A stretch of 63,637 nt of DNA, the filler included. It is 16 parts of 16 records of this genome, joined end to end, with 100 filler letters (N's around TTAATTAATTAA, not from the genome) between each part and the next. Parts side by side here need not be neighbours in the genome. Positions count along the whole stretch, not along the records: positions 52,589 to 56,996 come from SRR9670534_473; 15 more parts are not named here. One strand, 5' to 3'. The notes beneath the pieces were generated by a model, which saw only the letters and a program-made list of their open reading frames with translations, was not told where the DNA came from and did not search any database. Below are positions 1 to 63,637 of this stretch, piece by piece (within the stretch, counting starts at the first letter, position 1; each line of letters opens with the position of its first letter). Both the position numbers and the translations under genes were made by a program.

Positions 1-3000
1 AAAATAAAAAGTTACATAATAATATATACATCATAGTATTGTAATCTCTATGAAGTTCTAATAATTGTTGACCCCAAGGTATATTTTAGTAAGGACAATT
101 TAAAAAAACAACCTGCAAAAAAGAAAAGCTGTAAATAATGATATACACAAAACATTATTTATTTACAAATAATAATCATATTTACAAAATATAACAATCC
201 AACAGAGCAGATTCTGCATTATTCTGAGATTCTTTACACAAGCTTGTTTCAAACATAGGTTTGATTTCAGGCAGATTAGAAAATGAGGTCTTGTAAAAAC
301 AACACAGCCCAGGAACAGCATTCTACTACCATAGTACATCATGATAAACAGTCATGATCATCATTAAATACAAAAATAACACAAACTATGGTTCCTACAT
401 AGTAAAACCTTACAACCTAAGATATTACAATACAATGACAAAGATGATGTTGTAAAAATTATTACACAAATTCATATCTGCGTTCAAAGTAAGCAGAAAC
501 AAAATGCTTTTACAGGCATATTTATTATCTCTTTATATTGCCATGGCCAACACGAAGAATTTAGCTATTATTTGTGCCTAAAGTATCCTATGATGATAAG
601 ACAGCATCATCCACACATGGTTGTATTGTTGTAAAGTACTAGTTTTAACTATAGTTAGGTACCATTATACCAAAGATAATTTCATCAACAATCAACAACA
701 TTCATTGTTAACAGGTACAAGCATATGCAGAACAGCTATAATTTAACAGTTGTTATTATTATTTATAGTAATATAATGCATGAATAATACCAATGTTATT
801 ACTGTACATGACCAGTAAATTGTACAGGTAAATTTTATGTGTTTCATGAGCAATTATCAAGTGACTAAGTTTATTTTTGTCAACAACAATGCAGCACCTT
901 ACTGAAAATAGCCTAAATGATGACTTTTGTGTTAACTATAAACAATGGCCCCTTTGAGTAAGTGAAGTGCTCATATTTTCCATCAACAAAGAAATATAAT
1001 ATTTATAATAAAATTGAGTTGCCCATAGAAGGGTTACACAATAATTACTATGTGAGTTTAGTTGGATTATTAGAAGAAGGATGTGGGGTTGTTTACTATT
1101 GCTTTTTCCTCCAAGGGTTTAATTATAATATATTATAATAATAAATATAAAATAATTAATATAAATTCTATTGGTTTTACAAAAGCAGTTGAAGCTTTTG
1201 TAACACAAAAAATTCTAAAGTTTGATGAAATTTATTCATTACAAATAATAATAACTATACAAGTCACTATTATACCTATTATATATGTCATAGATTAATA
1301 GTTCACTTTGTAATTAAGTACCACCAACCACTTTGACATGGTTGGCATAATGTAAACTTTTTTACCTTTCTGAAATACAACCAGGATCATACCAACATAC
1401 ACCAATCCATCAAAAGACTTAACAACTAAAAAATTATTTTCATAAACAATATTTTTAAAACATACTGCATAAATTGTGCTGCAGGAGCACATATTATTAT
1501 ATATATGCTGCAAAAATTAATATTATTATTATTAATAAATTTTACTTATTAAAAGATATATATATATATATAATACACTTATTAGGTACTTTTGTTATTA
1601 TTAATAATAAAACAATGCAAAAACTTCATCTAATTATTAATCATCTAATTAGATTCTAATATTTATAATCAACATCTAGTAAATATTATATAATATTACT
1701 ATGGTATCATAATATTATTAGAAGTATGTTTATTATTAATAAATATTAGTATTATAATATGGAAAACACACAATATGTACTACACATATTATACTAGTAT
1801 CATTTCATATTAAAACAACATTTTTTGTCCAACAGTATGAGGTAAGTTTAATAATATTGTTAAATATAATATTACCCATGCTACTTTGTATCATCATCAT
1901 TATTATTAATAATCATGTTTGTTATACTGTTAAAGCACCAGAACTACTTGATATCAGTATTAATATTGGGCTGGTCAAAAAACTGCACTTCTTTTTCTAT
2001 CAGCATTTTGGAGAAGATTTATAAAACAAAAAGATAATATATAGTATACATTTATGAAAAGGAGTAGTATTTCAAAAGTATTATTATTATTAATAATAGT
2101 AGTACAATAGTACTATATGTTGTGTTGGTTTTTGTGTATTTTGTGTTGGTTTTTCCAATAATAAGGAGCAACAATCTGGAAAACAATAAATTCATAAAGT
2201 TTTAGTTATAGTTTAAAATATGTATCTTTATATTTCCTACAATAAAAACTATGATATGTTATGTGTTTACACCCCAGCTCAGAAAAATTCCAGGGGGTGT
2301 TAGTGCAGAATTTCTGTTATAATAACATTACTAAATTATGTTTAACAATATGTGTAATATATAATAATTTTACACAATAAGAACATCATGTTAAACAAAA
2401 GCTAGAAAAAATCAAGAAAACTCATTGATACTACTTTTAACAATTTAAAATATTATAATTCATTAATAAACTCAGTTGGGGTTATGTTTACCTCAACTGT
2501 TGTATAAGGGCTATTAATATCATCATATGGTTAGTTTATTTCATTAATTAATTAATGAACAGAATTCTAAAATACCTGTTATTTTTCATAGGATCTGTAT
2601 TCTTAATAATAACAACAAGATAATCCAACATAACACAAAGTATTCAAGTTTTTTCCAATATATATAGCAGATAATATACAAGATATAATTATATGTTGTT
2701 ATTGGTCAGTCTCAATAGCTATTTGTTCTTGTAAAAACAAATTAGAACAAATTGTTTTTACAAAAACAAATAAGGTATTGCAGGCTGCTTTTCAGCAAGT
2801 AACTAAATAAACTCTTATAATCACATAAGCAAACAAATATCTAGTAGGTAGACAACTATGAAATGGAAAGCAAAAAAGACAATAGGATAATAGTAAAAAC
2901 TTTTATTTATGTAGTATATTGTTGTTTCATGGAAATTACTTTATATATACAGTTAGTATATACCTATCATAAAATCTAGAAAAAATGTCTTTTAATAATA

Positions 3001-3286
3001 CCTTGTTAGAAAATTATGATGCTTTAATAAAGTTTTACTACTATAATTTTACAACTATAGTTAGGAAAAGACTTTGATCTCATATTGAGTAGTCTATATC
3101 ATAAAACAAGAAACTTACTATCAGAGAGCTATAAAACTGTCATTTCTATTGTGGTTGCTGCACTATTTTTACAAAAACAAATAAGGTAAACTTTTTCATA
3201 TTTATTATTATTAATATTTTGTATTATTTACAATTTTTTATTTAAACTTTTTCAACATAATTAATAATAAATTTGAATTCTTTTAG

Positions 3287-3630
3287 ATAAATTTTGGTGC
3301 AGCATGTGCATCCATGCTGCACTTCACAATGAAGGTAAGCCTTATTATTGTATATAATTTTTATTAATAAATATTTATTTAATAAACTTAAATTTTTCAA
3401 TATTCTAATATATCTATCCTTTAGTGCAGCGAAAGCTGCTGTTTGAGGGTAAGGTTTTTATTTTTAATATAATAAATATTAATTTAAAAATAAAATGATT
3501 TTGTTTTTTAGAAAATATGAGGCGTCTCTGGAATCTTTTCAACCTACATGGAATCCTGGAAAAATGTTGGAGAACCACATTCAAATGAAACAACTCAGTA
3601 TATTATCAGCTTTGCAACTTCATCCATGAG
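3287..3630 (+). other. Short spliced exons of an unidentified transcript (3287-3334, 3425-3448, from ~3512)
   Basis: GC-richer islands bounded by ttttag acceptors and gtaag donors in very AT-rich DNA. One frame reads KFWCSMCIHAALHNEVQRKLLFEENMRRLW..., with no recognisable homology. Confidence 0.35.
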
Positions 3631-3769
3631 TATGTTGAGGTTTTGGGATTGGCAGTTTTCATTCAATTTGGAATATTATTTTGTGTTACCTTATTATTAA
3701 TAATAACAGTAAATGGTTTGGAGATTGTGTTTTTATATGTATCATTATCATTATTATTATTAATAATAA

Positions 3770-3869
3770 NNNNNNNNNNNNNNNNNNNNNNNNNNNNNNN
3801 NNNNNNNNNNNNNTTAATTAATTAANNNNNNNNNNNNNNNNNNNNNNNNNNNNNNNNNNNNNNNNNNNN
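3770..3869. other. Artificial contig-joining spacer (first of 15)
   Basis: 100 bp of N-run + TTAATTAATTAA (stops in all six frames) + N-run. Identical copies at 6494-6593, 10022-10121, 15442-15541, 17703-17802, 20198-20297, 24225-24324, 26670-26769, 38872-38971, 43738-43837, 45905-46004, 48571-48670, 52489-52588, 56997-57096, 61113-61212. Confidence 0.98.
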
Positions 3870-4227
3870 AGCTGCCCTTTGAGGTTTGTAAAATATTGAC
3901 TTTATAACTTATGAATCTACAAATTTATACTATAGATAGGTATTTATTGCAGGTACTAATTATTGTTGATTATAATATTTCTATTAATATTGTAATAATA
4001 ATGTAGCAACACGTATGGTCTAATATTATTTGGCATTCTTTACTGATTTCATTTTATTGTTATGTTGCTGTTATTACAAAAGCATGCATACATGATTGTA
4101 CACTAAATATTAATTAATAAATAAAAATAGCATTTGATGGGATAATTTATTAGCAGATTTCTTATTATTAATAACAATAACAAATAAGAAATAATAATTA
4201 ATAAGAAACATATTAGTGAAAACATTT

Positions 4228-6145
4228 TTAGTAAAATTCATTCTGTCGTGCATTTGGAGCAGCAACTCCTGTTACTGCTTTCCTTTCATAATATTTTCTA
4301 TACTTTTCCAATTCAATATTCTTCTGTTCTCTTAGTTTATCAATCATAGGTTCTTTAAACTGTGGATCTTTAGTGGGATCTTCAGAAGTGGCATCATGTT
4401 TATTCTCTGATGGAAAAACTTTGGTATAAGCCATTTTCCATAACTGCATTGGTGTATTGGCTGATATTGTTGCCAATTCACCCTGTGATAAAGGAGGTGT
4501 TCCAATGTTATTTAAGCTGTCATTACCATAGGGTATTGAAAGGGGTTTATTGTGCTCAAAATTTGTTGATTTGCTTTGACCTCCTCCAAACAGTAAATTG
4601 CTAAACATTGCTCTGGTTATTTTCACCAGAGAATCTGTTTGACTGCTAAAGAACTAAAATTTTAAAATCGTACATGTTAAAATTTCAAAAGTTTTAAATT
4701 AAATTATTTTAGAAGTTTTAAATTAGTTTAACTAAATTTAAGCAGAATTAATTAAAATTAGTCATATTTAATAAATACTCTACAGTTAATTCAGTTTAAA
4801 ATGGAGATTGTTAATAACATATTATAATATAGATAAAAACAAAAAATAAAATAAATTTCAACTTTACAAAATAACTAAAAATCAATAACATTATTATTAT
4901 CCTATTATTAAAAAGTACTTGAACAGAAGCTCCACAACAAAATGCAATGAATCTAATGGTTTTGGTTATCATTTTCTTTCTTTCTTGTTCCATTGATTGA
5001 AAAATGTCATATTTGGAACCAATTAGAGTGGTGGGTATTAATATTGGATCAATAACCTTATTAATAAACAAAAAACAGATTATTATTAATAAGCAAATAA
5101 AAAGCTATAAGGCATACATGACAACATATTAAATTTTAAATTTATTAATATCAATGATTCAAATATTTTAAAAATTCATATTTTATTTTAACTATAGTTT
5201 TACTCAATATTACCGTTTTATCTTGTGGATTTAAAAGTCGTTCCCACGTTTCGTTTTGAAATTTTTCCTTCTCCTTAATTTGCTCTAAGACTTTTGCGAC
5301 TCTGTACCTAACCTTATTAACAATGGGATCTATTGACAACCAAAAATCTTCTGGTTTTGACAAATCAATTACAATCATAATTTTAAGGGTTCTAAAAAGT
5401 CATTATTATTATTATTAATAATTTAATAATGCATATTAATAATTTAAAGCATACAAGTAAATTTTAACATACTTCATCTTTATAATAGAAAATAACAACT
5501 TCTTACAAGTAAATTATCTTCCATGGAAATTGTAAATTTTTTGTTCATTTCAAATTGCAATTTGAAATAAACAAAAAAATTACAATTTGCAAAATGATGA
5601 AAGTTATTCAAATTTATCAACATAATATTGATAAAAGTATCATAAAATTAGCAAATAAACCTAATATTGGATGGATTTATAACAACATCCAGAAGATCAA
5701 GTAAATCTGCTCCTCCTCCCAATTCCCAAATATGACCCACTTCTTTGGTCTAAATTCATAATTGTTATTTAATAATATTTAGAGTTTTTGTAAAATTTGT
5801 AATAGAAACCAGATTATGTCCTTTTCCCTTTCTTCCAAATGTATACTCCAATGCAACTGTTGGCTTCGGTGTTTCATTTTTGTCAAGAAATTTAGCAATT
5901 ATTGTACTTTTGCCCTTAAAATTTAAGTTTTTATAAAGATCATTAGTAATAATATAAAAAAAGTAAAATATTACAGCTTCCTTGCAACCAAGCACCAAAA
6001 TCGAGGATGTATCTGCCGTTTCATCTACAAACGTTAATGAATATTACGTAAAAATGACATAATCAATTAATTTAGTCCTACTTTCGCTTTCGGCAACACT
6101 TTGTACAGCCAAATCCCACACAAGTTTGTCTGAACTCATTTTCAT
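4228..6145 (-). CDS. DYNC2LI1: Cytoplasmic dynein 2 light intermediate chain 1 (multi-exon, apparently complete)
   Basis: Spliced motifs [92 protein letters not shown] introns. Confidence 0.93.
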
Positions 6146-6171
6146 AGGTAAACAGCCGAATTGAACGTGAA

Positions 6172-6186
6172 CGCCGCCATCTTGGA
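6172..6186 (-). promoter_or_regulatory. YY1-type motif (CAAGATGGCGGCG) ~30 nt upstream of the DYNC2LI1 ATG
   Basis: Plus strand cgccgccatcttgg matches the metazoan YY1 consensus, which typically lies near housekeeping transcription starts; locally CpG-rich. Confidence 0.6.
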
Positions 6187-7779
6187 TTTGGCCGTTGTCA
6201 TGGCAACTATTATCAAAGATATGTAAGTATGTAAGTAGTGAATGCAATGTTGTAAGGAGGTAACAACCTAGGAGTAGATTTTTTGGGACACCCTCACAAT
6301 TTATTTTTATTAGACTTTTATAATTACAAACAACATACAAACAATAGATGCATTCATTATTTATTAATAAGGAAACTGTTTCCTGGAAACAAATAGAATA
6401 AAGTAAAAACAGAAACTTAAGTAAGCATATGGCCGCCAAAAAAATATTACAAAAACATATGCACATTTTCACCGTTACGTACGCATCGTTTTCNNNNNNN
6501 NNNNNNNNNNNNNNNNNNNNNNNNNNNNNNNNNNNNNTTAATTAATTAANNNNNNNNNNNNNNNNNNNNNNNNNNNNNNNNNNNNNNNNNNNNTGTTATT
6601 ATTAATAATAATTAATAATAATATAAATGTTGTCTCTTTTCTAGCTGCATTACTACTACTATATCATACATGTGCATTCATTTGCAGACACTTGTAATTG
6701 ACCATTGTTTTTTGGTCTAAAATTTACCAAGAAATAATGGTCATTTTTTCGCATCATCACTGATGTATTGTATTTGAACACTAGTAATTTTTTCGTATCA
6801 ATTTCTTGGCGTATCAGTACAAACTACAACCTCTGTACCAAATACTTATTGTAAGGTTCATTTTTATATGTACAATTTATGACATCTCGATTATTACCTA
6901 ACAACAATTATGTGTTTTTATGTAAGTTGATCCATTTCTCTCTGACTACTATTATCGATCGTAAATTTGTTAGGCTATATACACATGACGGTGATGTTTT
7001 ATAGTGTAAACTTTATGTAAGAATTAACTTCGAAATGTTGCATACGTTACATCTTTTTTCTTTCCTAAGCAGTTCTTCTTTTGTTAGTTACATTATGTTT
7101 TAGCCGAATAAATGAAGGTGAAAAAGACTAACATATATGCTTTGGTCTTGGATTGACACAGTATGTTAAGATTCGTAAATTAAGCCTAATGTGTTCGTAT
7201 GATGAAAGCATTCACTTACGTAGTTTGTAAAATGAATATACAGTAGTAGTGCCATTTGCTACAATAAACAGCTTGATCTATATGACAACATGACAGTAAC
7301 AAAACATATGGTCCACACGAAAGATGACTGCACCATGGATTTCTGTTCTACAGAATCTGTAAAGCTCATACATGTAATTTGTTAATAAGTGACTGATTTT
7401 GCGAAGAAGTCTTCTTGAATAGATCGACGATCTCCAGTCTCTATGTGATAAATTTCGTTAGTTTTTCTTGGCCTAGTAACGAAGGACATTGTTAGCAATA
7501 ATGTCAGCAAGCTTTTATGTCATTCAATGACTGTGGCTACGACAGCTGCCCATCCATTTTGAAAACGACTTATTATTCATAATGGCGTTGAAAATGGGAA
7601 ACTTTATACGTAGTTTGATGGTAACGGTTACGCATGCGTTGTCAAATCCACCTATAAGAGTGATTTATTTTCATTCCAGAAAAGTAGTGTTAAAAATATA
7701 TTTGAGAACGTAATACCTATATTTTTCGTATTTTTAGTACAGTATTATAAAACGTCGGGTTTTTTTCACTGACGGAAGC

Positions 7780-8376
7780 ATGGGATTGCAACAGTCATTA
7801 CTAGAACGCAACCCTACAACTAATCAATGTCTATATGTACCGAAAAAGCATAGAAAACTACTAGCAAAGACTTGGTACAACGTTGTGAAAAAAAGTGATC
7901 CTCTTCAACCGCTTAAAGACGTTTTGATCCAAGATCACGAGATTCAAAATCTGTTTCCTAAGCTGAAAGGCAAAAATTTTATAGAGATTGAAAACGATGA
8001 AGAAGCTGCAAATTTTCTCAAGGGCCACAACAAGAAGATAATGAACGCAATGGAAATAGCCGTAATAGAAAAATTAAATACTGGAGAAAGCACCGAAGTC
8101 ATTAGAAGAGATCTCGTTATGATTGGAAAAAGACATGTTAAGTACGGCGATTTCAAAGACCGCTATTTCCTACTGTATAGAGACGCTCTTTTGCACATGG
8201 CTACAATCCGTTTGAAGGAAGCGAACAAGTGGAACAAGCAGACAGAGAATATTTGGATGACTGTCGTATCGTTTGTTGTAGATGCTCTAAAAGAAGGGTA
8301 TTTGAGGCAACTGCTTGCAAAACCTGAGAACGACGACAATGTCCCCCATACCAGCAAAGCTTGTGATAATCTATAA
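7780..8376 (+). CDS. Globin (intronless, MGxxxS myristoylation motif, distal His)
   Basis: A-helix LLAKTW, CD1 Phe (LFP), E7 His (FLKGHNKKIM), F8 His (IGKRHVKYG), H-helix W...V..ALKEGY. Confidence 0.85.
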   Translation: MGLQQSLLERNPTTNQCLYVPKKHRKLLAKTWYNVVKKSDPLQPLKDVLIQDHEIQNLFPKLKGKNFIEIENDEEAANFLKGHNKKIMNAMEIAVIEKLNTGESTEVIRRDLVMIGKRHVKYGDFKDRYFLLYRDALLHMATIRLKEANKWNKQTENIWMTVVSFVVDALKEGYLRQLLAKPENDDNVPHTSKACDNL

Positions 8377-8892
8377 TAAATACTTACCTCAGTTGATATA
8401 AATTGATTATTATTAATAATTAAAAATGAAATTCACCTATAGTCTTTATTCGCTCACCTATTGGTATTAATTAATTAATAATATTAACCTTCACAATTAT
8501 AAGTAATTTCATGCATAACGTTTTTAATTCCAAAGTTATTAGATCATCCATGACGGAGCAAAAAGCTTTGTTTTCAGTATGTTTTTATTAGTAAAAGATG
8601 TCTCCATCGCATATTACCAATAAAGAAAAATATGCTTGAAAATTTCGATTACCATGCTGTTACTAGCCTCTTTAGCCCAGATTGCATGTTGCTTGTTACG
8701 GGATGCCAAATGGTTCTTATTACTAATATATTATAATTATAATATGTATTAAAACAGTACAATAAATACTTTAGGTTATACATATTGAATTTTCTCGAGA
8801 TGTTATTATAATTTAATAATGTATTTTTATTAATAAATAGTGCTGGCTGCTTGTGATAGTATTGTCATGCCCCTGTTTATTGCTTTGGCAAA

Positions 8893-9456
8893 ATGGGATT
8901 AGATTTTTCCTCACCCAAACCTCTATCTTATTATAACTCAGATGAAATCCTTGGTGAAAGTAAAAGAGATGTCAAAATACTAACAAAAACTTGGTATATT
9001 GTTAAAACCAGCCATGACCCTGTACAACCTCTGAAGAATATTGTAGAAAAAAATGATCAGATCAGAAAGTTATTTCCAGCACTTAAAAATACATGTCATT
9101 TAGATTCCGATGAAAAAGCATTGGAGTTTTTGAAGAATCAGAACTACACGTTCTTAATAGCCATAGAAAGAGAGGTTATTGAAAAATTGGCAAATGGAAA
9201 GCGAAATGGCATCAGAAGTAAATTGGTTGAAATTGGCAGAAGACATCTCTCTTATGGTGGATTTAAAGATATTTACTTTTTATCATATAGAGAGGGTCTT
9301 CTTCAAATGGCTGAGGAATGTCTGAAATCCAAGAAATTGTGGAGCAATCATACAAAGTATGTCTGGAAGAGTATGGTGTCTTTTGTGATGGATGCCTTAA
9401 AGGAAGGGTATTTGAAGCAAGCATTTGAAAAGTCGGAGGACTGTTCTGGTCATTGA
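8893..9456 (+). CDS. Globin paralog (intronless, MGxxxS motif, distal Gln)
   Basis: Clear paralog of 7780-8376: KTWY.VK..DP.QPLK, LFP, IGRRHLSYG, SFVMDALKEGYL. Confidence 0.85.
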   Translation: MGLDFSSPKPLSYYNSDEILGESKRDVKILTKTWYIVKTSHDPVQPLKNIVEKNDQIRKLFPALKNTCHLDSDEKALEFLKNQNYTFLIAIEREVIEKLANGKRNGIRSKLVEIGRRHLSYGGFKDIYFLSYREGLLQMAEECLKSKKLWSNHTKYVWKSMVSFVMDALKEGYLKQAFEKSEDCSGH

Positions 9457-9670
9457 CTGATTGAACAATTGATTATAATATTCAATAGCTAACTATAGTT
9501 ATTTATTGGATAATGTACATAGTTATTAATAAATAGTATTTAATAAATACATAGCAGGTGATGGTAAAATGTAATATAATATATTATTATTATTATTAAT
9601 AATGAGACAATTGTTATTAACTATTAATAAATTAGAATCCCAATTAACATGATGATCATCCAGGGTCATA

Positions 9671-10021
9671 CAGGGTGGGGCATAAATGCTGATGGTTTTT
9701 ACTAAAGTGACTTTTGTAAAGTGACTTTTTACTAAAGTGACTTTTGTTTTATGATAGGAAGGTAGTAAGAAACTATATCATGTAACATACCATATGAAAG
9801 TACATTTAATAATGAGGTTTTTTACTGAATGTCCTTCAGCTTATGAAAGTACACTTTTAGCGTCTTACATACAAATGATGTGGTCACTTTTGCATATCAA
9901 TGCTTTTGTTGAGATGTTAGTTCTGAAATTGCAAAATAGTTGTCGCCTATATTCCACCTGGGTGAAAGCGAAAGTAAGAAATCATAAAACAAAAGTAAAA
10001 ACCGTCAGGTATTTATGCCCC
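9671..10021. mobile_element. Non-autonomous DNA transposon (MITE, Tc1/mariner-like terminus), right end cut by contig break
   Basis: TA|CAGGGTGGGGCATAAATGCTGATGGTTTTTACT at the left end is nearly the reverse complement of AGTAAAAACCGTCAGGTATTTATGCCCC at the contig end; three subterminal AAAGTGACTTTT repeats at ~9704-9745. Confidence 0.75.
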
Positions 10022-10361
10022 NNNNNNNNNNNNNNNNNNNNNNNNNNNNNNNNNNNNNNNNNNNNTTAATTAATTAANNNNNNNNNNNNNNNNNNNNNNN
10101 NNNNNNNNNNNNNNNNNNNNNATGTCATACAAAATTCAGCATTTATTATTAATAATAAAATGGTGCACCTTCTTTTGTTATTAATTATTACTAATAATTT
10201 CTTGATTGAATATTCAAGTAAAAATTACTGATTATTAATAAAATTTATCCGAACTTTGATGCTGCATTTTGCAAACATGCAAATTATTTTAGCTTGTACC
10301 AATACATATTCAAAATTGCTATTATTACATAGTGGAGAGCATTCACTGAATATATTTTCAG

Positions 10362-12839
10362 ATAAAAGACTTGGTCTTTTTCCTAGCAATTTTGATCGTA
10401 TTTTTATCAGCTTATGGAGTAGCATCACAAGCTGTACTTACTGCACGGTATAACACCACTGATGTATCATTAATTTTTCAATGGGGATCAATCAAAGAAG
10501 TGTTTTATAATCCTTATTGGCAAATGTATGGTGAGCTATTTCTTGATGGTTTGGTGGACTGTGATGCAGAGGAAGGACCAAATTCGGAATGTAATAGCAG
10601 ACCAAATGCTGCAAAAGTTTTTTATGTGGTGTTGCTGGTTATTTACATGATATTTACAAATGTCCTTCTGCTAAACTTGCTCATTGCAATGTTTAGTTAT
10701 ACTTTTCAACTGGTACAGGATAATACTGACATCATATACAAATTTCAAAGATATGCCTTGATAAGAGAATATTATGACAAACCAACTCTAGTCCCTCCCT
10801 TTATCCTTTTTTCACATATATATTTGTTAATAAAATTTTTCATCAAGAAATGTTGTAAAAGAAACAAAGATGCAACCACAAGACATGGCTTCAGTGAGTG
10901 CTATTATTAATAATATGCGAATAATAATAACAATAGCTTATTAATTTTCTAAACATTGTAAACATATTCATTAATGCAACAGAAATAATTTTTTCTACCA
11001 CTTGGATGAAAATATTGTCACAAGCTGATTTTAAATCTAAAGTCAGAATAAGACCTATATGTCCAGTTTTCGAGTAATTTTCAAAAATGTTTCAAAAACT
11101 TATATTAAAGCCCAATTATAACAATAGATGACAAATAGAACATACAGTGTGTTCGCATTATTAATAATTATACATGGTATAGATAAGTATATACAATGAT
11201 ATCACTATTATTATTAATTATGCTTATATTCCTAGAACAAATCCTTACTTCTCCTGAGCAAAATAGGATAAATACATGGGAGGATATGAATTTGAAGGAA
11301 CATTTGAGAAAAGAAGAAATGAAGGCATCTGAACGACAGGAAAATAAAATAAAACAAACTAGTGAACGGATGGATCAATTAATATCCCAAGTGGACCAAT
11401 TAATATTTCTAGAAAGTGAAAACAAAGCCAATGGTATGGCTGCGTCACAACCAGTATGTAGTCCTAATGTTGAAAAAACAGTCGAAGACCTAAAAAGTGA
11501 TTTAAAAAATGTTGTTACTCAAGTAGATCAACTTTTTAAGTACTTTCAAACGCAAAATCCTATTCATTTAAATGACAATGCTTCAACAAATATGGAACAG
11601 ACACAACAAGGAACTGAACCCAGAAGAAACTCTCTCATGCCACTAAATGTAAAGGCTAATCATGTACCTCATGTAAAATCACTCCTAAATCCATACGGAT
11701 TAACCACGACGATCAGCAGATTTGAAGTAGTAGAAACTAAAATTCCTTGGTCAGTGCCATTTCCAGAATATAAACCAACAGAATACACAGACCCTGGCAT
11801 AGTACTTGGCGTAGCTTGGGCAGATCCTGATATAACACGCCCTGTTTCAACACCTCTCTTGTTCAACTGCTATGACGGCGCGTATAAGGTACAACGAGCA
11901 AGCTGCCTAGGCGAATATGTCATTAATGAAGAGGGATTACCATTAAATCCAATGGGTAGAACAGGACTTAAAGGAAGAGGGTTGCTGGGAAGATGGGGAC
12001 CTAACTGGGCTGGAGATCCTGTTGTTACTAGGTAAACACCAAATTAATATTAATTGTAAGGATGATAATCAGATTGCTTGTGTATCATGTCTAACAAAAT
12101 CGTTTTGCAAGGTAACTATGATATGTAGTAATATGCAGTCATCTTATTATAAATAATGCCCATAATAATTATGATATGATACAATAATGTAATATCTTCT
12201 AAGATAGCCCTGACATGGGTTTCCAATAATCCAATAATAATAAATTCAAAATTACATATACTGCATGATGAGAGTAAAACATAATTCGATTACTTATGAG
12301 CTGATTGCAGATGGAAACGCAATGCTTATGGGGATGTAGTCAGAACAAATGGAATGAGAATTTTAGAATTCCTCTGCATTCAACGATCTGATTCAGACGA
12401 CTGGGCACTTCCAGGAGTAACTAACCACGTTTATGAATTAATAATTGCATAGCTAATCAAATAACGTTTTTAGGGATTTTTACCTGAAAACGGTAAAGTT
12501 CATGATGTATTAAAGGCACAGATTACATGTGATACTGAATGTTCTGAACAAATCCAGGGAAACTACCAAACGGAGTTAAGTATTTTCTTTCTAGAAGGGC
12601 ATGAAGTCTTCAGAGGTTACATGGACGATCCAAGAAACACAGATAATGCGTGGGTAGAGACAAAAGCTGTAAATTACCATGACCCAGAAGGAAAGCTTCT
12701 GGATTATTTTCAAATTCGACCTAAAGATGCCAAGTCCGTCAGATGGCAAGATGTGAAATCAAATGTGTTTTATCACGCCAGTCATAAACTTATTCTTGAT
12801 GAAGTCATTCGATATCATCAACCTTCATTTAACACATAA
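10362..12839 (+). CDS. TRPM2: TRPM2-type cation channel, 3' part (S5-pore-S6, TRP box, coiled coil, NUDT9-H domain); exons 10362-10893, 11236-12031, 12311-12416, 12474-12839
   Basis: PYWQMYGELFLD pore, NVLLLNLLIAMFSYTF, YKFQRY..I.EY..KP.L.PPF, PLNPMGRTGLKGRGLLGRWGPN, WALPGG, GYMDDPRNTDNAWVET; hand-spliced exons stay in frame. Confidence 0.93.
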
Positions 12840-13574
12840 TGTGTGCATGTTTATTAAAATGTAATTTACATATGTAATTGTTTACGTTGTTTAAAATTTA
12901 AATGGAGAAATCTTGTAAATTTTGAGAGAATGCAGTTATAAGTAACCACATTGCTTTTATGTGCGCTTTTTGCCTAGGGGTAAAAACGCTTTCTACACCA
13001 AATGCGCCTTTTTGCGGTCAAGCACATGAAAGCATTGTTAAAGCTTTTATCTAGGTAGTAACGTAATATTTAATCAATGTATAATTCTACTATTAATAAT
13101 TAAATATTTTTGTGCCAGGAGTAAACGATTTTAAATTTTATCACTCTAACCTTTCACAATGTGAAGTTAACATAACATACATATTACCAATAGACAAAAA
13201 TAATGTGAAAAAGATCTACTAACTTAAATTAAGTTACTTAATAAACTTCAACAGATCACTTCACAAAGCTATGTTAAAACTTAATAACTATAACTAGGTA
13301 CTATTAAATAGGACAGAAAATAGTTTAACATTTATCTAGCTAAAATACTACATACTAAATATTATTGGATATGCTGAGATCAAGTACCCCACTTACAGCT
13401 AGGGCCAAATTATAACGGGCATAATAATAAACAATAAAAAAGGATCCCTGATTCACTCAGAACTCCAGTCAGGAATCTTTTTTTTATTGTTGTAGCAAGT
13501 TTCTAATATGTATCTCTAAAATAATATACATGTATTATGAATATTGCAATTTTCATAAAGAAAATTGCACTTAC

Positions 13575-14880
13575 CACGTATATAGGTAAAGTTACCTGGA
13601 GAAAAGTTGATCCATACGGTCATAAGATCATACGGAATAAGTAATAAATGGTAGAATGCTATTTAACTCTGGAATAGAACCTCTTGCATGTGATGGATCC
13701 CAAAATGGTGGTCTAAACAAAACCAAATACTAACATAATAGCTTAATTACATATTCTATTGTATTACTAACAATAAGGTAATAGGTATTATTTATTACAA
13801 TCCCATCATAGTTTAACGTAGGTAGTATTGTTACACTTTTAGTGTGTTGTCCGTTTTTTTCCGTCTTCTCATAATGACATTTGTAACGGTGGAGCTGATA
13901 GTCAACTGTTGCCAATGCCCACAATTTGTGGGCCACAAAAATGTAACAATACCATAGTAGTCACTACAATAAATGTAACAATACCATAGTCATCTGGGTC
14001 CCTTGTTCGTGTACAACCCGCGTAACATTTTGAGGATTTTCTCCTTTAAAATCAATGACAAGTTCGCCATTAGGTCCAAATGTTGCCAATGCCTATAAAA
14101 AATAATAAAGTTGTAAAATGGTATTGCACAGTGCATCATGGAGTATGCATGGCATGTACTCACGACAGTACCTGCAGGCATCATGATAAATGTTTCGGTA
14201 TCGCCTTGCATTTACTACATGGCTTGAAAATGTTATTAATAGGTATGTAATAGGTACATAAGTTTAACTTGATAATACCAAAAAAAAATTGTACAACATT
14301 TTGGTTCAACCAGCTAATAAATTAATACATAATTTAGAATTATAGTAACGCTTAGCATGTATTATTATGCGTTTATTATTATTAAATAGAATAATAATAA
14401 TACGTATTTCAATTTAGCTCTGAAAATGGAGAATATTATTTCTCTGAGCTAATTCGCTAAACATAACCTACATGGTACTGACAGTACTAACCTTACTGTA
14501 CCTGGAATAAGCAATATGTATAGCATGCTACATACATACATACTGTACATATATGGTATATGTAACTATAGTTATAACTTAAGTTAATACATACCTTAGG
14601 TATGTACATAATTACATACTTACTTATAATACATAGTTACAATAACGCTACAAAATGTTCAATAAAGAATAAACCTCTTCCATCTCCTTTTTCGATGATC
14701 TTTCATTCACAGTTTCAAATGGCTTATCAATTTCAAAATCTTGATTAAATGTTTTGTACCCCATTGCGATTGTTTTGATGTTCATGTGGTTTTTATTATC
14801 AAGACTTTGAGTGATATTTACAACACTAGAAGCCACAGCCATCATTTTTCGCATTGCCCAAGGGATACCTAAAGTTTAGG
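13575..14880 (-). pseudogene. Possible decayed multi-exon gene of unknown identity
   Basis: Coding-like blocks with splice-like ends (13575-13712, ~13800-14095, ~14675-14870) but with in-frame stops and an internal 20-bp direct duplication (aaatgtaacaataccatagt twice, ~13939-13990). Confidence 0.25.
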
Positions 14881-16489
14881 TCCTAAACTGCAGTCATGAT
14901 AAGATGTACTGTCCTGATACTGTATGGCACCACACTTTTTTAAAACTAGCCCAACTTTATTAATAACTCTAGTAGCATTTTATTACTGACAGTACCGTAC
15001 TGCACCTGCAATTACTAGTAGTACAATGTATTACTAGTACATACGGTACGTGTAATGATAACATGTTATGCATAATGCTACCTCCGTGGTATGTGTAATA
15101 GCACATGTATTCTAAGTTAGAATTTCTAATTAGCAAAGCACATAGCACTGTTAATAACAAAGCATATAGGCCTACACTGTAAATACTATTGTATATATGT
15201 ACTGGTAAAAGTATACAGGTTTGTTATTAAAAGCCTTATTATACAGTTAACTTCTGCTACTTAGGTATATTATCGGTCGCAATAATATTATGACCTTTCA
15301 GGTATAAATACACTGTGTATGTAGGGTAGGAAGGTATGTGTAATACACATTTTGTATGTTACACGTATTACCTATGTACCTATCATAATAATATAACTAA
15401 AAATAATATGCCGTATTACAGTGTACATGTACACTGTAATANNNNNNNNNNNNNNNNNNNNNNNNNNNNNNNNNNNNNNNNNNNNTTAATTAATTAANNN
15501 NNNNNNNNNNNNNNNNNNNNNNNNNNNNNNNNNNNNNNNNNGAAGAAAAATAAGGCCTGCCGCTTACATCTTATTAATAAAGCCATAGACCCTTAGATTT
15601 GTATATAAATAAATAAAGTATTTCCGAAATCGAAAAAGTTGTCGCTGTTTTGTCGTAGAATTTCCACAATGAAAACAAGATGTGTCCGTTACGCTGTATG
15701 TTTTTATTATTAATAATAATGAAAACAAATCTTTGCTCATAGTTTAAAAGGTGTCGTTGTTATCTCAAAGATTTTCCACGCAATTACCAGTTATTAGTAA
15801 TAAATCAGATTAACCAGGAATAAGTAATTGGCAATTCAGATAATGTCTTAATCTACTCAATTCCCATTAATGTAATTTATTAATAACAAAATTCTAGCAT
15901 TATCATTATAATATATTATAATAATACCTAATTTAATTGAATTAGACAGTTAATTATAATTATGAAAAGAATCAATATCAACGCAAAACTATATTACCAT
16001 AATTTATGTGCAGCAAAATAATTTAATCTTATAATTTAATCATATTACACTACTAAACAATAATTGTGTGTCCACTTGAACTATTTTGCCCTAAGTAAAC
16101 ATCCTGAAAGGTTGCTCAAATAATAATACTCCAAGCTGTGCTTATTTTTTATTTAATCTTATACATTATAGTTAGTAACAATTAAGTTATATGTAAAACA
16201 ATATAACAAATAATTTCATAAAACACAAAGAGCTCCTAAATAGTCAATGATTTTTAAGCTTTTGTTGACAAAAAACAACAAACTATTCAAACAAACATGT
16301 ATATATACATACAAAACATTAATAAAATTTCAGAAAATAATACTTACTATAGTAAACAATAATTTCAAATAACAATACTACGAGTAAAAGCTGTAAAAGC
16401 CAAAAACTACCTAATTTACTCTAAATAGGCTAAATCTACCTAATTTGCGCTACATAATTAAATTAATATATGATTGAGATCCTGTAAGA

Positions 16490-17702
16490 CTAGGTGTCAG
16501 ATTCACCTGCCCCCTTATCATCACAGACATTTAACAGAATTTTCTCAATAGCTTCCATGAACATTTGCACCAAGCCATCTTTAAGCCATTTATCAGAAAA
16601 TAAGGGGTTTATCATAAATTTACCCTTAAAGGTTGAAACACACATAAAAAATGAACATGCATTCAAAACTGCTAACCTTGTTGGCAATTTACCCCCTGGG
16701 ACCAAGCCAAAATAATGAGCATTCAAATCCACCATTTTTGGACCAGATAGTTCTGGCTTTTTACCAGCATCACAATTGCCTAAATTACTAAGCGAGTAAC
16801 TGGACTTTAACCCCAAACCAGCAAAAAGTTCCAAGACACCTGTTGGATTCTCTTCTTGTTCCATTTGCTTCAATACCAAATTAAAGGACTTGAAGAATAC
16901 TTCGGCCATCAACTTTTTAGATTTATCACCATCCTTTTTTACCCCAATTGCTATATTCTTAACCAAGTTCCAGAACACATCCAAATTATCAATTTCTTCA
17001 TTCTTTGGTTTTGGGAAATTTGATGTTGCTGTGTCTACCAAAATTCCTGCGGACTGTGGGGTTACATTTAGACCATGGAACTTTCTCAAGTCGATCGTCC
17101 ATGCTGCTTTAATCTTTGATGGTAATACCAAATCTTTATCCTCATCCGTCAATAATACCAAAGCATAAGCACAAGCTGCCAACAACACAGGGTGAACTGT
17201 TACACCATGAGCTTTAGCAGCCTTGATGCATAAAGATGTCGCCTTTTCACTAAATGCATAAGGAAAGCATTGATAATGCACCTCCTCAGATGGCTCATTT
17301 TTATTATAGACCAATTGACGATCATCTGTACCAAAGATTCTTGCCTTCATTTTCAGAAGCCAAGCACCAATTTTGAGATAAAAAGGAATCCTTTCAAAGG
17401 ATTCAATTTGTTGCTCATTAAAATAAAGGGGTTCAGCTGCAGGACACCATGGTAGAGGTTTTTCATATTCTTCAGTGCTTTCTTCATTGATTACTCTGGA
17501 TAAAATTGGCAAAAATTGCCTATAAATGATATCAAACATTGACACTGCATCAATTATGGCATGGTGCAGCATAAATAACAAGACAAATTCTTCAGACTCC
17601 TTCACTTCAAAGTACAAAGTTCTCCAAAGTGGGCCATTTTTGGAATCAAAACCCTCAAAACCCTCTTCTTCAACAAACTTTGCCCAATCTTCAACTTTTT
17701 CC
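16490..17702 (-). CDS. Standalone condensation-domain / alcohol-acyltransferase (CoA-dependent acyltransferase fold) protein, 5' truncated
   Basis: Frame open to the contig end (..FDSKNGPLWRTLY..). HHAIIDA matches the HHxxxDG motif; also AAKAHGVTV, IDLRK and SLSNLG motifs; no introns in >1.2 kb. Confidence 0.8.
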
Positions 17703-17940
17703 NNNNNNNNNNNNNNNNNNNNNNNNNNNNNNNNNNNNNNNNNNNNTTAATTAATTAANNNNNNNNNNNNNNNNNNNNNNNNNNNNNNNNNNNNNNNNNN
17801 NNCTTTTTGTTTGTGCATGTGCCCCACTATGTCTATGACTGGCGGTTATGCGACATCTACCTCAATTGTGGTGGGTCACGTGTAACTCGGCCCCCTTTTC
17901 ATTATTAATTACAGGTAGTAATTCAATTATTGGTTTTTAG

Positions 17941-19487
17941 AGGACTTTAACGAAGTTAAGAATCAAAACAAGGTAACTAATGCCATAGAAGCAGTACGGG
18001 TTGCCACTTTGGAATCAAGGTTGGTTTTGACGTTAATGTCACACCTTGATAAATCTCTAAATCAAAAATCCCTCCGAAAATGGTTTGAAGAATTTGAAAT
18101 GCCATGCTACCTATCTTTATCCCACATTGAACTGAATGGTTTTGGAATTGATAGGGAAGCCTTACATTTGCTTATGGATGACATCAAGAATCAAATGACA
18201 ACCACACAGGCAGAAGTTGATAGACTAGCAGCAGCAGGGAAATCTATCACCATTACCAACAATGGAGAAGTTTCACGCATTTTATATCATCACTTAAAAC
18301 TAAAGGTTGAGCCAGATGTCGCCCAAGGCAAAGCGCTGCCTGGGAAAAAAACTAAACACCTTTCAACAAGAAAAGATGTTCTTGAAAAACTTGCTAGCCA
18401 ACACCCATTGCCAGGTTTAATCTTAAAATGGAGAAAACTTAACAATGCCTATAACAAAACTTTACTTCAAATGGAAAAATTCGCAGTTGGTAACGCTCTG
18501 ACGAGAATGTGGAGATTGCATGGAACTTGTTCTACGTTTACAGAGACTGGAAGAATACACATGAGAGATCCAAATTTACTATCTGTTCCCAGGGATATCG
18601 ACCTGAATGATAGTGATGGTTCTGGAACAGTTGTAAGTCTAAGAAAGCTTTTTGTACCATTTGAGGGAATGATCTTGGTATCAGCCGACTTTTCGCAGTT
18701 GGAACTGAGACTTTTGGCGCATTTGTCTCAAGATAAAAATTTAAACAAATTCTTCAACTCTGGTGGTGACGTTTTCAAAATGATTGCAGTCCAGTGGAAA
18801 GGTCATGATTCCATCGACGCTGTCACCAATAGCGAGCGAAATACCGTTAAACAGATATGCTATGGCATTATATATGGAATGGGTAGTAAGGCTTTGGCAG
18901 AAAAGCTTGAAATTTCTGTTGAAACTGCTCACATGTATAAAGAACAGTTTAAAGCAGCTTTCCCGGGCATTGATCCTTTTATTAGCGAAACTAAACATTT
19001 TTGTCTTGAAAATGGTTATGTTGAGACCATTGTTGGTAGGAGAAGGTATTTACCAGAGATTAAGAGTAAAAATGCTGGACATGTAGCCAAAGCAGAAAGA
19101 CAATCCGTGAACACAAGAATTCAAGGCTCTGGTGCTGACATAATCAAAAAATGTATGGTCCTTATTCAAGAAAAATTTCGTCAACAGAGTTTGGTTTCCA
19201 ATATAACTTACAAAAGCTTTTGTGAAAGTAAGTTAGTTGTATTGTTTGATAGAGTTACTAACTGCTACTCTTTAGATGACAAACTTAAGCTTGACGACTT
19301 GATGACAAAAAGCCATTTAATTTTACAGTTGCATGACGAGTTAATTTTTGAAATACCAAAATTGCACTTTAAGCAATATTGTAGCATTATTAGAAATTGC
19401 ATGGAAAATGTCATGGCTGAGTTAGGTCTTCATCTGGTTGTTAACATAAAAGCTGGGGATAATTGGTCAGAATTGTTTCCTATTTAA
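17941..19487 (+). CDS. POLQ: DNA polymerase theta, family-A polymerase domain (3' exons)
   Basis: EMP...L..IELNGFG, STRKDVLEKL...HPLPGLILKWRK, TGRI....PNL..VPRD, SADFSQLELRLLAHLS, KQICYGIIYGMG, ERQSVNT.IQGS.ADI.K, LQLHDELIFE. Confidence 0.9.
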
Positions 19488-20595
19488 TAATTGATAAATT
19501 CTTTTACTTAATCTAACAACTTTTTAAAATATTATTTAGTAAATAATTTGTTTGTGTTGTTTTGTTCACCTGTAGGTGATAACCCTTAATAGGTAATTAT
19601 TAATAAGTATAACCATTTTATGGTCTGTTTAGTAAACAGTGCTTACTATATAATATAGTCATTTCAGTTTTATTCTGATGATCAAATGTATCAATTATTC
19701 AGATTTTTATTGAGAACGATATTAATATGATTACGTTTTAAAAGTGTATACAATAAAATGCTGACTTAATTTAATGTCATTGTTGTAATAATTCTTTGCA
19801 AAAAGGCCGCCAATCATTTTAATACCAAATAAACTTACACTAATAAGTATAATAAATATTGAATTAACAATCACAACATCTTTATTTCAAATTGAAATTT
19901 TCAATTGATAATACAATTTTGCTAATGTTTTGAGTCAAAACTTTTGACACTTAAAATTTGTCATAGGACCTATCATCAAAGTCTCATGGTGCACCATCAT
20001 GTCCATGCAAAAATGTAATACAGGTAATCTAGAAGTGCTCTATATACCTCTGTAACAAAATTATTAAAATTTTTATGTAGAACATCTCTTAGAAGTTCTA
20101 TATATTTCCATGAAAAAATTAACATTTTGCTTAGAAAATCTCATAAAAGTACTTGATATATTATCTCTATGAGAAAATTACTAAAATTTTACTTGAANNN
20201 NNNNNNNNNNNNNNNNNNNNNNNNNNNNNNNNNNNNNNNNNTTAATTAATTAANNNNNNNNNNNNNNNNNNNNNNNNNNNNNNNNNNNNNNNNNNNNGCA
20301 CTTTATTTCGCACATACCCGATATTATGAATAATAACTTCATGTTCTATAATTGCACAACTACTTTGAAATATGTAATATTATTAATAAACATGTGATCT
20401 TGTTTGTCTATTAGTATTATAATATTAATAAACTACAAATAAATACCTGTAACTGTAGTATTGATAATTATTACACTGTTATAACATTCAAGTATATTTA
20501 TAATATATTTTCATAATTATTATTAATAACTATAGTTAATTAGCATTTTTAGATAAGTCACTTTTGACTTCATTTGGAATTGCTGCTCTTGAGGT

Positions 20596-21340
20596 ATGGT
20601 TGATTGCTATGATAGTCAGTTTGGAGGAGTTGATTCAGGTGCCTCAAAGACATTTCCTGCACAGTCTTCTTCCTTACGAAAAAATGGACATGTAATGCTG
20701 AAAAGTAGACCATGCAAGATCGTCCATAAGAATACATTTAAAACTGGAAAACATGGCCATGATAAAGTTCACTTGGTTGGTGTTGATATTTTTACTGGCA
20801 AAAAATATGAGGGTATGGCTACTTCAACGCATAACATGGACGTTCCGGTTATTAAAAGAACGGACTTTCAGGTATGTTGGCTAATGAAATAATAATTATC
20901 AAAATGTTTCTCATAAATGATGATAAAGTTTTATAAATATTTGAAGCTTGTTGATGTAAACGTTGAAGAAGGATTTTTAAGCTTGATGGATAATGCGGGT
21001 GAAATGAAGGAAAATATTCGAATTCCTGATGGAGATTTGGGTACTGACATAGAGGAGAAGTTTGATTGTGGCGATTCCTATATGGTATTTCTATATGTAG
21101 TTAACTTTTTTTATTAATAACCACCATTAGTGCTCTACTAATTACTTATAAGTTATTAACAAAGTGCCTATATCATATATTATTTTCAGTGAAATAATAT
21201 GGCAGGTTTATCTGACTGAAAAATTTTAATTCGTGTTTTAATCAACTGATTTTGACAACTACATTTTTTAGGTTACGATTTTAGCAGCAGTGGATGAAGA
21301 AGCAGCAATTGCTATCAAACCAACGGGCAAGAATAAATAA
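20596..21340 (+). CDS. EIF5A: Translation factor eIF5A, divergent (exons 20596-20871, 20947-21084, 21272-21340)
   Basis: [53 protein letters not shown]-terminal [16 protein letters not shown]. Confidence 0.93.
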
Positions 21341-22049
21341 ATAAATGGTTAGCTGAATTGAAATTCAATTATTGAATACCTACGTTTTCTTCTAATTTTT
21401 ATTTGATATTACAAAAATATTATTATCTAATTGATAAATATACAGTTATTAATAATTATTACAACTACTACTTACTTTTAATAATATATAATAATTATAA
21501 TAATAATAATAATAACAACAACAACCAATATCATGATATCATGATGCATCATCTTTAAGTATCTTTATTTGTAAGTTATGAAACGATTGTAATTTATAAC
21601 AGTTCATAGGCCTAGAAAATTCATGTTTTTAAAAAGATTTGGTTGGTATCTATCTAAAACTGCATGTTACTCTTGACATTTCCAAAATTATTTGTTTGTG
21701 AACCACCCTAATACACAACCTTTATATCATATAAATTATATATGCAGTGTAAGTATCTATAAATGCTAAATCGTCAAGATATTGACTCAAACAGTCGAAG
21801 TTACCCCTGTGAAATTGTCTTTTTTTCCTAGGTTAATAAAATTTATTATAAATTAGTAGCTATATATAATGAATAACTTATTATAACTTTGAAATCACAA
21901 TACTATTCATAATCTAAAGGTAGCCATGGAAGCCAAATCATTTCAATGATGGCATCCATTGAACTGAGAAATTCTGAAGTTACTGATTTGCTTTAGTAGC
22001 CCTAATAAAAATAAGGATTTGGCTCTTTTTATTAATAATAACAATTAAT

Positions 22050-24104
22050 ATGAATGCAGAGGACGTTTTGTATTTGGAAACAGAGGAGCATTCGTTAGAC
22101 TCCATTATTTGGTTTATTTTTTATGATTGCTCTCTTTATCAAGATAGCTACGTGAAATGGGAACAAATATTTGGCTGCCAACCAGTGGATTTCAACATAA
22201 AAGCCTGGTGGAAAAATACAATTTATGACAATTTTTTTTCTAAGAATAAAAGAAATTTGCACAATCGCGTGCTATTTTTACTTGACCCTTGCCTAAAAAT
22301 GTCCATTCAGCCAAGGCAAACAAATTCTTTAATGTCAAGAAAGTTTTACATGACAGAAGCAATTGAATTTTTTAGGAGAAAATATTATGGACAAAATTCA
22401 CTTGAGGCATTGCATGAAATAGGGGCAGAACATGCACGTTTTGTCATATTTTTTCTACACGATATTGTCAAGAGAGTGTTAAATCAAAATAGTATAGTAT
22501 TGTTCCAGTCTACGGCTGATGTAGGTTATCATTTCTGTTTAAGTGCTGAAAATGTAGACCTTTATAACACTTACCGTAAGAATTGGTCTAGATATTATCC
22601 CAAAATAAGCTATCGGTGGTATGACAGTTGTTTCTATTCGTTAGAAGATGAATTTGATGATTTTTTACTGGCTTTGGAGTTGGAGAGTGAAGACAATGAA
22701 ATAGAAATTCTATACCTGTTGATGACTGCAGGTGAAAGCATTGCTCAAGGAGAAGAAGCTTTAAATGAACTATTGTTTTTGGAGTATGATTCAGAAGCAC
22801 TTATTGATCTTTATTCAAGCACCAGTAATGAAGATAAAGTAAAGATAAAATACAAGTATAGATGTCGTTATCAAAATATCATGGTAAAACATTACCTGCA
22901 GCTCACCTTTATGAAAAACATTTACTTGCAACTATTTCCATTTGAGGCTAAAAAATCTTGTATTTCTTCTGATGATTTTGCAGCTTTAAACAAAACCAAG
23001 ATTGCACAAGGTTCTGAAGCAGTCATATATAAAACACCAATTGGAATAGTGAAGAAGTACAAACTTGCAAAGGGAAAATTTAGCTCAAGTTGGCTTTCTA
23101 CAATGGAAATTCCATTAGCCTTAAATGAGGAATTTGATGAAGTTGTTCATATTCACCAATGGCTTTATGATGCAAGTTTATTTCCAGAAAAACTTATGAC
23201 TGGGGTTGTGGTAGAATTCTGCTCATTTGGGCCTTTAGACAATTTTAACGAAATTTTGGAAGAAAATGTTGAGAACTTGAGGTTAAAAATTTATATTAAG
23301 ACAAAGGTTCTAACAGATGCTGCATTTGGAGCATCATATTTGCAGATGAATACTGATTATAAAATAGGACATTTGGACATTAATAAAAGTAACATCTTGG
23401 TTGGTGATAAGTTTACTGGCAAAATTTCTGATATCCCTAATATGTTCAATGTTACTGATGATGAAAGAATGAGCCCATTTCCAGTTGTTTATACTACCTT
23501 ATATGCTCCACCTGAAATTGTTATAAAAGAAGAATTTGAACAATTAACAGGCCCTGATTTAGTTTGGGCTGATGCTTACAGTTTTTCTTACACTGCATAT
23601 GAGATATTTGAAAACAAAACTGTTTTTGAGTCAAAAACTGGTCATAATTTTGCAGTCACTGCAATTAAGGCCAACCCCAGAGTATGGCATAGAGAGAGGA
23701 CGAACAGTCCTCAATTCGGTGAAGCATTTCCAACTCAATTTAGGAAGCTCAGAAGTGACCTCTCAGAGGTCTTAACAAAAGGATGGCATAAAAATATGAA
23801 GAAAAGAGCCAAAATGCCCGAAATTTGGCTTATTTTTGAAGACATTCTTCAAAAGCAGTTTAATAATGCTATGGTGATGAAAAACAGAGATAAAATGGAA
23901 GTATACTTTGAACATTTTATATCAAGCTGTAATTCAATTGCATCAATTGAAGACAATATAATGATGGAATTGAACGACATTGCACCAAGTTTTGATAAAA
24001 GAATGAGATATCCCCTAGCTAGTGAATGGATGGACAATCATAATAATATATCCAGTATAACATGGGGCAGGTTGGCTCAAGCGATTGTTCATCTAATGAA
24101 ATAG
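22050..24104 (+). CDS. Intronless atypical protein kinase / probable pseudokinase with an unknown N-terminal region
   Basis: 684-aa ORF with kinase subdomains in order: IAQGSEAVIYK, IVKKY, VVVEFCSFGPL, GHLDINKSNILV, KISDIP, YAPPE, ADAYSF, KRAKM.EI. Confidence 0.8.
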   Translation: MNAEDVLYLETEEHSLDSIIWFIFYDCSLYQDSYVKWEQIFGCQPVDFNIKAWWKNTIYDNFFSKNKRNLHNRVLFLLDPCLKMSIQPRQTNSLMSRKFYMTEAIEFFRRKYYGQNSLEALHEIGAEHARFVIFFLHDIVKRVLNQNSIVLFQSTADVGYHFCLSAENVDLYNTYRKNWSRYYPKISYRWYDSCFYSLEDEFDDFLLALELESEDNEIEILYLLMTAGESIAQGEEALNELLFLEYDSEALIDLYSSTSNEDKVKIKYKYRCRYQNIMVKHYLQLTFMKNIYLQLFPFEAKKSCISSDDFAALNKTKIAQGSEAVIYKTPIGIVKKYKLAKGKFSSSWLSTMEIPLALNEEFDEVVHIHQWLYDASLFPEKLMTGVVVEFCSFGPLDNFNEILEENVENLRLKIYIKTKVLTDAAFGASYLQMNTDYKIGHLDINKSNILVGDKFTGKISDIPNMFNVTDDERMSPFPVVYTTLYAPPEIVIKEEFEQLTGPDLVWADAYSFSYTAYEIFENKTVFESKTGHNFAVTAIKANPRVWHRERTNSPQFGEAFPTQFRKLRSDLSEVLTKGWHKNMKKRAKMPEIWLIFEDILQKQFNNAMVMKNRDKMEVYFEHFISSCNSIASIEDNIMMELNDIAPSFDKRMRYPLASEWMDNHNNISSITWGRLAQAIVHLMK

Positions 24105-24484
24105 CTTGATCAAGTACAGGCAAAAATACTACTTTTTAAAATAGACACAGTGAGACAGTAGGGTGTTTCACAAAAAAATTTTGGAGAATTAAGGTGTGGG
24201 AAATAGGGCTGTTTGATAACCCACNNNNNNNNNNNNNNNNNNNNNNNNNNNNNNNNNNNNNNNNNNNNTTAATTAATTAANNNNNNNNNNNNNNNNNNNN
24301 NNNNNNNNNNNNNNNNNNNNNNNNCCCCCCCTCTATAATATTACTATAATATAGGAATATTCCATAACTAAACCGATACACTATTTACATTGTACAACGT
24401 GGTACATTGTGTTTATTACCGTATTAATGATACCTATCTATGTAATAATGTTACATAGGTATTTGGTTTAGGTACCTACTTACA

Positions 24485-24612
24485 GAATCGGCTTGTTTAT
24501 ACATTGTACATATATAATAATAGTGTAGTAGTGTACATATTATGTCGGGTTATTTGAGTATCCCATAAACAAGCCGATTCGTTATTATTAAATAAGCTGA
24601 TCGGCTTATTTT
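24485..24612. repeat. Inverted-repeat element
   Basis: GAATCGGCTTGTTTAT (24485-24500) and ATAAACAAGCCGATTC (24565-24580) form a perfect 16-bp inverted repeat, followed by the related near-palindrome AATAAGCTGATCGGCTTATT. Confidence 0.65.
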
Positions 24613-25875
24613 TGTCTGATCTTTACGGTACGTAATGTACTACATATACACTATCGAATACATATTTATGACAAAAGGATTCATCGTTTTCGTGCAACAG
24701 AATCTGTTGAAGTATGTAACAATAATGATATGTACATAGTCTACTGATGTCCGATGGTCGCTTGTATGGTAATAATATGTGTACACTGTATATGTACACT
24801 GTACATTGTACAGAGTATGTATGCTTGTATATTATGTAGTACATATGTACGCTAGTAGGTACATATATGTACTTGTAATAGGTAGATATTCAATACATGT
24901 TTTTTGCCTTGAAACAGACCTAATGTAGGCCTACTGTGTTGCATATGGTGTGTGTTTTTCTGAAAAACTTTTTCAAAAGTGTTTGAAAGCTGACAATTGT
25001 ACATTAAAAGAAATGGAGTCTGCTTAGGTATTAGGCGAAATGAAGTCTGCCAGAGTTGGTATTTTTGGAAGGATAATAAAGGAAGAAAGGCTCATCGAGA
25101 ATCCAAAAAAGCTTCGAAATAGTCAATATTTTCCAAATGTGATGAAAAAACACAAATCATCAATGGAGAAGCAGTTCAAAGTTTACATAAGAGAAACGAT
25201 CGTCGTCAACAAAGAAAAGAAGTCAAGGAAAGACATTTTATTAGAAGATAACAAGAAAAGATGTATGTACAGTACATAATTGAAACGAAGAAAATTATGA
25301 ACCGAAGGAAGAAAGATGATAATAATATACGTAGGTAGGTAAATTTCACACAAGAAAAAGTAAAGCAACGAAGACAGTTATTAGTTAGAATGATGTTATT
25401 ACAGTATTGTATTTTCACTTGTGTATGAAAACTTTCAGTTTTAGTATGGAACAACTTTGAAAGATGAGGATCAGGCATTGAATGACAGTAAACGGCAAGG
25501 ACATGATTAGTACATAATAATAAATAGTATTTATTAAATACTGTTGGATTTTTATGACATTTTATTTGTTTTACAGAAGAAGAAAAGCGATGAAATTGAG
25601 AGGAAAAAGAAAGACTCTTTCGGAAGCAGACGAGAAGAAGAAGAGGAAGAAAAGAATGATGGAAGGTAGGTGATGAATCATTTGTCACTAATACGTACCA
25701 AGAGTGCCGTGTGTTATTTACGTATCGTAAATGATGTCGAACACATACACGGTGTACGATACAATACACCACCGGGAGGAAAGAAAATAGCCACTGCGTA
25801 TGTATTTTAATATGAAAAACACTAATATTACAAACGAAACGCAAATACTGTATTATGCATTGTATAATATGCAAT

Positions 25876-26484
25876 TTACCTGTATTGAAGAGCCATGTCA
25901 TTGACATCAGGTTGGTAATCTGATAAGTTGATAAAGGGAATTTCGTTATCAGCTGTGTTGGGAGAAACTTGCAAAATGCGCCAAAGCTTTTTCTTTAAAG
26001 TTTGACATTTTTCATTGTAGGCGTTTGTTTGAATTTTAATGATTTCTTTCAAAATCCAACGATTCAAAATAAGGCAGTTAAATTTCTTTTGAAAAATTTT
26101 TAAAAATTTGGTGAAATTCAAAAATGCTTTTTTCTTCTTTCTTTCAATCAGTTTTTTGGATTTTTCCATCATAGACATCTTCATGTCAAATGTTTCTTCT
26201 TCTAGTTCATCTTGAAGATTGGTATTCACTTTGAAATTCGTGAACCGCGGGGACAATTGAAATTTATGACAAAATTCGTTAAACTTTAAATCAAGGTTAA
26301 AGGTTGCGACCTTACTTGCTTCATTTTTAATTTTATGAAGGAATTTGGCTTCTGTGGTTAATTCAAGAATGTTCTGAAAATCTGAAAATTTCTGAAAAAC
26401 CCTTTGAACTGGGTATAGTTTTGATGGGGGCTTTTCTTTGAAAATAGCCAACGCTTGTGTTATTATGTTGTTGATATTATTCAT
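25876..26484 (-). mobile_element. Penelope-like retroelement N-terminal ORF fragment
   Basis: Basic 202-aa ORF with F...C....L.PRF..FK and KKKL...(P)FINLSDY motifs typical of the region preceding the PLE reverse transcriptase; a hammerhead motif lies immediately upstream; no RT or GIY-YIG seen. Confidence 0.65.
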
Positions 26485-26534
26485 AATGCGCCAGGAAAAA
26501 CAAAATAAACTTTATTGCAACGAAATAGAATTAA

Positions 26535-26580
26535 GCAGCGAGCTTTCGATTTTATAAAAAATCATCATCAGGCAGAGTTT
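26535..26580 (-). ncRNA. Minimal type-I hammerhead ribozyme
   Basis: Minus strand reads ctctgc CTGATGA t GATTTT ttat AAAATC GAAA GC TC gc: intact core, 6-bp stem II, palindromic AGCT mini stem III; stem I is weak. Confidence 0.7.
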
Positions 26581-26782
26581 AGCTAAAAAGCCTATCATGT
26601 ATAAATAAAATACAGTATAAAGCACAATAATGAAAAAATTATCAATTTACCACACAAAATCAATAATTANNNNNNNNNNNNNNNNNNNNNNNNNNNNNNN
26701 NNNNNNNNNNNNNTTAATTAATTAANNNNNNNNNNNNNNNNNNNNNNNNNNNNNNNNNNNNNNNNNNNNTTAAATGTTGGAC

Positions 26783-26798
26783 GGGAGTGGCAACCCTG
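26783..26798 (-). mobile_element. hAT-like MITE terminus at contig start
   Basis: Reverse complement reads CAGGGTTGCCACTCCC; CAGGGTTGCCA is a common hAT-type terminal inverted repeat start. Confidence 0.4.
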
Positions 26799-27292
26799 AG
26801 TTTATATACATATATACTTACTTTTATTTTTTACTAGTAAAATACATGCCTACTGTATAATGAAAATTAGTTAGGTAGGTATTTGTACAATTTGATAATT
26901 GTACATAGTAAAAAATGCATACCTATAGTTTATGTATATCAATTGAACTATTAGTATGTATACAGAACTTCGAAATGCATCTTTTGTAGCACAAAATTTA
27001 TATTGTAATTTTCAAAATTTGTACATATTGTAATTTACAGGTTGTATAGTAGTCCTTAGTCCTTGTTAATAAGTAATATTGATGATGATGCAGTGAAAAA
27101 ATACACTTATATACCTAGGTACTTATTAATAATAAATAAATGAGAAGGATTAGTCGTTATTGCAGCTGTAAATGGTATGCAGTGCATACTATGCAAACGT
27201 ACAATGTACTATGCAGCAGCTTGCGTAGCTTATACATGTACAAAACGATAAGTGTTTTTTTAATTAGGGTATGGGTATTAATAATAATAATA

Positions 27293-30200
27293 ATGATTGA
27301 TATGGTTTCTTCTGAAGTGGGAACGGTCCGGAAGGATAATATGGGGTCAAGAATTGAGAGCTTGCTATCAGAGATGGGTTTGTTTATTGATCCTTTTTAT
27401 TATTATGTATTATCCTTTGTATTATGTATTAATATGTAATATGTACGTATCCTAGGTATAATATGTAGGTTATTATATATTATATAATAGGTATGTAATA
27501 CTGTATTGCTAATACATACCTTTTAAAAATACATAGGTAACATAATTATGTACCATGTACAGAGTATACGTAGGCTATAGGCGTATGTGTAGAGTATAGA
27601 CTTACTACCTATATTAGTACCTATGTATGTAGGCCTATGCCTTGGTATTTGATTGAAACAAAGTAGGGATTACGAACCTATCAGTATGAGTAGTAATGTT
27701 CTAGTTACCCAGGTATGTATGTACCTAGGTAAATATATGGTACATATTATTGGGTACATACCAGGTAATACCTATGTAAGTACCGTATGTAATTTGTACG
27801 ACTTTTTATACGGTTTAGTAGGCGCATAGGTACATAGTTTTTTGGGCTATGTAGCCACCGTTAGTATAGTAACAGATACCATTCCTTTTGTAGAGCAGCA
27901 GAAGTATTCAAAGTACCGTTTTGCATCTTATCGTGTTGCCTGCAAGTTAAGATTTGTTCAGAAGAAATGTCAATGTAATATGTTTTTTGTTAGATTAATT
28001 ATGTACATATGTACTATATTATCATAAATTACGACTGGGTGAATTCTACTTGCAACTTAATAGATACGTTAGTAAGTTACTAGATACATGTCAGGTATTA
28101 TTATACAGTTAGGTACATACAAGTTGTATGATACAACATTGGTAATTACATCTCTATTGACTATCATATTACATAGGTATATGTACTCATCCGTATCACA
28201 GAGCTTCTGTAGGAATTCGACGACGAATATTGCAACAATATATCTGATGATCATGATATTATAGTAATGATCACGGCCGACTGTAGGGTTCATTATGTTA
28301 CGTATACAATAGGTAGACTAGGTATGTACAATGTACATATGTATAATACATATATAGTACAGTGCAACATGACATGTTGAACATGTATGGTACATATTAC
28401 TTATTTATATTTTACATGTATAGTATAGCTGTTGGAAATTCCAACTTGGAATAATATGTAACGTTCGTTGGAATAATAGGGTATGTACATCGTAATCAAC
28501 GATGTACTATGGTCATCATAGTATGGTGGACGCTGATTTTTCCATAGACTAGTACATAGTAATATTATTAGGTATATTTGACAAATATTATTTGTACTCA
28601 ACACATGACTAAAATACAGCATACGTATTTTCTAGATAGTTTGTTATGTTTTGATACAACGCCTCAATCAGTGATTGAGTCAATCACAAACAAACAGGGT
28701 TTTCTGTTGAACATGTTATTAAACCCGTTGAGTCATTTTAAAGCCACTGCTGATGTACGTTTAAATTCGTCACCTTGTTTCCATCCGAAATGAAAAAAAA
28801 ACCCTCTATTTTAATGCCAAAAATTGAAAGCAAGACAAATGAACGCCCACTGCAATACGTCATTTACTTATGTTGATACTACGTTTTTGTATGTGGTAGT
28901 ACATCATTCACTACCACGAATTAAAAGTACAGATTGTACCCACACATCTTTTTATTCAGAAATATTTTTAATTACAATGGAAACCCTATTTATGTAGGTA
29001 TGCTATTATCTCACACTGTACGGTATTTCTTCTATGATGAATAATAATAATGAGAATAATGAAAACTCAATAATCATCGTTAGTAATAATAATATTCACT
29101 CAATTATTTCATGCTTCTTTCTCTTAACCATTATTGATGTGTTTGAGCACTTGTTCCTGTTTGATCTACGTAATTACATTTCTATTAGCATTATTTTAAA
29201 GTAGATCATTGTTTTTAGTTTACGAAATAGACCTATGGAACGTTATCGAAGCATTTAGAGAAAATGGCCTTAATACGGTAGATTTGAAATCTAGCATAAA
29301 ACACAATAAATTAAAGTCATTGATCGATTTCACATACAATTGCCTCTATAAAAGACTACCGCTAAATGCTAAAACGTCACAAGAAGAACTGGTTAAATTA
29401 CTTGAATCTTTTATATGCTATTCTTGCCGAGAAAGTGAAGTGGAATGGTACAATGCTTTTTTAGTTGTATTTTTAATTCGTTAGATGTTTTTAATTCGTA
29501 ACATGTTGGTTTTTATTTTAGGGAAATGGAAACAGTTAGTATGCTTGCCGTTAAAATTGTGTTGGTTGTTTTATGTTCAGGAAAATTAGTAGATAAATTA
29601 AAATGTAAGTCAGATTCCTGCCCAAAGTAATCTTGCCTAATAACGAAGTTAAACCCTGTCATTGAAGACTTTTAACTCTGTTATAAATATTTAGCAAGTG
29701 TAATTACATATTATCCAACGAGTTATTCCGTCAGGGAATTATTCTGAATTGGCTTAAATCCTTAGGGATTGGCAATAATAATTTGGTATAGAATAGTACC
29801 CTTCAAAAATTACTTTATTAATTGCTTTGCGCGCTATTAAGGCTGAATTTGGTCTACATTCGTTATAGTAAAGCATACAAAGCATGTCTCAATGTTAACG
29901 AGAAATGACGACAAAATTCACTCTCTAATCGCGCCATCTATTTATTATTTAACTTTTAGACTTTTTTTCACTGTTGTCTAATCAAGATGGAATGCTTCAA
30001 TTGGACTTATTTGAAAATTTTGTCAGATATTTATTTTTACTACCAAAAGCTGTTTATGAAGACCTTGCTTTTTGTTATGAGAAGGGCATGGGAAGAAAAC
30101 TTCTGGGCAATTATGCGCAGGTAGAATACATTATGAGCAATTTGATGAATTATTAATATGTTTATTGTTTTCAATACACACTCAAGCCGTAGGGTTTTGA

Positions 30201-33200
30201 ATTTCAGGATAACATTGATCAGTCTCTTTTCATAAAAGTCTTTCTGTCTGAGCCAGGACCGCAGAGCATACTTTGGTTATTAGCATTTCATAGATTATGC
30301 CAGGCAGAAAATGGTATGTATACCAACATCTGCTTTAGCTTTTATGTGTTTTTGTTATTATTAATAAAAGTAGCAGATTTTTATTAATTTTCCTCTCTAA
30401 TGAACTTTGACTTGATTAATACGATAAGTGATGTTTCATTTAGTTTTCCACCCACTTTTGTGCAATGCTTGTGAAAGAGATTCAATAATGGGTTTCAGGT
30501 ACAAATGCCAGGAATGTTCTAACTATAATTTGTGCCAAGAATGCTTTTGGATGGGAAATTCTTCTGGAAATCATAACGTGAAGCATCAAGTCAAGGAATA
30601 TTCCACCTATGTTAGAGTTTTTTAATTTTCTTATTCAACCATACAATCTAATGTATATTATGTAGCATCAAATTAAAAATTTTGAATTTAATTTTAAATT
30701 TCATAAATATCATTTATAATTTTATATTTGGTATATTGCATAATATTATATTATGATAATATGGTACTACATATTATTAAATAATACTTATACAATAATA
30801 TAATATTATTGTATAAGTATTATTTTATTATATTATTGTATATTATTATATTATTTTATTATATTATTATATTATTGTATCAATATTATTATAATATTGT
30901 CATGCTTTATCGACATCTTTTATGAATTATTGACAAGAATTTCATCATGCAGAAAACTTGTCAAAAGTATGAATGTTATGGTTTTTGATTATTATTGTAA
31001 TTTTAATGACATCTTATATAATGATAGAAATCAAAGAGGCTGTCCGGAAGTATCCGAAGATCTTTCAGATGCATTGCTCCTACCAAAGAAACATATACTG
31101 TACTTGGAGTTGCTGATGATAGATATGAGAAATACAAAGATTTCCCTTTCATAAATAACACAGGACGACCAGAACGACCATTGAATCTAACCCATATTGT
31201 GTATTATCTTTTATTAATAATTGTATTAAGTTAATACTATTATAATAGCTATAGCTATTTATCATTTACGCTCTGTTGTTTGCTATTGAAAAAAAACGCA
31301 TTTGAATTTAAATTTAACGTTACTATTTTTTCTTATTTGTTTGCATATTTTAAAAATATCTTTTCAATTTCTATGCATGTATAAAAGCATTTTAAACCTT
31401 TAGACCTGCAACTCCAGTTCCATCAACGCGTTTTGAACGTGGTGCTTCTTTACCCCCTGAAAAATCTAAGTCAGTACCCACATCACCCTATTTTGGGTTA
31501 GTGCATGAATTATTACTTCTTGTTATTAATAATGTTATTTTAAGACTATTAACGATTCGAAAATTTGAACTAATAATTTGAAATATTATAAATTATATTA
31601 TATTTTAAACTTTAAATTTTATTGTAATTTAGGATGTATTTAATTTTTAAAGTACTGTCTAGTATTCTAAACTAGATACTTTCATACTATGAGGTATATG
31701 TATGTCATAACACTTCATTTATAATATTTATTTTATTAGTAATAATATATATTATAGTAATATTATATTTGGTTAAGTAACTGTATGTATATTATTATAC
31801 ATTGTATAAATATAATTTGCTAATAATAGTGTTATGAAGGCTCATTGCCAAACTAATATTATTATAGGATAATTACAGTATGCAGCAAAACTCATTAACC
31901 TTTTCGCCTACTTTTTATGAGTGTTACTGCTATGAATTACATATGTATGTACACGATGTATGCACAGCATTCAAAGTTACTTGACAGGCAATTGATTTTT
32001 ACTTATGTATGTATATATTGCCAAAGACATATGTTCACTTGACTGTATAAGCCAATATATATTTCACTTTTAACTACTATTTTTTCAAAGTCTATTCTTT
32101 TTGTACATAAAGGCAATTATCCCTACTAGTAGTTCTTGTTAATGCAATTAATGATATTATGCTACAATATACTAGCAGCAGATCCTGAGTACTTCTTCTC
32201 ATTAGCAAAATGTGCATTTTACTAGTTGGTTCTAATTGATTGGTGAGGGAAGCATGCATAAAAGTGAATGAACCTTTCCTCAACAATCAATAACCAGCCA
32301 ACCACCATCATTCATTGCTAATGACTACAACTAGCTTGCTATTTTCCCTTTTTGGAACAATTCTTCCTTTAGGCAGTCAAACAGAAGTCATACCATGCCT
32401 TTTGGAATAACTGCTACTTCTACGGCATCGGAGCAACAACTCCTCCACCATCACAACTTATTAGCGGCCAGTAATTCTGCCAACCAAGATGAGCATAAAC
32501 TGATTGCTAGTTATGCTGCAAGACTTGCAGAATTTACCAATACTGCTTCCATTAATAATAATCATAATCAGCCACAGCAACAGCAGCCTCCTCAGTTGTT
32601 TCATCATCAGCAGCAGCTTCAACAACCTTCTGACTATCCGTCTTCATCCTCTTCTTTAATACTAGTATGTTAGAAAAGGCATTACTACCCTGGTAGAATA
32701 ATTTACTTTATTCTCCCTTTATTTGTAGACTAATCATAATAGGAAGCCAATCATGGCAAATTCTTACCCTGAACTTAATGGCAGTGATTTACTCAGTTCT
32801 CAAAGGAAGAGGGAACTCATTTCCGAACTTGAATATCAGAACAGGTACAAATGATGCTAATTAATATTTGACTTATTATTAAGTATTACTACTACAACAT
32901 CTTGTAGACAAATAATGGAAGAAATAACACGAATAAAGAGGAACGAAATGCTTATTAATGAATTGGACCCAATGGGGGCAAGTGCTACCCTTCCTATTGG
33001 GAAACAGTTTTTTCAATATACACAGGAAGATGAGACGCTATTGTCTGAGCTCAAGTTGTTGCGACAAAGAAGAGACGAGCTGGAACTCAGGATGCAGACT
33101 CTTCAGGAAAGTCGGAAGGAGTTGATGCTGCAGTTGGATACCTTAATGCAACTCCTAAGGGTATAACAGATTTTGAAGATTTTTCGAAATTTTTCTCTTT

Positions 33201-34248
33201 CTATTGTAATTATCCAATATGTTGAAATTTAAATTTAAAATTTTTAAATTTGTGGAATTTTAATTTAAAAGTTTTAAATTTAAGCATTTTTAAAAAATGA
33301 CCTTTGCACTAATCCTTTATTAGAGCCAAGGTGACTCTGTACCTGTTAGTGGACTTTCTGCAAGAAAACAACCAAATATTATGACAAATGAGTCAAATTT
33401 CTTTCCCTTCTACCCTAATCACCCAGCGATGACTAATCTTCAAGCTGATGTGGGCGATGTTCAGAGGGCGTTTGTCACTAGTCAACATGGAGGTGCGATG
33501 AATTATGGAAAAACTGAAGCTATTATGGAAAAAAGAAGAGAATTACTAACTGCTGCAGATTCCATTTCAAACACCATGGGAACCTTCGTTAAAGAACTAA
33601 GATCTGGTACAATGTTATTGTTATTTATCTACATTAATAGCAAATAATTATATGTTGGTATTATAGAATCGATAATATCGATCTTTAAAGAATTATATAT
33701 TATCAACTTGATTCCAAAAATTAATTTAAATTTACGTTTATTAATGTCACATTATGTGTGAACTGAAGATAATTTGATAGAGCTTGTATTCGAATATTAT
33801 CATTTTCTAAAATTTTTATATTTAATATATAACAATGTTGATTTTAAGGAGAATTTGACGATCCAATGCACCAAGCCAACAATAACACAAATTATCCTCC
33901 TGGTTTTTATGAGGAACTTGAGCACACAAATAAACGTTATGGCGAAATTATGGAGCAAATAGGACGACATTCCTCCAGTATTATGACAAATAGTTCTCTT
34001 GGATATGTGTAAGTGTGTAGGTACAATAATTTTATGCAAATTAGATGTAATAAGTAATTTTAGCTATTTGTTGTAGAGTTGATGATGCTGATCTGTTTAG
34101 AAGTAATCATTTATTAACTGCTGCTGGTTCAGATCATCATAACAGAACAAGCTCATCTCCTACAGTTGTGGCAATGGATCCAAGTAGCAATCCTGCAATG
34201 TATCATTCAGCAAAACTTTCACCTAAAAACGTTAGAATTACTCATTAA
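27293..34248 (+). CDS. Dystrobrevin (multi-exon, apparently complete)
   Basis: YRVACKLRFVQKKC, IDLWNVIEAFRENGL, LCSGKLVDKL, LPKAVYE, ZZ finger FHP..CNAC.RDSIMGFRYKCQECSNYNLCQECFW, PERPLNLTHIV, DEHKLIASYAARLA, LLSELKLLRQRRDELE.RM..LQESRKELM.QL, LLTAADSISNTM...VKEL. Confidence 0.95.
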
Positions 34249-35335
34249 AAATGATATTAAATGAATAATTAAATACATAAACAGATGAAACTTTGTCAAT
34301 AATTAGAAATTTATTCAGTGGAAACACTATTTGTGTAAATACTATAATGATAGTAATATTTTAAAAATTTTAAATTGAAATAGTGTTTCATTTTCAAGTT
34401 GAATTTTAATTTTACGAATGCTGGAATGTTAAATTTTAAATTTGAGACTGCTATAATTTGAAAAATTTATTAACAATTAGAAATCGATTTTATTGATAGT
34501 TTAGTACTTGAAAAAAGCTCGAGATATGATTTACATAATGTAAATTTAATTTCTATATCTACCCTCTTATTAAAGGTTAACTTGGGAAATTTAAACTTAT
34601 GTAAAACATTTGAAATTTTTTTTAATGAAACTTATTTAATATGTAGCTTATCCTTTAACTTAAATTTATTAATAAATCAATTTTTTACTATATTATATAT
34701 GAGCGTTTTCAGTATTCTTATGAAAGCCAAAGTAAAAGGGTACCAATGATGGGAAGATATGGTGTTGATCACTACACATCCCCACATTTACTCTTTAATA
34801 GTGCTAACGAAGCTGGAAGAACTTCGGATAATGTCAATGCAACCAAAAGTCCTACGTCAGGTTCTTCAACAAATTATTCAAGTTGGGATTGAAAACAAAG
34901 TCAAATATGGATGTATTCAATCCTTTTGTCTGTCAAAACTTGTATACATAAATGCTAGTACAATATTCAGTAGCCGTTTTATATACATATCCACCAATAT
35001 TGTAGAGTACCCATTTACCATACTGCTAGTCTTTATTAATTTCATAATTTAATTAATTAGCAAAAAATCATATTATTAATTATTTTTTGTAACCTTTGTA
35101 AAAGCAATTTTTAATAAATGTTCTTTTTTGAATCTGCCTTTGTTTTGTCATCTACATAATTGTTAAGTTTGCTGTTTTTAACAATACATACTTCGTTTGT
35201 TTGTGTTTTTCTGATTATCATTGATTATGTGACATTATTATTAATTATTGACAACGAACAGTAATAATGAGGCTAATAAAATGGTTACATTTATTGTTAT
35301 TATTATGTAGTTAGCTGGCGTTTACACCTGGAGAA

Positions 35336-38223
35336 ATGTTGGGCCGATCAACAGTAGTTTTGACAGCTGCTAGGCGTTTTGCTGCCACTGCAGCAGCAAA
35401 AACTCCCAAAACAACTTATGGTGCTCCATCAGGTTTGTAAGTTACCGATAAATTTCAAAATAGATGTCGATAATTGTTTCCATTTTAGTATCGAAGCGAA
35501 GTAAAGGTGATCCGAAAAGTAATATCGTTCTCATAGAAGGAGTTCGAACTCCATTCTTACGATCAGGAACTTCATATGCCAAACTGATGGCTCATGATCT
35601 TCAACGAGAAGCAATAAGGTTGAATTGTAAATAAAAGTTTATGATCAAATTACAATTACAAAATTGTTTACTTTTTAGCGAATTTTGTAAATAAAAGATT
35701 ATTATCAAATTACAGTTACAAAATTGTTTACTTTTCAGCGAATTTCGAAAGCATTTAGTTAATTTATTTTGAATTAATTTTCGGCAAAGTTGATGATATT
35801 TTAATGAATTGAAATTTTGAGTTTACTGTAAACTTTTACAAGTCTTAATTTGTCTATTAAGTCTTAATTAAATTTACGAGGCTTGTATTATAGTATGTAT
35901 ATGTAATTGTATATATGATATTTAGGAATTTACTAAGACGAACGGGCATATCCACAGAAGAAATTGAATACGTTGTATGTGGAACAGTAATCCAAGAAGT
36001 TAACACCAGTAATATTGCAAGAGAAGCGTCTCTTGGAGCTGGAATATCTGACCGAATCCCCGCTCATACTGTAACGCAAGCCTGCATCTCCTCAAATCAA
36101 GCAATGACTACTGGAATGGGGTATATTGCTACGAACACCATCGATTCCTTCATTGCAGGTGGTGTTGACTTTATGTCTGATGTTCCTATAAGAGTTGCCA
36201 GAAAAGGACGAGAATGGATGCTTAAAGCAAGTCGATTCAAATCACCAATGCAATTTCTCCGTGCTACTTCTGGCCTTTTTGACAAGAGAGTTTGGGGTTT
36301 TGAAGTATGGCATCTTTTGCTGTCTGTTGATTATTTAACTTGATTATTTTAACTGTTAAAATTTAACATTTGAAAATTTTGTTACATATATATTACTTAA
36401 TTATAATATTTGCCAATTTTAATAGTTACTTTTTATTAATACTAACAGTGTGGCTTTAATAAACAGTCTTAACGATTGTTATTAATTTTGTAGACACCTT
36501 CAATTGCTGAATTTACCAGTGGTGAAACAATGGGAAAATCTGGTGATCGTTTGGCAGCAGCTTTTAATGTTTCAAGGCATGAACAAGACGAATTTGCTTT
36601 GAGATCACATACTCTTGCAGACAAAGCTAGCAAAGAAGGGTTGCTTTCGGACCGTTTTTCCTACAAAGTTCCTAATGTTACAAAAATTGTTGAAACCGAT
36701 AATGGTATCAGGGTAGGTTCAATGGAGAAGCTCTCACAGTTACGTCCAGCCTTCATTAGGCCTCATGGCACTGTCACTGCTGCAAATGCATCATTTTTAA
36801 CTGATGGTGGATCCGCATGCTTAATTATGAGGGAAGATAAAGCCCTTAAACTGGGACTGAAACCTAAGGCATATTTAAGGTTGTATTATACGTAATATCT
36901 AATTAATATCTGTAATATCTACTAATAATCATTTTTGCATATAGCAATAAACGTCTAATTAATATACATCATATGTATAAGTTATCTTATTTACGTATGA
37001 ATTTGTCAAATTCAATTTGATATATTTTATAAATTTTATTGAGTAATTAAACTTTTTAAGCCATTGACCATAATTATGTATTTAATTTATCATTTGATAT
37101 GTAGGTTAAAATTTGTCTTTTGATTTATTTTAAATCATTGATTTTAAACATAAGTCTTGTAAGATTCTAAATTAATTTCAACTCATTAAATTAATTTTAA
37201 CACTTTTTCTTTTTAAATTTGAATAGATGTTTTAAGCTACCAAGTTGAATTTGTGCCAATATTAACATTTTAACAATCATTAATTGCACATTTACAAATA
37301 GTTGAGAATTGTGAGTAGGATATGGTAAGGATTTTTATTTAGAGAGTTTGTTTATGTTTCGCAAGATCCGATTGATCAGTTATTGTTAGGACCTTCATAT
37401 GCATTACCCAAAGTTTTGGAGAAAGCTGGTTTAACGCTAAAAGATATTGATGTCGTTGAGTTTCACGAAGCATTTGCTGTATGAATGTAATTAGCACAAT
37501 CAAATAATTTAGATAAATTTCAAATTTAGGGACAAGTATTGGCTAATCTGAAGGCAATGGATTCAGACTGGTTTGCTGAAAACTACATCAAAACTCACAA
37601 AAAGGTTCATAGATATATATCTACTATAGTACAGTCATTCAAGAAACTTAATTACGTTATGTTTTACCCAATAATGTCCATAAATAGCCTTATTAACAAT
37701 AACATTTAGGCTGGCACTCCTCCCTTGGAAAAGATCAACACTTGGGGTGGTTCTTTGTCCATTGGTCATCCTTTTGGAGCAACAGGTGTTAGATTGGTCA
37801 CAACTGCTGCTAACAGATTGAAAAAAGAAGGAGGACAATATGCAGTTGTTCTTGCATGTGCTGCTGGAGGCTTGGTAAGGTTTAGTAAATTACACATACA
37901 ATGAAATATAAAATTTCATAAAATATTTAAACATTAAAACAGTTAAAATTTAACTTTTCAAATTTAAAAAATTTAAATAATTTAAATCGTTTAAATTAAA
38001 ATATTTTTGAAATTTAAAATTGAAATTTTGAAATCTATCTTTGAAATTTAAGTATTTAATTAAATATTATGAAAATTTATTTTCATAATAGTATTGTTCA
38101 TACTATTAAATATGCCAAGTTACGTAACTTACGTCACCTATTAATTATTTCAAAAGCTTCAAATTTGGGCTAATTTACGCACTTTTTCAGGGCCATGGAA
38201 TGATCGTTGAAAAGTACAAGTAG
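35336..38223 (+). CDS. HADHB: Mitochondrial trifunctional enzyme beta subunit (3-ketoacyl-CoA thiolase)
   Basis: Presequence [112 protein letters not shown]. Confidence 0.96.
35626..35746 (+). repeat. ~60-bp tandem duplication within a HADHB intron
   Basis: Two near-identical copies of tgtaaataaaag..tat.atcaaattaca.ttacaaaattgtttactttt.agcgaattt. Confidence 0.85.
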
Positions 38224-39372
38224 GACTTTGCTTTTTAGGTGTATTAACAATATACTAAGTATATTATACTTATATATTTATCATTGGTACGTTGTTTCTT
38301 ATTAAAAATATTGTTTATATTTTTCTGCTAAGTAGCCATTTCTTCTAACAATTTTTCTTTTTACTGCTTCCAGGATAGAAATTCAAGAAATAAACTCATA
38401 GAACTATAGTAGTGAAACTACTCTTTATTATTAAATAAAGGTAAAAACAAATGATAAAATTTATGAACATTATCGAAAGTAGTTCTCATTAATATAAGCA
38501 TATATAAGTTATTAATAATAATTATAAGATGCATAATTTGGCAAGCGAATCCTAAGATATAAGACATTATCGTTTTCAGCTATTTAACAACATGTATATC
38601 ATATTGTATAACAGTGACATATAATAATAATATACAATATTAAAATAAATGAATACTCATATCCTAATATGAAGGTTAACAAATGTGTTAAAAGCACCTT
38701 TTAAAAAAGAAAAAAAAAGCATGTTACGAAGGAACATGAAATATAGTATACATTATCGTAATACATCGAATGGAAGCTAGCGCCACCATGGACAAATCAA
38801 TTTATGTTGCAATTGCGTTAGCGTTATGAACGCCAGTGATAAATTATAATTTATAATTTATAATTTATAATNNNNNNNNNNNNNNNNNNNNNNNNNNNNN
38901 NNNNNNNNNNNNNNNTTAATTAATTAANNNNNNNNNNNNNNNNNNNNNNNNNNNNNNNNNNNNNNNNNNNNTAGGGGGCAAACTGAGTGGAGTTAAACTC
39001 GCTAAACTCGGAGTTCAACCGATATAAATAGGGCCTAACATACATATGTATTGCACATAGTAAAAACTTTATTTACCTATGTACCTATGTCCATACTATG
39101 CTCACGGTACCAAGGACCTCACACGATTAGCGTGTCACGGTGGGAGACTCACGTAACTGGGAGTCACACACAACAATCTTTTGCTAATCATTATTGAATA
39201 ATAATAGTGCAGCATAGGTACTTTACTCACAATTAGTAGACTTTACTATACGTTTTGCACACATGTATCGTATCGCATTTTATAATAATCATGCTTAGGA
39301 GTAATCATTGATGTAAGCCTTACATTTCTGGAAACTTTCACGTATAGTTTGTCATTTTCCATTCTTCCGATC

Positions 39373-40890
39373 ATGAAAATACTGCCTCGCAATGCTAAAT
39401 TCATACAAATGCTGGCTAGCAACTACAGAAATCCCTCAGGATGGCTTGGTCGCTTTATAGCGGTGAGTGATTTTCGTATGTACATTTATATTTTCGTACT
39501 TTCATATTTGTATCCATGGAGGTACACATACATATACGTTTTCACAGGCCGGCCCGTGTATCGGCCCGATACATCATGTATCAATGTATACATTGTATCA
39601 TACATGTAACCTCTAATTTTGCTGCAGAGAAACTGCTAAATTACCTAATAAATCATGAACATCGTTGAAGAATTATTGTTTTGAATGTGTGCCATGGTAG
39701 TGCCGTTATTTGTTACCCCATGTTAGCAAATGAAATCAATTATAGAAAATTTATTAATAGACTATATTTATTAATAACCATTTGTTTAATTAGCTTATGA
39801 AATCAGTTCCATCCGTTGTTTTTATTGTTCATAATAATAAGAAGATTTACATAGTTATAGTTATATATTTTGGAATATTAAAACATTATTATTGGTTGCT
39901 AATGTCTAACTTGTAGCTACTATAATAGTGTCTAGTAGTGTCTATAATAGTATACTAGTCTATAGGTACTAATAGATGTCGAACGTGTTTCATTGGAAAT
40001 TCTCCCTACGTAACAATTATTGTAATTCTTCAGAACATGTGACAGTACATTTTATTTATTATTAACTATCTATTGTTTTATATTTGTTAATGCCATAGCT
40101 AACGTTACCATATTCATACAAGCAACCATATTATAACAGGTACCTATAATAAGTGTAATAATAATAATAATAACCAATGCACTTAATAATCTTACACATG
40201 ATTTTCCCATACGTATTACATGATATAACCTATATCTAACCTATGTATCGATATGCCATGCTTAGCGACAATTTGAACATAACAAATTTTTGGAGAAACG
40301 AGCAGTTGGTTTATGCAAAATAAAACCTAATGACACTGTTCTAGAAATAGGGTACGGCCCTGGTTGGGGACTGAAGTTTGCAGCAAATAAACTGAAAGGT
40401 ATGTATCTTACTATACGATAGTAACCAAAAACAATAATTGCATATTCTTCATATTTTAGATGGCAAAGGTGTTGCTTATGGTGTAGACATTTCTTCATTG
40501 ATGTATGATACAACCAATAAAAAGTTAAAAAAGGAGATTCAGAACAAAACTGTTGTACCTGTTGTTGGTACAGTTTACCAAATGCCTTTTGTTGATTCCT
40601 TCTTTGACTCTGTATTTCATGTAAATTGCTTTTATTTTTGGGATGATATGCAGAAAGCTGTTCGCGAAATCCACCGAGTTATGAAACCTGGAGCTCCCCT
40701 TATTTCTACATTGCATCTACATGTTCTCAAACAAAGAGTTCGCGATGGAATGCTGAATTATGGACCCAATTGGGATCCCGTTTTTTATATGACTCATTTA
40801 GAGCATGCAGGATTTGAAGATATTTATTTTGAATATCTTACGCATAGGTCTATTAAATACGAAGCCATCATTGCCAAATGCATAAAATAA
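39373..40890 (+). CDS. Class I SAM-dependent methyltransferase (Methyltransf_11-like); exons 39373-39462, 40266-40398, 40460-40890
   Basis: RNPSGWLGR, VLEIGYGPG (motif I), YGVDIS, MPF.DSFFDSVFHVNCFYFW, EIHRVMKPG. Confidence 0.9.
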
Positions 40891-40926
40891 TTATATTTTT
40901 TACTTCATTTTAGTGTTTCTAAATAA

Positions 40927-42760
40927 ATGATAGATATTATCAATGAACCAATAAAATATGATATTTTTGTTCAAAATTATATGCAACCTAATCTTCCAGT
41001 ATTGTTTGGATCCTGGTTGACGTCAAAGTGGAAGTCTGTGGAAGAATGGGTTATTGATGAGAAGCCAAATTTCAAATTTTTATCTGATACCTTCGGCGAA
41101 GCAGAGGTTCCTGTTGTTTCCTGTGGTAACAGCACTGCTACCGTAGATTCAGGCAAAACACAGCCATTCAAGGACTATATCTCATATTGGATGGAATACC
41201 AAGAAAAGAACTACGACTTATCTTTACCTTCACTTTATCTCAAGGATTGGCATTTTCAGAGGTGTAGTAGCTACTGTAGCAGTAGTAAACTTGCTATAAA
41301 TAATTTGTTATTAATAATAACAAGTTATTGATAGTAAATACAAGATAATAATTCTTAAGAATGTATTACATGATAAGCTTTGTTGATGACTTTTTTAATT
41401 TTAGGACATTTCCTAATTATGAAGCATATGAATGTCCCATCTATTTTCAAGATGATTGGATTAATTCTTTTTGGATAAATACCAAATGCGATGATGATTA
41501 CAAATTTGTTTACATTGGACCTAAAGGAACTTGGTAATTTGACATTTTATACAACAGTCATTTAATTTATTTTGTAATTAAAATATAAGGGCTGCCGAAT
41601 AGCGAGATAGCCACTAATACGACACCACTGGACATATAATTAGGTATTTAATAAGAAACAGAAGAGAGTAGCAATAAAAGAGCAAGAATATAGAAATTGA
41701 ATTTGAGTACATTTAAAATTATATGACTAATCATTCGTTATTTTGAACTGCTGTTTGATTGTATACAGATCTATTTAACGTATAAATAAGTTCTTAAGGC
41801 CATCTACTTATGCTACATGAAATCATTTCATGGTACGTAATTAATTGAAGAAAAATCTAATTTATTATAGATTGGAATTTTTTAACTTTTAAAAATTTAG
41901 GACAGGGCTACATGCAGATGTTTTTCGTTCATATTCATGGTCTGCTAATATATGTGGCAAGAAACTTTGGATTTTCGTCAAACCAGGTTATCGTTGTTTA
42001 TTTACATTTTTTACTTATTTTTTTTGTTAAAAGTTTTTTAGGGAAGGAAACGTTGTTCCAAGACAGTCTAGGATATTTGATCAGTGATATTAGAACTTCT
42101 GATCATGCTCAAGACGAAGATGCTGTCATAAAGTTAGTTCAAAATCCTGGTGAAGTAATATTTGTCCCTTCTAATTGGTTTCATCAAGTCGTGAATTTGG
42201 TTTGTTTCTAACACTTACGTTATTGATTTAACATTAATAAAGGCTACTATCAATAACAATAATGCAACAACTGAAACACGATATATTATGATGTGTAATA
42301 TATAGTTTTTGTTGTAGGAAGATACAATTTCTGTAAATCACAACTGGGGTAATGCCTTTAACATATCGAAAATGTGGTCGTTTTTGGCTGATTCCCTTGT
42401 CCGAGTCCAGAAGTCTCTAAGTGATGTAAGAGATATGGAAAACTGGGATGGTCAATGCCAAGTATGCTACAATACTACTATCAGTACCAAATACACCGAC
42501 ATCTATTTCTAAAATTTTAGCTTGTGTTGAAGGCTTTAGAAGGTATGAATTTTTGCGACTTTGTTAAATTGCTTGAGCATGGTATCAACAAATTACTAGT
42601 CAAACCTTTTATGAAAGAAGATACTTTAAGCTATGAATTGAAGGAATCTGTCAAGGTTTTAGACTCACTTTTGCGTCATGAATTTTTCATCTCAGCAAAA
42701 GATACAGAATTAGTCAATTTAGTACATGAACTAAGAACAAATGTTCTAAATAAATTGTGA
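40927..42760 (+). CDS. JMJD4: JmjC-domain 2-oxoglutarate oxygenase JMJD4 (multi-exon)
   Basis: PNLPV, LYLKDWHF, DDYKFVYIGPKGTWTGLHADVFRSYSWSANICGKKLW, QNPGEVIFVPSNWFHQVVNLEDTISVNHNW.N. Confidence 0.95.
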
Positions 42761-43254
42761 CTATCGTCTATGGTCTTTAATTAGTCTCTTGTCAAATACT
42801 GAAGAATTTCTATCTATTTTTATCCCAGCTGCCAATAATCGCGTTATTATCTTTATCTTGTTCAGGCTGATCTTTTTCCTTGGGGTTCATTTATTACACA
42901 TTTTCGAATAAGTGCGTGATTTTTGACACATCTTTTTCACAGTTGGACAACAATTCGCAGGCAATAATTATGCAATTACCAAATTCATACATCAAGCTGC
43001 AGTCGGCTTCTATGAAACCCTGTTATGTTTGATGCGATTCTAATTAACTTGCAATTGATTAAAACAATCAAGTGAAACCTACTTATACATATTCAGGCTG
43101 AATCAGATTATTCCTTTTATTAAAGTTTTGATCATCATAAAGAATAACAATAAACTAGTAAACATAACTGTAAAAATAAAATGGGAAACATCACACTAGA
43201 CAAAAATGCTAAAATAATAATTAAGAATTAAATTCAATTTCACGTCAATAAAAC

Positions 43255-43537
43255 CTATGAACGATTGGTTTTGATGATCTTATAGTATCCATATACGATA
43301 GGATTCAACAAAACATTAATACATGGTAATAGATTTACCCAGGGTTCCAAAACTTCCAAGCCGTTTTTACCACTTAAATCCTCGTTGGTGAAGGGCTTGA
43401 TAACGTTGTAAACACAGCAAGGTGTCCAGGCGATGATGTAAAGAGTAATTATGATCAAGGTTAGTCGTAATGTTGAAGTCATGGCTTTTTGTAAAAATTT
43501 GTTAATTAGCATTTCCGAGTTGGAGTTTGGACCCAGT
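43255..43537 (-). CDS. Class A peptide GPCR, last exon (TM6-TM7; GnRH/vasopressin-receptor-like)
   Basis: TLRLTLIIITLYIIAWTP (TM6), CINVLLNPIVYGYY (NPxxY), very short C-tail; acceptor cttacag at ~43538. Confidence 0.75.
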
Positions 43538-43635
43538 CTGTAAGCTAATTATGAAGGAGATCATCGGTTATCATAACAATGATTGTAATAAGCTAACATT
43601 ATAATATTTCAAAATATTGTACAGACATTACAACA

Positions 43636-43737
43636 TACCGTAATACCTTGTTAAAAGGCCGAAACTTTTTTCAAAATGCGACCTAAAATTTGCGGCTTTT
43701 TCTTATTAAGTGCGGCTTCTACTCAAATGCGGCCACT
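43636..43737. mobile_element. Probable MITE end (TA|CCGTA terminus with TGCGGC repeats)
   Basis: taccgtaata followed by three tgcggc units, running into the contig break. Confidence 0.4.
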
Positions 43738-43837
43738 NNNNNNNNNNNNNNNNNNNNNNNNNNNNNNNNNNNNNNNNNNNNTTAATTAATTAANNNNNNN
43801 NNNNNNNNNNNNNNNNNNNNNNNNNNNNNNNNNNNNN

Positions 43838-44933
43838 CATTTTCGAATGAGTCATTGAAATACTAGCTTCTGATTGGCTACCTTGGTTTACGTCATACGC
43901 AGAAAGCAGCTTTTTGCCCAAATGTGAACCCAGGTAACTATGAAATCATTCGAAAAATTCAACCTTAAAACAACAAACATCTGCATCAGCAAAATCTATT
44001 GCAACAACGATGGATTCTCCAATTTTATAAGCTTGCTTGAAAACTGTTATGTAACAAACATGTAGGTTCATCTTATTTTTGATCATAAATTGTTCTAAAA
44101 TCAACACATTCACTAATGAGTATGAACATTTTATTAATAAGAAGATACATACTTAGAACTTTTCCACCAGTAAAACGAGCCAATTCTTGCATAGCATTAT
44201 CCAATATTGTTGGTCTTTTATCCACCACTCGAGCATAGAAAGGGTTCGCAAAGTTATAAACATCATCATCCTGTACCAAATTCTGATTTGTCAAAGCATC
44301 AAGTACCAGAACTCTTAGGGGTAATTTAAGAAACTGAATTTGGAATTTCTCCTTCTTTATGCCCAAAAATATTCGGTAGTGGTAACGAAGAGATGAACTT
44401 CGGTATGAGGGTGGACCGTCAGATAACAATTCTTGCTTGTAAGTAACTAAATTAAAAATCTTAAAATTCGAAAAATTTCAAAATCTGATTAAACAAATGT
44501 CACAATAATTCAAAATCTAGGAATATAACATAAAAATTACAGGTTTTGCTGTGCCCAGGTAAAAGTTCCAGCTTTGAGGAAATAAGTTGGGCATCAGTAA
44601 CCCTCATAATCCCATTCGTTTTCATTTGTACTTTGGAATGTTCATCAAGAGCTATTGAAACAGTTGCGTTTGATAACTCAGCATTAGATGAGGGTGTGTG
44701 TTTCACTCTTCTTCGTGACGTCATCAATACTAGCGCTATTTGACCAGTAATTGAATCTATCGTTTCAGTACTAAAATTTTAAGCTTGTATGCAAAATTGA
44801 AGAAGTCCATAAAATTGTAATAAAAAATCATCTACTCAATTTCTGAGTTGTTGTAAACTGTTAAACAAACTTCGACGACTTCGCCTGCTAGGTAAACTTG
44901 GCCTCTGACTAGATAGGCAACGACTTCCAGCAT
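43838..44933 (-). CDS. RGP1: RAB6 GEF subunit RGP1, 5' part
   Basis: MLEVVAYLVRGQVYLAGEVVE, GPPSYRSSSLRYHY.I.LG, LKLPLRVLVL, NPF, VCYITVFKQAYKIGESIV. Confidence 0.85.
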
Positions 44934-45260
44934 GATTTTATTATTCAATTTATATCTAAGCAAAAAGAGAAAACTTTAACAATATTTATAAAAATATGAT
45001 CATAATGAAGAAAAATTTAACAAATAATCGCGAAAGTTAAAAAGAAAGACAAAAGGCTTAATTTTTACTCCTTTTATTATTAATTGTTATTAATAACATT
45101 GTCGATATAAATAATAATAGTCGTAACATTCTTTTAAATAATGTCCAAGTAGAATCTAGTAGATAGACAAAACTTAGTGTATAGTATACACTGTATACTA
45201 TCGATTCGATAGATAAAACTTCTTTAAAATCTAAAAACTTATCAATAAATAGTTTTTTTC

Positions 45261-45797
45261 CTAATTTTCGTAGGTGGAGTATATAAATCCTGTGCCGGAA
45301 ATAGCATCACCCAAACCAACAGTTTTGCCTGGGTTTTTACAAACTAATACGGGGCTAAAAAAATACTGGATATTATGCTGTGATTTCCAAGAAAATAGCG
45401 GTTCTTCAGGCGATACGGAAACTTTGGTACCATCGGAAAGTAAAAGTTCTTCAAAGTTTAGTCTCAATTCATGGTTTGAACTTTTAAAATAACCATTGCA
45501 AGCTTGTTGAGAAGCAATAATTGAACCAGCAGTTACACTTGCTTCGTTATTCCCCCAGGGGGAATCTGCGACAACACCTAGGATATGAAAAGCCAATGAA
45601 TGGAAATGTATTCTGGTCAAGCGGTTTTCGTCATCACTGTGAGTAGCAAAGAGCCATTCCAGCATGTCAATAATTTTTGAAACGGAGGGTAGACCTTTAT
45701 CAAAAATCATGTTACGATGTGGTGCACCTTCAGAAACGTAAGCCATAAATTCAAGTTCTTGTTCATTAAGACCGAGAGATTGCACATATTTAAAGAC
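45261..45797 (-). CDS. ADPGK: ADP-dependent glucokinase, last exon
   Basis: SLGLNEQEL, LTRIHFHSLAFH, SPVLVCKNP.KTVGLGDAIS. Confidence 0.93.
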   Translation of the reverse strand, partial: VFKYVQSLGLNEQELEFMAYVSEGAPHRNMIFDKGLPSVSKIIDMLEWLFATHSDDENRLTRIHFHSLAFHILGVVADSPWGNNEASVTAGSIIASQQACNGYFKSSNHELRLNFEELLLSDGTKVSVSPEEPLFSWKSQHNIQYFFSPVLVCKNPGKTVGLGDAISGTGFIYSTYEN

Positions 45798-46419
45798 CTG
45801 CTAAGTGTAAAATCCTGTGTTAGGGCAATTCTAAGTAAGTCAATTTATATTTTAAGAAAGGATGCACACTAGATGCATTGCACGTGCATTTTAGTTAAAG
45901 CGTANNNNNNNNNNNNNNNNNNNNNNNNNNNNNNNNNNNNNNNNNNNNTTAATTAATTAANNNNNNNNNNNNNNNNNNNNNNNNNNNNNNNNNNNNNNNN
46001 NNNNACACCTTATTATGATACCGTTTGCACATAAGAATCATAAAACTGCTTGTTTTTGGATTTTTTGACAATAGACTGTGATCTATTCTTAGATTATTAT
46101 TAACAAGTGTGTTTTGTATATGGTGATCATTGCTAGAGACATGATTTAGTTTTGGACATTTTGACTGTTGTCGATTGTTAAGTTACTACAAGGTGTTATT
46201 TCTCAGCACAGTCCAAATATCCCTATTTATTAGTTTTAGTTGAGGTATACCTCAATTGGAATATACCTGAATTGATAGTTTTGATTGACTTGAATTGGTA
46301 GTTTAGATTTCAATTTTAACTTTATTTTAATTCTGGTGTACCATGTTATCTGGATGTGAAACTTTTATGAAAGTCTCTGCTACTGAAGTAGTTTTTGCAA
46401 ATGTTGTGAATATATTACC

Positions 46420-46594
46420 AATCTAAATGTTACATAAATGTTCTTAATTTGAATGCTCTTTGTTTATGAATAAATAAATTCTTTTAAAAAGACAGGCTAA
46501 TAAAACTTTTATTAGCCTGTCTTTTTAAAAAAAAACTTCTTTATTCCTAAACAAAGAACATTCAAATTAAGAACATTTATATAACATTCAGATT
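46420..46594. repeat. ~175-bp foldback palindrome (MITE-like hairpin)
   Basis: Outer arms atctaaatgttacataaatgttcttaatttgaatg... and ...cattcaaattaagaacatttatataacattcagat; centre aaaaagacaggctaataaaa-c-ttttattagcctgtcttttt. Confidence 0.9.
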
Positions 46595-48983
46595 ATAGAA
46601 GTATGCTGTTAAACACAATGAGAACTAAAGTTTCAATAAGATTTTATTACTTATTTATAAGATTTTACCTACTTATAAGATATATATTTGTATGACTCTA
46701 CTTATTGATTTATAAGATTTTACATAAATTGAAAGTTAAAAATAGTTCAGAATTCATTAAATTAATAAAGTTCATAAATTATTAAATTTAAAGTGCTTGA
46801 ATGCAGCCTGCCAACTTGGTGAACATTTGAATTGACATGTTTCAAAATAAGTAGCAAATAAGCATTTATTTGATGTTATCATAATGATAATGAAACAAAA
46901 AAATCAAGTACTGGCAGACTCTGTCGGACTGCATTGCCATATAGACAGTGGCAGTACTGCATTGCCATATAGCCAGTACTATAAAACTCAAGCATTGCAG
47001 TATAGCTAGAACTATAATGTTAGTGGAATAGAGTACACTATAGTCCAGTCTACACTCCCCATTGGTAATGGATCCAAGATTCATAATCCTAGACTGCAGA
47101 ATACAAATACTATATTTTTCAGAACTAATAACATTCACCCAGCAAGATCAATAATATTTCATGAAGATAGCCCAATATCATATTGACAATATGATTTACT
47201 TAATGCCTCCCAATACTTATTAATAATAAGTTCCTCAGAGCAATATACCTAAAAGTGGGTGCTCACGTCAATAATAGCACTGAGCACAAAATTTTCATGA
47301 TTTAATTTCATTTTATTGTTACTTCACTATTTCAGCAAACAAATGACTTCATGGAATGGTCTCTGCTGAAGACAAGACAACACTAATAATATACTCAAAA
47401 TCAATAATTACACAAGAAAAATCAACCCTGAGAAGAACAAAAGGTTTAAAATCAAAAGATTATTTTAACTACAAAACTTAGAAAAAACTACATCAATAGC
47501 AACAGCATAATCATTTTACTCTTAGTTTTATAAAAAATTGCTACATACCCATTCTATTTGCATCCCACATACACATTGCCTTCTGCTATGTTAGTTGTTA
47601 ATTATTATTGTTCACTGCAGAAATGTGATACTCCATAAATAGTATGATATGTTCATCTATCTTCATTTTTCCAAAACATAAACAAACAATTGTTTAATAA
47701 GGGAGGCTATATTTTGTTCAATATAATATGTTGTCACTTATTATATTGTTCGCATTTATTATTTATCCATATTTTATTATGATGTATTTAATTTACTATA
47801 TAATAGCAGAAATAAAACAATAGCAATAACAAATGATTCTGATATAGTCATTGTAACATATTTGGTTATTATTAATAATAAATTCCAATGGAATAATTTG
47901 CCCATAATATGGGCGTTTTTAAAGTTTAATTTTGCAACATATCAGAGTAGCAAACATTTCTGTTAAAATTAATTAAATTCTGCAATATACATCTACATTA
48001 TTCATGTCATAGCAAATTCAGGTAGATCTATTATCAAAAAAAATAGTAAAATCTATAAAAACCATTAAGACTAAGAAATGAGAATTATTATTATTAATAA
48101 TTTATTAACAAAAGTCTAGATTTAAATAATTAATAATGATTATTATTAACAATTGAGGGTTAAACTATATTATAATGATATAATACTATTAACAAAGTTA
48201 TCGCAAAATTGCAAATATGAAATATGAAGATAAGGCAATTATTGATATTATTAATATACCTAAAATGTGAAAATAACACAGGTAACTATTTATTATTCTT
48301 AAGATTGCTGATTTTTTATTAAATTCCCAATAACTATTATTAATCACTAATAGGTTTATAAAGTTAAATATGACATGATATCATTGATATCATAGTTATT
48401 ATAACAAATATAGAGCAAATTGTCAATTACTGTTACGATAGTCATTAATTTTTAATTATTAGGGTTTACCTTATTAATTAGGTTATTAATTTTTAATACT
48501 ATTAAATAATCCATTTTTAATATGAATAAAATCATCGTAAGCATTTCTTCAAATACTTTTGGTATACTAANNNNNNNNNNNNNNNNNNNNNNNNNNNNNN
48601 NNNNNNNNNNNNNNTTAATTAATTAANNNNNNNNNNNNNNNNNNNNNNNNNNNNNNNNNNNNNNNNNNNNTATCTAGCCACAATGGCTATTTTAATTAAA
48701 CCGCCATTTATTTAAATATTAGTGTTCATAAAATTAATTAATAACTAAAATAAATGTTCATAAAGTATTGCTATTACCTATACAATATTTTATGGTAATA
48801 TTTTAATTGTTAATAACATTTTAACATTTTTAAAATCTGCACTTTTAATAACGAATATATATCAATGTTGAAATGTTTTATTTATTGAATAATACATACA
48901 ATTCTATGATAACATTCACATAAAGCATGACAAAAGTAAGCATTGATAATAAATATATATATGAATAAATAGCACCAACACCA

Positions 48984-51835
48984 TCAAAAGGAATGTTTAG
49001 AAGAAATCTTCTTGATCTCCACCATCAAATGGTCAATGTTCAATAGTTCATCCTTACCAGGCAACTGCTGAAAATGGTTTCGTATTGTTGTACTAAATGT
49101 ATGGTAATATGTAAGAAGTTGATGTATAGCGGCTTGATAAATAAATCCACCAGTTTTAAAGTTTGTAAACAAGCCAATAATATCGTTATAAATATGGTCT
49201 AGGCTTGACCGCCATTTATTGTTAAAATCTCTAATTAAGTTCGGGAATAACCCATCATATTCTCTTAACTTGGCAACTTCTTCTCTCTTAATAATATTTT
49301 CAGTTTGCCGAACAAAGCTTAACAAACTTCCAAAATATTTGGAAAGTAGAAGTTCCACGTATTCTTCAATAAGTTTATCCATTTCTTTTCTGTTTATATC
49401 AAACTGTGGCAATGAGGTTGTTACATCTTTAACTTTTTCATTGATAACACTTAGAATTATATCAAGGTTATTTAACAGAAACACGATTTGATTCTTTCTA
49501 TCAACAAACGCATTCGATATTCTTTGAAGGAACATTTCAATAGCCACCTTCAATTCAGACAGAAGTTCATTTTCAATTCTGGAACAGATGGCAGCAATAA
49601 CCCCGTCATCACCTGGAAATTCCGAGAGTGTCATAAGGTTAATTCGAATAATGGCTCCGTAATACTCAGAAAACCTTCGAACAACATAATGAGGGCGCAC
49701 ATCCAACTGGTTGTAGCGTTCTGGATCGGCAGCGTCCTTGATGCTTTGAATGTTAAGTTTCAAAAGATAGGTTAAACGTGGAACTAAGATGTTCAACAAG
49801 TTTGCACAGTAATGGTCCATGATAGGAACGTTACGCTTTCTTAACATTTCTCTGTATCTCAACATTATGTGAACGCAAATGAAGATTAATAAGGAATCGT
49901 AGCAGTCCCCCGAATAATTTTCTACATGAGCATGGTATATACCTAGACACTTTCCAAGTACAGACATGAATAAGTCATACGCCGTTTGACCTGAAACAAT
50001 GAAAAAATCACAAAGGAACAGATATTCTCTTGAGCAATTATCTACCAACAAGTATTGAAAGCTACGGAACAGAGCTTCATAAGAAAGAGAATTGGCAGTA
50101 AATTGGTGTGGTACAATGATGGGACTTTCAAGATCGGCAGATAGTAATAGTTCTTTTTTGCCCAAAGTAAATAATGTTGTACGATTTTTGATAAGTGGTT
50201 TTGAAGAAAACAAGCTCTTCTTAACTGTATCTTCAGCGCCAAGGAGATCATCTTTATCAGGCTTTTCATCTTGAAGTAGTCTTAGCAGTTTCGAAAGGTA
50301 GCTTTTGAAATAACTAAAATAGACTTTGCTCATAGTATTAACGTATTCCTCCTTCACCTCCCTGGCAATTCTTCGGTCGTTTGCCAACAAAAATTCCATG
50401 AAAAATCTGTATTTTAGTAGTGCTGCTTGAGGAATTTGAAAATTTGCCATTGGCTTTCGAAACTGTTGTATTTTTAGCAACAAAAATTCACGTATCTTCG
50501 AAATGGCTTTTATTTTAAGCTTTTCTAACTCATCTTTCACATCAAAAACAGAAACGGACTCTTTAAAAGACTGTTCTTTTAAAAAGTTGATTTTATAATT
50601 CAATTCATGTAATTGCTCAACAAAATCGTATTCTGAAACAGGTGTCTCCAATATGTGGTGAATCATTGAATCAGAGATGACTAACTGATCCTAATGAATA
50701 GACGTAAAAATTACGTAATGCCTTCAGATACAGGCAGTAAGGTTCTGAATTGAATACAGTAGACACGATACTATTATCCTATTACAAAGTTATATGTCTT
50801 ATAAAGTATAGACTCCATAATATGTACATAGTAGAATATTGTGATGGAAGAACCTACCGTATTGATGTTCTGACTCAGAACTTCTGAGCTACTGTACATC
50901 CAGTAGTACATTGTACAATGATTGTAGTATTGATACATATCTACATTGCAGTGCTACTGCTCATTGAAGTACAATGTATTGCATAGTCTGTACGGTGCTA
51001 CCGTAATTTAATGCATAGTATGTACCACATAATACGTAGAGTTACCGTATGCAGCATACGGTATGCTACAATTATGTACATAGGTAGGTGTACCTATGTA
51101 CATAATTGTATCATACACCTACATGTGTACATAATTGTATCATACAGTAACTCTACGTACATGTACGCAAATGTACGTACTGTACGTAAGTATTTAGTAT
51201 TACATAATTGTAGCATACGTTAACCGATGGTTAGGTACTAACCCTCGGTAAATCATTACTGTTACAGCACACATCACTGCAGCTTGCCAGGCACAAGGAT
51301 ATTACGAAGGAATCCTTGGCAAGGATGTTGGAATAATATCCTTGGCCAGGTTACCTATGGTATAATATCCTGGCCCAGGTACCTATGTTTGTACCTATTT
51401 ACGTAATATTCTAAATAGAGAGCATACCACAAACCGGGCAAGTTCATTTTGAATAGACTGTCTGTTTTTCAGTTTCACATTCATAGCATATGAATGCTGC
51501 TGGAGGTTTTGGATTTCAGAACTTATGTTATTTAGATTTGACTGAAAACCACGAAGAATTCCTTCTATTTTCTCCAAAACAGAATCACAACCCTGAATTT
51601 CTCTGTAAAGTTTTGCAACGTTTTCGGATTCTTTAACATAATCTGCAATAGTGCTATCTTCTAGAGAACTCAAATTTTCTTTTACATTCTTAGCATGACT
51701 TCTTAAGTCGGAATCTTGTTCCAAAATTGCCTTTACTGTTTCGTCGTCTACGTCTTCTGCATTTTCGAATTCAAGACTAGGCGAGGTTAAATCCAGCTGG
51801 CCCAAATCGAGTGACAAATCATCTGCATATGCCAT
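48984..51835 (-). CDS. VPS52: GARP/EARP subunit VPS52 (exons 51428-51835 and 48984-50690)
   Basis: DLR......E..L..LE..TI.DY.KES, FQSNL.NISSEIQ.LQ, LEKLKIKA..KIREFLL, QIPQ..LLKY, EYVNTMSKVY.SYFKSY, RPHYVVRR.SE, FLLNN.D.IL, LMVEIKK; spliced in frame. Confidence 0.95.
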
Positions 51836-52595
51836 TGTTGGTATGTATTAACTAATAATAATAATAATAAAAACTAGAAAAACATACATACATAGGTAAA
51901 TAAATTATTAATAATAATAGTTATTAATAATGATAAGAAGTCATTGTTCTTATTACATATTAGGTATGTATCTAGAAACTTTTGAAACATAACAGTACGC
52001 ATAGGTATGCATTGCAAACTATGAGCAATTCCCACTAGATTTATTATGTACCTACGTACGGTATGTACATATGTATGGTACAAATTACCTATACCATATA
52101 CATACATAGGTATGGTATAAATTACCTGTACCTAATACATACAATATATTATTATAATAATGTATTAGTAGTAATACATATCTTATAAGATATCTATAGA
52201 TATCTATGACACTTTTGAAATTTAAATCTTAAAAAATGTATATATACTTCTTATTATACTAAAAAAAATTAAAAAACTACATTGATATTAAAATTTAATT
52301 ATTAAATATTAAATTTAATTAAACTAAAAAACTAAACAAATTGAATTAGAAATATAAAGTTAACTAATACTACATACTTCATTTATAATTTCAGGTATAT
52401 CTTATGCAATATTTTAGTAAAATTTACTAAAATTTTTTTTATTTACTTAACTTACAATTTTTTTATTTTATTTTAAAATTTATATACTNNNNNNNNNNNN
52501 NNNNNNNNNNNNNNNNNNNNNNNNNNNNNNNNTTAATTAATTAANNNNNNNNNNNNNNNNNNNNNNNNNNNNNNNNNNNNNNNNNNNNTCAAAGA

Positions 52596-52737
52596 GCAGG
52601 AATCCTGCCAGTTTCCTCGCAGGATTTTCCCAGGATTCCATCCAGAATGAACCGGGATGGATTCCTGGCAGGTTTTTGGCAGGAACATTCCCTCCATGAT
52701 CCTTGGCAGGATCCTGTCCGGATCCAGTAAGGATCGC
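52596..52737. repeat. GC-rich repeat of (CC)TGGCAGGAT-type units; related copy at ~51284-51382
   Basis: Recurrent caggatt/atcctg/cctggcagg words in both orientations; similar atccttggc(a/c)agg units in the VPS52 intron. Confidence 0.6.
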
Positions 52738-53025
52738 ATATGAGGGAGGGTTTATTTTGCACACTATTATCATAATAATTAATAATTAGCACCATAGTAT
52801 TTCATTATTAATAATAATGATAATGCAGTAAAACTAAACATATAGTAATTTCATTACCATTATTGTAATATTATTTCATTAGTATAATTGTAGTATTATT
52901 ATACTATTGTAACAGTATTATTATGATATATGTAATAGTATAATAATAAGATAATATTATATTAACATATTATATTATTAAATATGAAATATTATATTAA
53001 TAAATATTAGCAAAAAATATTCTAG

Positions 53026-54090
53026 GTTGAAACAATAAATGATACTTTTATGATTGTAAGTGGTGTACCAAGCAGAAATGGCAGTAAGCATGCGGAGGAA
53101 GTAGCAGATGTCTCTTTGGAGATGAGAAAAGCAGCCAAAAATTTTGAAATTCCTCACATGCATAATAAAAAGTTGAAAATGAGAATTGGAATTCATACCG
53201 GTTAAGTGTATTTATTAACTTATGTTTTTATTAATAATAAAGTGCTATATTTATTCATTTTGATTTAGGATCTGTTGTTGCAGGAGTTGTTGGCAAGAAG
53301 ATGCCCAGATATTGTCTTTTCGGTTTGTTGTTAGCACCACATAATTAGTAGTACCACCATTTATAAAACTGTTGACATTTTTTAGGAGACACAGTTAACA
53401 CTGCATCCAGAATGGAATCAACTTGCGAAGGTTAACATTCTAATAAGCATTACTTATTATGTATTACCCGAGTATCAGAGCATAAATGTATACATAATGT
53501 ACTACAATGCCATTTAATAATTATTAATATTTAATAATAATTGCTAATTAATTTTGTTTAATATAATATATTACATAGTATACTATTGTACTTTGCTAAT
53601 TATTAATTTGACTGTTACTACTGTGACAATTAATAATTGTAATATTGCAATTGTAATATTATTATTAATAATAAGCTGTTGACAAAATTGTTCTTAGCAA
53701 TGAGGATTCATATATCAGACACAACTTACTCATATCTGTTAAAAACTGAGAAATATGATCTGGAAGAAAGAGGTGAAATCGAAGTTAAGGTAAACCACTT
53801 GGCTTTATTAAATATTCTACTGAGCTATGGTTACTGTATTTGCCAATTGGCTTTAAAGCAGCCTTGATAGTACACTTACTTATTATACACTATTAATTAT
53901 TATTAATATTAATTAACTACTATATCAACTACACGTGCAGTCTTCCAGGGTAGACGCTGACAGCGTCATGCTGTATTAACACTGTAAGATATAGTCACCT
54001 TTTATTGCTATAATATAGTATTAACAAATTAAGGGGAAAGGATCAATGATTACATTTTGGCTCCTCGATTACACAAGGAAAAAAAGTTAG
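53026..54090 (+). CDS. Guanylyl cyclase catalytic domain, 3' exons (~53026-53200, 53269-53322, 53386-53430, 53698-53789, 54034-54090)
   Basis: [78 protein letters not shown]; GTP-specifying E and C residues present. Confidence 0.93.
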
Positions 54091-54181
54091 ACTACAAACA
54101 TTCACAATGAGGCACAAGACAAGAGTACTATTACAAAAAAAACACTTATTACTATTTATCATTCCAATTATATAATTGTTA

Positions 54182-54514
54182 TTATCCCCAAAACATGACA
54201 TTTCTTCTTCCGTCTCTTTTATTAATGTAATCACTTGATTGTTCTTTTTCTCGTGAATATTTGGTTTCAAGAAATTTCAGGAACTCTTTAAACATTTCTT
54301 CTATCCCTTTTATTGTTTCCTCAGGCTGATCCAATTCCATTGGATCTCTCTTTCCCCACATCATCAGGTTTTTTGGTTTCTTCTCTAATTCCAGAAAACC
54401 ATCTGATCCATCTGATCCAAGTTTGGCAGCGTGTCCATATGGTATTATTAATAACAATACAGATATGCAACAACTCATGAATAATACAACTAAAGAAATT
54501 CTTGATATTGCCAT
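54182..54514 (-). CDS. Neuropeptide precursor encoding two W-amide peptides
   Basis: Hydrophobic signal peptide, KK-PKNLMMW-GKR, acidic spacer, KR-DGRRNVMFW-G-stop; single exon; TATATAA ~95 nt upstream. Confidence 0.85.
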   Translation of the reverse strand: MAISRISLVVLFMSCCISVLLLIIPYGHAAKLGSDGSDGFLELEKKPKNLMMWGKRDPMELDQPEETIKGIEEMFKEFLKFLETKYSREKEQSSDYINKRDGRRNVMFWG

Positions 54515-54775
54515 ATCCACTTTTCTATTTTTTAATTCTTCTGAAATTTATATCGTCTACAGCGTAACACCAAAAGTATTTTTGTTTGTCGATGAAAGAT
54601 TGTTGTTATATATAAATGAAATAAATCAATATCAAAACAATGTCAATCATTATTATTTATATCAATATCTGTATGTACCTAGTAATAACTATAACAACTT
54701 TGACGCTGAACGCCTACAAAAGCACTAAAAATAAAATATGGGTGGGTGTCTAAAGTTTAACGATATTTATAGCAA

Positions 54776-56825
54776 CTAATCCTCTTCACCATCTGATTCT
54801 TCTTCAATGATGGCTTTGGGGATAGAAAGGTGCCTTTCTTTCTCTTTCTCTTCTCTTTGGGTCCAAAACGTGTGAAATATTGAACTTCGATCTCTTAAAA
54901 GTATTGCTGGTTTCCCAGATTCAACTACCTATAAAAGTGCGTAATTAAGAACACTTATTAAGGGACAACTAACTAATCCACCTACCATTCCATTATCGAT
55001 CACAATTACTTTGTTGCAGGAGAGGATTGTACTCAATTTATGAGCAATAATGATTACCGTATAGTCTTTGAATGTTTTATATAAAATGTCTTGTATTATA
55101 CCATCTGCACTTGTTGCGTCTAAAGACGCTGTTGATTCATCTAGAATGAGTAATTTTCCGCAATTTTGTTGCGTCGCTTTTAAAAGTATTCTTGCTAGTG
55201 ACAGGAGCTGCAGTTCACCACTTGAGAAATTACCACCATTTTCTTCAATAGCGCCATCTAGCAGACTTGATGGAAACTTGCTTTGAATCTAAGATTATTT
55301 TTTGCCATGAAATGTATAGGCCTATATAATTTAAATACTAACATTTTTCTTCAGCTTTACTAGATCTAAGACCTTCCATATTTCAGCATCTGTAAATTGA
55401 TTGTAAGGATCAAGGTTGAAGCTAGGATGTTAATAAAAATATGCTTTATTGAATTATGATTATTTATATTATGTATTTATTAGTATTTCCTACCGTACGC
55501 TTTCTGTAAATGTAACTAACTCTTGAGGTATAATTAAGAAAGATGATCGTATTTCATTCATATGAAGTTCTGATATATCTACCGTGTCAACGTGTATTGA
55601 ACCCATGTAGGGATCAACTAGTCGACATAATGCTGACACCAAAGTTGATTTTCCTATTTCAAGATCACAAATTTTTAATGAGTTTTTATATGCTGTTATG
55701 AATTACCACTGCCAGTTCGTCCAACGATGCCAAATTTGTCTCTTGGCTTTATATTAAAAGATATATTATGCAAAATTGATGGTTCATTTTCTTTATATTT
55801 AAGGGAGACTTTGTCAAATTTTATGTTTCCATTAGAAGGCCATTCATTTGACGGCTTGTTTCTGGTTACCAAATCGTAAGCACCTTCTTCTTCAATGTTC
55901 TACAAATTGCAAGTCAATACTTGCTATATGACCACAACATTATTAGCTGAATATAAATAAAAGACATAATAGCTACACTAATAAAGTAGTACTTGAATGT
56001 AGTCATTCAGCCTTCCAACAGAAAGCAGTCTTGCCTCTACCTCTGTAACAAATCGAACCGTTAATTGGAGCAGACCTGTGATCTAAATACAACAATTTAT
56101 TCATAGCTTTGACATAATTTTATGAGAAAATTAAGCAATTACCACATTAATTAGCTATGTATCTTTACAGTCTTATTTAGATAGATAAATTGTGCATATA
56201 TTTTCACAAAATGTTTTGAAAAAAAGATGTCGCTTATATTAATTTATTTTCAAATTTTCTCACTATCATGTTGTAAGGTATAAAATTGAAACCTGGATTG
56301 CATATGCTAAAGCCAAGCCAGCAAATTCAGCGTGCAAATTGTCTCTTAGTAGAACTGCTAAAAGTGCTGCAGTCGTAGTGATGACAATTGTTAACAAATC
56401 TAATCTAATGGCCAGCCATTTGGTAGCACAATTAAATAGCAAAAGGGGCACTGTGTTGTTATCCAATAATGTTTGAAACCTATTTTAATAAGCAAAAGAA
56501 GTATTTTCATAATAATAGCATTTATATTTTAATCCTTACTTTTCATAAAAATAATCCACTTTATTGTATGCTTGAATGACAGGAAGACCTTGAACAATGC
56601 AGCTAATAAAGCTGAATATTGGCCCTCTCGTAGTATTGTCAAAAAATTTGAGTTGTTTAATGCCAGCACGAAACATAATGTTTAAAAAAACAAATAAAAT
56701 AACAATTGGAACAGCAGCAATTAGAAACCATGGAAAGACAAAAGTAATTGTTATGAAACAACCAGCAACCGTCAATACATTTTCGCACACGTTATGCAGT
56801 AGGAGAGGTAGCCAAACGTCAACTA
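54776..56825 (-). CDS. ABCC/MRP transporter (ABCC5/11/12-like), TMD2-NBD2 half
   Basis: DVWLP, FPWFLIA, DNTTRGPIFS, WLAIRLD, GLALAYAIQ, WPSNGNIKF, GIVGRTGSGKST, IIPQE, NLDP, GGNFSSGELQL, ILDESTAS, IIAHKL. Confidence 0.92.
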
Positions 56826-57339
56826 AATTAATAAGCAATAGCAATTATTATTAATAAGACTTTGAACGATGACTATTTTTGGAGACGAAACGCTAAGTTA
56901 CACAAATTTGAAAAATATCAACCTATGACTAAACTGGGATTAGATCCACATCTTACACTATGTCAGAAAGTAAAATTGAACATTGCTAGAATGAGTNNNN
57001 NNNNNNNNNNNNNNNNNNNNNNNNNNNNNNNNNNNNNNNNTTAATTAATTAANNNNNNNNNNNNNNNNNNNNNNNNNNNNNNNNNNNNNNNNNNNNAGCG
57101 ATATTAGGATATAATAAATTACTCTTTTCTACATAAACAATTTTATTGTCTCATCCTAATATACTTTTTTGATTTTCAATTTTTTAGATCTAATCTGTAT
57201 TTGTTTTCAGAATGTAGTAATTCTGCATATATACAATACCTAAGTAAAATAATAATCTCAATTTAATAAAACAGGCTAAAGCTTTTTATTTTTCATTTCA
57301 TAAATAAAAACAGACATTTTTACAAAACAAAAGTACACC

Positions 57340-58189
57340 TTAACAAGATTTATCTTCAAAAAAATCAGCTGGGTAAGCCATTTTATTTCCATACTAAAAA
57401 CAATTGAATTAAGTACATTAATGTACATATGAATTCATACAACGTGACGTTGTCAACCTACATTATTTACATGGGCAGAAAATAAATGTAAATGGAAACC
57501 TTAATAGCGAATCCTCGTAGATCCCTTTTCATTTCATTCGCATTTTCGCCATCAGCATAATATTTTGGCTCCACTTCACTAATTCTATAATAACGTTAAC
57601 AATTTTAATTTTATTGTAATGCATTTGAATGTTATTCTTGTGTCAGTTCGAAATGTTCGTTAGGAATTCGATTATCGAATTTTGAAAAATAATGAATTTC
57701 AATATTAAAGTTAAATAATTTAACTGTTAAATTTTAATATATTCATATAATTTACGATTAAATTTTTGCAGATAAAGTTACTTAAATAAAAGTTAATACT
57801 AACTGGAATCCCAATCCTTTATAAAGGTTCAAAGCAGCTCTATTTGAAACTCTAACATGCAATGAAACATACTGGGCACCATAAGTTTCAACCATGGCTC
57901 TAGCAGATTGGTCAATTAATTTCCTAGCCAAGCCCATCCTTCTGTAAGATCTCTTCACAGCTAAAGATGTCACATGACCATGTTGAATTTGATCTTCAGG
58001 ATCTTCTTCCATTTTTGCCAAGATATATCCCACAATATTTCCTTTAGTATCTTCAGCAACGTATGATAATTGCGGCCATGAAAGTGCGTGATACAAGTAG
58101 TACTTCATTTGATAATTCTCAGGCAAGCATAACAAATTGCAATGCTGCATGTTCAAGAGATCATTGGGCGTTGCGCATCTGACATTCAT
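57340..58189 (-). CDS. NAA10: N-alpha-acetyltransferase 10 (NatA catalytic subunit), three exons
   Basis: [86 protein letters not shown]; last exon [17 protein letters not shown] is inferred. Confidence 0.95.
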
Positions 58190-61100
58190 TTTCAACTAAG
58201 GAAGAATACGTTATTAGTAATGAAAACGCTAAGATTTACTAAATGCTAGGTAGCCAAATTCACGATAAAGAACATTTTATTTCTCAAATAAACATAGTAG
58301 GATAACAATGAAACATTATTGTATCATTATCAATCTGCTTATTAATAATAATAACATTACGATAAAACTTAAAATATGTTCCAAATCGCGAACAATAATT
58401 AACGCAAAACCAACAAATCCTTTTAATAAAATTTTGACCAGCATCTTCAAAAAAAGAAACAAATTGTGGATAATATCCAGTGGATACAAATGGTTTTGCA
58501 TTAAAAATTGATTTTAGTATAAAAAGCAACAAACTATTACAACTAACTCTAAAGACCTATTGTATAAGTAAGAAAAACACAAGGTTTGTAAAACACAATA
58601 TCAATAATAAAGAGAAAGGACCTTAGAGTAGATAAACCGGTAATTAATCATTTTGATATCATTACTAATTAGTCCAATATCTGACGATGCTAATGCCGGT
58701 AGATTTATGCTTTTAGTTATTATTAATAATAAATGAGTCGTGAGCATACGAAAGCGCTCAACTTCCCATCTAAATTATAATGTGAACGAATGCTTTTCAA
58801 CAATGACTATTTGAAAAGAAAAACGTGCTTTTGTCCATGTACCATATTGTAGTAATTCGTCCTTACAATTATTAAAACAGACGAATGAAAGAAAAAAAAT
58901 GAAAAATCCACAGTTAGAATACTGGAAGTAATAACTAGTTATTAACACAAATCGTGTTGCACGATATAATCAAACGAATAAGTATGCTTCTTAGAACGAA
59001 ATGCGAAAATAATAACAGACACAAAGTTAACTTTGATAACGATATGCTTTTTGTTATGAAGAATCATAAAAATAGAAATATATTGATAAATCATATCAAT
59101 GTGTGTTCTATAATAGAACTTCTATTCATATCTATTCCTTATGTCATGATGGATGACTACATAACAAAAACTAAAATAAACAACCACAGTTGAACCTAAG
59201 GAGCTATCTGTGCGCAAAAGTTAAAAAGAAACTTTGTGAATTAGTACCAAAAAAAGTGATACACAATTTTATAATAAGAAATTACTATTAAGTACCAAAT
59301 AATAGTTTGTTTAAACATTTGATCATCATTCAGTACTTATTATAGATACCACATGTAATTCAGATAATTGGGTTGATTCTGTGTTTTCGCGGGTGTTGCA
59401 ATGTGAGACTACGTACCGGATTCAAAAACTGCACATAACGTGCCCAGAATCCTGTAAAATACAATAATAATATAATAGTAACAAAAGATCCGAAAGATAA
59501 TTACAGCTGTAAATGTTGTACTATAGCATAATTACACTGAATATTATGAATACGTACAATTAATTTTGAAGTGACGACGTGAGAAGCACCGTAAAATGGT
59601 TTGCGAACATCCACCATGAAGCGCTACAAAGAACAAAAAGATGTACGTGTAATGATTGAAAATGCACTATTAAATCATATGTAAACGAGGAATTGAGCGC
59701 TATTAGGGAGTGGTTGGAGACAAAATAAGAGTGTTACAGAACTTCCACAGCAGAAGTGTAAGATGAATTTAATATCTACATGCTAGAAAGAAATTTTGGC
59801 ACTCGTCCTAACATGTATGACATTTGCAAGCAAGCTTTAACAACACTAAAGCACGTAGTTATTTGTGTTAATAATACAAAATATAAGGTAGAAAAGTGCT
59901 GCATAAAAAATTGGGAAACCTTTCATCACTTCAGATTAAAAGAATTCTCAAAGATTTTACGCAGTACAATGTACAATGTGATATAATAATACACTATCCA
60001 GATATTATAACGTTCATTAGTTTTAGAAAATCAACCCGTTTGTTTGTAAGCAAATATGTAATTAGATACTATTACCATAGTAACAAATTCACCTACTGAC
60101 GTGCTTGAGTAGTTTTTCTGTAAGATGTATATTACAACTGTACACACCGATAGCAGTCTGCTATTAGCAGAATAGAATTTTGTACAGAGTCCGTACTACA
60201 GGCACGTCATTAGGTACAATTATCATACTATTATTGTAAATCAGTGAAAGGTAAAAAACTAAACTATGCTGATTATGTAATGTATTGTTATTAAATTTCA
60301 ACCATAAAACCAAAAACTTGGCATCAACAGTGCACAAAGTTAAATTTCAAAATACTGTATTAACAAATTTCTTCAACGAGTAAGTTCTAAAATGTAACAC
60401 ACTTTTCGGAACAAGCATAGTACACTGTTGATGTGGCAGATGGAATATTGAGTCTTTAAGGCAGTTGAGAAAAAGAACAACGCAAAAGAATGAACTTCAA
60501 AACAACAAACAAAAACGAGCGTTCAATATTATTTAAAAGTTTAATCTAGGTACGTGACGTACCGTACGTCAAACAACCTTGACGAGGATAATTGCAACAA
60601 TAACACGACATCTACATCTATAATGTTGTTAAATCTCGTAGAAGTTCATTCTATTGCTGACAGCAATTTGCTGTTAAAACTATTATTAACAGCCACCAAA
60701 TTTTAGAAATAAAAAATTGATCGTTTTGGATAGACAAGAGAAATGTTGTCAAAATTGTAAACAGCAGCAAAAAAATAGTAGCTTGTTTGCAGATTTTTTC
60801 CCTTCTAATGGCAACAACATGTTTGACCATTCACGAATCATGATGACTTTATCAATATATCGATGATGATGATGAAACAAACCTAAGTTTGTAAAAGGAT
60901 GAATAAGTATGATGACGAAGATGATAATGATGAAGTGTGAAAAAAGAAAAACCCTTCTAACCTGGGCGATGTTAATTGTATCAAAGACAAATGAATATAA
61001 TACACCATTGACACTATCATTCGTAATAAAAAGCAAAATAAAATAGAAGAATCTAGTACCATAAGTTATGGTCCATAACCAAAGAATACACACGTTATTG

Positions 61101-61219
61101 AATTATAAAAGTTATGTACATTGTACAATCATNNNNNNNNNNNNNNNNNNNNNNNNNNNNNNNNNNNNNNNNNNNNTTAATTAATTAANNNNNNNNNNNN
61201 NNNNNNNNNNNNNNNNNNN

Positions 61220-62155
61220 NNNNNNNNNNNNNATCTTAGAATGGACAGAACATGAGAATTTCTATGAGTGTAATAAGCATATTCCGGAAAAGGAACGTAC
61301 CAGAACGCAAAAGCGTGCTGCTGTCGAGCGATATTTGCACTATTACAATAGATGGCGTAATCATGCTCAAAGTTTTGAACTTGAAGAAATTCAAAGGCAA
61401 AATATTAAAAACATGATAGAATCTAGAGTTTCTGTCGGTTTGGGCACTCCTATTGATTACAATTATTTGTATGAAGCTGCGGAACTTTTAACAGAGGTTA
61501 TGATTCATAACTTATGAATTGTAAATATTTGTATACATTAATTAATTATTACATTTTATTAATACGTTTTTTACGAAAAATTTTATTAAAAATTAATTAA
61601 TAACCATAATAGTAATTACTATAAATGATGATTATTCATAGCCATGATTATGCCTAATTAGTAATTACTATAAGCCTCATAGTATAGGAATGATTATTCA
61701 TAACGGTTATACTTTTAGGCTAGGCAAATGTTAAAATTTTCATATCCAGCTGCTTTTTATATTGAAAATCCTATGGACAGAAATTTTGTATGTCTTCAAA
61801 TTATAATCATTAATAGAATAATTCTGATAATTGGTATTAGTTCTTTTATTAGGAAAGATCATTTTATCCACAATTAGTGATTATTATTAATAATAACCTT
61901 TTTAGTTTGAATTCAGGCAAGGCCTGCTTGAACGTGAAGTGGAGGCACTTGCTCATATGGTAGAAAATGTTGATACAGTTAAAGATCCAATCGTGGTAAA
62001 TGTGAAAGATTAATAATCTTGTGAATGTTTTAGAAATTTTCTAGGAAAACATGTGTAATTACAAATTTAAATTTTAGACCATCAAAGGGAAAATGGCTGT
62101 GGTGAAACAGTACGGAGATTCCTTCTTAAAGTTAGACGATCAGTCTTCAAAATGA
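61220..62155 (+). CDS. Ariadne RBR E3 ligase (ARIH2-like), 3' exons
   Basis: W..H..FYECN, RYLHYYNRW.NH.QS, GT.ID..YL..AA.LL..AR..L..SYP.AFY, FEF.QG.LE.EVE.L. Confidence 0.85.
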
Positions 62156-63637
62156 TAATGCTGCCACCTTTATTATTACTTATAACTTTTTATTATTTAT
62201 ATCTTTTACTAAAAAAATTCTTTTTATTAAACCTTATTATCGGTGTTGAAAATTGGTAATTTAGTCTTTTTAGATAAATAGTCTTTTTGCTTAGCTTTTT
62301 TTATTATACCTTGTTATTGAAAAACTATAAAGTAAACATTGAATTATTCGGAATACTTTGCTAACTGTTTCCCTTTGAATAGCAAAACTTTCTTGAAGGT
62401 GTTTTATTAATAAAGTTGGATTGAAGTTACTAACTTTCTTTACTTATTATGGCATATGCATGCAAATTTGTATGCAATATAAGTAATGCTCAAAATGTTA
62501 TAGTTTAAAATTTTAATAATACTAAACTATATTATTAACTTAGTAAATTTTATTATTTTATAATATTAAAATACATATTGTACATATTATCCTATGATAA
62601 CAATAACAAGTATCTACATTCCATTTTGTAAAAGTTACTATGTTCTAGAATTGTAGAAGTTATTATTAATATGTTCTAGAATTGTTACAATTTGTAAGTA
62701 TAATTTCTAAAAGTTACCATTTTGAATAAAAATTTCTTATTTCTAACTTATTATTATACTTAATATCAAATAAGCTCTGAGCTTATGAGTCATAGTACAT
62801 AAATTTTTTAATGTACTACATATATTTAATTAGATTAAGCTTATTAATGGTTGAGTTTTAGTATAACCTTTAAAGATTGCAATTGTAATAAAATTGTATA
62901 TTTTAATAATTAAACTTATTTAATATGATTAAGTCTAATTATTATCATAGTAATTTAACTGTTCTTATAACAATTATAATTTTAAATCTATCAATTTTTT
63001 ATATTTGTAGTCTATGCTAAAGATCATATATATTCATGTATTTACTAATAATAATAAAAAATGTAACACTACAAATATAACAATATATTATACTTAAGTA
63101 TAATATAATTATTTAATAAGAAATATTATAGTATCTATTAATAATGTTAAAAAATCTGACATTTTTATTAATTAGACTATTATAAATTATAATAGAATTT
63201 CTAAATTAGTAGTAAAAAATTATTATAAACTGATGATAGACTGTCTATAGACTGATGATATTTTTAACTTAGAACTTCTAGATTTTATTACATAGTTCTT
63301 TATTTTATTTGTATAATTTAAGCTTTGCTACATTATTAATATTCAATAACAAACTATAACATAGCTTTTAGGCACCCATAACTTATTTGCCTATTTATTG
63401 TATTATTTTCTATAGCTATATCTATCATTCTTACTTATACTACCATCTATTATTAATAACAACTATAGACTATTAATAACAACTTTTGAGTACTTTTGTG
63501 TAATAAACAAGATGTTTTATCTACTTACTAGAATACTTGGTATGTAGATTAATAAGATCAGTTATGTTATTGTCATGTCTTCCAATACATATTTGCTAAT
63601 AAGGTAAAATACTATATAAGAGGCAAAGTAAAGTAAG

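Follow-up and report, generated by a model that had tools for sequence, protein, structure and literature searches.

A candidate lineage-specific precursor of two tryptophan-amide peptides in an AT-rich animal genome

The open reading frame (ORF) we describe here is a short one, squeezed between two larger genes. It lies in what we call the window, the whole 63.6-kb stretch of DNA that was analysed, which strings together 16 contigs with an artificial linker, N44-TTAATTAATTAA-N44, at each of the 15 joins (30 runs of 44 N; for example at 52489–52588 and 56997–57096). Because these linkers are artificial, gene neighbourhood across them is not genomic, and the gene density of the window is that of short contigs. 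The GC content is about 0.30, that of an AT-rich animal genome. The contig at 52589–56996 carries three genes, counting the ORF: a cyclase on the plus strand, the ORF itself and, also on the minus strand, an ABC transporter. The features that matter for what follows are these.

54182–54514, minus strand: coding frame of 110 codons plus a TAA stop, running from ATG to TAA; codon score 0.147 bit/codon, z 4.87
54428–54514, minus strand: predicted signal peptide, residues 1–29, from hydropathy, a modelled helix at 4–32 and a rule-based cut
54347–54382, minus strand: first peptide unit, with K45-K46, P-K-N-L-M-M-W, Gly54 as amide donor and K55-R56
54221–54346, minus strand: acidic spacer, residues 57–98; 42 residues with 12 D/E and 6 K/R and an amphipathic helix core at about 66–79
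54185–54220, minus strand: second peptide unit, with K99-R100, D-G, R103-R104, N-V-M-F-W and Gly110 as amide donor directly before the stop
54034–54090, plus strand: last coding exon and TAG stop of a guanylate/adenylate cyclase gene, convergent to the ORF
53050–53205 and 53643–53792, plus strand: upstream exons of the cyclase, Pfam Guanylate_cyc
54776–54922, minus strand: last coding exon and TAG stop (54776–54778) of an ABC transporter gene, upstream of the ORF on the same strand
55490–55702 and 56536–56844, minus strand: exons of the ABC transporter, Pfam ABC_tran and ABC_membrane
54606–54614, minus strand: TATATATAA, which resembles a TATA box and precedes the ATG by 92 nt, a consensus match only
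54541–54546, minus strand: TTTCAG, 27 nt ahead of the ATG, a speculative candidate for an acceptor in splicing or trans-splicing
54001–54006, minus strand: AATAAA, the first one past the stop (176 nt beyond the TAA) and inside the last cyclase intron, a consensus match only

A sequence-only reading of this DNA had placed a 110-residue ORF at 54182–54514 without giving its strand. The ORF is there, on the minus strand, in a stop-to-stop frame of 121 codons. Around its start codon, position −3 is a purine and position +4 a G, and the same strand holds no other ATG between 54648 and that start. The earlier reading called the ORF intronless; the frame is complete without splicing, and that is all the word can be taken to imply. 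Both peptide segments it quoted, with their basic flanks and glycines, were found in the translation. A short stretch rich in Gly, Ser and Asp follows the signal-like part and leads into the first unit. The Asn codons of the two N-x-M-x-W-G units are not identical (AAC and AAT), while the motif itself is kept. The acidic spacer with its amphipathic helix was borne out as well: it has twice as many acidic as basic residues, and its helical hydrophobic moment reaches a maximum of 0.74 over residues 68–78 (Eisenberg scale). A single-sequence AlphaFold2 model of the product places helices at residues 4–32 and 64–104 with disorder between them. Its mean pLDDT is 65.9, rising to about 90 over residues 11–20 and 92 over residues 71–80, and with a pTM of 0.30 it has no globular fold. 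There are only two cysteines, residues 15 and 16, both in the signal region.

The N terminus has the look of a signal peptide. An n-region with a single arginine (Arg5) is followed by an uncharged hydrophobic core of 19 residues (6–24), with Kyte–Doolittle values up to 2.7, and the rule-based end has Pro25 at −5 and then G-H-A at −3 to −1. Signal peptidase would likely cut after Ala29. For a signal peptide this core is long, and it may instead be a membrane anchor. The codon score of the signal part is negative (−0.247) and that of the mature part is 0.288.

What might such a protein be for? We think the ORF is probably a real, lineage-specific precursor of amidated peptides, and we put the probability of this at about 0.62. 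A Gly-Lys-Arg or a terminal glycine after a basic-flanked peptide is the standard signal for amidation, and the ORF has the feature generic to such precursors, peptides bounded by basic sites with a C-terminal glycine, here as KK...G-KR and KR-DG-RR...G-stop. In our proposed scheme, a single-exon gene would give rise to a 110-residue secretory prohormone, from which the signal peptide would be removed after about residue 29. A prohormone convertase would then cut at K45-K46 and/or after K48, at K55-R56, at K99-R100 and at R103-R104, a carboxypeptidase would trim away the basic residues, and peptidylglycine alpha-amidating monooxygenase would convert Gly54 and the C-terminal Gly110 to amides. 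The predicted products are (PK)NLMMW-amide and NVMFW-amide, both of the form N-hydrophobic-Met-x-Trp-amide, and their presumed target would be a G-protein-coupled receptor or a peptide-gated channel. For the acidic helical stretch between them we suggest a role in sorting or as a spacer.

The C termini of the predicted peptides appear well defined; their N termini less so, since unit 1 could begin at Pro47 or at Asn49. Proline is unfavourable for convertase cleavage as the P1' residue, and so a cut directly before Pro47 is disfavoured. If the cut fell after K48, where P3 and P4 are both basic, unit 1 would yield a pentapeptide of exactly the same layout as the second one. Cleavage at a single basic residue that has another one 3–6 positions upstream has mass-spectrometric support (Thiel et al. 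2021, PMC8557429).

The peptide-precursor part of the sequence-only reading thus finds support in the small-prohormone anatomy and, as set out below, in the coding statistics; its further proposal of a new family rests on negative searches. Several other readings have to be weighed.

The first is that the gene is real and its product a small secreted or membrane-anchored protein that is never processed, the W-G-basic sites being incidental or having some other role. Any small protein that is secreted, or anchored in the membrane as a type-II protein, could have a coding-like composition and a hydrophobic N terminus. The core, at 19 residues, is long, a confident 40-residue helix covers much of the mature part, and the candidate peptides number only two, so that the argument from repetition is thin. 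Against this stand the sites themselves. N.M.WG occurs twice in the six frames of the 63.6-kb window, both times inside this ORF, and both times with basic residues before it and either K-R or the stop after it. Among 1.5 million random 110-residue ORFs with the base composition of the window, 282 had at least two amidation sites (basic-x(3-12)-G-dibasic/stop), and 50 of those 282 had a signal-like start too; yet none of the 282 carried peptides as alike as the ORF's own, likeness being an identical last residue with at least three of the last five positions common to both. The lack of cysteine outside the signal region and of a predicted globular fold also speaks against a protein that works unprocessed. 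We hold it unlikely.

The second reading accepts a peptide precursor and makes it a very divergent member of a family that already has a name, either the Wamide superfamily (MIP/allatostatin-B/GLWamide) or ambulacrarian luqin. Sequence searches gave no link to any family. Pfam profiles returned no family for the product at E up to 10, and the best match in the PDB had an E value of 0.69 and was no relative. A word-indexed search of 5.8 billion proteins found neither a relative nor the exact sequence, and a HMMER pass over 1.84 billion representatives gave no credible relative; its one match (P0121, E 5.7e-4) is a 1262-residue low-complexity repeat protein that we judged spurious. Thus none of these four collections held the clear match to a named precursor that, by the sequence-only reading's own account, would have removed the novelty. 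Among metagenome contigs there were 80 pattern matches, none related to the ORF product, and a self-search of the 63.6-kb window found no second copy of the precursor. MMWamide, MFWamide and longer forms were not found in searchable full texts. In the same texts NVMFW-type strings occur in four papers, and the three of these that were listed are unrelated, judged by title.

Protein-language-model neighbours give a lead of another kind. Eight of the best 10 are peptide-hormone precursors (DH31, PDH, galanin, spexin, gastrin/CCK and NPFF), and myosuppressin is found among the unnamed clusters. Scores in this protein atlas were 0.87–0.90, with 117–147 of 256 features in common, which is graded as chance or distant. 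At the level of a lead, then, these neighbours agree with a hormone precursor in kind, not in family.

Comparison with the known Trp-amide families has to be made on motifs. Wamides are repetitive proneuropeptides in which cleavage sites flank short amidated peptides ending in Trp (Williams 2020, PMC7270403). The ORF is like them in being a secretory precursor with flanking cleavage sites, a Trp followed by a Gly amide donor, and more than one copy. It differs in having two copies only, in its pre-Trp residues, M-M and M-F as against G-L or G-A/V/T, and in having no detectable sequence similarity to the superfamily (MIP/allatostatin-B/WWamide/GLWamide). The Trp pair of MIP/allatostatin-B peptides is usually six residues apart. 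Each candidate peptide here has a single Trp and none at its N-terminal side, which sets the ORF apart from MIP/allatostatin-B, a second, N-terminal Trp being highlighted for bilaterian MIPs (Williams 2020, PMC7270403, Figure 2 legend). GLWamides end in Gly-Leu-Trp-amide, or in G-A/V/T-W-amide in some medusozoans (PMC7270403, PMC11087051); the ORF's units end in M-M-W-G and M-F-W-G, with no G-L-W.

Luqin deserves a closer look. Ambulacrarian luqin ends in F-M-R-W-amide, and the ORF's peptides share with it a C-terminal pattern of hydrophobic-Met-x-Trp-amide. The luqins of echinoderms do end in Trp-amide (Williams 2020, PMC7270403). The ORF has no Arg before the Trp and no C-terminal Cys pair, as luqin/RYamide would require. 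Its first peptide begins at least 17 residues past the predicted signal cut, not directly after it as in luqin, and there are two copies where luqin has one. The earlier exclusion of MIP/AstB, GLWamide and luqin therefore holds on sequence.

Other Trp-amides fit no better. CCWamide/agatoxin-like precursors have eight conserved Cys in the C-terminal peptide, and RGWamide/APGWamide precursors have two C-terminal Cys 20–30 residues apart (Thiel et al. 2021, PMC8557429). As described there, both resemble the ORF in being short precursors with a C-terminal aromatic amide. None of the eight Cys is present in the C-terminal part of the ORF, which argues against the first, and the ORF has neither G-W nor a C-terminal Cys pair, which argues against the second. 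Short Trp-amides are also described from Nematostella (LRWamide and QWamide; PMC11087051) and from Bolinopsis/Mnemiopsis (NPWamide; PMC9525235). According to these sources, such cnidarian and ctenophore peptides are like ours in being short and in coming from small, clade-restricted precursors without outside homologs; by the same descriptions their pre-Trp residues (L-R, Q and N-P) set them apart. MWa or FWa strings are absent from the main texts of PMC11087051 and PMC9525235. Short, lineage-restricted Trp-amides thus look common in these accounts, none of the cnidarian and ctenophore examples compared having an M-x-W-amide ending.

How much weight should be given to these differences? The likeness to the luqin ending favours a hidden family tie. 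So does the observation that what is conserved between phyla may come down to a few residues; yet Trp-amide ends occur without kinship in AKH, APGWamide, luqin and some sNPFs (Williams 2020, PMC7270403 for both points). The ORF lacks an N-terminal Trp, G-L-W, an Arg ahead of the Trp and a pair of Cys at the C terminus. We regard membership of a named family as improbable. Judged by its sequence, the ORF would fall within the descriptive definition of a Wamide, with two copies, and outside the specific families. We would call it a Wamide-type precursor in its working, yet an orphan, not demonstrably a member of any named family.

The third reading is that there is no gene here, only a chance open frame in UTR or intergenic DNA between the cyclase and the ABC transporter, with a prohormone look that is coincidental. 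In 400 simulated windows, first-order Markov copies of our own, ATG ORFs of at least 100 residues arose by chance at 0.83 per window, and ORF length by itself is weak evidence for a gene. No homolog turned up in the 5.8 billion proteins or the 1.84 billion representatives, and very many windows were scanned, so rare coincidences will turn up. The position adds to the case. Two convergent genes flank the ORF, their stop codons separated by a gap of 685 bp, and within it the stop of the ORF is 91 nt from that of the cyclase and its ATG 261 nt from that of the ABC transporter. Two 3' UTRs should fall in this gap, leaving little room for a promoter; on structural grounds, so tight a fit is what weighs most against an independent gene.

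What speaks against chance is rarity and codon usage. Of the 70 ATG ORFs of at least 60 residues in the window, ours alone combines a signal-like start with one amidation site or more. A signal-like ORF with one amidation site appeared in 28 of the 400 simulated windows, any ORF with at least two sites in one, and a signal-like ORF with at least two in none. The random ORFs described above tell the same story, with 50 signal-like, two-site ORFs per 1.5 million and none with related peptides. For codon usage the reference was 4,507 codons from the homology-backed exons of the window. Against a composition null of −0.14 ± 0.059, the ORF's score lies 4.9 standard deviations up, a value reached by 0 of 20,000 random ORFs, and it is typical of real exons: homology-backed exons cut into slices of 110 codons average 0.168 ± 0.07, and the ORF stands at the 34th percentile of these slices. 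In a scoring whose training set included one out-of-frame stretch, its frame comes out above its five other frames and 15th of 66 ORFs, and the overlapping plus-strand frame is negative (−0.067). Given the rarity in simulations and the exon-like codon usage, the frame is very probably coding, and we consider a chance frame without a gene quite unlikely.

Three further candidates were rejected: a repeat or transposon, since the locus is single-copy in the window with only short AT-rich matches elsewhere; an RNA gene, there being no Rfam family or tRNA; and an alternative last exon of the ABC transporter, whose preceding exon ends in phase 0 by our reading and, spliced to TTTCAG, would read K-N-stop.

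If the ORF is a gene, how would it be expressed from so tight a space? The window offers one instance of similar compactness, a methyltransferase ORF (40438–40890, plus strand) and the first exon of a JmjC-domain protein (40927–41331, plus strand), which lie 36 nt apart on one strand; a TTTTAG precedes the second ATG by 14 nt. In eight of the 10 start regions inspected, the 55 nt or so ahead of the ATG contain a pyrimidine-rich AG, a count made with no randomisation control. These upstream AGs and the 36-nt gene pair may point to spliced-leader trans-splicing and operons. With TTTCAG 27 nt before its ATG and this other closely spaced same-strand pair in the window, the ORF may share a trans-spliced operon with the ABC transporter gene, as its downstream cistron. 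On the other side of the ORF, in the last cyclase intron, a perfect 15-base palindrome with 7-bp arms (53953–53967) is found some 35 nt past the AATAAA, counted along the ORF strand.

And whose genome is this? One guide is VPS52, whose best matches are 45–54% identical. It has 870 matches with E≤1e-20, of which 120 were listed, and every named row among these 120 is bilaterian. In a quick tree of the query and 34 of those 120 rows, picked for taxonomic spread, the query falls inside no clade, whether of the protostomes or of the deuterostomes sampled, and has an end branch of 1.34 against a median of 0.13. Four other proteins of the window are absent from the protein collection. The host appears to be a deep-branching or fast-evolving animal without a close relative in the databases, and a non-bilaterian would be compatible with these data. 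With such a host, blank homology searches say little about the age of the peptide family.

Several exons are long for an animal, among them those of VPS52 (568 residues, 48984–50690, minus strand) and of a family-A DNA polymerase (521 residues, 17922–19487, plus strand), and there is a long kinase-domain ORF (705 residues, 21987–24104, plus strand). Such long exons suggest large-scale intron loss.

Other genes of the window are worth recording in their own right. A 418-residue ORF at 16490–17746 on the minus strand, running into a linker, matches the Pfam Condensation domain (NRPS-type) and has the top codon score in the window. It has only four homologs, all unnamed and 29–35% identical, and is odd for an animal. 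Two single-exon globin genes stand in tandem on the plus strand (7738–8376 and 8860–9456); Pfam Globin was scored on the first only, and the M-G starts of both could be N-myristoylation signals. An ORF with an eIF5A N-terminal domain (20593–20892, plus strand; Pfam E 5e-30) appears to differ from the usual sequence in several places near the hypusine site and may be a divergent paralog. A TRPM-type channel gene occupies 10350–12839 on the plus strand. Its ion-transport exon has its best PDB matches among TRPM2-like structures, with 6co7 first at 127 bits as compared with 112 bits for TRPM2 entries such as 6mix, a difference that is not decisive for placing the host. By eye, the exons that follow appear to encode a NUDT9-type C-terminal domain, for which there is no Pfam match.

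What would a real precursor mean? The relationships of MIP, GLWamide, luqin and the lineage-specific forms are still debated (Williams 2020, PMC7270403), the similarity among them being confined to a few residues, and the peptides of this ORF, if real, would add one more orphan ligand to the short Trp-amide signals. Orphan precursors of this kind are routine finds. It would be a long shot for all of the larger picture to hold together: a gene that founds an unrecognised N-hydrophobic-Met-x-Trp-amide family, in a host without a close sequenced relative, perhaps as the cistron of an operon. The two pentapeptides are cheap to synthesise, which makes receptor deorphanisation and behavioural assays direct. 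Much depends on the host. Should it prove to be a well-studied protostome, this would be one more lineage-specific precursor, such as every neuropeptidome survey brings. Should it belong to a lineage thought to lack amidated Trp peptides, a sponge, say, or a deuterostome such as a tunicate, Trp-amide signalling would be extended there, and the finding would matter for the question of how many times such signalling was gained or lost.
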